Shown here: piece after piece, positions 1 through 64,000 of the stretch
Layout of the letters: each line of letters opens with the position of its first letter
How positions within the stretch are numbered: position 1 is the first letter of the stretch
DNA from: Cyanophora paradoxa CCMP329
Taxonomy: Eukaryota; Plantae; Glaucophyta
Direction: 5' to 3'
Length of the DNA: 64,000 nt
NCBI GenBank assembly: GCA_004431415.1
Contig: QPMI01000401.1
Location: 62,001 to 126,000, forward strand
The notes under the pieces: generated by a model
What the model was told of the DNA's origin: nothing
The model's database searches: none
The model's input: the letters and a program-made list of their open reading frames with translations, nothing else
Translations under genes and position numbers: made by a program

Positions 1-640
1 CTTTCAGGGAGCTCTCGCGAAGCTTTGCGGAGACAGCACGAGAAGCGCTGTCCTCGTCGAAGGATGTGCAGGATGTGGGCGTTGCTGCTTCAGTCGTCTT
101 CGAGCAGATCTCCCCCGCACTGCAGTCGCAGATTGCTGCTTATGCACAGTATGTGCAGCAGATCTCTGACAGAGATGTTCCACGAGGTGCGTGGCACTTT
201 CACTCGTTAAAAACTTTCAGCTGCTCACTTTCTTGTCGCAGAGCTCTTTCAAACCTGTAGGTCTTCAGCTGCATGTGCTGACATTGCCTCCTCCGGACCC
301 CGCACACGCACCCTCTCAACATCTGCATCTTCATCACCAACGAACTCGAATCCAGACTTCGCGACCATCCGCCTCCTCCTCAATTCCATCCGCAACACCG
401 AAGCCTTCCAATCGATCTCGAACCTCTTTGCTCGGTGGGCTGCATCACAGCCGAACTCGGATGCACCAGCAGATGCGTGGTGGTCGAGCCCTGGCTCAAG
501 GGAAGTGGCCACTCTTCTCTTCCTGGCCATTCCCACTAGGCTGGTCCCCAAGCCTATCCAAGATGCAGTGCGAGGGCTTCCGTCAGACCTTCAGACTGAG
601 GTCGTGAGGTTGCGATCCTCCATTTTGAATGATATCAAGG
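1..640 (+). CDS. Fragment of an intron-containing host gene, function unknown
   Basis: Open frames (..FEQISPALQSQIAAYAQYVQQISDRDVPR; GLQLHVLTLPPP..) separated by a GT..AG intron-like stretch; no recognisable domain. Confidence 0.3.
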
Positions 641-729
641 TAGCGTAGTTTGAAATTTGTGCATAGCTCTAGCAGTAGCCCTTGCTAGGTCTTTCTGAAG
701 TTTTTCTTTGCAATTTGTGTTTCATTGTG

Positions 730-1800
730 CAGTAGAAAACATCAGCTCTCGCCAACTCGCCATCTTGCACCAGCATCAACAAGCATCTTTGAAACCCTTA
801 TGTACCGACGCCGTGAGCTCAAATGAAGAGCAGTGTCGTGAAGCTTGTTTTTGACTGCAGACACGCTGACGGTTAGTGGTTACGTGGAACCTCTAAACGA
901 GGAAAAATCTCACCATTTACGTCTATGTTTGGTTGCGCCAAGAGAAGACTAACTAGTTTTTCGTTTGAAGCGAGAGAGCACGCTAAATGCAATGGCGTGC
1001 TGGAGCACCGGGTGTCAGAAGTTGGGCACAATGTGACGAGTGCAACTGCGCACTCTCCGGAATTGTTGCAAGAGGACACGAGGGATGGATCATGCTGCAG
1101 AAGCCTTGAGACGATCTCGACAACCAGATCCTGATTCTTGAGACGCCTGATAACCTAGACCGGACAGTTTCGTCAAGCAGTTCTCAGTGTGCACTGCGAT
1201 GCGTTCATACCACGTGTATGATGGTGTCACCTGCAGCAAATGCCTTGGTTTCAGAGGGAAATGAACAGGAAATTTGAAAGCGCCAGGCACCGAAGTTGTC
1301 AAACGTGTGGGGCACGAAGCTCGTTTGGGATTGGGAGTCTGCGGGGCTCGCAGGTTGATTGATCAACAGTTTCCATTCGTGCTTCTCCAAAGCCAACAAG
1401 CTCTCGTTGAGTGACGCAAGTGCCGCATTGGTGTCAAAAGCTGTGTTATTGTTAACCTTGCTGATGATTCCGTACACGTTGGACCAGAATTCTCGGCTCC
1501 TGCACGGGCATTGAGGCCAGGGCAAGTGACGTCGGCGTGAAGAACAAATCGCACAAGCGCCCGACGAGCTCGCGCTTGTGGGAGTCCATGTCGCCCTCCA
1601 GGGCGCAGCCGCAGGCGTGGCAGCGGCTCGTCTTGCTCGTAGCTATGCGCGCGCAGTGCACGGCGTGGACGACCATATTTGCAGACGGGATATCCTTGCC
1701 GCAGCTAGCGCACCGGGACACCGGCGCAGCGGAAGGAACGGCCTGCAAGTTTATGAGATGCAGGCAGCGGCGAAGAAGAAGGCACGGTCGTTGAAAGCGC
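730..1800 (-). CDS. Zn-finger plus ankyrin-repeat protein (multi-exon, approximate bounds)
   Basis: Minus-strand exons encode RCASCGKDIPSANMVVHAVHC (Zn finger), TPLHLACSLASNEKLVSLLLAQPNIDVN and DTALHLSSRRRYIRVSKMLVDAGA (ankyrin consensus). Confidence 0.65.
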
Positions 1801-2208
1801 GTACCATCCCCGCAGTGTGGACCCTGAGTGTACTGGGGTGCGCAGACGGGCGGATTGAGAAGCTGGGTGTCTTCGGGACCGCCGGGCTCGTCACACCGGC
1901 GCTTGTACGAGCGATCTAATGCATCTGTGAGCGCAGCGGAGCGCCGCCGCAGCGCTCGGAGACGCACGCTTCTGCACGCTTTTCAACACGTGCCCGATCG
2001 GACTGCTGGCCGCAGAGACGGCAGAGCCCTGCGTGCGCTGCTGTGTGCTTTGCGACGCTGGGCGGTCTCCTGAGCGCCAGCCGCGCCGGTCTTGACAAGT
2101 GACAAGCGAAGAAGACGGGTACGGTCGACTGAAGGTGTCCACCACGGCGCTAGCTATTCGGGCTTCCGGGCGCGCAGCGTTCCTGCCTTAGCTAAGCAAA
2201 GCTAAGCT

Positions 2209-4100
2209 ATGGCCGTCGCCGCACTGCGAAATGTGTGCGGCTTGATCGAGGCGGCGATCCAGGAACAGGATGGGGACGAGCTGTCGGACCTGCTCACGCT
2301 ACACCACCCGGCCAAGAAGGAGAGCCTGGGACATCTCCGCTTGCTGCAGGCGGTGCGCACGCTATGCCGTGGCTGGTGCTGTGAGCGCCCACTCGATCAG
2401 CGCAGGGCGACATCGACCGCACCTGCAAGCAGCGTCTCGGGCCCCCTTACGACGATGTCGTCGCGAACCACATCCGTTTCGTGCAGGCGATGGCGGCGGG
2501 CGACTTCCGCCAGGCCTACGACCACCAAGCCTCCACCGTCGCGTGCGACTTTCAGCGTCTCTGCGGTTTGCTCTGCAAGCGCGCTCACCTTGAGATCCGG
2601 GCGCAGCGCCTTCCACGAAGCCCTCAAGCAGGAAACGATGTGGCTTCTGTGAGTCTCGCCCCGCGCGCTGTTCGCCTTCATGAGCTAACCGCGAGACGGC
2701 AGGCCCGTGCTTCACCAGCTAAACTTCGACCTTCGATTGGTCGCGGAGAAGGTGATCAGCCAGCTCGATCGATTCTGTTCCGGCTTGCGAACGAACGCAG
2801 GCGGACCAAGAGCTCGTTGCGAGCGGGTCGAAGCCCACCAAGCTGAACGACACGCCGCGACTGTTGCAGAAGGGATTCTCGATATGCGCGACCGACCGTA
2901 ACTCCCTCGATCAGTCCAAGAAGTGGGGCGCTCTCACAGTGATCAATGCTCTCTTTAAGATCTACTTCAAGGTAACGGCAGCCAGCACCCGTGCTATCCC
3001 GCGTCCAGAACAGCGAATCTGATCTAATAGTACAGCTTAACACGCTGCGTCTGTGCAAGAACGTGATTCGCGCTGTTGATTCGCCTGGCTTCCCCGACCT
3101 TGAACGATTTCCAGTGGTGTGTTACTCTGCCAGTGTTTGCCTTCACATTCGGATTCTTATCCTCTGCAGGCTCAAAAGGTCACATACAAGTTCTTTGTGG
3201 GGCGGCTTGCGATGTTCGAGGACAACTACAGGAAGGCAAGCCGCCACTGTGGTTTCACAAGTACATTCTGAGAACTTGCCCAGGCCGAGGAGGATCTGCT
3301 GTACGCGTTCACGCACTGCCATAAAGAGAAAACCAGGAATAAGCGGTGCAGCAAAAAAATGCGATTGTTCAGTTCACTTGATTTGTGATGCCCTTGCAGG
3401 CTAATTTTGCAGTACCTAGTCCCTGTTCGGTTACTCTCTGGACACCTCCCATCGCACAGGCTACTCGAGAAGTACTCCCTTCTGCAGTACGAGGACCTTT
3501 GCCAGGCCGTCAGGACAGGGAATCTGAAGCTCTTTTCTGACACAATGACTGCGAACCATGAGCTGTATGTCAGGCAGGGCGTCTACCTGATCCTCGGTCT
3601 GCTATACTGCACGCAGCTCTGCTTCCCACAGCATGCTGACTTTCTTTACAGAAAAATGCAAGATCATTTGTTTCAGGTTCGCCGCCCCCTCCGTTTCACT
3701 TCAGAGATTTGTTTGTCTCTGATCTTCCGCTGTATTTTAAACCAGAAACCTCTTCAAGCGAGTGTAAGTGCCACATCATAAACTTGCTTTGATGCTGTGC
3801 TCATGCGCCTCCTGCAGCTACACATGCCTGGCCAACACGCGCATCACGATCAGCAAGCTGCAAGAATGCCTGCGGTGGCTGGAGGAGGACTTGGAGAGCG
3901 ACGAGGTCGAGTGCATCCTCAGTGGGCTGATCTTCCAGGTACGCTTACATTCCATTTCTTGAACAATGTTTTGACATGAAAGGCACACTCTCCAGGGAAT
4001 GATCAAGGGCTACCTCTCCCACCAGCGTGGCGTGTTAGTCCTTTCCAAGCAACAGCCGTTCCCGCCCATCCGAGCTGTTCTAGCTGCTCCAGCAAGCTAA
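2209..4100 (+). CDS. PCID2: PCI domain-containing protein 2 (PCID2/Thp1/CSN12-like), multi-exon
   Basis: Spliced motifs [105 protein letters not shown]; stop TAA 4098-4100. Confidence 0.9.
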
Positions 4101-5153
4101 TCGTTTCATTATGAGCTCTCAAATTCTATACGATAACTTTGTACAGCACGTAGTCCAGAAGGACTCGTATCAAAGCCGCGCACGAGAGACCTACTCCTAG
4201 TCCGATTGCGAGAGATCGGTCTGCTGCATCCCGGTTTTGCAGGCCGATCTGCGTGTCCGTGCCAGGATACTCTGCTCGACAGATTCCTCGGAAGCTGAAA
4301 TCGTAGCTGATCCCCTGCGCCGCGTGCTTAGGTCTAGACGCGGGCGGCGATAGATGTACTCTGGCGCACTCCGACAACGCGTGGGGAGGTGTTGCACTGG
4401 TCCGAGCCCCCGCGCAGTCGCAGCATCGCACCCGCGCAGCCCGTCTCGGTAAAGAGGTCGACTGCAGCCATCTTGTCAGATCTAGAGACACAAAGCCTAG
4501 AAGACGAACCGTCGACGTCTGCTCCGCACGCCCTGACCAAATAGGACCTGCGCAGCGCATGCGGTGAGAAGATCATTGCGTACACTGTGGCGGCGCTGCA
4601 GCCGCACTTGTAGCCGTAGATCTTCTCATTGTTACAGCGACCGTCTGCGCTGATCGTCACCGGAGCTGACACTGCAGCGAACTCGGTGCTGCGGGCGCGG
4701 TCAGCGCTCAGCGTACAACGGCATGGAGGCGTGCGCACCGCGGGGCGCATCTACAGAAAGCGCAATCATACGTCTCAACGTCCAGGATCTCGGCGCTGGC
4801 TGCTGCGGCCCACAGGAGCACCAGCGCACTGATAGCTAGCCGCGCTCTTCCAGCGCACGGCATGAGTCGGCGAGCCTGAATAGTGCTAGTGACCGAACAG
4901 ATTCTCAACTATACTGGATTGGAAGCTACGCTCTGAGAGGACCGGAGTTCGCTGTTCGACGCACTACTGGAAACTGTATCTTGGCGACTGTACCCCTCAC
5001 CAACGGGCAGTCGGCGCGCTGATCGAGTCCCCGCCCGCTCTGAAGTTCACGACGTCGCATCTAACCCCTGCAGCCCTGTGCCGACTCCAGCAACGTGCCC
5101 CGCCCTGAGCCAGAGGACCTGAGTCGCTCGGCGCCAGCGATCTAACCGCCCGC

Positions 5154-6500
5154 ATGATGCCCATGGCGACCCCGAGAGGGGTCAGTATAGATGAGCTCGG
5201 GGCGTTCGCTACGCCGCGAAAGGACCCCCCGCCGCCGCCGCCAAGGAAACGCGGCGGCTTCAAGGTTCGGCGCCGGACTGGCAGCGTCCAGCTCGCCAGG
5301 CTCCCAGGCTCACTTCGAAGCGCAGCACCGGCATCCAAAGATCTTCAAGATGATTCCTTACTCCTTGTACATAGCCTCCACATTCATGCTCATGTCCGTC
5401 CGCCACTGCCCCCGAGGGCGCGCGCCTAAGAGCCCGCTCCCGCAGCATCGCGCTCTTCACGCCGTACTGGCTATCAGGCGAGCAGAGCCGTAGCAGAGCC
5501 GCGCGCTTGGCTCGCTGAGCGATAACCGCACAACAGTTCCGTACATCTGGCGGCACATAGGACTCTTCGTGTACCAGGACCCCTCGGGCATGGGGGGCTC
5601 GTTCCACTGCATCAGAACTCAAGATTGCCTTCTAGGAATAGTTCCTGCAGCAACGACCCAGCGAATGCAGAACTTCCTGACAGGTAAAGAATTGATGGTC
5701 AGCCCTTTTTTCGAAGGCTGATGGATCCCGCCGCCAGATCTCTTCCGGAATCAGTCAGTCTTTCTCTGGGTCGGTATGCCGCTTTTCTTCTGCGTGAGAT
5801 ATATTTGAAAAATCTGATCGTGCCTGTCATCCTAAACAGTCGTTTGGCTCACGCTGCACGCCCTTGGACAGCTAGCATTCCGTAAGTACCTTAATCGTAA
5901 TGGCTCTTTGAACTGAACTTGAATGCAGTCATCATCCGCGCCTGGATCCGTTGTTGCGAGAATGTCTGCTGCGACTACATCCCCCTTAAAGCTCTCGAAA
6001 GGGAAAAGAGGTGCTGTTCATCTTTGCACTGCTTGCTTTCTCGACCCTCATGCTCTTCCTTGAATGTGCAGGGAACCTAAGGTGTGGGTCATATGGCAGT
6101 GCATCAACGGTGCCCGCCACACCCACCATTAGATGATTGCTTCTCATACCTCTGCAGGGTTATGTGCTCTTGCAATAGCAATTGCATACCGAATCAGTGT
6201 CAACAACATCGTTGACAACTATGTAAAGCTCATTCCTGGGGAGACTCTTGTGCTCTGGGTTCAGTACGGCTGGTCTCGTGCGTCTGCTTCTAATTTTCCT
6301 AACTTCCGCAAGGAATGACTGGTAGCAGAGCAACTGGTTTGGGGGGCAGGCATTGGCTTCTTCGTTTCTGCAAGTGCGTGCAGGGTTTTCAGCACTTGAC
6401 TGTCAGTGCCTCATTTATATGTCCCCAGTTGTGTTCAACGAGATCAAGGTCCCACCAAGGAGGAGCAAAGAGGCAGACGATGGTCACCAGGAGTTGGGTT
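5154..6500 (+). CDS. Probable multi-exon membrane protein, family not recognised
   Basis: Short hydrophobic exon-like segments (KMIPYSLYIASTFMLM; VFLWVGMPLFF; GLCALAIAIAYRISV) separated by short GT/GC-AG intron-like stretches. Confidence 0.35.
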
Positions 6501-6766
6501 ACATGTGAAAGTCTTGGTGTCTGCGCTGTGGCATATGAAATATGCATATTGATAGCTATAGTGTATCTGAACTGCGCGATGCACTGCGGCACACTCTCAC
6601 GACATTGGATTCATCATCAATGGCTCGCAATGAAAATTAATGACTAATATGAAGTTTTACACATGCAGAAAACGGCTATCTAGCCCTAGTAGACTAAGGA
6701 AGTAAGGGGGTTGACATGAAAAAGATCAAAGAAAGGTAGTAGTGCAGGCTTCGCCCTGCTAGCCGC

Positions 6767-8649
6767 TTACAGGAGGCCCTTGACCTTGGCAAGCTCGGCG
6801 TTCTGGATGGAGCCACCGGCAGCGCCAATGATGGTGTTGTGGCCGAACAGGACGAACTTGATGTCGAAGATCTGGCAGGGCCGGACGCGGCCGACGGTCA
6901 CAGTGAAGCCGTTGCCACGCTGAGGGGACGTCAGGGCGATTGCAAAGTACAGGAGGGTCGGAGTTTGATCGAACCATGCGGTCGAGGCGGGGCTGGGGGC
7001 GGTTGGGCTCCTCCGACACGACGATGGGGAACTCGGGCGACGAGGGAAGCTTGAGGGTCTGCGCCTCGCTCGTGTACGAGGCCATGACGGCCTTGACCTG
7101 AGCGGAGGGCGGCTGTGAGTAATTGCACGACTCGCAGACGAAGCACGTGGGCGCAGACCTGCTCCGGGGTGGCGGGGGTCTTGAGCTTGATGGAAACGCA
7201 CTCGGTGTGGCCGTCCAGGACGTGAACGCGGTTGCAGTGCGCGGCGACGGTCATGGGCGCGTCGATGAACTTGGTGCCGTCGCACTTGCCGAGGATCTTG
7301 ATCGGCTCGATCTGCATCTGTTGCGACGCGGACGCGAGCGTCAGCGCGGATGTGAGAGAGTGCCCCGGCAGCAGAAGTGCGAACCTTCTCCTCCTCGCCG
7401 CCGATGTACGGCACGACGTTGTCGAGGCTGCGGGAGGCGGCGTGCGTAAGCCGCGGCGCGCGGGCGGCGCGGAGCACTAGCGCACATGTCCATCGACGGC
7501 AGGCCGGGGTAGCCGGCGCCGGAGATGGCCTGCGGGGCGGGCACGTCGGCGGCGGCGAGTGCGGCGGCGCGGCGCGCGCGTACCTGCATGGTGAAGACGA
7601 TGAACTTCTCGATGCCGAAGTTGTCCATAATAGGCTTCAGGCCGATCGTGAGCGCAGTCGTCGAGCAGTTAGCGTTGGTGACGATGAAGCCTGCCGCGGC
7701 AGCGTCACGAATTTGATCCGCGCCGAACGCGTCGCGGCGGGCGCTGGGGCTCACCCTTGTCATAGCCGCGGTTCTTCTTCTGCTGGGCGACGATGTTAAG
7801 GTGGTCCGCGTTGATGTGCGGGATGAGGATCGGGACATCGTCGTCCATGCGGTGGTTCTTGGCATTGCTGGATGCGGCGGACGATCAGCGCCCTAGTCGA
7901 AGACGCGAGATCCCTCGCGTCGGCGCACCTGAACACGGGGATGCCAGCCTTGGCGAAGTCCTCCTCGATGGGGCCGGCGTAGTCGGCGTCGAGGCCGGAG
8001 AAAACGAGGTCGCAGCCCTGGAAGTAGTTCGGCACGCACTCCGTGACCTTAAGGGCCGCGGTATCCTTGGGGAGCAGCGAAGCCTGCTTCCAGTTCACGG
8101 CGTCGGCGTAGAGCTTGCCCGCCGAGCTGCGCGACTTGGCGTCACACGCGAATTGGCCACGGCGAGCGAGGACACAGCGAACCGCGGGGAGGCGCCGAGG
8201 AACGTCAGGTCGAACCAAGGGTGACCCTCGAGCAGCTGGACGAACTGCGGGCGCCCATAGTGAGCGAGACGCCTGGGACGCCCGCGGATCGTGCGGGGAA
8301 ACGCGGCCGCCGACCTTCTGGCCAACGGAGCCAGTGGCGCCGAGGACGCCGACCTTCAGCTTCTGTTTCGGACGTCAACAACCTTTGGCTGCCGAAAGGG
8401 CGCCGCGGCGTCCCACGTACGTCAGCGCAGAAGATGGTCCGCGTCTCGGAGGCCGCCGCCGCGAACGGACGTGCCTCCCGCGTCGCCTTCTTGGCGACGT
8501 TGCGGCCGAAGAACGAGGTGCGAATCGAGGCCTTCGCGGCGACGGACGCTGCGGGGGGGCGGTTACGCGGGCCCCGATCGCGGTGACCAGGGGCGTCGTG
8601 TACCGTCGAACGACCGGGGAGCAACGGGCTGGATGGCGACGAAAGCCAT
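6767..8649 (-). CDS. asd: Aspartate-semialdehyde dehydrogenase (fungal/archaeal HOM2-like type) with N-terminal plastid transit peptide, multi-exon
   Basis: [12 protein letters not shown] (Rossmann), [11 protein letters not shown], catalytic [49 protein letters not shown]; ATG at 8649 gives [14 protein letters not shown]...[21 protein letters not shown]. Confidence 0.92.
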
Positions 8650-9289
8650 TGTACGAACTTACTGTCGGACGGCTGCGACCTGACGCTGCGACTGCTTTCC
8701 GGCCTTCTGTACCCGGGTGATCCAAAAAAAGGGGGGGGGTGGAGAGTCATTTGGAGACAATTTGTCAGAAGAGGCGCATGCATGCGCACGTTTAATTTAA
8801 CTAGTAAATTTTGTTTGAAGTTTAATTGCTGCTGTTCCATTCGTACGTACGTTAACGTTAAACGTTAAGTTACGTTTAAGTAGCTATAGTAGATTTGCTG
8901 AATATCGGTATCGATTCGTGTCTATGTCCGGGGATCCAAATCAAATTAAATATTAATGTTAATGCTAGAGACGATCCAAATGCTAGCGCTAGCATAGAGG
9001 CTGGCGCGGCTGCAGCAGCATGCATTTATGCACATGCATATGCGGACCTTAATCTAAAGGAGAGCTCAAGTGCAGATCTCCAGGCAGGCCCTGGGACAGG
9101 CGCAAAATCGATTGTACTCTTATTGAAAACATTATGACGCACTGCTGCACTTTCATTAGCTTAGCCTAGACCTGACAGGGCTACTATTCAAGATCGATCG
9201 ATCAGCCAAACTCCAAGCCTACTGTCCAGAAATAACCTGCAGCTGGGGAAACGACTAATGCTCAGCGGCTAGCACGGCCTGCAGCACGC

Positions 9290-10710
9290 CTAGGAACCCT
9301 CCAGTGTTGCAGACGAATCTACTGGCTCTGCAGCTTGGGGCTTCGGGGTGGGCGAAGCATCCTGGGCCATCGGGGTGGGTGATGAGGACTCCAAGAAAGT
9401 AGGCACATCTGTTGCAATGGGAGTGGATGACGGAGTCTCCTGCGCTTCACCCTGCTCGGGGCTAGAGCTCGGACCACCAAATTTCTCCTGCAGCCAACAA
9501 CAGTCAACCGCAACATTCGAAAAGGCCCAGAAGACCACACTCACCATGAACTTTTGCCTTGCTTTAACGAAGCGCTCCCTGTATTCGTCGCTTGCTGGGC
9601 TCAAAGTTCCAAAATAGCCTCGAGCGGAAATCTGATGAGCATGCACAACATAATTGGCATCGGAAGGGACTCGGGGCACTTGATGCGAAGCAAATGCACA
9701 GGCGCACCGTTTTGAGATACTCGCTGAACTTCTGAGTCAGATGTCTCGGGACGGTGAGCCTCGCGGCGAACGACAACCTGTCCTGCAGCTCCTTGATCCA
9801 GGAGTTGATCTTGTCCAGAACACCAATGAGAGAGTCGGCATCCTGGAGCAGCAGCTGAGCCTTTCTCCGGGCCCGTGGAAACTCGTTCCCTGCCTCCTTC
9901 TCGCGCTGTACGATCTGGATGCGCATCGAGTCGATCTGCTTTCTGGCTGCTTGCTGGGCTGCCTTGAGGTCATTCAGCTTCTCGGGTGTGACGGCGTCCT
10001 TGCTGATCGACTCCATACGCCTCTTGCACTCAGCGAGTGCCGCCTCGAGGCTGTCGAGCTGCTTCAACAGCACGCTCTCCTTCTCCGAGCGCTTCTTCTT
10101 GGTCTTCTCATATTCTTCCTGCGAAGTCTGCGCGGCGCTTGATGTCAACCGGGGCCGCGAGTTTGAGCGCTGCTTTGGCTGATGCTGACCTTGTAGATAG
10201 CGAATCCGACGACGGCGACCGCGCCTGCGAGAGGGCAGGGTCAAACGCAGGAACGTTCTTTGCGCGCGGCGTTGGAGCGGCACGCGCAGGCTCAGGGGTT
10301 TCTACTAGCGCGATCAACCGTATATCAAGCGATACGACGAGTACGTGTCACCAGCTAGCAGGGCGGGGTGACAGCGCATTCCGATCGAACGTGGGAGGCC
10401 CGCGCGCTGCGCCTGAAGCGCTCAACAAACGAACCCGTTGCGAGTGTCAGAATTTGCTGCAGCGATGGCATCTTGCAGCGATAGCGGCAGCCCGTTGCAG
10501 CCGCGCTCGGGCGCGCGCCGGTTCGAGGCCTCCTGGGGCTTGCAAAGGGCGCGCTCCTTCTCGTCTACAGGCGACGGGGCTGCGGGAAATGGAAATAGTG
10601 TGACGAGGGCAGGCGGTGCTGAACAGGCTGGCTTTCGGTCGGGGTACAGGACTCCCGCTGATCGCAGCTTTGGCAAAGGCCCATCTCTCCTCGGCCTCGG
10701 CCTGCATCAC
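9290..10710 (-). CDS. Coiled-coil protein of unknown function, multi-exon
   Basis: Long exon with heptad-like KQLDSLEAALAECKRRMESI...RIQIVQREKE and host-like codon usage; start uncertain. Confidence 0.5.
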
Positions 10711-10949
10711 AGCTCGAAGCAGCTACGGCTCTTTCGGGGCGCATTAGGCGCTTTGTCAGCTGCAGGCGCGCGTCGTACCGTTTTCTTGGCGGCCAGCGCA
10801 TGTACAGCAGTTGGAGTCTCTTGTAATCAGTCTCTGGTGGCTTCTAGCTAGCGCCTGGACGCCGTCTGCGAGTGTAGCTAAGTCCGGACCCGCCGACCAG
10901 CCGGCTTAGCTAGCTGAGCCCCAGCTCCCTCGCGCCTCGTGGAGTGCAG

Positions 10950-13475
10950 ATGAGTCACGCGGGAAAGCCGGTTGCGTCGCCGCCAGAGGATCTGGCCGTG
11001 CAGCCGTCCGACGCCGTTCTCCCGCTCAGCGTCATACTCGCCCCGCGTTCTGCGACGCTGCCGGCGACGCGAAGGAAAGCCTCCTCGCGTCCAGGAAGCG
11101 CCTCGGAGAGCCGCCTCGCTGTCGACGTGGTGCGGGAGAAGCGGAACAGCAAGATGGCGGACCAGCTGCTGCGGGCGTCCACGCTGCTTAACATGAGCGC
11201 GAGCTCCATACACAGCGGCTACTCTGAACGCACGCGTAAGCGACCGCACCGCATCAGCACTGGCGCCGCCGCCGCTCACGGAGCGTCCGCGGCACAGGCT
11301 TGTCGGCGAAAGGGACGGACCCGAACGAGAGCCGGTCGCGCTTCGCGGACGAGGGGCGCCTGGAGGTCATAGAGCGCGTGGAGCAGCTCGCCAAGGCCCG
11401 CCCCCGCCGCCGTCTCCAGGGCCACGCCGCGCCGCGCCGCTCGCGCCCTGACAGAGGCGGGGGGGCATGCACAGAGCGCCGTGTCGGAGGCAGAGGCGCA
11501 GAGCGCGGACGCGCGAGACGCTGCGCGACGGGCGATGGATGCCTTTGAAAAGGAGCGCGACGAGCTCCTCAAGCGCGCCCAGGTGCCCCGCCCGCGGCTG
11601 CGGCCGCCCGGCGCGGCGGGGGGAACGCGGCGCTCAGGCAGGGGCGCAGGTGGCGGAGGAGAGCGCGGAGTCGCTGCGGCAGACGGTGGAGCTCATGCGC
11701 GTGAAGCTACGGGTCTCGGGCGAGCGCGAGATCATGCACGAGCGCAAGCTGAAGGTCCGCGGCCCCGGAACCGGGCCCTGTCGGATGCGCTGACGCGTAC
11801 CCCCGCCAGGCCTTCAGCGGATTCGAGCCCATTTTCAAGGCGGTGGGCCGCCGAGCCCCGCGGATCTTCTCCGTACCCCTCACTGCTTCCCTGCAGCTCT
11901 CCGAGCGACACTATTTCAAGAACGCCGCGGAAGTCATCGACAGGCTGGGTACACCATTCGAATTTGTTCCGGCTCGCCTGATCCGCAGCATTCCCCTTGA
12001 CGCTCGTTTCCCCTTCCAGAGACCCTCGAGAGCGCGCAGGCGAGCCCACGGCGCCGAGAGCGACCTGTACCCCCGGGCTCTGACGGAAGGGCGCCCAGAC
12101 GGAATCGTACACGCAGCTCCTGGACGCGCAGGAGCAAAAGGGGCAGCTGGAGCGCCAGATGGCCGCCCTCAAAGCGGGTACCCCCGGTCGACCTGTGACC
12201 TGGTACCCCCACCAAACGGGCGCAGCGCGGGAGCGGGAGCGGGACGTGCAGAGGAGCGAGGTGCTGAAGGTCTCGAGCAAGGCGGAGGCCGCCCGGCGAG
12301 ACCTCCAGGTACCCCCCATCGAATCCCCCGCCCGCCCTCCCGCGCCCCGGGGTACCGACGCGAGAGGCCCGGCAGGCCCAGCTCGAGGACGCCACCGTGC
12401 AGCTGGCCAAGGCCAGGGAGGCCTCCGACCGGGGTACGCGATTCGCGGCGGCGCGGGGAGCGCGCCGCCCCTCAGGCCGCCCGCCCGCGCAGCTCTCACG
12501 CTGCAGTCCGCGATCAACGACCTCTACCACTACTGCGCGCGGTACCCCCCGCCCTCCCCCCTCCCCGCCTCGTTCAACGTACCCCCATCAACGCCGCGGC
12601 AGGGACACGGACCTGGCGGACACGGAGGGGACGCTGGAGCAGCAGCCGAACATGAGCGACCCGCTGCAGGCGCGTGCGGGCGCCGGACCGGGGCTGGCTG
12701 GGCCCCCCGTCGGGCCCCCGGGCGCTGACGTTGGCTCTCAGGTCATATCGGCGATCGGGCACCTGCTCCGCCTCCACGCCCCCAAGGCCCGCCGCCCTCC
12801 CCTGCCCCGTTCCGCCCACGTCTCCCTCACTCTCCGCCCGCAGCGCGCCGGGCGGTCCCTTCAAGACATGTCCGCCCTCGCGAACAGTGCGCACCCCCCC
12901 CCCCCCCCCCCCCGCCTCTCCAGCTCCCCCCCGTCCTGACGAGTCGTCCCGCAGGCATCTGGATGCGGTTCTTCTCGACGGACCAGGTACCCCTCTCCCC
13001 TCTCCTCTTTCCTATCTCCGCACCGCCTTCCCCCGACGCCCCCGCGCCGGCGCGCGCCCCGGCAGTCGCTGCGGTTCAAGCCGAAGGAGATCTTCGAGCG
13101 GCTGGCTGTCGAGGTCGAGGAGCGCACCGCCGCCCTCGAGGCGAGCCAGAAGCGCTTCGCGGCGGCCAGCAAAGAGGCGCGCGGGTCCCGGGGCCCGCCC
13201 CGGGGCAAGGGGGGTGCGCCGGACGGACTAACTCGAGCCGCGCGCAGATCAAGACGCTGCGGGCCCAGCTGGAGCGCGTGCAGGTGGGTCGAGTCCCCCG
13301 CTCCCGCATCGGATCGCCCGCGGCCGACCGCCGCCGGCCGCCAGTTCGAGAAGCGGCTGGTGACGGCGGAGCTGGAGAGCCGCAAGGCCTCCAAGATCGC
13401 AGCCTGGGCCGCCCCCGCCCCCGCCCGCAAGTCCGCCGCCTCCTTCGCCGAGCAGGCGCGCCCCTCAAGCTTTAA
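10950..13475 (+). CDS. Coiled-coil protein, possibly flagellar (CCDC42/CFAP73-like), multi-exon
   Basis: Exons encode VELMRVKLRVSGEREIMHERKLK, YTQLLDAQEQKGQLERQMAALK, LTLQSAINDLYHYCAR; family assignment tentative. Confidence 0.4.
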
Positions 13476-14259
13476 GCTTCTCCCGGCCCCCCTCCTCGCG
13501 GGCTGAGGGACGGGCGCAGGCCGCCGCCGCCGCGGGGCCGCCCCCGCCCCCGCCCCCGGATCCCCCCTTCCCCTCCCTCGACGAGAGTGCGTACCCCGGG
13601 CGCTCGAATGCAGCGGCGAGCGAGTCCCCCCCGCAGTTCTCGCTGGCGCCCCCATCCCCACCGCCGCGTGCCCTACCGGGGTACCCCCCGCGCCCCAGCA
13701 CGGGCACGAGTCTACCCCCGGTACCCATCCGAAGGCGAAGCCGGCGCACGCGCGGCCCCGGAGCGCAGGGGCGGTCCCGGCGGGGGGCGCGGGCCGCCGC
13801 CCCGCCAGCGCGAGCCCCGCGTCGCTCTCCGCCTCGTCCTCCCAGGGGCGCCTGTCCCGCGCCCAGCTGGAGGTAGCCCGCCCGGCCCGCAGCTCCGATT
13901 CCTCTGCGAGCGTCAGGACCCCGGTTCACTCGGCGTCCCCCTCGCAGGTCTTCCGCGCGCGATAGGGGCCGGTGTGGTCGGCGTCTGGCCGCGCGGCCCG
14001 GCACCGCGGCTTCCCCGGCCCGGCCGCTCATGTGAACTTAACTTATTGAGCTATGTAGCTATATATGGCCGCTCGAATGTGGCTATCTAGCTATATAGCG
14101 CACTTCAGACGCGGACGCCGACGGTCTAAAGCAGGCGCGCGGCCTGCGGGCGATCGGGTTTCATCGTATGCATGAGTTTCACGGCCGCGCACGAAGCGAG
14201 CTCTACCCCCCCTGGGTTTGGGTTTCGGCGAAGGCGCCGGCGCAGCCAGCAGGCGAAGC

Positions 14260-17200
14260 ATGTCGTCGGGAATCAAGAGCACCACGCTCTATGGCGGACG
14301 CGGGAAGCGCTCGAACGTCGTCGCGCGCGTCGCCTCGCGCGCCTGCCGAAGCGCGTACGAGGCGCGCCAGCCTGACGCTGCGGGCCTCGCGGGCGCTCAC
14401 TCTGGCCATCGATGCGATCTGCAGGTCTTCTTCGGCGGGATCTCTGTCCCGCATCCCTCCCGCGGCGTGCATCGCCTCCGCCTTCTTTCCCAAGGTCGAT
14501 CCGCGCCGCGCATCGCCTGGCGCTTCCCACGAGCTCACATGGAATCGATTTCGCAGCGCTGGAAGCTGTTTCCCTCTCGCTGCCTGCGCTAGCGTCCGAC
14601 GTCTTCGCGTTCGAATGGGGCCGCCAAATTTTTGACTCGGCGCTCTTCTGGCGCTCCGCGCATGAGAGCTGGGGCGCCGCGATCAGCATCTTCTGGACAT
14701 GTATCGCAGCGCTCTGCGCATCCTTCGTCGCCCTGGTTCGCGCGGCCATCGGGCGGCCGAACCTCCAATTTGATCCCAAGCTTCGCGCAGGTTCTTGTTG
14801 CCGGGGAGGAGCCTCGGCGGCTTGGTCTCGTTCTGTCTCGCGTTTTGTGAGTGCTGTCCGCCTCCGATCCGCGCCGATCGCGCTCGGTCTCTGACGGCGC
14901 CGCGCGAAGCCTCGCAGTCCTGCCCGCCGTGCTGCCTGCCGTCCTCGCCCGCCTAAGCGCTCTGTTCGTCTGCTCCGCGGCCGGAGATCGGCTCCTGCTG
15001 TACCCGACGCTGCCATGCTGGGGTCTTTTCTGCCCCGTGCCCCGCGCCGCCCGCTTCTCACTCGCTCCCCGCCTCGCTGCCGCCTTGTCCACAGGAAGGT
15101 TTGCAGTGGCCCCCGGACAGTGCTACTCTTCTTTTCACTGATCGCCGCTTTCTCCCTTTCCAGCCAACAGGTCCCCCTCGCCGTCTTCGCGATCATAGGC
15201 ATCGCGTACGCCAGCCTCGCCTACCTGCTCGCCAGCTTCTGGTGCGCGCCCCGCCGCCGAGACTCTCCTTTCTATCCTCACCGGGAATCCCTTCCAGGTT
15301 CCTGGAGAGCGCGCGGGCGCACGAGTTCCGGGCAGAACGGCTGGCGAGCCAAGTCCGCTGGTGGCCCCGCGTGCGTTGCGCCCTTCGACCCGCCTGCGCC
15401 TTCCGCTCTAACGGAACACGCAGCTTGCTCTGGCGACGGCGCGGCTGGCGCTGCTCCTCGCACGGCTGCTGGCGCCGGAGCGCGACCTGCCGACGGTCGC
15501 CCTCCAGCTCGCCGCCGCCTGCGCCCTCCTCGCAACGTTCCTCCGCTGGCCCGCCCGCCCGCCCGCTCGCCCGCCCGCCTGGGCCGCGCGCCCCGCCCGG
15601 CTCGCTTTGTCCGACTGTACCCCGCCCAGGATGCCCTGTCTCACGCTCGAGGCGAACGCGGCGGCGATCGGGAGCTGCATCCTCTCCCTCGCCACCGCCG
15701 CCCTCGCCGCCGCCGGCGCCGCCCGCCCGCGTCTCTGGACCCCCGCCCGCTTCTTCCCGGCGCTCGTCGCCTGCCTCGCCGGCTCGGCCGCGCTGGGGTA
15801 CGCCTCCGCCTACCTCCGCGCCCGGCGCGCGCGCTCGGCCGGGCGCCCCGCCGGCCCTGCGGTCGCCGAGCTCTCCTGCCGAACCCTCCTCTGGTCGGCC
15901 GAGGTACCCCGTGCCCGACGCGATTGCCGCGAGCCACGTACCCGTCCAACTTGTTCCCTGTGCAGAAACGCGGTCCCGAGGCGCTGGAGTCTTCAATCCG
16001 GCGCGCCGACGACCTTCTCCAGGCGCGAAGCGCGCGTACCCGCCCCTGGCCGCCGCCCGCCCGACGCACGTACCCCCCCACAGGAGGCCGGGGCGCGGTG
16101 GCCCGCGTCAGCGTTCCTCGCCGCCCGCTACGTCGATTTTCTCCAGGCTCGTACCCCCCTCCTCTTCTCCCCCCCTCGAGCTCCCCGCCCGCCTCACGCG
16201 GGTCCGCAGAACGTCTCGCTGCAGTCCGCCCACGCCCTTGGAACCCTCCAGCAGCTCGAGCGGCGCAAGGCGCGTACCCCGCACCCCCCGTCCCCTCCCT
16301 GTACCCTCGTGCTGCTGAGCCGGGCGAGCGCAGCTGGGCTTTCTGGACGTAGACGTGGCCTTCTACAGATACGCCCTCGACCGCTCCCGCCGCGAGCGCA
16401 TGGTACCCCGCCGCCCTATCCCCCACTGCCATTCTCTGAGCGGCGCCGTCAGGTCGTCCGGGGAGAGGAGGGGGTAGACGTGCACAATGCCTTGCTGCTG
16501 ATCCGGCGGCACGAGATCGAGGCCCAGGTCAAGGTACTTCCCCGGCACCTCGCCTCCCCCTCCGGCCGCCACTTACGCCCGCCCCGCGCCAGTCGCTGGC
16601 GTTCTGGGCCCGCCTCCAGTCCACGGACGCAGGGGTACCCCTCTCCGCCCATTGCTTCCGTACCCCCGCCCCGCTCATTCTCCCCAGGTCCTGGACGAGC
16701 TTCCTGCACGCGTCGCATCCATCGAGCGCGCCAAGCAGCGCGCCGAGAAGTGAGTCAAGGCACCGTTCACCGTACCCCCCGCGCCTCGCCTCATCGGTAC
16801 CCCCTACAGGCTCTACCGCGCCCTGCTCAAGGAGGCCCCGAACTCCATCCGCGCCCACCAGGCGCGCTGTACCCCTCCTAGGGCGACGCTCCGTTTACCC
16901 CAATCCCCTCTTACGCCCCGCAGGCGTACGCGATGTTCGCGCTGCACCACCTGCAGGACCCCGAGCGGGCCGCCGAGGCGCGCCCGCCCCGCGCCGGCCC
17001 CGCCTTGGCAAAGCCTAACGGGCGCGGCAGATCGCGGAGAAGGCGGAGCGGCTGCAGGAGCGGCGGCGCTCGCGGACGCTGGACGCCGCCGACGTCGCTC
17101 GCGCCATCGCCGGCGGGCGCCGCGCCCGCGGCCGCCCCGCCGGCGCCGGCGCCACCGGAGGACGAGGCGGAGGCGAGAGAGGCGCCTCGGGCCCGGAGGG

Positions 17201-20200
17201 CCAGCACTCGTCCCCCGAAGCCTTCCCGCAGCCGGCGCCGCCACCGGCGCCCGGCGCCGGCCTCTCCGCCACGCGCCGCTCGTCGCTCCCGGCGACGATG
17301 GCGATCGACGGCTTCCCGCGCCAGCACTGGTTCCCGATCGGGGGGCAGACGCCCCTGCCCGTCACCACGTCGCCCTCCACCAGCTCCCCCGCCGTCGCAT
17401 CCCCGCTCGGCGCCGTCGTCTCGCTGGACTCGCCCATGGCGGGCGGCGCCGCCGGCCGGCCGCGCTCCCGCACCCGCCTCCGCCGCTCTTCCTCTCTCGT
17501 CTCGTTCTCGCCGCAGCCCTCCGCCGCGCCCGCACCTTCGCCGGCCGTCGTCGTGCACGCGCCGACGGCCGCCGCGGCGCGGCCGCCGCTGCAGCAGCAG
17601 CGGCGCCCGTCGCTGGTGCACCGGCGGCCGTTCCCGGCCCCGCGCGACTCGCCTGTGGCGCTCGGCCTCCTCGCGCCCCGCCGCCCCAGCGCCGCCTCCT
17701 CCTCCGCCTCGGCCCCCGCCGCGCCCACTGCGGCATCGTCGGTCGCCCGGGCGCGGGCGCCGCCGCCCGCGCGGGCGGGGACGCCGGGGCCCGGGGGCGA
17801 CGGGGCGGCGGCCGGGGGGGAGGAGGCCGCCTCGGGGGACGTCGAAACAGTGGGCGGCCTCTCCTCCGACATCCGGTGCGCGTACCCCCCTCACCTACCC
17901 GCTCAGGTGAGCTTCCACCCGCTCAGACGAGCCCCTCCGGCGCAGGTCGATGGCGGCGTCGCCGGAGTGGGCCCACAAGCGCGTCCTCGCCGAGCGCCTC
18001 ACCGCCGCCAACCGGTCCGCACTCCGAACGCGCACCGACGCCTGAGCAGGAGCCCTGCGCAGCTAGGGCCTCCGCCACGTCTGCTAGGGACTTAGACTCG
18101 CCGCCCTCGCCCCGCCCCGCCGCCTCTCGTGAGAGGGCGCAGGCGCTCGTTCATGGTGCTGTACGGGGCGCTGGCGGTGGCGCTGCTGCTGCTGCTGGCG
18201 TCGGCCTCCGTCTCCTACGGGCTCACGCGGGAGGCCCTCGCCACCTTCGCCGCCCGCGTCGACGCCGTCTTCGACGCCAACCGGTGCGCGACGTTCTCAG
18301 AGAGGCGCAGGCGGGGGCTATCTAAATGCGACCTGCATGTGCCACTTGGTCGCCCGGCTGACCTGCAGCCCGCCCCGCCCCGCCCCGCCCCGCCCCGCCC
18401 CGTAGCCGAAGCATCATGTGCATCGGGGTGCAGGCGCACCGCATGCGCCTCGCGGCGGCGCCGCCCGTGGCCGGCATGCCGCCCTTTGAGTTCCAGGAGG
18501 CCCGCACGGAGCTCGCGCGCTGCGCGGCGGCCCTCGAGGCCTCTGTCGAGCGCCTCTTCTACGAGCGCGGCGGAACCGACACCGTCCCCGCCCGGTCCGC
18601 GCCCCGCCCGGCCCACCTGAAGCTCTTTCTGATTTTGTTGGGGCGCAGGGAGCTGTGGGAGGCGCAGCTCGTCGTCGTGACGCACCTGCCCCCGCCCATC
18701 GCCCGCACCGCCGAGCGATCCGTGCGCCCCGCCGGCGCCGCCGGCCCCGCCGGCTCTGCGGCTTGGCCGCCTGCCCCCTCCGACGCACGCGCGGCCGGGC
18801 GCAGGTCTCTCTCCTCGCCGCCGTCACGGGCCTTGTCTCGGCCGCCAAGGCCCGCCCCCAAACCCTTTGCCGCGGCCCTCCAGCGCCTCCGACGCAGTCG
18901 CCCGCCTCCGGCGCGTCCGCAGGCGCTGCTGAGGCGCGCGGAGAGCTACTTCGCGCTGCCGTCGGAGGTGCTCCTCGAGGACCCCGACTCGTTCTTCATC
19001 GTCTACAACGCGTGCGCCGCCCTAGAAACAAGGCAAAGACGCGAGGGCGGCCCGAGCGACTCGTCTCACCTCCGCGTCTGCCCGTGCGCGGCGCGTCGCG
19101 GCGCAGGCGGCCGGTGGCGGAGGCGTACGGGCGCCTTGTGACCGCCTTCTTCGACGACACGGAGGCTTCCCTCCGGTCCGCCCCCCCACCCCTTCCTTCC
19201 CGCCCGGCGGACGGGACGGGCCCGCCTTGCTGAGCCCGCTCGGACGCGCGTACGCAGGAGGATGCGCGCCGCCGCGATTGCGGTCCTCGCCGCCTGCCTC
19301 GCCACGGTCCGCTCCCCCCGCGCCCTTGGCTGGCGGCTGCGCACGGCGGCTTCTGTAGTCCCAACGCATCCCCCGCGCAGTCGGTGCTGGCTGCGCTGCT
19401 GCTGCTGCTGCCGGCGCTGCGCGCCCTCCTCCGCCGCCGCCGCTCCGTCCTCGCTCTCTTCCTCCAGGCCCGCCCCCGCCCTCGTTCTGCCCGCCCCGCC
19501 CCGCCCCGCCCGCTCGCCCGGTCGCTGGGGGCGCTGACGTGGCGCCGCGCGGCGCCGCCCCCGCCTCCAGATCCCGAAGAGCGTCGTTCGCGAGGTCGTC
19601 GCCGCCGCGGAGGCCGACCTCGCCCGCCGCCTCCCCGCCCCGCCCGGGCCTCTACCTGGCGGACTCGCAGCCGGGGGCCGTGGCGCTGGCGCCCGCGCGT
19701 ACGAGTCTGCGGAGACAGATGAGGGCGACGAGGAGGAGGAGGAGGAGGAGGACAAAGAGGAGGGGGAGGTTGGAGGGGGCGGGGGCGACGCCGCCTCGCG
19801 GCGCCTCTCCTCCAGGTGCCCCGCGCGGCCGGCCGATCGTTCCCCGCGCGCCTCCCGCGGGCCCCGCCGACCTGACCTGCGCCGCCCGCCCCCGCCGACG
19901 AACGCAGCCGGTACTCGCTCTCGGAGCCCGAGACGCGGGACGAGCGCTCGGCTCTCCTCTCCCACCTCGTGCGCCCCGCCCGCGAAGTCGCCGCGCTTCT
20001 TCGAGATGAGCGCTGGGGCGGGCGTGGGGGCGGCAGGTGGAGGTCCGCCTCCGCTCCGACCGCGTCAAGGTGCCCCCGCCCCGCCCCGCCCCGCCTGATA
20101 GATATCCCTTCCTCAAGGCCTCGCCTGACCTGACCCTCGCTCTCGCCCCCCGCGCTGCGCGCCGCGCTGGCAGCACCGCACGAACCGCGCAGTGGGCGCC

Positions 20201-23200
20201 CTCCTCCTCCGCGTCGCCGTCGGCTTCGCAGTCTTCGCCGCCTTCCCCGCCGCCATGTCCGCCCGCGATCGCGAGCCGCCCCGCCCCGCCCAACGCCTCC
20301 CATCGCCGGCCCACGCACGCCGCGGCAGCTTCGGTGCGTGCGTGGCGTTCGTGCGGCAGGCGGCCGCGCAGGTCGTGCTCGCCCGCGCCGCCCTCACCGT
20401 CCTCTATATACCCATCCTCGTGGCCCGTACCCCCCGCCGTTTGCTACCCCCCTCGTTTTTGAACCCTCGCGCAGTCCCTCCTGGCCCAGCGCTTCGCCAA
20501 CATCATCCCGGTGCTGTACCCCGGCGGCCTGCCCGAGGTGCGCGCGCCCCTCGCGCGATGCTTCCTTCCCCCGTTTCGAACGCTACGGTACCCCCCGCAG
20601 GTCCAGGGCCTGCTCTCGGGAGCAATGGCGGCCCTCGATTCGAAGTGGACGGCCCTCCGCAGCGACGCGCGTTGTACCCCCATTCGCACTCCTCTATCTA
20701 ACTCCTCATTCCGCGCAGGAAGGGAGCGGGTCGGACGCGCGGGGTACCGTCAACGGCATCGGCTACGAGCTCGGCGAGCAGCGGGCGCGCCGTACTCTTA
20801 TCCTAACCGGTCGGCGCGTCTCATTTTCGTACCCCCTCTCCAGGTTCGCCTCACGATGGCCGCGACTGCACTGCTGGCTCCCGGCATCGACCCTTCGCTG
20901 GTGCCGTACCCCCCTCGCGACCCCTCGCGTCCCTCGCTTCATCCCCCCTTGCCCCGCAGGCCGTCGCATCGGGGGCCGTCGCGGCGGCCGTCGCAGCCGC
21001 CGACCGCGTGCGTACCCCCTGTCCCCTGTTTCCCGTACCCTCTTTACCCCCGCCCGCAGGTTGCGGAGGGAGTGGAGGCGGTCCTGGAGGCCCTCCGTGC
21101 CCGCACAGACGGCGACGTCGCCTCCGCGGGTACGGCTTTTGCCGAGAGCTTGGCGGGCGGCCTGATCGATCCCGTACCCCCAGCCGCCCTCGTCTCCATC
21201 CTCTTCGGCGTCTCCGTACCCCTCCTCGCCATCATCGTCGCCCTGCTCATCCTCCCTGGTACCCCTCCCCACCCCGAGCCAAGCCTTTCATCGTTTCTCA
21301 TACCCCCCAGGGACCCGAAACTTGTACCGGGACCTGCAAGGGGACGCCGCCCTCCTCCTTATGATCCCCTCCGAGGCCCGCCGTACCCCGCGCGCCCCCC
21401 TGTACCCCCCAGACCCTCCTCCAGGTCGCCTCCCGCGTCCCCGTCGTGCGGCAGTTCATGGAGGTCGGCGGGACCCGTACCCCCCTTCCGCTCCTTCCCC
21501 CCTAAGCTCCTTTCACCCCCCAGGTTGGCCTCCCCGCGGCGAGCGACGTCGGGGCGCTGCTGGCGCGTACCCAGGAGACCAACCGCTCCATCCTCGAGGC
21601 CGCCATGGTACCCCCCGCCATCCCTTCCCCGCCCCTCTCGCACCTTTCGACCGGGGGTACAGGACGCCATCGTCGTCGCGGACGAGGAAGGCGTCATCCA
21701 GGCCCGCACCTCTCGACTCCCTCCCTCTACCCCCCCCCCCCCCCCCCCGGAGCTTACGTCCTTGCCTCAGAGCGCGAACCCGGCGGCGGTCGCTATGTTC
21801 GGGTACCGCCCCGACGAGATGGCAGGGGTACCCCTCTGATTCCCCTCTTGGCCCCTGACTTCCCTCCGCCTCATCCCTGCGCCCCCCTCAGCTTAAGGTA
21901 TCGGCGCTGGTGAAGGAGCCGCCCGCCACGCCGGCGCCGGTACCCCCCGCGGGCCTGCTCTCCCCCCAGCGCCTTCCTGGCCTCCTCCGCTCCGCCGTCT
22001 CCTCCCGCCGCGAGAGCGCCTCGACCTCGACGGGCGCGCCGTACCCCCGCGCGACCCTCCCGTACCCCACTGACGTTCCAACTCCATCCCCCCCCCCCCC
22101 CCCCCCCCCCCGTCCTTCCTCTTTCCAGCGGGCGACGGCTCTCGGCGGAGCAGCTGCGCGGCGCACGGGACAGCGGGCGCGGGAAGGGGCGGCGCGAGCT
22201 CCACCGCGACGCCCGTGCCGCCGCCTCCTTCGTCGGCAGCGCCCCCTGGCCCCGGCGCCGCCCCCGCCCCCGCCCACTCCGACCGGGTGCGCACGCAGTC
22301 CCCTCTCTTATTCGCGATCTCCCTCTCTTTGACAGCCTCGCGAGCAGCCGTGCGAGGGCCTGCGGCGGACGGGAGAGGTCTTCCCGGCGGTCATGACCGT
22401 CGGCCGCGGCACCGCCGCCGGCCGGTGCGAACGTGCCGCGCCTAGCGCAGCGCATGCGCGGGGGGTGCTAGATCTAGAATTCCCCTCTAGAATTCCCCGC
22501 CCCACCCCGCCCTGCCCCGCCCCGGCCCATGCATGCGCGGCGGGGCCCTCACGCGGGGCGGGCGGGGCCGGGCCCCTCGGCAGGCCCTTCTTCGTGTACA
22601 CGTTCCGAGACGTGACGGAGCGCGTCGAGCGCGAGCGCCAGCTCCGCGCCGAGCAGGCGAGCGAGAGCCCGCCCCCCCCCTCCCCCCCCCTCCTCTTCCC
22701 TTCCTCCCCTAGCGCCTCGAGGTCCTAAGATAGGAGTCCGCCGACCCGCCGTGCAGGCGAGCTCAAGCCCGCCCCCTTCCCTCCTTCCACTCCTAGCCTC
22801 TTCCCCCTCACCCTCTCCCTCCTCTCCCCCACTTCTCTTCCCTGAGTGGGCTCCCTCCTCTTCCCTCTCTCCCTCTTCCTCCTCTCCCCGCTCCCTCCCC
22901 GCTGAGGCGGCGCGCAGGAGAAGAGCGAGCGGCTGCTGGGCGGCGTCCTGCCCCCCGACGTCGCCGCCCGCCTCAAGGTGCACCACACCCCGCCCCGCCC
23001 CGCCCCACCTTCTCCTTCGCTCTACCCCGCCCCGCCAGGCCCCTCCGACGTGAGTGAGAGGCCGCTGACGCCGCGTATCCCCTCGGCAGGCGGGGGAGGC
23101 CCCCATCGCCGACCTCCTCGAGGACGGTGCCGTACCCCTCCCGCCTTCCCCCCCCCCCACCTCATTCCTTCGCTTCAGCCTCACTCTGCTTCATCGACAT

Positions 23201-24852
23201 GGTCCCTTCTCGTACCTCCCGCCACGCGTCCCTTCGTTCTCACATGCGCGCCGCGCCGGCGGCCAGGTCAACTTCACGCGCGTCTCGAGCGGGATGAGCC
23301 CCCAGGAGACCGTTCGCCCTCCTCTCACCTTTGTACGACCCAGGCCCCCGCCCCCTCATCCCCGCACCCTCCAGGTTGCGATGCTGTCGGACGTCTTCTC
23401 GTTCTTCGACCGCGTCAACGACCGGCCCGAGTACCGCCTCGACCTCGCGCGTACCCGGGGCCCCGTTCTCCCCCCCTCCCGCCCCCCGACTCACATTTCG
23501 TTGTCAGATCAAATTCGTCGGCGATGCCGCCTTCTTCTTCACGTGCGCCCGTACCCGCCGGGAGTCCTCCCGTACCCCTCCATTCCCCGATCCGTTCTCG
23601 CAGGACGAAGCCGGCGGGTACAATGGTGGCGTTCGCGCTCGACATCCTCGCCGAGGCCCCGCCGGTACCCCTCGTCGCCATCTCCCCCCATTCCTTCATC
23701 CGCCCTCCCTGAGAATTCTTTTCGCCCGTCCAGGTGCTGCGGCGGTACAGCCCGGAGCTCGCGCTGCGGGTGGGGATCAACACCGGCATCGTCGTCGGCG
23801 GCGTCATCAACACCCGCAAGATCTCCTGGGACGTGCGCCCGTACCCCCCCCTTTCCCCCGCCGGGAAGCTTCTGCCGGCGCTGCTCGCCGGGCTGACCGT
23901 CTCCCGGCGGGGCGCAGATCTTCGGCGACGGTTCGAATCCCTGAGTATTCGTTTTCGTTGTCTTATACCCCCCCTTCTTGCCCGCAGCGGTCAACGTGGC
24001 CGCGCGCATGGTACCCCCTCTTTTGTGTGCCTACCCTTGCCATCCCCCGCTGACCGTCCCCGCCGCAGGAGAGGTCCAATACTTCCTAGTACCCCCAGCC
24101 CCCGCGGCTCGTCTTTACACTCCCTCCGCAGCACTGGCGTCCCCGGTCGGGTCCAGGTCTCTCTTAATACCTACGAGGTGCCTTACCCCCCTTTCGCGCT
24201 CGGCGTATCCCTCTCCAACTTGCTTTACCCCTCCCAGCGGGTCAAGTATCGCTTCGTGTGCGAGCCGCGGACTGTAGACGTGAAGGGCAAGGTGCGCTTA
24301 CCTCCCTGGGGCGACCCTTCCTGCAACTCCTCACGGGGGTACACAGGGCACGCTCTCGGCCTTCCTCGTCGTGGGCCGTAGCCCCCGCGCGGTTCATTCA
24401 TCCCCCTCCATTCCTCCCCCTCCCCTCTTCTTTCCCCGGTCGGATTCGAACTCGCCCTGCAGCCGAGCGCGGCGGCGGCGGGCGCCCTGGCGACGCCGAG
24501 CCCGCCGGTACCCCAGCACGAGGGGGAGGCGGGCGGCCCGTACCCCCACGGGCTCAGCTTCGCGCGGCCCGTCCCGCGCCGCGCCGCCTCCGGCCCGCCC
24601 GGGCCGGCCGCCCCGCCGGCGTTCCAGTGGACGCCCCTGCCCCCCATGCCGCCCTCCCCCCCATGCTCCTCTCCCAGCGCGTCGCCGGTACCCCCGCCGG
24701 CCCGCGATCGCGATTGCGAGCGTGAGCGCGCGGAGGGGACGGAGGGGCCGGGCCCGGGCGCGTGGATCCGGACGCTGGCGGCGTCGCCGACGCTGCGGCC
24801 GCCGGCCGGGGACGCCCCGGAGCGCAAGCGGTCCAAGGACGCCGAGGAGTAG
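14260..24852 (+). CDS. Large multi-pass membrane PAS-domain class III adenylyl cyclase, many short introns (5' part could be a separate gene)
   Basis: PAS: NRSILEAAM-DAIVVADEEGVIQ-SANPAAVAMFGYRPDEMAG; linker FRDVTERVERERQLRAEQ-EKSERLLGGVLPPDVAARLK; cyclase FIDM-VNFT, IKFVGDA, LRVGINTGIVVGGVINTRKISWD-IFGD-AVNVAARM, STGVPGRVQVS, VDVKGK; Lys/Asp specificity residues indicate ATP. Confidence 0.8.
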
Positions 24853-25146
24853 CGGTATACGTAGAGTAGCTAGCGCTGGCGGTAGCGCACCCAGGGCCGG
24901 AGCTCGAGGAAGGGACGGCGGCGCAGGAATTTTGCAAGGCAAGTTTTGCACAGAAATTTTGCACAGGACTAGGCAGTGGAGAACAATTTACATAGGCGAC
25001 CCAAAAGAAGCGCCATGGGCGAAGCACGCAAACATCATGGCTCGTATTTGCGCGGCGGCGGCTCCGCGGGCGCCGGGGAAGAATCTCTAGCAAATCAAAC
25101 CAATCAAAGCGGAGCAGGCCGGGGCGGGGGCGGGCGGCGGGGCCGG

Positions 25147-27498
25147 CTAGCGGGCGACGATGGTGGAGAGGCGGGCGGCGAAGGCGGCGAGGGAGAACTT
25201 CTCCGCCACGTGCCGCCGCGCCTGCCGCGCCGGCCCTCAGCGCCCGGCCCGGAGGCGACCCGCTAGGTCTTCCTGGGCGGGCAAGGGACCCCAGGGCCCT
25301 GGACCTAGCCTGCAGCTTCTAGAGCGCCCGGCCCGGGGCGAGGCGGGCGGGCCCTCAGCGCCCGGCCCGGGGCGAGGCGCGGGGCGACCGGCTCCTAGTA
25401 GAGGCGGACACTCTGGATCGCCTAGACCTCCCTGGGCGTGCGAGGGACCCCAGGGCCCTGACCTAGCCTCCAGCTTCTAGAAACGAGGAGGCGTGGTCTA
25501 GAGGAGGCGGGGCGGGGCGGGGCGGGGCGGGGCGGGGCGGGGCGCGCCTTGTCGCCCATCTCGCGGGCGCGGGCGGGGCTGCCGAGGAGCTCCGCGAGGG
25601 CCCCCGCCCACGCCTCCGCCCGCCCCTCCAGCAGGTACCCCGTACCCCCGTGCACCACTGCGTGAGGGGTACACTGCGGTCAGGCGCGGGACGGGCGGCG
25701 GCGGCTCGAAGGAAAGCGCAACGCGTACCGGACTCGCGGGGGCCGCCGCTGTCGGCCGCGAGCACGGGCTTCCCTGCGTTCATGCACCTGAGGCAGGGGG
25801 GCGTCAGGGAGGGGGGGAGGAGGGCAGGGGGGTACAGGGCCCGCACTCGATGGGCACGATGCCGAAGTGCTCGTTCTCGGGGGTGTACAGGACGCACTCG
25901 CAGGCCCCCAGCAGGTACCTGCCGCCGCCGAACAGTTCAGCAAGGGCAGCGAACGGAGGAGTAAACGCGTACCCCTTCTCGGCCTCGGTGCAGGCGGGGG
26001 CGAAGACGACGCGGTCGGCGGGGAGAGAGAGGGCGGCCGCCCGCGCGCGAAGCTCCTCCAGGTACTCGCTGTTCTCCGCCACGCGCTTGTCGTACCCCCC
26101 TGCCGCCCCCGTCGCGCCCGCCCCTGCGGCCGAACCGACCCGGCGCGGCCCCGCGCACCGGCGATGACGAGCTTGACGGGCGGCAGCTTCTTGCCCGTCT
26201 TCAGGAGCGCCGCGAACGCTTCCAGCGCCATCTGCGTGTGACGGGGGGCACGTCAGAGGCAGAAGGAGGGGGTGGGTACGGTGCACCTCGACGCGCTTCT
26301 TGCGCTCGAAGCGGTTGAGGGAGAGGAGGAACGGCGGCCCGGGGAGCCTGCCACCGGGTTTCAGGGGAGGAGGGGGTACAGTTGCGGGAGCGGGGGTACG
26401 GCGGACCGGTCCGTCGGGGGCGTCGATGGCGGCTTGGCCCTCACGGACGTGTCGATGGCGGGGTACAGGACCTTCGCGGGCTGCATGGGCGGGGTACGCG
26501 AGTGCGGGGACGGGCGCGGACCTCAAGGTTCGTCCGAGCGAGGCGCGGGAATGCGTCCCGGGTGATCGTTCTCGTGAACTGGCGGGACGGGTCGGCCGGG
26601 GTACGGATTTCTAAGGGAAGGGGGGACGCTCACCTCGCTGTTCACAACGACTGCGTGGGCGGATGCTGTGGGGGGGAGGGAGGGCGACTGTCAGGACGAG
26701 GCAGGGGCGGCGGGGGCGCCGGGCGCCGGCGCGCCCGTCGTGATCTCCTCGAGGAAGTCGAAGGGCCAGCGGTAGACCCGCTTCAGGAGCGAGGGCCTGC
26801 CGCGGCCGATGGGCCGGAGGGGAGGGGTACGGCGCTCCTAAGGGAAACGCACCGCGCGGAGAGGAGCTTGTCGGGGAAGTGGCAGTAGAAGACGACCTGG
26901 GGGCCCCCCGGTCGGCGAGAGCGCGGGCAGGGCGGGCGCGGGCGGCGCGCCGCGGCGCGCCTTGCACTTGGAGAGCTTGAGCATCGGGACAACGGCGGAG
27001 ACTTGGTCGCAGAAGACGGTGCGCGGGCGGAAGGGCCGCCCCGGCTCCGCCTTGAGCGGGGGCCAGCCGGCGACGGAGCGCCACAGGACGACCAGCGAGA
27101 CGAAGCACATGCGAAGGATGGCGAAGAGGATGTGGAGGCGGCGGAAGAGGTGCCGCGGGATCCAGTCGCCGAACACCTCGACTTCGAGCGTCCCTGCGTC
27201 GCGTGGGCGGGCCGCGTATGGTGCCGCAGGCGAGGCTAGCGCTGCTGCACCGTCCGCTGTCTCGGCGAAGCAGCGCCGCGGGTCATGGTGGGCGGTGAGG
27301 AAGCGGACGCGGTGCCCGAGCCGCTGGAGCCCGAGCGCGGCGTCCACGACGAGCCGCTCTGCCGTCCAGATCGGCTGTGAGCGCACGGCGCGCACGCCGG
27401 ACCGCTGGCGCCGGGCTCAAACCTGCTCCACCGATGCCCAGGTCCGGGTGCACGAACACGACGTCCACGGGCTCGCTCTTCTCCTTTGTTCGACCCAT
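25147..27498 (-). CDS. ALG2: Alpha-1,3/1,6-mannosyltransferase ALG2, multi-exon
   Basis: [91 protein letters not shown]. Confidence 0.93.
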
Positions 27499-28295
27499 CG
27501 CCGAGCGTTGGGCAAAGTTTTGTGGCCGAGCCCGGCGGCTCGTTGCGCACGAAGCGAGCTCTACCCCTCAGACAGCAGCTGCAGGGCCCCTTCGAATTCG
27601 CGCAGCGGCCCGTGGGTGAAGCGCGAGCGCCCCCGTATCGTATGTTATTCGCGTTGAGATCGTCTTGAGCACTCTGAGCGCGCTCTTTCCCGCTCTCCCT
27701 TCGCCGTGCGGTCATCGAACGCGCTCGCCCCCGCGCGAAAACGAAGGAGCGATGGTTCGTGCGCTTCCTCGGCATCGGTGAGCGACTCAGTGCTCACGAA
27801 GCGACCGTGGAGCGCAGGACTTCGAAGCGACCGCGCCGATGACAGCTGCTGCATGCGCAACCCACTTCAGAACGACACGGAGATTCGGCGTGCGTTCGCA
27901 TGCGAGTGCAATGCGTGTCAGAACCTGATTGCGACTTGCAGGAAGAATCAAATGCCGACTGGGCGCGCCGCCGCCGCCGCCGCCAAGCTCGGCGCGTCGC
28001 GAGGCTGCGCGGCCTGCGGTCACACGGCCGCGGTCGGCCCGGCGGCTCTCTGGCGCGTGCAGGCACTTTATTCATCGTCTTCTTGCTGACCTGCTTAAGC
28101 TTCTGCGCAGCTGCAGGGGCTCATGGTCTTGACGAAACGCGTACGCGTACGCCTGCAGCTGCGACACGCATATGCGCGCGCACGGCCGGCTCCTGTCGTC
28201 CCCTCTTCATCAGTACCAGTCCAGCCACGGATCCGACACTTCTCTAAATTTCTGACGGATTCGGCGTGCGCCACTAGTACTCTCTGATATCGATC

Positions 28296-30345
28296 ATGCC
28301 GTTCGCGTGGTATACGTAACGTTTCGGCAGATGGCTGCCGCTGCCTTTGTTCATGTGCGGAGTCGACAGCGCCACCGTTCCGTTCTTGCTGCGCGGCAAG
28401 TGCACATGCAGCGAGGACTTCGTCTGCTACAGCTGCGCGCATGTCTCAATCCTCCTCCAACTGGATTTTGAGAATGCCGCGAAAGGAGTAGAAAAGGAGG
28501 AGTCCGTGCCGATCTATAAGGTGAGCGTCTTCTGCGGCCTCGCGCCCTGTGCGTACCTTGGCCGACATTGATATATATCCTGTTGCAGGAAGCTCTCGAC
28601 GGGCTGATCGAGGCTAGGGGGCGGCGGCACGCCTTGAGCGCCGCCCTCAGCCTCCGCCTCGCCCTCGCGTACGCCGGCCTCCGCCAGTACGAGCCCGCCA
28701 TAGAGCTTTACGAGGTTTGTACTTAAGCCAACGAGCTCTTCATGATCATGCGCTGACGTGTGAACGGCCGCAGTCAACGCTCGCTCTGTATGCGGAGAGC
28801 GCAGCCCTGCGCAAGACCAGCTTCCCCGGCATCCTGGGTACCCACGTCGACATACTGGCCACGCTCTACAGAGAGCTGAAGCGAGACAACGGTCCCGCCT
28901 ACAAGCGGGCCCTCCTCGTGCGTGGGCGGCCCGGGGGCCCCCTCCACCTCTAGAACCAGATCTAGATCTCTTTGATGCCCCGCTGACCCGCCGCGCGGCA
29001 GTGGATGCGCTCGTTCTGGGAGGGGTGTCTGGAGGAGGAAGAGCACAAGATCGCGCGCTCGGAGTACATGATCGCCGAGTACTTCCTCAAGACGAAGGAG
29101 TTCGACGAGGCGGAGAGCCACCTGACGGTTCCCTTTTGCCTTCAGCTTGCGCTCGGCCCAGTGAATCTCGCGGCGCTCATGATCAACCTCACGCTGCGCA
29201 GGCGGGCCTGAAGCGCGACCGCGCCTCGGGCGAGCTCAAGAAACGATTCTCGGAGCGCTGCTGCCAAGGGGTTCTCGGGCTCATCAAGTCCGTCGCCATA
29301 GACCACCACGTCAGCTCCGGGCGCTTTGAGCCCGCCCTCGAGCTTCTGCAGGTCCGCCTCGCGCCTCTGCTGTTTCTGGAGTCCGTTTTCGCGTTCGGCC
29401 TGACACTCGGCCACAGACGGCTGTCGAGGCCGCGGAACTATCGTGCGACAAGTGCTTCGAAAAAGGCCGCCAGCTCGAGACCGTCGTGGAAGCCCTCGCA
29501 GCAGCGTGCAGGTTCTTCAAGAACCGCCCGGGCATCAATATCGATGCGGCCTCCGTCATGGAGGAGGCCTGGAAGGTGCCTGGTCCCGCCCTTCCTTTGT
29601 CTTACGCCCTTCCTTTGTCTCCGACCCCGGCCCTCACTGCGCCTGCGCTTTGAATACGCAGCGGCTCGTGTCCGTGACCACGGCGCGACTGGGCGGGGAG
29701 CACAGGATGACCGCTTCGGCCCTTATGAGACTGGCCTGCTTCTACATTACCACAAAGCGGCCCCAGGAAGCCGAGCCACACGCTCGCGTCTGTCGCTTTT
29801 CGTTCAACTTTCTCCCTAGGCCTCTGCCTCGGCCGACAGCGGCGCACGCAGCGGGCGTGGGAGATCTCGGCGGCCGCGCTCGGGCCGACGAGCCCCGCAG
29901 TGGAGGAGGCGCTCGCGGTACTGGGCAGCCTCTATCGAGCCGCCCCCGACCTCAGCCGCGAGAGGGCCCGGGCCTTCCGCAGGGTGCGGGCGGGCCGTGG
30001 CCGGTTGAATAATTAGCCTCGAGCTTGGGGTGCCCATCGGCGCCGGCCAATCTAACTTGTGCCGAAGATCGAAGCGGAGTGGGTGGCTGCGAACAAACAT
30101 AACGCGGAGAGCAAGCTTCTTGTTTCTACAGGATTTGATCTGGTCGATACAGCTGCAGGCGACAAGGTAGCTACAGTCATAGCTTCTCCGCCTCCTCGTG
30201 CCGAACCGCTGACTCTGCGGGTCGACCGAAGAGATACACGGCGGACAACATCATGTCAATGAGCACGGACGGGACGTCAACCCACGTCAACCTTGCCGAT
30301 CTCAAGGCCCACCTGAGCGGCCAGTGCACGTGCTCGTCAAACTCA
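28296..30345 (+). CDS. TPR-like repeat protein, 5' part; interrupted by the 30346-63050 insertion and continued at 63051-64000
   Basis: Exons RSFWEGCLEEEEHKIARSEYMIAEYF, RLGGEHRMTASALMRLACFY, AWEISAAALGPTSPAVEEALAVLGSLY; frame HLSGQCTCSSNS continues as VCDGCKARIFP only after the second copy at 63829. Confidence 0.55.
29568..30345 (+). repeat. 778-bp direct repeat, copy 1 (host gene segment)
   Basis: cctggaaggtgcc...gtcaaactca matches 63051-63828 at constant offset 33483; the ORF track shows identical ORFs in both copies. Confidence 0.95.
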
Positions 30346-32502
30346 ATCCGACAGGCGCCACTGCCTACGGAGCAACCCGTGGGCAGCTCATCGTCAACAT
30401 CAGCCCGGCACGATCGGCGACCAGCAGCGATGCGGGCGCATCGCCAGTAGCTCAGGAACATCATTTCAGCGTCGATCGGCGACCCCCGCGCACCGGCGGG
30501 CTCGGATCGGCGTGCGAGCGATACGCACACAGCGATCAGCCACAGCGAGCCGCCAGGCTCTCCGTCAGCGCACCGGAAACGTAGAACTAGCTCTGAAGAA
30601 CTGCTAAATGCGGTCGGACGCGCCCTCCCGTCGCCCTCGCCGACGGACGCCGCAGATCTTGTCCAGATCTCGGAGGGACAACCTCGATGCCCATGCTAGT
30701 ACGCGCGCCCCGCCGCGCCGCGCCACGCGCACGGCCTTGCGCAGATGAAAGAAGACCTGTACGATGACCGGCGACCCGCGAGCCTTGCCCAAGACCGAGG
30801 CGTACATCGAGCCTGGTCGATCGGCCGTGCTGGCTCTCGCGAGCCTTGCACTCCGAGCCCAGCGCTCCGCGCCCGAGTTCATCATAGCCTGTGCCGGCGT
30901 AGCGCACGCGCACGGCCTTCCGGGGTGCGCGCCGCGCCTCGCCCGTGAGATTTGATCTGCTGGGGTCGGCAGATTTGATCCTCTCACTGGCCAGCTGCGG
31001 ACCTCGCCTGCGCCGCGCGCCACTAAGCGCGGGCGGTCGCCGGCCACCTATAGAGAGCCAGGCGAGCCGCTCGCTCGCAGATCGTTCAGCGGAGGAGACG
31101 TGGGGCAGCCGCGTGGCTTAGCCTGGCGCCCACGGCCGCGGGCTGAGGTTCTGGCTCAGCGCGGTTACGACTGGGGCGTGCCGCTCTCGCAAACTGAGCG
31201 CAAACACGATCCGGGGGCGTCCCGGTTTCGTGCGACGTGAGCTTGCTCACCTCGGCTGCCAGAGGCACCGAGCGAAACGACCGGAGTCGATCGAAAGGCT
31301 TGCAAAACGGGACCCTCGTGGTCGCCGCGTAGCTCGCCGCCCAGAGAGCAGAGCATGCAAAACAGGACCCCCGTGGTCGCTGCGTAGCTTGCCTGACTCC
31401 CTCGGGTTCCAACGGAGTCGAGTCGAACACGAGGAAAGGCAGCGAGCCGGGACCGAGGCAGACAAGCTCGGGTTGCCGTTGCATCGCTCGCCGCCCGGAG
31501 AGCAGTAGCTCGTGCTTCAGGACCCCCGTGTCCACTGCCGCTTGCACTGTCTTCTCTCGGGTGAGGATGGAGATCTTGAGCTCGGCGCGCGTCGGCTTTG
31601 AGAAGCCTCGCTGCATGGCTGCGGGCCCCGATCGAAGCCGACGGAGCAGACATTCTGAGCGATAAGCTTGGCTTTACGCCTCGAGCTTTTCGTGAAAGAA
31701 TCTCCTCTGGAACCGATCGCGAGGCTTCCAAATGGCGGACCTGGCGCCCTTCACAGCAGAACCGAGCACTCTGAGCGGCATTCCGGTGAATGCGCTAGAG
31801 ATGCTGCGCCGGATTCCGCTGCTGCAGCCAGCCGCCGACTGTGACACGGTCACCTTGCCGCGCGTCTTCGAGGCCACGTGCACCGCCACGTTTGATCATG
31901 ATATCGATCATGAGCTGGCCAGTGGCTTGGAGATGCATACATGCCGGCCGCCCGCGGGCGACAGCTGCAGTACTATTCAGCAGCAGAACCGAGGCCTCGC
32001 GCCCAAGTTCCTTCCGGATGAGTGGAAGAGCGAGTAATATTGGATCGAGATCTAGCGGAAGCCTCGATCGCGCCAACTCAAGCCCCTTCCGGAATCGTTG
32101 CAGCCGAGCTTGCCCGAGCTTGCTGCTGCTGTGGACTATGGCCACGGATCTCGAGCCTCGGAGAGAAGAATTCTCCGAAGGAATAGCTACTAGCGTGGCT
32201 TTACGCCGTAGCTTGCAATTGATCCTGCGGCTGAGAATGTCCTCGAGACCTTGAGCAAGAGCTCATAATTAAGCGGCCTGTCTAGCTGCATGCGCAGCTG
32301 GGGAGTTCAAATGTACATGAGCAGGGACCCACCTGCTGCTTTGCGGCCAGGACCCACTCTTGCCTCGCAAAGAGAGCATGAGCCTTCTTTGGCCGATGTC
32401 TCTCTCAGCTCTCGATCTCAACGTATACGTTGTTGCCAGCGCGCGGTGCCCGGCACTGCGGCCCCGACGCCGGCCGAACGTTGACTCAGAGCTGATCACA
32501 AT

Positions 32503-32669
32503 AAAAAATGAGAGAGGACCTGATTCTGTGGCCCGCACCTCTTCACCACCCTCACTCCTCCAAACCACCCCAACCCACACACTCCAACGCCTTCCAACCC
32601 ACACACTCTTCCAATCCTTCGTTACGTCTACCCCACAACCTATCCAAACCAACCATCAAGCAACCGCTA
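32503..32669 (+). repeat. Element A left TIR, outer 167 bp
   Basis: Reverse complement of 54403-54569. Confidence 0.95.
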
Positions 32670-32860
32670 AGCTGAGCTGTGAGCATTACACCCAAAAATT
32701 ACCCCAATATAATTTGCCCCTTCAAGCAATATCCGCATGATTCCCAGTAACCCAATCCCCAATCTCAGTAAATCTCAGTAAGCCTCAGTCACAATCTATT
32801 TTATTTAATCGAAGTTATATCTAAAATCTAATCAATCGAAGTTATATGCATTACACCCAA
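32670..32860 (+). repeat. Element B left TIR (191 bp)
   Basis: Reverse complement of 43898-44088. Confidence 0.95.
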
Positions 32861-33123
32861 ATTTTAGCGCCTTTTATTTACGACATTCAGTAACAACTTT
32901 ACGATTCCCGACAATCGGAAAATATCACCACCCAATAAACCCATTTAATCGAGAGATTCCCGATGAAACCTACAACAATCGAGAGATTCCCGACAATTCA
33001 CCATCGGACAATCGATGAAATACCCATTTAATCGATTGAATCCATAAAAAACAACAACCACTAAACCATTCACAGTTACACCCGTTACACTTCCACATCT
33101 CCGATTGATTCACATTACACCCA

Positions 33124-33447
33124 TCACATTCGCATAAATTGCATCCAAGTAGCAGGATTAGCAATACTTACGTCTGATTCGGAAGACATACCTTTTTGGT
33201 AATTATAACAGAATTCACAAAGTAGTCCCTGAGACATTGGTTTGAGTTTTTCAGTATCTCCACAAATCATACAACAGTTTCGGGTTCCCATTCGTTCATA
33301 CATAGCATTTGCTTTTGCCTGTTGTGAATGTGTTAATTTCAATTCGCCGACGTTTTCATTTACCATAGAAACAACCGGACGTCCACTTTTAGCGCCGACG
33401 TATTCAGTCATATTACGATGTCGTTCACTTGCTTTTCTCTTACCCAT
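33124..33447 (-). CDS. Small Zn-ribbon protein (element B)
   Basis: 107-aa ATG ORF with CMIC...CEFC; preceded by the conserved AAAATTTGAC motif. Confidence 0.6.
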   Translation of the reverse strand: MGKRKASERHRNMTEYVGAKSGRPVVSMVNENVGELKLTHSQQAKANAMYERMGTRNCCMICGDTEKLKPMSQGLLCEFCYNYQKGMSSESDVSIANPATWMQFMRM

Positions 33448-33539
33448 CGTTATTACTACTTCTCAGATTCCTTTTAAACTTTGTCAAATTTTGCCCCGAT
33501 GCAAAAAATGATGTCCCAAAAAAATAACAATTAAAAACA

Positions 33540-33953
33540 ATGGATTACTACGGAGTTTACATGTTGGATATTGAAAATCCGGAATTACATAAAGATCTTC
33601 TCGAAAACAACGGGGCTGAATGGGATCCGGACACAAAATTATGGTTTGTCGAAGACGAAAATAACGAACTTTTAAAACAATTCCGTGTAAAACATCCGGG
33701 TGAATTCGACCAAGATTACGTTAAACAATTCCACCGCCAGTATTTCGTGGCTGATATCAAAGCAAGACTACCGGAGATTGCGGCAAAGCGTATATTTACT
33801 CAGTCATCATTACGCAAATATATTAAAAAACAAGGCGCTACATACGATCCTCAGTATCGTTTATGGTATGTTACTGATCCTGAAAGTGAGATATGCAAGA
33901 TCTTTAAGATGTTCACACTCGAACAGGTAGAAGATCTGAGAAGACCAAATTAA
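33540..33953 (+). CDS. Tandem DUF5710-like domain protein (element B)
   Basis: Two copies of GA(E/T)(W/Y)DPxx(K/R)LW(F/Y)V. Confidence 0.65.
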   Translation: MDYYGVYMLDIENPELHKDLLENNGAEWDPDTKLWFVEDENNELLKQFRVKHPGEFDQDYVKQFHRQYFVADIKARLPEIAAKRIFTQSSLRKYIKKQGATYDPQYRLWYVTDPESEICKIFKMFTLEQVEDLRRPN

Positions 33954-34717
33954 ACCGTTATTGTTGTGGGTTCATTACTAATTCTTATTGATTCTCTCTT
34001 TTTTATCGCTCGTCTCTTAACAAACTTCTTAAAGCCCTTCATATCATCATCTGTTAATATTGCCCGGTCTGTGTATACTTTTATATCATACCCTTGCAAT
34101 CCAGTTATGACTGTTTGGTAGTTATAACCCCACAGTCTATGCAATTCCTTGTAGGTCTTTTTATCAAGACCCCCATTATACTCATCATAAGCGCAATTGA
34201 ACTCTTTTTCGTTCCCAAGAATATTGAAAAATACTACGAACTCAACATTTCGACGAATGGTAGTAGAAATAGAGCATAAACGTTGAGTATTAATAATTAC
34301 TGTAATCGAATAATGACGGGCTGTCGTAATCAATTTAGAAAGGACAGCTGAATTATGCATATCCAAAGAAGAACCTATCATATCGTCTAAGATTATAACC
34401 AAATTATTACGCTTCTCATTATTCTCAATTCGTTTCTTTTGCATGCTAATGAGTTTCACTACTACATTATCGTCCCATTCCTCATAGATATTATCAGGAT
34501 GCGTTATATCTCTGAATTGACCAGTAAACGCAGTAGAACTAAAGACTACAATCTGATCGATCTTATCCCTCAGTTCATAAAGTAGATATTTGCAGTAAGT
34601 TGTCTTACCAGAATTGCTGCGCCCACATAATAAAAAACGCGTGCTTAATTTAACTGTTCTTGCAGGCTCAAACTCCGGGATGTCATTCAAATCAATATCC
34701 ATTCCTGTGTTATCCAT
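33950..34717 (-). CDS. A32-like genome packaging ATPase (element B)
   Basis: Walker A GRSNSGKT, Walker B IILDD, TTARHYSITVIINTQ, IRRN. Confidence 0.92.
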   Translation of the reverse strand: MDNTGMDIDLNDIPEFEPARTVKLSTRFLLCGRSNSGKTTYCKYLLYELRDKIDQIVVFSSTAFTGQFRDITHPDNIYEEWDDNVVVKLISMQKKRIENNEKRNNLVIILDDMIGSSLDMHNSAVLSKLITTARHYSITVIINTQRLCSISTTIRRNVEFVVFFNILGNEKEFNCAYDEYNGGLDKKTYKELHRLWGYNYQTVITGLQGYDIKVYTDRAILTDDDMKGFKKFVKRRAIKKRESIRISNEPTTITV

Positions 34718-34827
34718 TACAGTAATAAGATAAAAAACAAAATAAACCCCTTAGCGCATGCAAGGCATGCTTGTCATGCCGACCCTACTAATTTTGCGCT
34801 TCCTACTCTAACGAAAGAAAAAGAACT

Positions 34828-36054
34828 TTAGAAGTTCGAGACTTTCAGGGTAGAGATGTTGTAGCCATTGAGGACCATAACATTGTGTCGTAGGGCATAG
34901 ATATCAACCTGAACAGGAGCAGCATCAGTGCATCCCGAAACAGTGAGATCCATGTAACTGGAACTGCTGTTGAAGAAATCCTGGTAACCCATAACACTGT
35001 TCCGAAGCGAATCTTTTCCAGATTTGGAAAGAACGATTCCGTAAATATTTCCATTCTCGAATCCATAAGTAGTATTGCCAACAGTAACACCCTTGTAATG
35101 AGAAGGAATGTGATTGATAGCCGAGAGGAAACCAGAAATGGGTTTGTTGGAGATATCCAGGGAGCGATTGTTGTGGAAGATCTGGAACTGATCGATCTTA
35201 ACATCCGAAACATGACCACAGAAATCAGAGTGAGTGTAGGTGTTAAGTTTGTTCACCTCTCGAACTGTCATGAGAATCGAATGAACCAGACCAGAAACAT
35301 TAGCGAGTGTCACCTCAACCGATTCACCAGCATCAGCGGTTTTGAGCGCTCGTGTCTTCTTGTGGATGACCTCTGTGATCGGAATGCGAATGCCACCTTG
35401 TTCATTTGCCATTTTCAAAAGTGTCTCAGCCTCAGCCGAAGCGATGTTTACAAATTGACAGATCAGGGAGCAATCCGCAAATGTAACAGATCCACCAGCA
35501 GGAACTTTGACTATCCCAGCATCACGGAAATCAACCTCGATTGTTGGCATATCCGCCAGTGTGCATAGTGGGAAGTAAGCATCATCCCAGAAAGCAGCGG
35601 GAATTTTCACAATGTATTCCATAGCCTCATCTGTGCTTTCACGATCAAGTTCTTTGAAGTAACCAAGAGAAGCATACATGCTGCTCATGGTAGCATGATC
35701 ATTATCAATCAGAGCGTTAACAGTTATCCAGTCACCAGGGATGATATACTTGAAACCACCATGAACAAAGCGGACCTCATTAATATAGGAAGAACCACCA
35801 TTGGGGAGGGTGCAGGCTACACCACCACCAGTGGCAATCTTGAAATAGAGCGAAACACCAGCAAGGAGTTGCTTGCGAGGTAGATCAAAGTAAGCGGTAT
35901 TCTTAAAGCCAAAAGTATTGCCTCGGGGACGAACTTGCTCGAGGAATGGTTTGTACTTGGGGTTGGTTCCGATTTGGAGACCAGGGGATAGATAAATTTG
36001 ATCGGAACCGGGAGTTACGAGGAGTTCCTTAAGGGTAGTTCCAGTGAGTGCCAT
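34828..36054 (-). CDS. Putative double jelly-roll major capsid protein (element B)
   Basis: 408 aa, beta-strand-like pattern (FDLPRKQLLAGVSLYF, FPLCTLADMPTIEVDF), between ATPase and penton-like gene; most conserved gene between A and B. Confidence 0.8.
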   Translation of the reverse strand: MALTGTTLKELLVTPGSDQIYLSPGLQIGTNPKYKPFLEQVRPRGNTFGFKNTAYFDLPRKQLLAGVSLYFKIATGGGVACTLPNGGSSYINEVRFVHGGFKYIIPGDWITVNALIDNDHATMSSMYASLGYFKELDRESTDEAMEYIVKIPAAFWDDAYFPLCTLADMPTIEVDFRDAGIVKVPAGGSVTFADCSLICQFVNIASAEAETLLKMANEQGGIRIPITEVIHKKTRALKTADAGESVEVTLANVSGLVHSILMTVREVNKLNTYTHSDFCGHVSDVKIDQFQIFHNNRSLDISNKPISGFLSAINHIPSHYKGVTVGNTTYGFENGNIYGIVLSKSGKDSLRNSVMGYQDFFNSSSSYMDLTVSGCTDAAPVQVDIYALRHNVMVLNGYNISTLKVSNF

Positions 36055-36106
36055 CTCTTATGTTTAAAATACCAAAAGAAATTTTTAAAATGCTTTATTA
36101 AACAGA

Positions 36107-37006
36107 ATGACGCGTCATTACCTTAATATTGATTCCAGGGACCGAGATGATGGAACCCCAACGAACTTCACTTATAAAATTCCCCATGCAATCCAAAATG
36201 TGAGAGCCTGCAGAGTGACTAACTTTGAGATGTTCAATAACATTTACAATCTTAGCGAGAATGGAAGTTTGATTACAGGAACCTATGATGCTGGAGATGT
36301 AATTAAAACTAAGAATAACACTATTTCAAAAGGGACATATACTTCGGATAGTTTGGTGAATCTTCTAAATGCCAAACTAGCTTCACAAGTGTATGGTGCA
36401 GCAGGAACTACCTATACTCGCCATTTCTACGTTACATATGATCCTGTTACCATGTTTCTAAGGTTCATGTGCGATGCAACATTTACCCTCACCTTTGGAA
36501 GTCGGATCTTAGCAAACTTCCTTGGGTTTCCAGAGCGCAGACCTGACAGTTCAGAAAATGGTTACGCTTCTGCCCTGCTGGATTCACCTGTAACAGTTGG
36601 AGCTAATACTTATAATTACTACATTGACAGTGTTATACCGCTCGATCTTCTGTTCAACTCTTACATCCTTCTCCACGTTGACCCACTCAAAGGCAACTAT
36701 GTAAGCAAGAACACAAGCGATGATAAAGCCCTCGCAAAAATCGAGATTGATCAAACGGTAGGCAGTCTCTTAAAATATGATTCATCGAATAATTCCATGA
36801 TCCTGCATGAGCAAAACGGTTTGGTGGAAGTTGAAACGCTAAAAGTTCGTCTCACATACTGGAATGGTGCCGAAACGGATATTACCACTGATTGGTCGAT
36901 GACGCTTGAACTCATTACGGAAGATGATAAAGATCTGACAAAGAAAGCATTGAAGAATGTCATTAAAGAGTTGGAGGGACTCTACTTGCCGTTCTCACGG
37001 TCATAG
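36107..37006 (+). CDS. Putative minor capsid (penton) protein (element B)
   Basis: N-terminal LNIDSRDR...NFTYKIP...FEMFNNIYN and C-terminal LKVRLTYWNG...DWSMTLE pattern typical of PLV/NCLDV pentons. Confidence 0.75.
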   Translation: MTRHYLNIDSRDRDDGTPTNFTYKIPHAIQNVRACRVTNFEMFNNIYNLSENGSLITGTYDAGDVIKTKNNTISKGTYTSDSLVNLLNAKLASQVYGAAGTTYTRHFYVTYDPVTMFLRFMCDATFTLTFGSRILANFLGFPERRPDSSENGYASALLDSPVTVGANTYNYYIDSVIPLDLLFNSYILLHVDPLKGNYVSKNTSDDKALAKIEIDQTVGSLLKYDSSNNSMILHEQNGLVEVETLKVRLTYWNGAETDITTDWSMTLELITEDDKDLTKKALKNVIKELEGLYLPFSRS

Positions 37007-37042
37007 GAAATACTGTAGAATAAATTTGTCTCGATATTACAA

Positions 37043-37792
37043 ATGGCAACTCGAAAGACCCAGCCAAAGAATTTCTTAGCCAAACCAGTTGAGCAAGCGG
37101 AACCAGAACGGAAACAGTTTAAGAAATCGAAAGGAACCGCTGCATATGGAACTGGTGATCTCGATAAAAATGTTCACCAGACCATGAATGCTCACACAAT
37201 TGCGCTTACTTCAAACTCAAATGATGATAATGCCCTGGTTGACCAAGTCCCACTGAACCGCATGCCCGGAGCGAAACGAGGAATCAAGAAAGGGCAGTTC
37301 AAATCATCCACGAAGGACAAGGTTGCCTCATCATCGACACTGCTGAAACTGCTTGATGGTGGTGAGAGACTCTACTCAACCTATTCCGAGAAAGACCATC
37401 GCAACCGCTACTTTATTCGTTCAACCACTGGTGGACTGAAATCTGTGACATATCAGTATGCTAAGAGTCTTGTTGATGGTATTGCAGCAGAGACCAAAAA
37501 CGAAAACAAGATCAAGGAACAGCCAATCACAAAGGAAAAGGTGGAGAAGAAACCAGAGGTAACCCATGAAGTAATCCCTGAACCTGTTCATGTCGCAAAA
37601 GACTCACCAACAGAACTGATTGCGAAGACAATCGATTATCAAGAGTCCAACAAAACGGATTTGCCGGTTCTCAATAAATCAATCCTTCGGGTTGCCACTT
37701 CGCAGGCTGATCCAGTCAACTCAATTCCAAATGCTGCTCCAATGGTCTCAGGGTTTGCCAAGCTCGGTATTAAACCTGGATATCGCCGTTAA
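37043..37792 (+). CDS. Basic protein of unknown function, possibly virion core (element B)
   Basis: 249-aa Lys-rich ORF homologous to 53573-54175 (RYFI, GIAxETKxENKI, LPVxNxSILR, PMxSGFxKLG). Confidence 0.7.
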   Translation: MATRKTQPKNFLAKPVEQAEPERKQFKKSKGTAAYGTGDLDKNVHQTMNAHTIALTSNSNDDNALVDQVPLNRMPGAKRGIKKGQFKSSTKDKVASSSTLLKLLDGGERLYSTYSEKDHRNRYFIRSTTGGLKSVTYQYAKSLVDGIAAETKNENKIKEQPITKEKVEKKPEVTHEVIPEPVHVAKDSPTELIAKTIDYQESNKTDLPVLNKSILRVATSQADPVNSIPNAAPMVSGFAKLGIKPGYRR

Positions 37793-38155
37793 GGGACGGC
37801 TCACGCATCATTTCCGAATTAAAAAAATCTTGAACATTGTTAGCGCTACGTAACCAATCTTATCCCGTAGGCTCAAAACTTCTTCATTTTTATGGAGGCG
37901 TTGTAGAGCGAAGTGAAAATATCCATAGGTAAATCACTTTAATCACCTGTTCTACCGGGTTCAGTGGTAGAAACTTGCAGCCGACAAGTGAGCCTATTTG
38001 GTTTCGGTGGCTTTATCATTTTTCCAGCATCTTCTTTCAGAATTGGATGCTCTGCAATCGGGACCAAAATTTGACAGGAGTTTAATCGCTATATACAGAC
38101 AGAAAAACTACTTAAAGATTTCTTAACATATATTAAGAGAGTAGAAAGGGACAAA

Positions 38156-38413
38156 ATGCCAATCAGTGAGGCTCAGAAGCGTGCTACTTACCGTTATCGC
38201 AAAACTGAAAAAGGTCAGGAATATTTAAAAAAGTATAATGCGAAATTCGCAAAGCAAATGCGTGATTTATACCATACTGATGAGTGTTACAGAGCCATGA
38301 GAATCGTTGAGAGTTCCCAGCGTCTCTATGCTTCCAATGCAGTCTGCTTTGTGAAGTATCTCTATGGCGTCCCCTATTCTAACCGTGGTCGCAAATCGAA
38401 ATATGTCTGTTAA
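38156..38413 (+). CDS. Small basic helical protein, probably DNA-binding (element B)
   Basis: 85 aa starting MPISEAQKRATYRYRKTEKG; RDLYHTDECYR resembles RKLRHTNETYR in A's AT-hook protein. Confidence 0.65.
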   Translation: MPISEAQKRATYRYRKTEKGQEYLKKYNAKFAKQMRDLYHTDECYRAMRIVESSQRLYASNAVCFVKYLYGVPYSNRGRKSKYVC

Positions 38414-38654
38414 TCGTTTTTCTCAGCGCGATCTGCTCTGAGAAACCCGCGGGAACCGCGCTGGAGCCACAAATAAAATCATTCTGTTATTTTTAGAGTT
38501 CGATCATCGAGCCAACCCTTTGTTATTTTTATAAATGCCCTCGACTAAATTTATTTTGTCGAAGACTTTCGGTTTTGCCGGTAAAAATTGACGCGAGTAT
38601 AAAAGTATTTAAGGAAAACTTTTGTAGGTATATATTAATAGAGTGAACAAAGAA

Positions 38655-41600
38655 ATGCCTCGACCAAGTAATCGAATTTCGAAAAATTTGCAGGATGAGA
38701 TTCTTGGCTACTACATGCAAGCAAAAGTAGAAGACAAATTGACCCGAGAGCAGGATATCTATTTCTTGAGAGAATTTACTTTCAAAGCAATTAGAATTCC
38801 AAAGTTGATTGATATCAGAGATACACTGAGAGGTATCGTAGAGCCTCGTTTGTATCGCAAGCAAGAGAAGAAGGAGAAGAGGGCTGAGAGAGCCGCTAAG
38901 AATGTTGAGAAGCAGAACAAGAAAGCAGCCGAAGCAAAGAAGCGGAAGCGCTTTGATCGCAAGCAGAATAAGAAGGCTAAACGTTCCGCTCGTTCCCAGA
39001 AGAATGTGGAAAAGCAGCAAAGTAAGCAGTTCAAAGCGCTGGTAAGGAGAATCATAAGGGATATTGAGGCCCAGGATGGTGATACAGTCTCGCTTCGTGT
39101 GAGGTTTTACCGAATTCCTGAAGACTTCAATAACCTCCCAAACAACTACGATGTTGTTATCCACGAAGACACACCTTACATTGAAACACAAAAATCCGGA
39201 AAACGCGCATTGATGCTTTCCTGCCCCAAGCAAGTGCTGGTGAGATTGCTTGAACAGGTGCAAGAGGACTTTAATAAATTCCTTGCATTGTGGACTCTGA
39301 ACGAGATTGCTTCCTTCCTGATTTCTATTAGGCAAAGCAACCCTCGCAATCGAGACTATCAATTCGTTAAGGTTTTCACGAATGATGCGCCCAATGGATC
39401 AGACATCAAGTATCCAGAGGTGATGACAATCGAGGAGATTATTGTCAGCGATAACAAAACAGTATACCCTTTGAATGAACGAGTTCTGCGAGATGGGCAG
39501 GCTCCAAAAATCGTTTCTCGTTTCGTGAAATACACCCTCAATGGTCAGGCTAAGTGTGTGATGGACCAAATATGTCCCGATGATTCACTTACCATCAAAG
39601 ATTGTTTAATCGAAGCATTACATCAGGTTCTATGCAAAGGGTTTGAGTATGCCCGCAGCATCAAGAAGTATAAGAAGGTCAACTACTCAAAAGACTGGCT
39701 CTTTGCTCAGATCAAGGGATATGAACCTAAGCCTGATTCTGATTGGGGAGTGAGTTTTGATGAGCTTCTTCCTTTCTTGAAAAAGTGGCGCATCAGGTTC
39801 ATTGCAATTGGAAAGGATGACAAGGTTATTCATACTCTTTCCTTCAAACCGAATCGAACCAACTCTCACTTAGTTCCCGCAAGTGTTTATGTGCAGATTG
39901 CAAATGACCACGTTTATGTATTAAATAAGGATCTCAGTAAACTGGTTCGTTCTTTCAATGGAACTGGCGCCCGTGAAACCAAGAAGAGTATGGGTTCAGC
40001 AGCCATGAAATACAAGATCAAAACACAGTTCAACGATAACAGCTTCTTTGCTTACAACGAGGAGGATATCATCAAGATCATTGCCAGAGAGAAAGATAGT
40101 AGTTCTGAAAAAATTAAGATCACATACAACAAGCCGTTACTAGAGTTGTTGGGAAGCTTCCGAAAGGCTAATCACGAGGTTCACACTTCCATTACAGATG
40201 AGGGAACAATAACCTACATTCACTACACAATAGAGGATAAAGATGTAATTATCCTTCCACCAGGCAACATGGTGGATATGGAAAATATTGATGTGAACCT
40301 TGCAGATGATGCCCATCGCAAGTTGTTTGATGAGATGAGTCAGATGATGTATAGGGCGCTTATCAACAAACCCTACAAGAGCAAATATAATCCAGAAACA
40401 TATGCAGCATTTACTAAAGGGCAACAGAGTGCATTGACTGGGTTCTTTGGATCTGCCTCTGAGGTCCGAACAATGGTAGAGAACATTGCCTATGGATCCA
40501 TTGATACTCACAAGCTCGACATTTCCAAAGCATACACACACATCGTTTCGAAAGTGCTTAAGGTGTTTCCAGTTTTCAGTTCATTTGATAGATTCGAAAA
40601 AGTCAAAGTGTCTTGCAGCTCGGACATCGAAGACAATTCGTTCTATTCCGTGAAAGTGAAAGCCAAACACTTCAAAGCATTCAGAAATTATGGTGAGGCG
40701 AATACCTTGAATCAATACAAGAGGATTCTCGTCGATTCAAAGTATAACCTGATGTATGGTGAGGTTTTGAAAGAGTTTTACGAGGATATTAAGGATGACA
40801 TCAGCATTGAGGCAGTTCTAAGACCTTATCGGATTGCCGAGAATGTCACCTTGCAGGCTTTCAAGCAGTTGTATGAAAGTCAGCTTTCGACCAAGGAGAA
40901 GAAAGACATTGCCAACCATCACATTGGTCTATTTGGTAAGAAGTCCCAGCGAAAAGCAACCACCTACACCTTTTTCAATAAAAATGATGCTCTGAATTTC
41001 ATTGAAGAGAATGGAGGGACCCTGAAGTTTATAAGTTTCGATCAAGAGAAGCCAACACACACATCAGTTAAGAATGAGAAGGACATTAAATCGCCCATGA
41101 TTTGGTATGTGAACCAGGAAGAACAAGAACGGGCTTTCATTGATGGTTTCCTGCCAATGCAGTGCGTGATTTACTCCACCATGCGAGGCATCATGTATCG
41201 CCTATGCAAGAAATTGCTCTCTGAGGGAGTGGGAGTCCTTGCAATCAAGACCGATGAGCTGACAATCGATAGACCATATCCATTCGAGCAGTTTGACCGA
41301 AACCTATTCGAGAACACTGGAAAGTTTGATGTGAAGCCAGCAAACATGAACTCGATAACCCACAGTAAGAGGACTTCCAAAAAACCAAAGAGCCACATGA
41401 TCACATTTGATCGACTCAAAACTCGTTCCAAACCTTTCATCAATGTTGAAAAGATTGTTCACAAGGTTCACAAGTTCCAGGATGAGTATGACCTCCCAGC
41501 AATCGTAAATGCTTTGGATGGGCAAGGTAATGTGCTGATTAAAGGAGTGAAACCGGGAACTGGTAAGACTACTTTGGCAAAGGCAATGGCCAAGAAGTAT

Positions 41601-42839
41601 GGTAAGAAATGCTTGTTCGTTGCGCCTACTAATAAGAGATGCAAGGATTTGCGAATGGAACTAAAAGCAGAGTGGGGGCAGGATGCTCCTGAGGTGATGA
41701 CTATTTATCGAGCCTTGAATTTGAATGTTGATGATGAGAGAATGAAGGGAAATGTTGGGAAGAAGGTTTCGGAATTATCTAAGTACGATTGCTTTGTTAT
41801 TGATGAGATCTACCAGTTTGAGATTAGGGAATTGGAATCTCTGTGCGATGTGATGACTGTGCAGTTCCCAGACAAACTCTACATCGCAACAGGCGACCCC
41901 TACCAGAACCCACCCATCCAATTCATAACAGTCAATCAACGAGATTACTACAACAAGATCTTCGATAGACTTTTCAAGAACGAGGTTTACCTGCAGGTTG
42001 GAAAGCGTCATAAACTGGCTGCAGATCAGAAGAAATTCGACCAGTTATGGGAGGACTTATTCAGGACTGAACTACCAGTTTCTATTGCTGCCAGACGATT
42101 GGGCTTGAAAGTAGTTGATACATTGGAGAAGGGTGATATCTCAGTATGCAATTCAAACCGCAAGTGTGCAGAGGTGAACAACAAAATGCATAAAATGATT
42201 CATGGAGAGGATCCTGTATATAAGACAGGTGTGGAGCTGATTGCAAAGGTGCGAATGACAACAAGTGAGGGCATCATTCAGCGGGGCTTTGTTTACGAAG
42301 TGGTCGAATACAAAGCCAAGGAAATTCTCACTCTCAAAGACATTGATTCGGGTGAAGTGCATACTCTAAAAAGCGAAGATATCAAGTATTTCGCATTGAC
42401 CCATGCTTTCACCTGTCACATCATTCAGGGTGACACAATCAGGGATTCTCGTGTTGTAATTCACGAGACTGGGTCCCCATATGTTACTGCTGAGTGGTTC
42501 TATGTTGCAGCAACTCGAACCCAGAATCTCTCAGATACTGTGATTTTCGTTGATAAATCCGAGGCAGCCACAATGGTGAAAACGAAGGAGGATCAAGCTC
42601 AGAAAATCGATTCCTACAAATCCCAAGACAAACAAGCCAATCGGGAGTTCTCCTTGGCAGAGTATGTTGATTGGGACTGGTTCAAAAAGCAGTATGGGAA
42701 GCAATTGGGGCGATGCAGAAGGTGCTTTGATATTATGGATTTCGAAGAAGCCACTGTTGATCGGGAGAACAATGCTATCGCTCACATTTCTCGAAACTGT
42801 TTCTTGTCACATTGTAGGTGTAACTGTTCAGCCCAGTAA
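38655..42839 (+). CDS. Degenerate protein-primed PolB fused to SF1 (Pif1/RecD-like) helicase and C-terminal HNH-like domain (element B)
   Basis: PolB-like motifs LDISKAY (A), KDIANHHIGLFGKK (B), AIKTDEL (C); helicase GVKPGTGKT, FVAPTN, VIDE, ATGDPYQNPP, AFTCHIIQGDT, FYVAATR; C-term CRRC...TVDRENNAIAH...N...CN; first ATG at 38655. Confidence 0.88.
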   Translation: MPRPSNRISKNLQDEILGYYMQAKVEDKLTREQDIYFLREFTFKAIRIPKLIDIRDTLRGIVEPRLYRKQEKKEKRAERAAKNVEKQNKKAAEAKKRKRFDRKQNKKAKRSARSQKNVEKQQSKQFKALVRRIIRDIEAQDGDTVSLRVRFYRIPEDFNNLPNNYDVVIHEDTPYIETQKSGKRALMLSCPKQVLVRLLEQVQEDFNKFLALWTLNEIASFLISIRQSNPRNRDYQFVKVFTNDAPNGSDIKYPEVMTIEEIIVSDNKTVYPLNERVLRDGQAPKIVSRFVKYTLNGQAKCVMDQICPDDSLTIKDCLIEALHQVLCKGFEYARSIKKYKKVNYSKDWLFAQIKGYEPKPDSDWGVSFDELLPFLKKWRIRFIAIGKDDKVIHTLSFKPNRTNSHLVPASVYVQIANDHVYVLNKDLSKLVRSFNGTGARETKKSMGSAAMKYKIKTQFNDNSFFAYNEEDIIKIIAREKDSSSEKIKITYNKPLLELLGSFRKANHEVHTSITDEGTITYIHYTIEDKDVIILPPGNMVDMENIDVNLADDAHRKLFDEMSQMMYRALINKPYKSKYNPETYAAFTKGQQSALTGFFGSASEVRTMVENIAYGSIDTHKLDISKAYTHIVSKVLKVFPVFSSFDRFEKVKVSCSSDIEDNSFYSVKVKAKHFKAFRNYGEANTLNQYKRILVDSKYNLMYGEVLKEFYEDIKDDISIEAVLRPYRIAENVTLQAFKQLYESQLSTKEKKDIANHHIGLFGKKSQRKATTYTFFNKNDALNFIEENGGTLKFISFDQEKPTHTSVKNEKDIKSPMIWYVNQEEQERAFIDGFLPMQCVIYSTMRGIMYRLCKKLLSEGVGVLAIKTDELTIDRPYPFEQFDRNLFENTGKFDVKPANMNSITHSKRTSKKPKSHMITFDRLKTRSKPFINVEKIVHKVHKFQDEYDLPAIVNALDGQGNVLIKGVKPGTGKTTLAKAMAKKYGKKCLFVAPTNKRCKDLRMELKAEWGQDAPEVMTIYRALNLNVDDERMKGNVGKKVSELSKYDCFVIDEIYQFEIRELESLCDVMTVQFPDKLYIATGDPYQNPPIQFITVNQRDYYNKIFDRLFKNEVYLQVGKRHKLAADQKKFDQLWEDLFRTELPVSIAARRLGLKVVDTLEKGDISVCNSNRKCAEVNNKMHKMIHGEDPVYKTGVELIAKVRMTTSEGIIQRGFVYEVVEYKAKEILTLKDIDSGEVHTLKSEDIKYFALTHAFTCHIIQGDTIRDSRVVIHETGSPYVTAEWFYVAATRTQNLSDTVIFVDKSEAATMVKTKEDQAQKIDSYKSQDKQANREFSLAEYVDWDWFKKQYGKQLGRCRRCFDIMDFEEATVDRENNAIAHISRNCFLSHCRCNCSAQ

Positions 42840-43897
42840 TGGAGAATATTCTATCATACAAAAAATACAAACAGAAGCTCATTAGTGAAGGGAAGGAATT
42901 TGATGAGGCGGAACTGAGAAACAAGTATAAGAATTCCGAACTGCATCAAATTTTCAAGAAGCCTAGGAAAAAGACTACGTTTTTAAGAATAGTTGCCCAG
43001 CCATACTCATTTCAGGTTGATGTCATGTTTTTCAGAAAGTTTAAGACAGCAAATTATGGATACATTAAAGCGCTTAGTTTCATTGACATTCTAAGTAGAA
43101 AGGCATTTGTGTATGCTTTCAAGACCAGCGAAGAGATTCCGGGAATACTTAATAAATTCAAGGGCGAAGCAGGTAAGGTTGTAGGATTGGCAGGGGATAA
43201 TGAGTTTTCCAGTGCGGTTTATCGAACTTGGTGCAGTGAAAATGGTGTCGAATTGTATACAGATGTTGCGAAAGAAGATCACATTTCTGCTGGGAATAAA
43301 CTTGGGATAATCGATCGATTCACTCGAACCTTCAAACAATACATGAACAAACTCATGGTCTCGAGGAATACTTCGAAGTGGGTCGAATTAATCCCAGATG
43401 TGCTAAAGGCTTACAATAACTCGCCTCATTCATCACTGAACAATGATTCCCCAAACCAAGTGTTTGCAAGTCCACAGAAGCAAATGTTTATTTTCCTAAA
43501 AACCACCAAGCATAACATGGATGTTAAAGAGAATCAACCCGATAAAATCAAACCAGGAGATACTGTAAGAGTTTTAGAGGAGAGAGGTGCATTCTCAAAG
43601 GAAGGCCCCAGGTTCAGTCAGAAGATTTACAAAGTAGCTGGGAAAGATGCTAATCGATTCAAGGTGCTTGAAGATAATGGAGATGATGCAGAGGAATTAA
43701 AGAGACGTTTTAAGCAACAAGAGTTACAGAAAGTGAAACGAGATGAGATAATGAAAATTCCACAGCAAATGAGGATTCAAGCTGTAAAGAAAACAAACAC
43801 AGTGAATCGAAAAGTTGCAAAAGAGGGAATCAAACCAAATCGCAGCAAAGTTGTTAGAAAAAGGTATCAATTAAGAAGCGGATTAACTAAAAGGTAG
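42839..43897 (+). CDS. Retroviral-like (rve) integrase (element B)
   Basis: FQVDVMF, FIDILSRKAF, GDNEF, GIIDRFTRTFK, YNNSPHSSL, KPGDTVRV; start overlaps the upstream stop (TAATG) and the stop abuts the right TIR. Confidence 0.92.
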   Translation: MENILSYKKYKQKLISEGKEFDEAELRNKYKNSELHQIFKKPRKKTTFLRIVAQPYSFQVDVMFFRKFKTANYGYIKALSFIDILSRKAFVYAFKTSEEIPGILNKFKGEAGKVVGLAGDNEFSSAVYRTWCSENGVELYTDVAKEDHISAGNKLGIIDRFTRTFKQYMNKLMVSRNTSKWVELIPDVLKAYNNSPHSSLNNDSPNQVFASPQKQMFIFLKTTKHNMDVKENQPDKIKPGDTVRVLEERGAFSKEGPRFSQKIYKVAGKDANRFKVLEDNGDDAEELKRRFKQQELQKVKRDEIMKIPQQMRIQAVKKTNTVNRKVAKEGIKPNRSKVVRKRYQLRSGLTKR

Positions 43898-44088
43898 TTG
43901 GGTGTAATGCATATAACTTCGATTGATTAGATTTTAGATATAACTTCGATTAAATAAAATAGATTGTGACTGAGGCTTACTGAGATTTACTGAGATTGGG
44001 GATTGGGTTACTGGGAATCATGCGGATATTGCTTGAAGGGGCAAATTATATTGGGGTAATTTTTGGGTGTAATGCTCACAGCTCAGCT
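43898..44088 (-). repeat. Element B right TIR (191 bp)
   Basis: Reverse complement of 32670-32860. Confidence 0.95.
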
Positions 44089-44094
44089 CCGCTA

Positions 44095-44352
44095 GGTAGT
44101 ATCTAACGTCTAGTCCGATCGATCTTGCAAAAGATATAGCAGTAATTTTAGGCGGACCCCAAAGCGCTGGTCTCGGAATAATCTTCAACATCATCTAGAC
44201 GTTAATTGTGTGTATTTCGAATCTAAAAAACAAAGAGGTTTCAAGGGTTATGCTACACGTAATTACTATATCATCGGAATCTAATTACATACTCGAGTTC
44301 AGGTTCTAGCTAGACGCTAATTATTCCCACCGATGACGTAGTCCAAGTTTAG
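44095..44352 (+). repeat. Element A left TIR, inner part displaced by element B
   Basis: Reverse complement of 54144-54402 apart from a 1-bp homopolymer difference (C4 versus G5). Confidence 0.93.
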
Positions 44353-44455
44353 GTTCAGGTGGTTTATCTTATTTTGTCTTAAAGAGATCTCTATCCAATA
44401 TTGCTATGTAAAGTTGCGTTTAAAATAATCAAAAAAATTGTGATATATACTTCCA

Positions 44456-47400
44456 ATGGACGTTACCCAGAATAATGCAGCGACTCGGCGCTTCCGGTCA
44501 GCCCGTATTAAAGACCAGATCGAAGCGCTCACGACTTCATTGTACAATCTACGTGTCATACATGGTGCCTTCAAAAATAAATTGCTAAGAATTACAGCGC
44601 AAGGATCGAGAACAAGATATACAACGTTGGAAAAATACGCTTCACTATTGAACGAACTATCTCGACTTCCTAGACCAACGCGTCCTGTGTCAGGTCGTCG
44701 ACTAGAGCTAGCGATCGCAGAGGGGCAGGCAGAGATCGTCCGTGGCTTTGCCGAGCTGCCTGAGGTTGACGTCGGAGATGATGTTCAAATCAACGACGGG
44801 ACTACGACTACAGCGCTTGACGGGCGATATGCAGAGTGGAAATATCAGCTACCACGCGGATCAGGACGTGTAACATCAATGCAAGCCAGATTTGAAAACA
44901 ACGAACTTTTCAAACAGAATGCTATATCATTCGTAAGCGCCCAGGTAAATCTTGCAGAGACGTCAAGAATGGGCATTGCACTACAAATCTCTGGATTGGG
45001 TGTCTACAGAAAGCCAGAGACAGATTCTACGATCGCTATCGTTATTGAACATCGTCGTTTCGATCGCATCGAACCAGGGACAAGCATTGAGGCGGCCTTG
45101 CGTTCACAGCTCGAAGAATTAGACATGATCTCGGAAGAGAAAAGCAGGGATTCCTCAGTATTTGACACGTGGGTGTATCTGGTCTTTAAAACTGTGCGCT
45201 ATTTCCGAAGGATTGGTGGCCGTGGCCGAGGCTTTGTACTGCCAAAATGGCTCTCAGACAAGCACGCGCTTATCAATATAAATGCACCGAACAACGAGTG
45301 CTTTAAATACGCAGTCCTTTCTGCTCGCAATCCATTGGGCGAAGGTGTTGATTCTCGGCATGCAGGAAACTACCGCCAGCACGAGACATCGCTGGACTGC
45401 TCAATGCTTACATATCCGACACCGCTTGACTCGAGGATGTTCACCAAATTCGAGCAAGCAAATAACGTCAAACTCTGCGTTTATACAACTGCTCTAGATA
45501 AGCAGGATATCATACCAATCCATATCAGTGCTGCGAGAGACGCAATCCCAATACTGTATGTGCCGGCTGGGGAGGGAAACGATGTTGGGCATTACCTCTG
45601 GATTAAGAGCGTCTCACGACTGTTCCGAAAGAACGAATCAAATGCAAAGCACTATTGCTTAGCCTGCCAGGTCGGTTTTAGCTCAGATCAAGCATTTGAA
45701 AATCATCTTAAATATGACCGCTGTCTCGAACGCGATGAACACGCACGAGATGTTCTGCCCAAAAAAGGAGCTCACATCCAGAAGTTTATTAACTATGAGT
45801 ACACAATCCGCCAACGTCTGGTCGGATATGCTGATTCAGAGACTATTACAATGCCGATTCCCTGCATTAGTGGAAAGACCGAAAAAAAAGGTTTGCATGT
45901 GATTGCTTCAGTCGGCTGTCTGGTTGTATCTTCGAAAGGCGAACAGTTTTCATTTAAATGTATGGGTTCCGAGAATGAAGACTGTGCTGATAAGTTCGTA
46001 AAATGGCTTGACGAAATGGAACCACAATTTAGAGAACTTCTCAAAGCAAGTGTACCAATCCAGATGAATCCGGAAGAGGAACAGTGTTTTCAAACAACGA
46101 CAGACTGTTATATGTGCAAAAACACGTTCAAAGATATCAAAGACAAGCACCGTGATCACTGTCATGATACAGGTAAATACATTGGAGCAGCCTGTCGTGC
46201 TTGCAATCGCCGCCGTGCAAAATCTGCTGCTGTTCCTATATTCTTTCATAATGGTCGTGGATTTGACTTTCACCTGTTCGTGAGAGCAATAGCATCTGGC
46301 AAAAACCGCCGTTCAGCAGCTTGGGCTGAGTTTCAAGCACATGTCGAAAGTGAGTTTCAAAGCAAGTACGGTGGACGTGAGATGACCCCAGAGCAGAAAA
46401 AGAAGGTTAAGAAGGGGCTCGAACGCCGGCTCCGCCCGCAGAGTCTCCTTTCGATCAAATTTGATCAAACCTTTCAGAATAGCGAGAAGATATCACAGTT
46501 TAAGTATGGAATTTATGTACTTCGTGATTCGATGCAACATTTGAATGCTAGTTTGGATGATCTAGCGAAAGCGGTCCCAGCGGAGAAGAAGAAGATCACG
46601 CGCACAATGTATCCGGATGATACTAGATTCGAGTTGATGACAAGCAAGGGGATATATCCATATAGCTATATATCAAGCTGGCAACGTTTTCAAGAAACAG
46701 AACTACCTGTACGTCGATACTTTAAGAACGAACTAAAACAAAAGAAATGCTCAAAAGACGAGTACGCACATGCTCAGATCGTTTGGAGAAAGCTTGCATG
46801 TAGAACGATATCAGACTATACTATGGAATATATGAATACTGACATTTCGTTACTTGCCGATGTATTTGAAAACTATCGTGATACATGCATGGAAACGTAT
46901 GGATTAGATCCAAGCTATTTCATATCATCACCAGGATTCGCTTGGCAAGCTGCTCTTAAACGCACAGGAATTAAGCTTGAGCTTTTTCACGAGGGACAAC
47001 AAGATATGTATAGATTCATAGAATCAGGAATTAGGGGTGGCATCAGCATGATATCAAAGAGATACGCTAAAGCTGATAACGAGTTCCTGAAACACGTAAA
47101 AGACATGAGTTCAAGAGTGATTGCAAAGAATAAAAAGAAAGCAGCAAAAGCAGCGACAATTTTAAAGAAATTTGGAAAATATACGCATGCTGATGAATCA
47201 GCAACCCAGATTGAATGTGTGCAAAACTACGAAAAAACAGGCAAAGAATCGTGGCTGATGTACCTTGATGCGAATAATCTGTATGGCGTTGCTATGAAAC
47301 AAAAACTCCCCACTGGAGGTTTCCGCTGGGAAAAACTCGATCAAGATGTTGATGCTATGCAGTTCGTTGAAAACCTTGACGCTGATGGTCCTCGTGGCTA

Positions 47401-48582
47401 TGCTCTAGAAGTTGATATGTACATGCCTGACCATCTCCACGATGATTTCTCAGATTATCCACTAGCTCCTGAACGAATGTGCGTGTCCATAGATCATCTA
47501 TCGAAACAACAGCAGGATATGATTAACAACGAAAAGCTTACTTCAGTCGAAAGAACCCCAAAATTGGTTCCAAACCTGTTGCCAAAGAAGAATTATGTTG
47601 TTGATGGGCGTTTGCTTAAGCTTTATACTACACTGGGAATGATTGTAACCAACATCCACCGTGTTTTATCGTACGAACAAAGTGCGTGGCTGAACGATTT
47701 CATCGATCTTAATACAAGTGAACGCAAGCGTGCTGATCACAAATACAAACAGGATCTCTTCAAGTTAATGAATAACAGTGTATTCGGAAAGACGATGGAG
47801 AACGTGAGAAAACACTGTTTCTCCGAGCTTGTTACATCTGGTGATCGTTTGGCAAAGATAAACAGCGAACCAAATCGGTTGAAGCAGGTGGTGATGTACG
47901 AAGAGAACCTTGTATTCGTTTCCAAGCGAAAAAGTGAGTATAATTTAAATAAACCAATTTACTGTGGATTTGTCATTCTCGAATTGTCCAAGCTGCACAT
48001 GTATCGCTTCTACTATCAGGTGCTCAAACCGCTTTGGGGTCATCGGCTTAAGCTACTTGGAACTGATACTGACAGTCTCATCATCGAGGTTCGCACCAAA
48101 GATATCTATGCTGATTTACGCTCAATCAAGCATGAGCTGGATGTTAGCGACTACCCAGAGACACATCGATTCTTTGATGGCATGACAGCCGATGAGGTTC
48201 GAGCTCTACGATCGATGGGGAAAACTCCGGGATTATTCAAGGATGAGCTTCATGGTCTACAAATGACAGAGTGGATCGCTAACCGGCCGAAATCTTACTA
48301 TTATTCGCGTGAAGATTCCACAGATAAGCAGGTGTGCAAAGGTATTCAAAAAACATATTACAACAGACTCACAAGGGATGTATTCCTCCGGTGTGTCTGC
48401 CCAAAAAAGGAGAAAAACAATCGTATGATATCAAAGGAATTCTCGGTTTCCGTTCGAAACGACATGAAATATATCTGCAAAATACCTCTCGTCAAGCGTT
48501 GCATCCGCTAGATACGAAGCGTTTTCTAGATAATGATAAAATCAACACCTGGGCTATTGGGCATTACAAAAATCGTGTCTGA
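44456..48582 (+). CDS. Protein-primed family B DNA polymerase (element A), with a -1 frameshift near 48405
   Basis: Exo I GYADSET, Exo II FHNGRGFDFH, Exo III YMNTDISLL, motif A YLDANNLYG, B KLMNNSVFGKT, C GTDTDSL; endonuclease VII-like insert CYMC..RDHCHDTGKYIGAACRACN; conserved C-terminus (FRSKRHEIY..ALHPLDTKRF..TWAIGHY) lies in the -1 frame ending at 48582. Confidence 0.93.
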
Positions 48583-48591
48583 ATAATAAGG

Positions 48592-49494
48592 ATGTACACT
48601 CTAACAGCGCCACCTGGTGCATGGCAAATTGATGTATTATTTATTGGGAGATATCGCCTGTTTGCGGCCGTAGAAATTGCAACCCGTTTCGCTATCGTTC
48701 GAAAAATAGAAACATTCAAACAACTTCCAAAAATGATTGAGCAACTGCCAGGGATCTGGGGTTTCTCCGCCGACAACGGTTTTAACACAGCTGCGATTCG
48801 GGCAATGGTCGAAGAGAACTCGTTGAAAATACACACTGATGTTGCCAAAGATGACCACATTTCTAAAGGTAACAAACTTGGAATTATCGACAGGTTCGCT
48901 AGGACATTGCGAGCACTTATCCAAGCTGACACTGAAGCACGTGGATCACCGCATTTCCTCTCACGTTTGCCGGCAATTGTCAAGGCGTACAATGAGACAG
49001 CCCACAGTGCATTTGGCGAGGAGCGATCACCAACGTGGATGCGTGAAAATACACAGGTTGCCGAACAGCTTCACCAAGTGCGACAGCGACAGAACGATAT
49101 TGAACGAGAGAACACAAATATGCCTAAACCTGGCACGGAGGTGCAGATCCTTGAGCCAAAGAGCAGTGTTTTTGCGAAGGGTCTGGCAAAACCAAGCAAA
49201 GAGACGTACATAGTTGCTGGCGCTGATAAGAACCGCGTTAGGTTAATTACAAAGCAAGGTGTGGAAATTTCTAGGCGTGTTAAACCATCTGAAATACGTC
49301 AACCTCGTGATCTCCCTGATCAAACACGAATCGAAAAAGAAGAAGTGAAAATGCGACAGCAGAGACGATTGAGACGCGAGGGATTGATCGAAACGAAAAA
49401 ATACAGCGGCCAAAACCGGAAGGATCGAGAGCTCAAGAAGCTTGAGATTGCAGGAGAGCCAAAGCTTAGAGCTGGTGCTAAGCAACGTCTTTAG
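48592..49494 (+). CDS. Retroviral-like (rve) integrase (element A)
   Basis: WQIDVLF, SADNGF, TDVAKDDHISKGNKLGIIDRFARTL, YNETAHSAF; clearly homologous to the B integrase. Confidence 0.88.
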   Translation: MYTLTAPPGAWQIDVLFIGRYRLFAAVEIATRFAIVRKIETFKQLPKMIEQLPGIWGFSADNGFNTAAIRAMVEENSLKIHTDVAKDDHISKGNKLGIIDRFARTLRALIQADTEARGSPHFLSRLPAIVKAYNETAHSAFGEERSPTWMRENTQVAEQLHQVRQRQNDIERENTNMPKPGTEVQILEPKSSVFAKGLAKPSKETYIVAGADKNRVRLITKQGVEISRRVKPSEIRQPRDLPDQTRIEKEEVKMRQQRRLRREGLIETKKYSGQNRKDRELKKLEIAGEPKLRAGAKQRL

Positions 49495-49786
49495 CAAGAC
49501 ATCTACGCGAAATAGCATTTCTGTGGTACTCCCGAATACGATCAGGATTTTCAGCTCGATATTTTGCTGTGATGGCAAGCTGTTTCAAACGATATGTTTC
49601 GTTCGTATGACGTAGTTTACGATTCCGTTCAGCATTCTTTCTGCGTCGCTCTGCTAAAATCTCCGGTGTTACCTCTATTGGCTTACGACCCTTCTTCTTT
49701 GGTTCATATGAATCCATTGTCAAAAGACGAACCTTTGGCGGACGTCCACGGCCACGCTTTACAGCAGTATAATCTGCAGAACTCAT
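49478..49786 (-). CDS. AT-hook DNA-binding protein (element A)
   Basis: KRGRGRPPK and KKKGRKP motifs followed by a basic helix; ATG at 49786. Confidence 0.7.
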   Translation of the reverse strand: MSSADYTAVKRGRGRPPKVRLLTMDSYEPKKKGRKPIEVTPEILAERRRKNAERNRKLRHTNETYRLKQLAITAKYRAENPDRIREYHRNAISRRCLAKDVA

Positions 49787-49808
49787 TGTTCGCTTATCTC
49801 TCAATAAT

Positions 49809-50450
49809 ATGAGACATAAATCCTTTTATAACAAATTAGCGCGACTTTTTAGGCTTAAAGATAATGCAATCTGTAAATGTAACGAAAAAGTCGCAGACAA
49901 GCAGCTCGCTGCGCAGATGGAGGTCGTCATTTCTGATGTACCAGAGGGTGCTGCGTTGATTCCGTTAATGGGCATTCGCAATCGACGCAAAGTCATCGTC
50001 GCCTACGCTCTTGTGTCACAGGATGATGCTGAGCGTGTGCTCGGGTTCCGCTGGAGTTTGAAAAAGGGATATGTCAGAGCCAAGATCAATGGAAAAACCG
50101 TGTATTTGCATAATTTCATTGTTGGGAGACTTGAGAATGGGTTGACCGTTGATCATATTAATAATAACAAACTTGATAATAGACGCAAAAATTTGCGGCT
50201 TGCAACAGCTCGTCAGCAGAATCTTAACCGTGGTCAGCTGCGAAACAACACATCGGGTTTCATTGGTGTTTACTTCGATCAGCGAGATGGTAAATGGAAG
50301 GCAGAATATCATCTAAATGGCCGCAAAAAGACCATCGGTCGGTTTCAAACAGCAGAGGCTGCAGCTCATGCACGCGATGCATATGCCTTAGAACACACCA
50401 GCGAAGAGGACAAGCCATTCTTGCGGCTGAACTTCCCAGTTACCGTTTAA
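49809..50450 (+). CDS. HNH endonuclease with C-terminal AP2 domain (element A)
   Basis: TVDHINNNKLDNRRKNLRLAT (HNH) and NTSGFIGVYFDQRDGKWKAE...IGRFQTAEAAAHARD (AP2). Confidence 0.9.
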   Translation: MRHKSFYNKLARLFRLKDNAICKCNEKVADKQLAAQMEVVISDVPEGAALIPLMGIRNRRKVIVAYALVSQDDAERVLGFRWSLKKGYVRAKINGKTVYLHNFIVGRLENGLTVDHINNNKLDNRRKNLRLATARQQNLNRGQLRNNTSGFIGVYFDQRDGKWKAEYHLNGRKKTIGRFQTAEAAAHARDAYALEHTSEEDKPFLRLNFPVTV

Positions 50451-50483
50451 ATGAACGTCTTAAATGGCGTCATTATTTTTTAA

Positions 50484-50876
50484 ATGGAACTCGAATTCGA
50501 AACGGTAGAGGAAGAGTTGGATCTTGAAAATCCATGGCCTGGTAGGACTCAACTCTCACCAAGTCACTGCATCAGCTTCGGCATTTTCAAGGGCGCAAGC
50601 TATCTGTGGATCGCATCAGCACGTCCAGAATATACCGCTTGGTTGCTCAGACAGTCTTGGCTACCAGCTTTTGACCGGGCCGCTTTCTTGCGTGCACAAA
50701 GCGCAATAGAGCCGAAAAATCTCCAGAAGATTTATCAACAGAGTAGACGCGGTCCACGGTCGCGGCTTCAAATATCAAAACCTGATACGAATGACCCCAT
50801 TCAAGGAAAAGACGCATTAAAACTGCTCGACTCGCTCCGGCGTTGTATTCGGCAAAGACGCAATCGAACTCTTTAA
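50484..50876 (+). CDS. Small protein with DUF3820-like motif (element A)
   Basis: ISFGIFKGASYLWIASARPEYTAWL resembles the FGKYKG..YxxW motif; 3' part overlaps the ATPase antisense. Confidence 0.5.
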   Translation: MELEFETVEEELDLENPWPGRTQLSPSHCISFGIFKGASYLWIASARPEYTAWLLRQSWLPAFDRAAFLRAQSAIEPKNLQKIYQQSRRGPRSRLQISKPDTNDPIQGKDALKLLDSLRRCIRQRRNRTL

Positions 50877-51351
50877 TATTCGATAGAATCGACGAAAAGC
50901 ATACATATTCGCAATTTCGCCGAATCGTCGGACTAATGCCACATAGACGTTGTGTCGTGATAAAGAGCGATATATTGTAATGTCTTCCGCTAGTAAAAAG
51001 CTTTTGCATTAATCGGTCACTGTGGACGTTTACTAGGTCATTATCAAGCAAGTCATCTAAAACAATTGCTATTTTTCGATCATCTTTCTTGCGTCGTCTT
51101 TCTTTTTGACGTTCTAAAAGTTCTTCAACCAAAACTGTATCCCATTCTTCATAAATATTGCTCTTGCGAGTGGTATCGTCCCACTGTTCTGTAAATGCCG
51201 TTGTGCTGAAGACGTAAATATCGTCTAGCTGATTTGCTACAGCATTTAATACGTGTTTTACGTAGGTGCTTTTGCCCGAGTTGGTGGGGCCGACAAACAA
51301 GAACCGTTTAGGAAGTTTTACTTCTGCTGGATCAAACAATTTGATATCCAT
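50647..51351 (-). CDS. A32-like genome packaging ATPase (element A)
   Basis: GPTNSGKS, IVLDD, TSGRHYNISLFITTQ, IRRN; homologous to the B ATPase. Confidence 0.92.
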   Translation of the reverse strand: MDIKLFDPAEVKLPKRFLFVGPTNSGKSTYVKHVLNAVANQLDDIYVFSTTAFTEQWDDTTRKSNIYEEWDTVLVEELLERQKERRRKKDDRKIAIVLDDLLDNDLVNVHSDRLMQKLFTSGRHYNISLFITTQRLCGISPTIRRNCEYVCFSSILSNIKEFDCVFAEYNAGASRAVLMRLFLEWGHSYQVLIFEAATVDRVYSVDKSSGDFSALLRFVHARKRPGQKLVAKTV

Positions 51352-51352
51352 T

Positions 51353-52582
51353 TTAGAAGTTACTTACTTTTAGAGTCGACATTTGATATGAATTAATTAC
51401 GAGAACGTTGTGGCGCAGGACGTGAAAATCGACTACAGCTGGTGCGGTGTTTGTACATCCGGTGACAGTGAGGGAGCAGTAGCTGCTGCTTGAGTTGAAG
51501 AAGTCTGTGTAGCCGAGGACAGCGTTGTGGAGGGAGTCTTTGCCAGATTTCGAAAGCACAATACCATAGACATTTCCGTCTTCAAAACCAAGGGCTGAAT
51601 TACCAGTTGTTGCTCCGCGATATTGAGTTGGGATATGATAGCAGCTCGAAACAAATCCAGAGATTGGCTTATTACTGATATCGAGAGTGCGATTATTGTG
51701 CATGATCTCAAACGAATCAATCTTCAAAGCGTTACCGTTACCGGCAAATGAATTATGATTGCGAGTGCCCAGGTGATTCGCATTACGCACTGTCATCAGG
51801 ATCGCGTGCACAAGGCCGCTAACGTTAGCAAGGGATATTTCGACAGCGTTTCCTGCGTCGTCCGTCTTAAGCTGGCGTGAGCGCTTTGAAATGATTTCAG
51901 TAAAGGGAATTCTAATACCGCCAGACTCGTTCGCAGATTTTAGCATAGACTCTGCCTCTTCGCTAGGAATATTCACGAACTGACAAACCAGGGCACAATC
52001 CGTTAGAGTCGCAATAGCATCAGCAACAGTTCCAATCACACCAGCCGAACGGAAGTCAATCTCGACGGTTGGCATATCCGCAAGTGCTAGCAGAGGGAAA
52101 TATGAATTGTCCCAAAGCTGTGATGGGATCTTCAGCACGTACTCTCGGCTAGCATCGAGAATCTCTAGAGCTGCGTCTTTTCCAAAGCCGTAGCTGCTAG
52201 CAAAAGCTTGGGCGGATGCGACGCTGTTATCAATCAGTGCGTTCACTGTAAGCCAATCACCGGGAATTACCATTTTGAAGGAACCATGCACAAAGCGTAC
52301 GTTTTCAATAAATGCACCAGCACCATTAGGCAGCACCGAAGCGGCAGCTCCACCAGCGACTGTAACCTTAAAATATAGGGAAACACCGTTTAGAAGTTGC
52401 TTGCGCGGAAGGTCGAAAGCGGCAGTTTGTGCGAATCCGTATGAGTTACCTCGCGGACGGATTGTCTCAAGGAAAGGCTTAAACTTTGGGCTAACACCGA
52501 CAGTTAGACCTGGTGATAGATAAAGCTCGTTCGATCCTTTGGTTGTTAGGAGCTCTTTCAGAGTAGTTCCTGCTTGCGCCAT
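51353..52582 (-). CDS. Putative double jelly-roll major capsid protein (element A)
   Basis: 409 aa, colinear with the B protein (52 of the first 73 residues identical by manual count; both end STLKVSNF). Confidence 0.8.
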   Translation of the reverse strand: MAQAGTTLKELLTTKGSNELYLSPGLTVGVSPKFKPFLETIRPRGNSYGFAQTAAFDLPRKQLLNGVSLYFKVTVAGGAAASVLPNGAGAFIENVRFVHGSFKMVIPGDWLTVNALIDNSVASAQAFASSYGFGKDAALEILDASREYVLKIPSQLWDNSYFPLLALADMPTVEIDFRSAGVIGTVADAIATLTDCALVCQFVNIPSEEAESMLKSANESGGIRIPFTEIISKRSRQLKTDDAGNAVEISLANVSGLVHAILMTVRNANHLGTRNHNSFAGNGNALKIDSFEIMHNNRTLDISNKPISGFVSSCYHIPTQYRGATTGNSALGFEDGNVYGIVLSKSGKDSLHNAVLGYTDFFNSSSSYCSLTVTGCTNTAPAVVDFHVLRHNVLVINSYQMSTLKVSNF

Positions 52583-52626
52583 TTGATATTATATTACAGA
52601 ATATTTTCACGTATATTGTTGTAAAG

Positions 52627-53502
52627 ATGAAACTCCGCGTAAATGTTGATTCTAGAGATCGGTTCGAAGGCACGTCCTCGAATTTCAAAATTAATCTGCC
52701 TCGGGCGCTAGCAAACGTGAAGTCGGCTAGAATTGAATCGCTAGAACTTTTTCACAATATGTATAATCTAGCTGCTGATGCTTCAATAACAACCATTACG
52801 CTCGATCCTAGCAACGTCATTAAAACCAGAACGAACCTATTTCGAGCTGGATCATATACTCCAACATCTCTTACGAATTATATGAATGTTCTTTTGAAAA
52901 CACAACAATACAGTTATTTGGGGAGTACTTACCAGCGAAAGTTCTTAACAGTTTTTGATGATGTGTCAATGAAAATCACCATCTTGTGTGAATCGGAGTT
53001 TACTCTAACGTTTTCAACTCTTGAACTCGCAAATCTGCTCGGCTTCACAAAGGCTGTTACAGAATCTGCAGAACAGCTAGATACTCCAATCACAGTTGAT
53101 GCTGTTGATTATGCGTTTGCTATCGTTGGCGATATACCTGTTGATCTTCTTTATCATACTTATCTCTTCCTACATATCGATCAGATTCGTGGTTCGATTC
53201 ACACAATAAATAACTGGACAAACACATCGTTGGCAAAGATTCATATCGATGCGAAATTTGGAGAGCTAATCAAATATACATCTGATGAACGTGTTCCTGT
53301 TTCCGTCGATCATAATTCTGAGTTAGAACAACTTGATGTGTCAATACGTTATTTTAATGGATTTACTGCAGCTATTAACACTGAATTCTCATTCGTTATC
53401 GAGTTCGAAATTGAAGATTCTTCATACACAAAGGCATCACTTCGCTCGTCAATCAGAAACACAGATAGTGAGTTTCATCCGTTTGATCGCAGTTTTGCTT
53501 AA
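52627..53502 (+). CDS. Putative minor capsid (penton) protein (element A)
   Basis: VNVDSRDR...NFKINLP...LELFHNMYN; homologous to 36107-37006. Confidence 0.75.
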   Translation: MKLRVNVDSRDRFEGTSSNFKINLPRALANVKSARIESLELFHNMYNLAADASITTITLDPSNVIKTRTNLFRAGSYTPTSLTNYMNVLLKTQQYSYLGSTYQRKFLTVFDDVSMKITILCESEFTLTFSTLELANLLGFTKAVTESAEQLDTPITVDAVDYAFAIVGDIPVDLLYHTYLFLHIDQIRGSIHTINNWTNTSLAKIHIDAKFGELIKYTSDERVPVSVDHNSELEQLDVSIRYFNGFTAAINTEFSFVIEFEIEDSSYTKASLRSSIRNTDSEFHPFDRSFA

Positions 53503-53572
53503 ATTCACTTTCGCGAATGCGCAGCCGAGGCAGCTTGTCTGTCGACTTTTTTCTGTTCCTTATTTAAAACAA

Positions 53573-54175
53573 ATGTCTTCTAGAAAACTTACAAACTCAC
53601 CCAATAAAAAGAATAATATTGAATTTTTGAGCGGTGATACTGAATCCTATCCTTTAGTTCGTCGGACTGCTGGTGGTGAGGGTGCGTCTATCGATTTTGC
53701 TCTTACTGCCGACGAAAACGCTATTCTAGATAAGATCCCAAATTCGCGGACAAAGAAAAGCAAAACTAGTAAACTGAAGGATACTGACGATGGTCCGCTG
53801 TATGTATCAGAGACTGGTAATCGTAGCAGATATTTCATTAAAACAGTGACTGGGTTGAAAACAATTTCAAAGAAGCGTGCTGGTGATCTTATTGCTGGTA
53901 TAGCGGTTGAGACTAAAATGGAAAACAAGATTTTAAACGAACCGATTGCTAAGACCAAAATTGATAAAAAGCTTTCTCCTCCATCATCTGCTGTTCCTGC
54001 TAAGACGATCGTCGCAATCCCCGAGGTGGATGAGAATGCTAGCGAATTACCTGTAGCAAACACATCGATCTTGCGCATCGCCTCTAGCAGCGCTGATCCT
54101 GTCGGGCCGTCGATCGAATACAAACCAATGTTAAGTGGTTTCACTAAACTTGGACTACGTCATCGGTGGGAATAA
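53573..54175 (+). CDS. Basic protein of unknown function, possibly virion core (element A)
   Basis: Homologous to 37043-37792; ATG at 53573; last codons lie inside the right TIR. Confidence 0.7.
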   Translation: MSSRKLTNSPNKKNNIEFLSGDTESYPLVRRTAGGEGASIDFALTADENAILDKIPNSRTKKSKTSKLKDTDDGPLYVSETGNRSRYFIKTVTGLKTISKKRAGDLIAGIAVETKMENKILNEPIAKTKIDKKLSPPSSAVPAKTIVAIPEVDENASELPVANTSILRIASSSADPVGPSIEYKPMLSGFTKLGLRHRWE

Positions 54176-54569
54176 TTAGCGTCTAGCTAGAACCTGAACT
54201 CGAGTATGTAATTAGATTCCGATGATATAGTAATTACGTGTAGCATAACCCTTGAAACCTCTTTGTTTTTTAGATTCGAAATACACACAATTAACGTCTA
54301 GATGATGTTGAAGATTATTCCGAGACCAGCGCTTTGGGGGTCCGCCTAAAATTACTGCTATATCTTTTGCAAGATCGATCGGACTAGACGTTAGATACTA
54401 CCTAGCGGTTGCTTGATGGTTGGTTTGGATAGGTTGTGGGGTAGACGTAACGAAGGATTGGAAGAGTGTGTGGGTTGGAAGGCGTTGGAGTGTGTGGGTT
54501 GGGGTGGTTTGGAGGAGTGAGGGTGGTGAAGAGGTGCGGGCCACAGAATCAGGTCCTCTCTCATTTTTT
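54144..54569 (-). repeat. Element A right TIR (426 bp, uninterrupted)
   Basis: Reverse complement of 32503-32669 joined to 44095-44352. Confidence 0.95.
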
Positions 54570-56688
54570 CACAATCGTTGAATCATGATCATGAGCCCCG
54601 TGCACGTGGTGCCGGCTCCGCGGCCACGTGCACAGTCGCCGGGCCGGTCACGATCATTGGATCCGGACCGTGTGCAAGCTCGAGGCTGCAGCTGATCATG
54701 ATATCGATCATGAGCCCTGGCATGGCAGCCTGGCGGGCTCTGAGCTCGAGCCGCACCCGAGATTCCAAGCTTGCCAAGTTGCTTAAGCTTCAGCTTGAGC
54801 TTGTGCATACTTGGCCGGGACAATATTGAGCCCACCAGGGCCAGTACCCCATATATAGCCACCGTGGCACTGCAGCCTAGGGCACCGCAAAATTCGCACC
54901 GGCCCTCGCCGGTACTGCCGGGCGCCAGGCCAGCTGCACGCTGAGACTCGAGCACTCTGCCTGGCGGCGAACCCTTGAAAGCTTGATCTTTAAACCTCTT
55001 CGAATTTTCGGATCCCTCGGGATTCTAAAGCAAGCACCGCGGACGGTGCTAGCACGAAGGGGGAGTGACGTGAATTTTAAAGCGAGCTTGAGCGGCACGA
55101 GCCGCATGTGAATGGGCATGCACAAAATCGAACGGCAAGCCCCAAAGGCGTACCTTCAAGGCCCTGGGGCGACCCCGGCCTTCAGCTTGCCGAATTCGGA
55201 GCACTGCGGCACGGGCCCCTCGATCGGCCCTAGGCCTCTCCGCGCAATTGCAAGCTTCTTCGATCCGTGCTCCGCGCCGGCACCAAGCTTCATCCGAATT
55301 GGATGTGCCAGCCAAAAGTACTACGGTACAGCCTCGATCGAACTCGAAGCCGGCGCTGTTGAGCCGCAAACCAGGCGCCAGCCGGCCCCGGTGCTTAGCG
55401 GACGTCGACGGCAGTCTTGAGCTCAGGACTCCTGTCCGGGCGAGACGATTCTCGCGCCCTCAAGCTGTTGATCAGGATCCGATGATCCGGAGCCCGGCCC
55501 AATCTCAAAGGCGTGTCACGGAAGCTGGCCCCGTGGACAGTGCCCACACGTGCCCCGGCCCATCGCCAAATCGCCGCTAAGTGCAAAAGAGCTCGCGATC
55601 GCCGCAATCGGCCGCCCGGCGCCCGACCAACCACAGCCGGCAGCTGCAGGCAGCCCCCGCCGCCAGGGGTCAGAGGCCTCGGCTCGCACTTGAGCTCTCG
55701 ATTGTCGCGGCCCGGCTCTGAGACCCGAGAAATCACAGTGGGCTCGGCCCGCCTCTGAGGCCCGTGCACGGCCCGGATTGCAGTGAGCTCGAGCTCGAGT
55801 TGCAATTGGCCACACGTGTGGAGCGCGCGACCGGCCCGACCGTCGGATGCCATGATGGGTACGGGCCAGGCCCCAGCCCCACTGGACCAAGGGTCGCAAT
55901 CGACTATGGCCAGTCACGAGGGCGGCCCTAGCCCCGCCAGCTCAGCGGCTGCAGACTGATGCACAACTCTCTGAGTCTGTGCACTGCGTGCATGCACTGC
56001 GGCAGACGTGCACGTGTATACACCCGTACGGGGCACGTGCACCCCCGAAGTACGGCACATATACAGGCTTAAGTGCTTTCGCAGCAAAACTCCTTCGGGA
56101 TCTCGCCTGCGAAATCGGGAATTCCGCCCCGCACGAGCCTTGCCGATCGCGAGTCACTGAGTGAAGCCCCTCCAGCCAGTGCTCAGGACCTCGCAATCGC
56201 GATCTGCCCCCTGCAACACCGATCGCGATTGGAATCCACATACTTCCGAATTTACTGTCAAGCGAAATCGCGAGCCTCAAATTCGGGCTTCGCGAATCGC
56301 TTTACTAAGTTAGATTCGCAACTCGAACTCGGCGGAGCATGGATCCGGACCGCAATTAAGATATTGCGAACTCACGCCAAAGGCTGATCTTTCTTTACGG
56401 GTTCGCATTCTTTGCTCTGATCCGATGATCACGAGCACCGCGGCACAATTGCAAGCTTCCGATCCCCGGGCCTCGGTCACACGAGCTGCTGCCCCAGCAG
56501 CCCGCGGGCCTGGCCCGAGGCGCCCGGCGCGGTGGCCGGCGGGGCCCAGCGGCTGGTCATGAGCGCGCTGCGCGGCATGCCTCTCGCTCCGGATCCGGAT
56601 CCACGCCGCGGCGCCTCCATCTGCAGCTGCACATGCCCTGCTGCCCCGTCCCGGCCTGCATATGCATGCGCAGCGGCCGCCGCCTGTC

Positions 56689-56787
56689 TCGCGGGAGACA
56701 GCGCTAGCTTCCCCCACGGCGGCCCGGCCCTGCGACCTCGCGGGAGACAGCGCTATCTTCCCCCACGGCGGCCCGACCCTGCGACCT
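56689..56787 (+). repeat. Two-copy ~49-bp tandem repeat
   Basis: cgcgggagacagcgcta(g/t)cttcccccacggcggcccg(g/a)ccctgcgacct twice. Confidence 0.8.
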
Positions 56788-59700
56788 GGCAAATTTTCGC
56801 GACCGGAATGAGGGCCCGTGGCCACTGGGTCATCCGAAGCCGGAGGGCACAGAGCTCGCACAGCCGCGCGAGCTCGAGTACCTGTTCAAGGCGAGGCAAC
56901 GTGCAACCCGCGCGGGCCCAGCGCCTCGGCACGTGCAGCCGGGCGCCTGGCGGCCGCGGTCGTGGCCCCGTCGACGTCGGCTCCGGACACGATCGAGCTC
57001 GACCGCGAGGTCCGGCGCCCCGCGGCCCTGGTCCGGTCCCAATTCGAAATTCATGATCACAGCCGATCGCGAGGCCCTAGCCCTGCAGCCCAGCCTGCCG
57101 GGCTGAGTCCGATGGTCCTGGCACTCGGAGGCTCACGGCCTCAGGCCTAGGGCCCGAGTATACGTACCAGACCCACTAGGCCAAAGCTGAGTGCTACGGT
57201 ACTACGTATACGCCGCTGAGTGACCATGCATATGGCCACCGCCGGGCTGGAAGGGCCGCGCAAGCGGACTGCAGCTGTCGGGCGTAACCGTCCTTATCCG
57301 CCGCGCCCGGCACCCGGCGGCCTCGAGCCTCGGAGCTCGAACGCAGCCCCTCTAGATCTGCTGCTGCTCTCTTATTATCATAACATCGCGCCCCATGCCG
57401 CACAAAGGCCTGCGGGTGGCCAGGCGCATGCATATGGCGACCTCCATGATCACGGTCCCAATGCACCGCGGCGCCCCATGGCCAGTATTGGCGTAGCCGC
57501 GAGCGAACCCGCGGCCCATTGCTCAGGCCCGAGCTCGAGCCTGCAATAGCACCTCGGTCGCAAGCAATGGCCGTGGGCGGCACCGCGCCCAGATCCTTCT
57601 CGCGCTGCGGTTGCGCGATCGATATCGGCCGGGCCGATCGTCAGAACGACTGGGCGAGTTTGAATTCGAACACGCGCGCACGTCCAGAACGCCGTGATCA
57701 TGATGGGCGCTAGCTCGGAGTCGATAAAGCGGAAATTGAGGCCTAGGCCCGAGTCGAATGACGCTCGCACTCGCGCAAGCCCCGCGAACGGAGCATGCGA
57801 AGTCGTGATTGCAGGCGGACCTCTCGCCTTACAGGCTTCGCCGGGCGGGCGACCCAAGCTGGGCTCCCAGCCCCACCGGGCCGGGGCACCCCCACGCCGT
57901 CGGCCCTGCGAAAAACAAACGGCCACAGCCGCACCGTGAAGACGTCGACCCGCTTCGCAAATTTGCGGTCACGGTCGATCACCGGATTTCCGCAGTTCGC
58001 GATGCTGGGCCGCACACAATTGCAATGAATTATAATCGGCGCCCTGTGGCCCCCCCGACGACCTTTTGAAACGCGACCTGGTCGTGTACTCTCGACGGGA
58101 CCGATCGCGACCCATGGCCGCTCGCCTAGAGAGGCCGAGGCCAAGCGTCGACCCGAGTGTATATGTATGAGCGAGCGTAGCCGCTGCGTTGCACGGCGCC
58201 GGCGGGCCCCGGCGGCCGCCGCTGATCATGATCATGCATATGATCATGACCTCTACGAACGTTGGCTCTAGCCGATCGCGACCCGCGGCCGCGAGCCCAC
58301 TTGGTTCGAAATCCGAGCGCGCGCGGTCCGGGGATCCCACTGCCGCAGGGCGGCTAGCTGTCACCTTGCAATTTTGCAATCGCCTTCCCCACGCGTACGC
58401 GGCAAGCGTGGGCCTCGCTATCGACCCCGGCCCACAGCATCGATGTCGCACATGTACATCGATGACGAAGCCGCGGACACAGCATGTGCCCGCAGTGACT
58501 TCTCAGAGCTCGCGATCGAGGCTGCAGCTGCGCCCACGGCCCCGCGGCACGCGTATAGTACGCCGGTGCCCGATCGATACATGAGATCGACTGCGCTGAG
58601 CCACGCACGGCATTCTCTGCCAAAGCAGCTCAGCAGCTACGCGCCGGCACGCAGCCTGGCCGATCATGGCCCAGTGGCAGGGCCGCCGGGCGCTGCGACA
58701 GGCACCCACCGTGGCACGTCGAGCTGCGCTACCGAGCGCAGACTCCGACTCGGCGAGGCTCACCTAGGCCTGCCTGCACCAGGCAGCCGGTACTCTGCGA
58801 ACGGTGCTGTCGGTGCCAGCACGCAAAGGGCATTGCTGAAGGTCGGAACCTGCGGATCGGTTCGCTACCGTGGCACATTCGGCGAACTTTTTGAAACGCC
58901 GGTCATGCCATGATGGCCGCCGCGCGCACTGCGGCACGGCGCGGCCCTCGGCCTCGCGGCCTCGCCCGCGAAACGCGGTCACAATTGCACGCTGAAGGCG
59001 GGCGGACCCGGTCGCCAGCCGCCGAGCTTTTTTTGAAGCCTGTGCATGCAGCCCGCAGTCCGACCCGCCTCGCGAAAATGTTTTGCGAGAACGCGGATGC
59101 GAGATGCGAAAACGCGGATATGCGTGCGAGATCTAGAAGGCTGCAAAGCCTAGGCCTGCGCAGCGATGCACTTGCCATGCATATGGCCATGGCTATGATG
59201 CTCTAGATCCGCGGCCCGGAGGCGCCCAAATTCGAAAGGGCCGAATTCGGAACCCGCAACCGCGGCCGCAGCCGCAGCTCCCGGCCCAGTGCTGCATACG
59301 GTGTACTTGTCACGGACTGAAGCCCACGGTCGTGAGCCCCAGTTCGCAAGCTAAGGCCCGAGGCCGCGTGCACAGCAACCGATTTCGGAAAGCGGTCTGC
59401 CTAGCTGGCCATGGCATGCTTGAACTAGCCAGCTTTGGATTCTCGATCCGGAACCCGCTAAGAGGCAGCGCTTAAGCTCGCCATTGCGAGCATTACGGCA
59501 TGCATCGTGACCATATGCATGGCATCAGGTTGTCGGCACGATGCTCGCGATCGCGCGCACGGCCACTGGCCCCGACCGGCCCCGCTCCTGGCCTTCGGCC
59601 CCATGGCCCCATGGCGGCCTTCGACTCCGCGTCGTTCGCGGCCCCTGCAATCTTGCGACGCGTGCTCAGCCGCCATGGCCGCGGGCAGCCGCGCTCGGTG

Positions 59701-61139
59701 CGCTTGTACGTGCATGCCGCCGCCGGCCGCAGGCCCAGCGACCTCGATCCACGGCCCCGCACGCGATCGCGGGGGCGTCCACGCCGCCGGCGCGAAACAT
59801 TTTCGCACCGGTACCGGACGTTGATCCTGCGCGAATCACCCCGCGTCGCCCGTGATTAGGATCCGGAGCCGCGAACGTCGAACCTTGAACTCGGAAGTGC
59901 TACGGCGCGGCCGCCGGGCCCGGGGCGACTTTATGACCATACGCATGCGAGTGCGCGTGGCCATGCCATGCATATGATGCCCGCGGAGCCAGCGACCATG
60001 CACGAATACCGTAGCACGTCAATCCCGGGATCCGGTCCCGCGATCAAGCTACGACGCTGCAGCACGGAATTGAGGCGTAGGCTACACGGACCGCCGTGAG
60101 AAGGCCGACCGTGCAAGCAAATTAAAGCTGATTTCGTGCTCGTGTGGCGGTGAAGCTTGCATTCTGCCCGGCGCCTCGGCGCATGCAGTTTTGCGCGGAC
60201 ACGGCACCTGCCCTGTCACAGTGTCGCGCGGACACGGCGCCTGAACATGGCCGGGGGATCCGCCGCGTGGCGCAGAGGACCGTCGGGCCTTACTTCAGCC
60301 CCGTGGCTTGGTCATTTGAGCCCACAAATTAATGTGGGACCGAACTCGATACCATACTCGATTTTACGATTATATATATCGATTTCGCACCCGACGTTGG
60401 CGACGTCGACCCGGGATCTTATTCCCGGCAGAGGCGCGCCCCCGGTCGACGTCACCAGTTTGGCAATGGCGCCCCGGCCACTGGACCATGGCGCTCCGGC
60501 GCCTGGCCTGCAGCCGCGAAAAGCGGATGCACGTGCCAATAGACACCGGCGTACACAGCCAGAGCGCTTCGCGCGCAGTCGTGTGCTGAAAGCTTGGTCC
60601 AGACCGTCGGACCTTGAGCTTAAGCTTGATCGGCGCGCGTTCGAACCTCGACGCTCAGTGCCCTCAAGCTCGGGTCCCATCCAAAAGCAAAGGGGCATAT
60701 GACGGGCCCTGCGATGCGCCCGGGCTCGGAACAATCGTAGCCGGCTGTCGCAATCGTCCGGTAGCCACGACTCGACGCCGAACTCAGAACCAAAGCCAAA
60801 ACCAACTCAACTCGCTCTGGCTCCGCTGCTTACGCTCGCCCCTCGATCGAGTACGAATCGAGAAGGGCAACAGCTGCAGCTCGGAACGCCGTGAAATTTA
60901 TAGCGACAGAGAGACGGTCATGGTTGTGCATGGTCACGCCATCGCACCGCACTTTCAGGCTGCGTTCGCAAAATTCCTCTGGACAGCCACGTGCACGCCG
61001 CCCCGATCCAATCACGGACCCTCGCGGCCCCAGTGAGCGAGACTTTTCGCGAATTCGCATAAAACCTTGAAGGTGGAGCACCGGGGACGGTGCTTAACCG
61101 AAGAGGGAGTGGCATCGGGAGCAGTTCGCCCTGTTACGG

Positions 61140-61323
61140 CTCCCGCTCTTCAGCGGAAGAGGAGTACATGCACAGGCACCCGCTCCCGCTCTTCAGCGGA
61201 AGAGGAGTACGTGCACAGGCACTCGAGCCAGAGGCCACCTCTTGGTTCAACGCCAGAGCGCTTCCCAATCGGCGCGCGTAGGCCTGCCACGCCCCGGCTT
61301 CCCCTCTTCAGCGGAAGAGGAGT
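61140..61323 (+). repeat. Short repeats containing the hairpin CTCTTC-AGCG-GAAGAG
   Basis: Two 43-bp tandem units (61140, 61183) and a third partial copy near 61302. Confidence 0.75.
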
Positions 61324-63050
61324 CGGAATCAGTTTCGAGCCGCTGAGCTCGTAGTCGCGATCGCGCCTGCTACGGATCGGAACGGCTCGCCCTAGCCTCC
61401 GCACACGGCAGCTTGCTGGGATCCGGGTCTCGCCGCCGGCGAACCACATCCCGCCTCGAAAACCCATCGGTGGCGGTGCTACTGGGGCTGATGGCCCTCA
61501 GGCACTGTTGTTACGTGCACGGCCAGTAATCGTGTCCGGAACGGACTGGCAAGTGCTGTCTCGACAGACCTGGAGAGCCCAGCTACGGCCAGTGCACTCG
61601 TTCTCACTACTCACTAATGCGGCCTTCTAAGGCTTGGGATCGGATCTCATCGGCTGGCTGCGCGCCGTCTAGCGGTCTGGCTACGGCTACGCGCAAACAC
61701 GAACTTCAATATCTGGATCGCTGGAGGATTCGCCGCGAGGCATTTCTCTCCTTCGCGGTCGCGCGGCTCAAGAGTCGGCCATCTGAGCATGCACCCGTGG
61801 CCGTGGCCACCGCTCGACAATTGGCCGACCATGGATTGGAGACTCAAGTCGACAATCGTTAATCACAAATTGTGAATCGAAACAGAGGACGTCGACCGGA
61901 GCACGAGCGAATTTCTACCAACCATCCTGAACAAAACCTATACCTTGCCCCTACCGTCGGCGCCGAGGGTCCCGGGAAGGGATGCCGAGGGCGACGCGCG
62001 CGCTGTGATGAGATGTGTGAGGGCAGATTTCTTTGCCGGCTTTGCCTCAGCCTTGTCCTCTCTTGGAGACGTCGGCCGATCACACTTGCGCTGTCTTGTC
62101 GGGCCAAGTGTGGGTCGGTGGCGTGCTGGCTCCTTGACGACTTTCGTTCCCTTTTCTGGAGCGTGGGCCCTAGAGCTCAGAGGAGTGGTAGAGTGGGGCT
62201 TCGTTGGTGCACGGCCCCAGAAAGGCGTGTAGTCGGCGGCTCACTCTATCGTGCCCCGCTCTTTCGTTGGGCCTGATGGGTGGCCCGGATACCTCCTCGT
62301 GTTTTCTTCCGAGGCGGTGAAACTTCCCATCCGTGCCCCTCTCCTGCGGTGCTCGCCGTACGGAGCGAGTTTTGGGCCAGTCACGGGTTTCAGCCACTAT
62401 GCTTTTCTGCACTTTCGAGCTTTGCCAGGGGTTGCTCAGGTACATGCACTATTCGGGTATCGGATCCTACTACGTCTACTATGATTATTATTTTCTACCT
62501 CGGCTACGTCGACCTATCTACTCCGAGTGGAGCTCCTGTCCTGTCGCCGCCGCGATTTGGGGGACCCGCTGTGCGTGCCGACGGACTAGCAGCTGTCTGC
62601 ATTCCTGCCCCCCGGGCTGTGGCTCAGGTTCCTCGTCTTGGGGCCTGTCGGTGCCCTCGAGCGGCGCACCCATTGGCGGTGTTGGGGACGCCCTCTTGCG
62701 GTTATGCCGACTGAGTCACGGTTTGACTGGCTACGTCGCGCGGACGCGACGTCAGCGGAAGAGGAGTTGTCGCATGGCTAGTTTCCCTAGGCTATGAGAT
62801 GACTTAGCGACTAGAGCTAGTTGGTGCCTGACGCAGTCTAGAGTGCCTTAGCATAGTCTCTTCCTGTAGGCTTGCCTCGCGGTAGCCTACGCTGGCCTGC
62901 CTCTACCTGTCATAGGGGTACAGTGTCAGTAGTCTTCCGGGTACACAGAGAATACACCAGCCTGCACCTACAGCTGCTCCAGCACAGGGAGCCGGCCCCG
63001 CGCTGGACCGCGCGGGCGCCCAATCGGGTGGGAATACTTCCTATCCGACA

Positions 63051-63828
63051 CCTGGAAGGTGCCTGGTCCCGCCCTTCCTTTGTCTTACGCCCTTCCTTTG
63101 TCTCCGACCCCGGCCCTCACTGCGCCTGCGCTTTGAATACGCAGCGGCTCGTGTCCGTGACCACGGCGCGACTGGGCGGGGAGCACAGGATGACCGCTTC
63201 GGCCCTTATGAGACTGGCCTGCTTCTACATTACCACAAAGCGGCCCCAGGAAGCCGAGCCACACGCTCGCGTCTGTCGCTTTTCGTTCAACTTTCTCCCT
63301 AGGCCTCTGCCTCGGCCGACAGCGGCGCACGCAGCGGGCGTGGGAGATCTCGGCGGCCGCGCTCGGGCCGACGAGCCCCGCAGTGGAGGAGGCGCTCGCG
63401 GTACTGGGCAGCCTCTATCGAGCCGCCCCCGACCTCAGCCGCGAGAGGGCCCGGGCCTTCCGCAGGGTGCGGGCGGGCCGTGGCCGGTTGAATAATTAGC
63501 CTCGAGCTTGGGGTGCCCATCGGCGCCGGCCAATCTAACTTGTGCCGAAGATCGAAGCGGAGTGGGTGGCTGCGAACAAACATAACGCGGAGAGCAAGCT
63601 TCTTGTTTCTACAGGATTTGATCTGGTCGATACAGCTGCAGGCGACAAGGTAGCTACAGTCATAGCTTCTCCGCCTCCTCGTGCCGAACCGCTGACTCTG
63701 CGGGTCGACCGAAGAGATACACGGCGGACAACATCATGTCAATGAGCACGGACGGGACGTCAACCCACGTCAACCTTGCCGATCTCAAGGCCCACCTGAG
63801 CGGCCAGTGCACGTGCTCGTCAAACTCA
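63051..63828 (+). repeat. 778-bp direct repeat, copy 2; the host TPR-like gene resumes after it
   Basis: Matches 29568-30345; followed in frame by VCDGCKARIFPVQRQFLPLSK. Confidence 0.95.
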
Positions 63829-64000
63829 GTCTGCGACGGGTGCAAGGCGCGCATCTTTCCTGTGCAGCGACAGTTCCTTCCCCTCAGCAAGACAGACCTT
63901 CCCCCATTGCTCGGCCAGAACAAGGTCCGTCGCTTTTCGGGAACGCCGATGTCCGTGCTTGGCGCACCTTCTGAACGCCGATATCGATGGCCCCTCGCGA

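Follow-up and report, generated by a model that had tools for sequence, protein, structure and literature searches.

Nested elements and the probable replicase ORF of element B

What copies an integrated virus whose only replication gene encodes a polymerase palm with an altered active site? The question arises from the window analysed here, a stretch of 64,000 nt from Cyanophora paradoxa CCMP329 (contig QPMI01000401.1, positions 62,001 to 126,000), in which a polinton-like virus (element B) lies inside a second element (element A). At the level of the elements, the window contains the following features:

32503..54569, no strand assigned: element A (outer), with a 426-nt terminal repeat whose left copy is split by B
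44456-48511: full pPolB of A
32670..44088, no strand assigned: element B, polinton-like virus, 11.4 kb, GC 0.41
32670-32860 and 43898-44088: terminal inverted repeats of B, 191 nt, identical copies
33950..34717, minus strand: A32-like packaging ATPase of B (Pfam Pox_A32, E 3e-14)
34828..36054, minus strand: putative major capsid protein of B
38655..42839, plus strand: pPolB-S1H ('Tlr1-like helicase') replication polyprotein of B, 1394 aa
42839..43897, plus strand: rve-type integrase of B (weak Pfam rve_3 match, E 0.008)

B has the hallmarks of an endogenous polinton-like virus, namely terminal inverted repeats, a 6-bp target-site duplication, a packaging ATPase and an integrase. Its insertion point is inside the left terminal repeat of A, which is also bounded by a 6-bp target-site duplication and carries a full pPolB, an integrase, an ATPase and putative capsid genes. 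The terminal repeats of B are unrelated to those of A, and their perfect identity together with the target-site duplication suggests that the insertion is recent. The capsid label is inferred from size and context: the ORF (408 aa) is 63% identical to its counterpart in A, and searches of Pfam, PHROGs and the PDB returned nothing above the cut-off. The replicase ORF is the sole replication gene of B, no second polymerase being encoded, and its stop is overlapped by the start of the integrase. A joint in X2 that skips B was considered as a B-free copy of A and was rejected, because the intact right repeat of A yields an identical joint.

The replicase ORF runs without internal stops for 1394 aa counted from the ATG, and the motif set claimed for it in the first-pass annotation is present in its numbered translation. 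An assembly artefact was rejected, as the same ORF recurs in contigs of 3/3 DNA-type runs. A pseudogene was likewise rejected, given the intact frame and the excess of silent differences: compared with the main contigs of the other DNA runs, 9 of the 13 listed differences are silent, against an expected share of 0.22 (p 3e-4), corresponding to a rough dN/dS of 0.12, and none of the 13 alters a catalytic residue. The replicase copy appears to be under purifying selection. This signal holds for the ORF as a whole, with eight of the nine silent differences in codons 345-553, but not for the palm on its own, where the single difference (codon 741) is non-silent and there is no silent-site excess. 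On expression, a 259-nt contig of depth 2 from run X20, presumed to be RNA, was left out of the evidence.

The ORF is almost certainly an intact member of the polymerase-helicase fusion family (pPolB-S1H, 'Tlr1-like helicase'). Its predicted domains are as follows:

38655..39575, plus strand: N-terminal region, residues 1-307, with a basic, charged stretch and a domain in the terminal-protein position
39576..39944, plus strand: vOTU-like protease domain, with Cys317 at 39603-39605 and His419 at 39909-39911
39945..40454, plus strand: conserved spacer from the vOTU His to the palm, without exonuclease motifs
40455..41324, plus strand: protein-primed PolB palm, with Asp622, Lys750/Asn754/Gly758 and Asp867
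41487..42554, plus strand: SF1B helicase (Pfam AAA_19, AAA_30, Viral_helicase1, UvrD_C_2)
42603..42836, plus strand: HNH-like, likely zinc-binding tail, with Cys1354/1357, His1386/Cys1389, Asn1381 and Asn1390

We consider it likely that this intact pPolB-S1H gene of an integrated polinton-like virus encodes a complete replicase in a single protein. An N-terminal primer protein would be released by the vOTU-like domain. The palm, lacking proofreading, would replicate the linear genome starting at the inverted repeats of its ends, and the SF1B helicase would open the template in front of the palm.

Homologues of the predicted replicase

Homologues were retrieved by genome searches on overlapping samples, with matches in 1/401, 1/401 (apparently the same sample), 2/401 and 2/283 genomes; two further searches, whose samples overlap with the others, gave none (0/401 and 0/3). 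All homologue pieces come from only two genomes (G235 and G514), are mostly broken or ended by contig edges, and are closer to each other than to the B replicase, with which they share about 24-34% identity. No homologue of the B replicase was retrieved from the phage collection, from six viral contig scans or from two metagenome contig scans; PHROGs gave nothing past P-loop matches, and PDB sequence searches with the palm, vOTU and capsid gave no match. The significance of the motifs rests on the homologue alignments, which cover His419 through motif A, motif B and the C-terminal tail and whose score was reached by 0/300 shuffles. Among the pieces that cover them, His419 is kept in 2/2, the motif A Asp in 1/1, the motif B Lys/Asn/Gly in 2/2 and the motif C pattern in 3/3. 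Three other loci (L001-L003) match B by the integrase only, and L001 carries a canonical pPolB.

The N-terminal region and the vOTU-like protease

The candidate terminal-protein domain is placed by position, following PMC11161782. The N-terminal region of B had no significant match to the N-terminal homologue piece, and residues 130-460 scored 0.88-0.91 against unnamed eukaryotic Atlas clusters.

The protease-like dyad proposed in the first-pass annotation held in its His half, while its Cys half is a positional match. The His419 motif aligns in 2/2 homologues and the vOTU-like core (residues 362-396) matches L015 (BLAST E 5e-5), but Cys317 fails the shuffle test: it ranked 4-8 of about 1370 windows when placed on the homologue Cys, a score that 1990-2000 of 2000 shuffles of the whole protein also attained, and B was missed by a profile built from the homologues alone for the vOTU Cys half. 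The resemblance to the pPolB of A that had been claimed for this region was not beyond chance (best BLASTP E 0.32). Overall, the vOTU-like reading of the dyad is supported from the sequences, the Cys half by position alone.

The dyad may be catalytically inert, in which case the polymerase and helicase would work while the whole protein stayed on the genome end. We regard this as unlikely, even though the Cys317 match is positional only and no OTU fold was recovered (a seven-row vOTU model, mean pLDDT 44, gave no Foldseek match at E <= 0.001). Uncleaved pPolBs do exist and have been proposed for bidnavirids and some mitochondrial plasmids (PMC11161782). However, a Cys precedes the His by 92-102 residues in all four proteins (102 in B; 97 in A, as Cys282 and His379; 94 and 92 in the homologues), and in a low-confidence model Cys317 starts a helix and His419 lies on the last strand, which fits the vOTU described in PMC11161782 (Cys at the helix start, His on the last strand). 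The paper also reports both vOTU catalytic residues as conserved in the fusion family and proposes self-processing; the self-cleavage suggested earlier for B agrees with a published proposal and is not new. The balance leans slightly towards an active protease that cleaves the B polyprotein, and protein priming by the N-terminal domain is favoured by a similarly narrow measure.

The palm and the missing exonuclease

The PolB palm reading was borne out by motifs A, B and C, which are kept in the homologues, and by Atlas clusters bearing DNA_pol_B_2: residues 290-930 scored 0.91-0.92 against them with 181-188 shared features, the family being present in 14-45% of the members of those clusters. 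Motif A contains Asp622. Motif B contains Lys750, Asn754 and Gly758, with Ile757 at the usual Tyr position, which is Phe and Ile in the homologues. In motif C, Lys865 replaces the first Asp and Asp867 is kept. The polymerase of A has Asp938 and retains both motif-C aspartates (1204 and 1206). Inserts of 128 and 117 residues separate motifs A-B and B-C, respectively. A single-sequence model (mean pLDDT 31, no Foldseek match at E <= 0.001) is, like the vOTU model, uninformative on the fold either way.

The two acidic catalytic positions said to survive in B, Asp622 and Asp867, are also found in the homologue pieces covering them. Because the pieces keep the same motif C pattern (first Asp replaced, second kept, in B and 3/3 pieces), the 'degenerate' motif C is, as judged from the sequences, a family trait and not decay of the B copy.

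The palm could still be a catalytically dead scaffold or DNA clamp, with B copied by its helicase and a polymerase from the host, a giant virus or element A. The family was first read in this way (PMC5499653: motif 4 and the exonuclease lost, motif 3 mutated), and a dead palm accords with the change of the first motif-C Asp to Lys and of the motif-B Tyr to Ile, with the lack of a silent-site excess in the palm and with the position of B inside an element that carries a complete pPolB. We consider it improbable nonetheless: the same authors withdrew that reading in 2024 (Krupovic et al. 2024, PMC11161782), B and the homologue pieces that span these sites retain both metal-binding Asp, and the terminal repeats of B are its own. 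Moreover, the piPolB of pipolins lacks the first motif-C Asp and is a fully active, proficient replicase (PMC5695915). Since the first motif-C Asp is dispensable, there is good reason to expect that the palm of B is active as a polymerase, as PMC11161782 predicts for the fusions on the same ground.

Residual activity limited to priming, suggested in the first-pass annotation, found no support, piPolB being a proficient replicase without the same Asp and B having no other polymerase. Here the palm would couple the terminal protein to its first nucleotides and leave elongation to a different polymerase. The missing exonuclease and a helicase close behind the palm, which may mean reduced processivity parts, would suit such a division of labour, but piPolB uses the same carboxylates for priming and elongation (PMC5695915), and a fused 5'-3' helicase suits elongation, as in the PolA-S3H and AEP-S3H fusions discussed in PMC11161782. 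We regard priming alone as very improbable; the likelier alternative is a functional polymerase that does not proofread. Literature searches found no published biochemical test of any pPolB-S1H protein.

As noted earlier, no exonuclease motifs are visible, and His419 and motif A are 203 residues apart in B compared with 559 for the corresponding distance in A. The exonuclease and the two motif-C aspartates that together mark a canonical polinton pPolB are all present in A, whereas B lacks the exonuclease and the first aspartate. The spacer is nevertheless conserved: it is colinear with L005, and positions 88-213 of profile A6 match L015 (E 4e-15), with no Pfam or PDB sequence match. It is possibly an exonuclease stump plus a pre-palm linker, a non-catalytic remnant being compatible with the data.

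The helicase and the HNH-like tail

The helicase spans approximately residues 945-1300 of 1394, with the Walker A motif at about 966-973. Its assignment to SF1 was confirmed by Pfam scores above chance (AAA_19, E 8e-9; Viral_helicase1, E 1e-5) and refined to SF1B by the best PDB matches of profile A8, which were RecD (E 2e-8), RecD2 (2e-7), Dda (5e-7) and Pif1 (1e-3).

Of the C-terminal Zn/HNH-like domain, the zinc-binding part stood as likely: the two-pair Cys/His pattern is conserved in the homologues and the tail aligns with L012 and L014 at a score reached by 0/300 shuffles. The HNH part fared less well, with no Pfam HNH match and Arg1370 where active HNH homing endonucleases have a His after the first zinc pair. 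This is taken as the general-base position from the general HNH motif pattern, not from a structure, and the putative HNH label follows the same pattern together with PMC5499653 and PMC11161782. Because B and 4/4 homologues have Arg where the catalytic His would stand, the tail is likely nuclease-dead, and we marginally favour a nuclease-dead tail with a DNA-binding role. The Arg is a small addition, which Fig. 6C/S6B of PMC11161782 and Fig. 3B/S4 of PMC5499653 may already show. More tentatively, the tail could be, instead of a parasitic homing nuclease, a domesticated, dead zinc finger targeting the replicase to the terminal repeats, and the spacer a shrunken structural exonuclease. If so, B would represent a distinct sub-architecture of the fusion in an intact, selected copy, and beside its sister A, with a related capsid and a canonical polymerase, would form a natural side-by-side test of the two enzymes.

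Comparison with known systems

The domain order (vOTU-like, palm, SF1 helicase, HNH-like tail) agrees with PMC11161782 and PMC5499653 and is not new; the former reports, for polinton-like viruses and transpovirons, a TP-vOTU-PALM-S1H protein that ends in an HNH domain. The B replicase is a fresh example of this published layout, not a new system. As described in these papers, the pPolB-S1H family includes the polinton-like viruses PLV-Bnat (Bigelowiella) and TvV-S1, Tetrahymena Tlr1 and transpovirons. B shares with it a length of 1,000-1,400 aa, an N-terminal extension, a probable vOTU dyad, a palm that has no exonuclease and has lost the first motif-C Asp but retains motifs A and B, an SF1B helicase, a putative HNH-type tail and a linear element bounded by terminal inverted repeats. 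Tlr1 carries an rve integrase, a packaging ATPase and capsid genes too, but its C-terminus is GIY-YIG, not HNH. B differs from the known proteins in its divergent sequence (three word-based protein searches found no homologue), in a conserved stretch of approximately 180 residues that separates the vOTU His from the palm, and in an Arg at the general-base position of a tail that the papers call a homing endonuclease.

Among other relatives, pMVRE groups 2 and 3 (PMC13215967) have, as B does, a truncated pPolB that retains the palm and is fused to an SF1 helicase; such fusions are described there as common in endogenous elements of eukaryotic genomes. The pPolBs of element A and mavirus share the Cys/His dyad (spacing 97 vs 102) and motif order of B, but A is without a helicase and retains the exonuclease together with both motif-C Asp, and mavirus lacks most of the exonuclease and encodes an SF3 helicase separately. 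Oxyrrhis marina OmPLV encodes an SF1 helicase and a pPolB as a single ORF of about 1,500 aa, but in the opposite order, with a full exonuclease and no vOTU found, and is of independent origin (PMC12721341). piPolB keeps its exonuclease, primes without protein and is bacterial; it serves as a precedent solely for the active site (PMC5695915).

The significance of the locus is modest, as its layout and the two functional hypotheses have been published before. Nesting of B in A was rejected as a novelty, since published work already describes nested and tandem elements whose replicases have been swapped. Because it is intact, apparently selected and adjoins A, with its 63% identical putative capsid and canonical pPolB, the B replicase is a convenient candidate for testing polymerisation by an exonuclease-less palm and terminal-protein release by a vOTU. 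The A/B pair adds another clear example in which replicases turn over while the capsid module is shared.

Probable replication protein of element B

The low-GC island around the replication gene (GC of 0.41–0.43 vs 0.64–0.67 in the flanks) is made of two elements, an outer one (A) and an inner polinton-like virus element (B):

32503–54569, element A: 426-nt terminal repeat and its own 6-bp target-site duplication
32670–44088, element B: 191-nt inverted repeats, identical to each other, with a target-site duplication of 6 bp

The fusion gene of B, a member of the pPolB-S1H family, occupies 38655–42839 (+) and is translated as an uninterrupted frame of 1394 codons. The first-pass annotation had read in it a protease-like dyad, a degenerate palm, a helicase and an HNH-like tail, and each of the motifs that it named was confirmed in the numbered translation:

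Cys317 and His419 (+): vOTU-like dyad
Asp622 (+): palm motif A
Lys750, Asn754 and Gly758 (+): palm motif B
Lys865, replacing the first Asp, and the retained Asp867 (+): palm motif C
Full SF1 motif set (+): helicase
Cys1354/Cys1357 and His1386/Cys1389 (+): C-terminal tail

Exonuclease motifs are absent, and Pfam recovers only the helicase (AAA_19, E 8e-9). This protein is probably the all-in-one replicase of B, and we infer every catalytic step of the scheme. In this scheme, the vOTU-like domain would cut free a primer protein from the N-terminus; synthesis by the palm would start from the terminal repeats and continue without proofreading, with the duplex opened by the SF1B helicase. New copies would then be inserted by the adjoining integrase, giving 6-bp duplications.

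The fusion, the loss of the exonuclease and the C-terminal HNH are described in the available text of PMC5499653, where the palm is termed inactivated. That of PMC11161782 adds the vOTU with its conserved Cys and His, proposes self-processing and predicts an active polymerase because the same Asp is missing in mavirus, pipolin and other PolBs. The first-pass interpretation is largely right, but it is not new, having been published already. In the experiment reported in the available part of PMC5695915, the second motif-C carboxylate alone was required. A catalytically dead palm, which would agree with the term 'inactivated' and with Lys865, is unlikely; Asp622 and Asp867 are both in place. A palm restricted to priming, as the first-pass annotation had suggested, is very unlikely. 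An active polymerase with an inactive protease, a reading that overlaps with the preferred one, is unlikely. No biochemical test of a pPolB-S1H protein was found in the literature searched, which was mostly outside subscription journals.

Homologues and domain identity

The available text of PMC13215967 reports the fusion in many eukaryotic genomes. Word-based and pattern searches for replicase relatives among proteins, phage, viral and metagenome contigs found none. Searches of prokaryotic genomes matched one bin of 401 (G235, E 2e-30) and, in another search, 2/401, including G514 with eight matches. The replicase-bearing contigs in these two bins are probably misbinned. Loci L005 (G235:C3), L008–L015 (G514) and L001–L003 lie in prokaryotic bins on contigs that appear to be virus-like, eukaryotic and misbinned. 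L005 holds the entire replicase gene, broken across several frames, with an integrase-like frame adjoining. In G514, a frame resembling a GIY-YIG nuclease by eye, for which Pfam gave no support, comes after the helicase or its tail, and next comes an integrase.

Seven homologue pieces were locally aligned to B and compared with 300 shuffles each. No shuffle scored as high as the L005 pieces against residues 412–757 (His419 through the conserved spacer to motif A) and 745–794 (motif B), or as L012 and L014 against the tail. The remaining three did not beat all shuffles: the L005 N-terminal piece was equalled by 273/300, L011 by 23/300 and L015 by 4/300 (BLAST E 5e-5 over 362–396). The L005 piece running from the His to motif A also exceeded all shuffles against A, in another region, with a score of 66 vs 132 for B. 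Counted over only the pieces covering each site, the putative catalytic residues were conserved at the vOTU-like His (2/2), the motif A Asp (1/1) and the second Asp of motif C (3/3, Lys again replacing the first), as were the motif B Lys, Asn and Gly (2/2, the Tyr position being Phe or Ile); these are few independent points, since the pieces are mutually related, mostly broken or clipped at contig ends, and from two genomes only. The motif states are repeated in these pieces, so the 'degenerate' motifs are family traits.

The alignment window placing Cys317 under the homologue Cys ranked 4th–8th of about 1370, a level that nearly all shuffles reach, and a vOTU-half profile built from homologues only missed B. 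In the two covering homologues a Cys precedes the His by 94 and 92 codons; B has a spacing of 102 and A one of 97. Structure models of B were of low confidence (pLDDT 31 and 44), and Foldseek with the latter as a low-confidence query gave no match. In its secondary structure, Cys317 starts a helix and His419 lies on the last strand, the same placement as in the vOTU description in the accessible text of PMC11161782. Atlas, a protein-cluster resource, matched residues 130–460 to unnamed clusters only.

For the palm, residues 290–930 scored 0.91–0.92 with Atlas clusters in which 14–45% of members carry DNA_pol_B_2; one such cluster is mostly Preplasmiviricota. Shuffled proteins attain 0.9 in 4–10% of cases, so this match supports the palm identity and does not prove it. 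The match of the dyad region of B to the pPolB of A, claimed in the first-pass annotation, cannot be demonstrated by pairwise alignment, as the best E of 0.32 was not significant. At the position that we take, from the HNH motif pattern, to be that of the general-base His, B and 4/4 homologues have Arg, and that of His1386 is Cys in the homologues. The tail probably binds zinc and lacks nuclease activity. The solved structures closest to an eight-row helicase-plus-tail profile include RecD, RecD2, Dda and Pif1 (E 2e-8 to 1e-3), which places the helicase in SF1B, as reported for the family in the available text of PMC5499653.

Selection, occurrence and contig depth

At least half of the window's words were present in 19 of the 24 runs listed, which carry a single organism label, and main contigs of three runs share the same ORF variant. 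Among the 13 differences listed on main contigs (codon 130 onward, leaving out minor-contig rows, the repeated first 90 codons and five unlisted rows), nine were silent and four non-silent (expected silent share 0.22, p 3e-4), a rough dN/dS of 0.12 without correction for transition bias. None of them alters a catalytic residue. Of the silent changes, eight fall within codons 345–553, and the palm has a single change, non-silent, so the silent excess speaks for the whole gene more than for its catalytic centre.

In three runs, contigs over the replicase gene were about 6, 10 and 12 times as deep as those over the host flank, and the capsid genes had still greater depth; such depth, which is not a copy number, fits a multi-copy family. 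In the first ~90 codons and the upstream sequence (38565–38930), contigs were about 2–5 times as deep as elsewhere in the gene. Several contigs diverge into unlike sequence at 38859–38926. Sister families may share the start of the replicase and differ in its downstream modules. Runs X2 and X4 have high-depth contigs with short sides in which 42179 is joined to 43193, and 43248 to 43652; these possibly represent a deleted or related family that lacks the end of the helicase and some of the integrase.

Elements A and B and their host flanks

B is inserted within the left 426-nt terminal inverted repeat of A, which may be immobilised by this split. Repeats are perfect or near-perfect and the duplications exact in both elements; of the lengths 3–10 tried, 6 alone fits at both. 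They share an A32-like ATPase (Pox_A32, E 3e-14 and 2e-11; 44% identical), an rve-like integrase (32% identical) and a 408/409-aa protein (63% identical), by inference the putative major capsid protein, for which Pfam, PHROGs and PDB searches gave nothing above the cut-off. Their replication genes differ, A having a full pPolB and B the fusion. The available parts of two preprints describe nested polinton-like viruses and virophages (bioRxiv 10.64898/2026.07.28.741278) and elements in tandem whose capsid modules are homologous but whose replicases differ (bioRxiv 10.64898/2026.10.13.758929).

In the integrases of B (42839–43897; Asp61, Asp120, Asp159) and A (48592–49494), the third catalytic residue is Asp, as it is in those of L001–L003; those beside L005 and L012 have Glu, the usual residue in rve integrases. 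The pPolB of A (44456–48511) contains a C2H2 zinc finger (residues 398–419, Pfam) and an endonuclease VII-like insert (547–587, Pfam E 1e-6). Another gene of A (49809–50450) specifies an HNH-AP2 protein. A small gene of B at 33540–33953 (+) has two DUF5710 repeats (Pfam E 9e-9).

An RNA-type contig spliced over 27001–27537 indicates a eukaryotic host. Part of a host gene at 6770–7636 (−), in two segments with one open frame, matches aspartate-semialdehyde dehydrogenase (E 3e-14), an enzyme not known from animals; with the high GC, this suggests that the host is an alga or protist. The flanks hold a 793-nt direct repeat (29568–30358 and 63051–63843; 99.4% identical, 33.5 kb apart). Contig depth is raised at 30336–32336, directly left of A, so the insertion site of A may lie in a host repeat.
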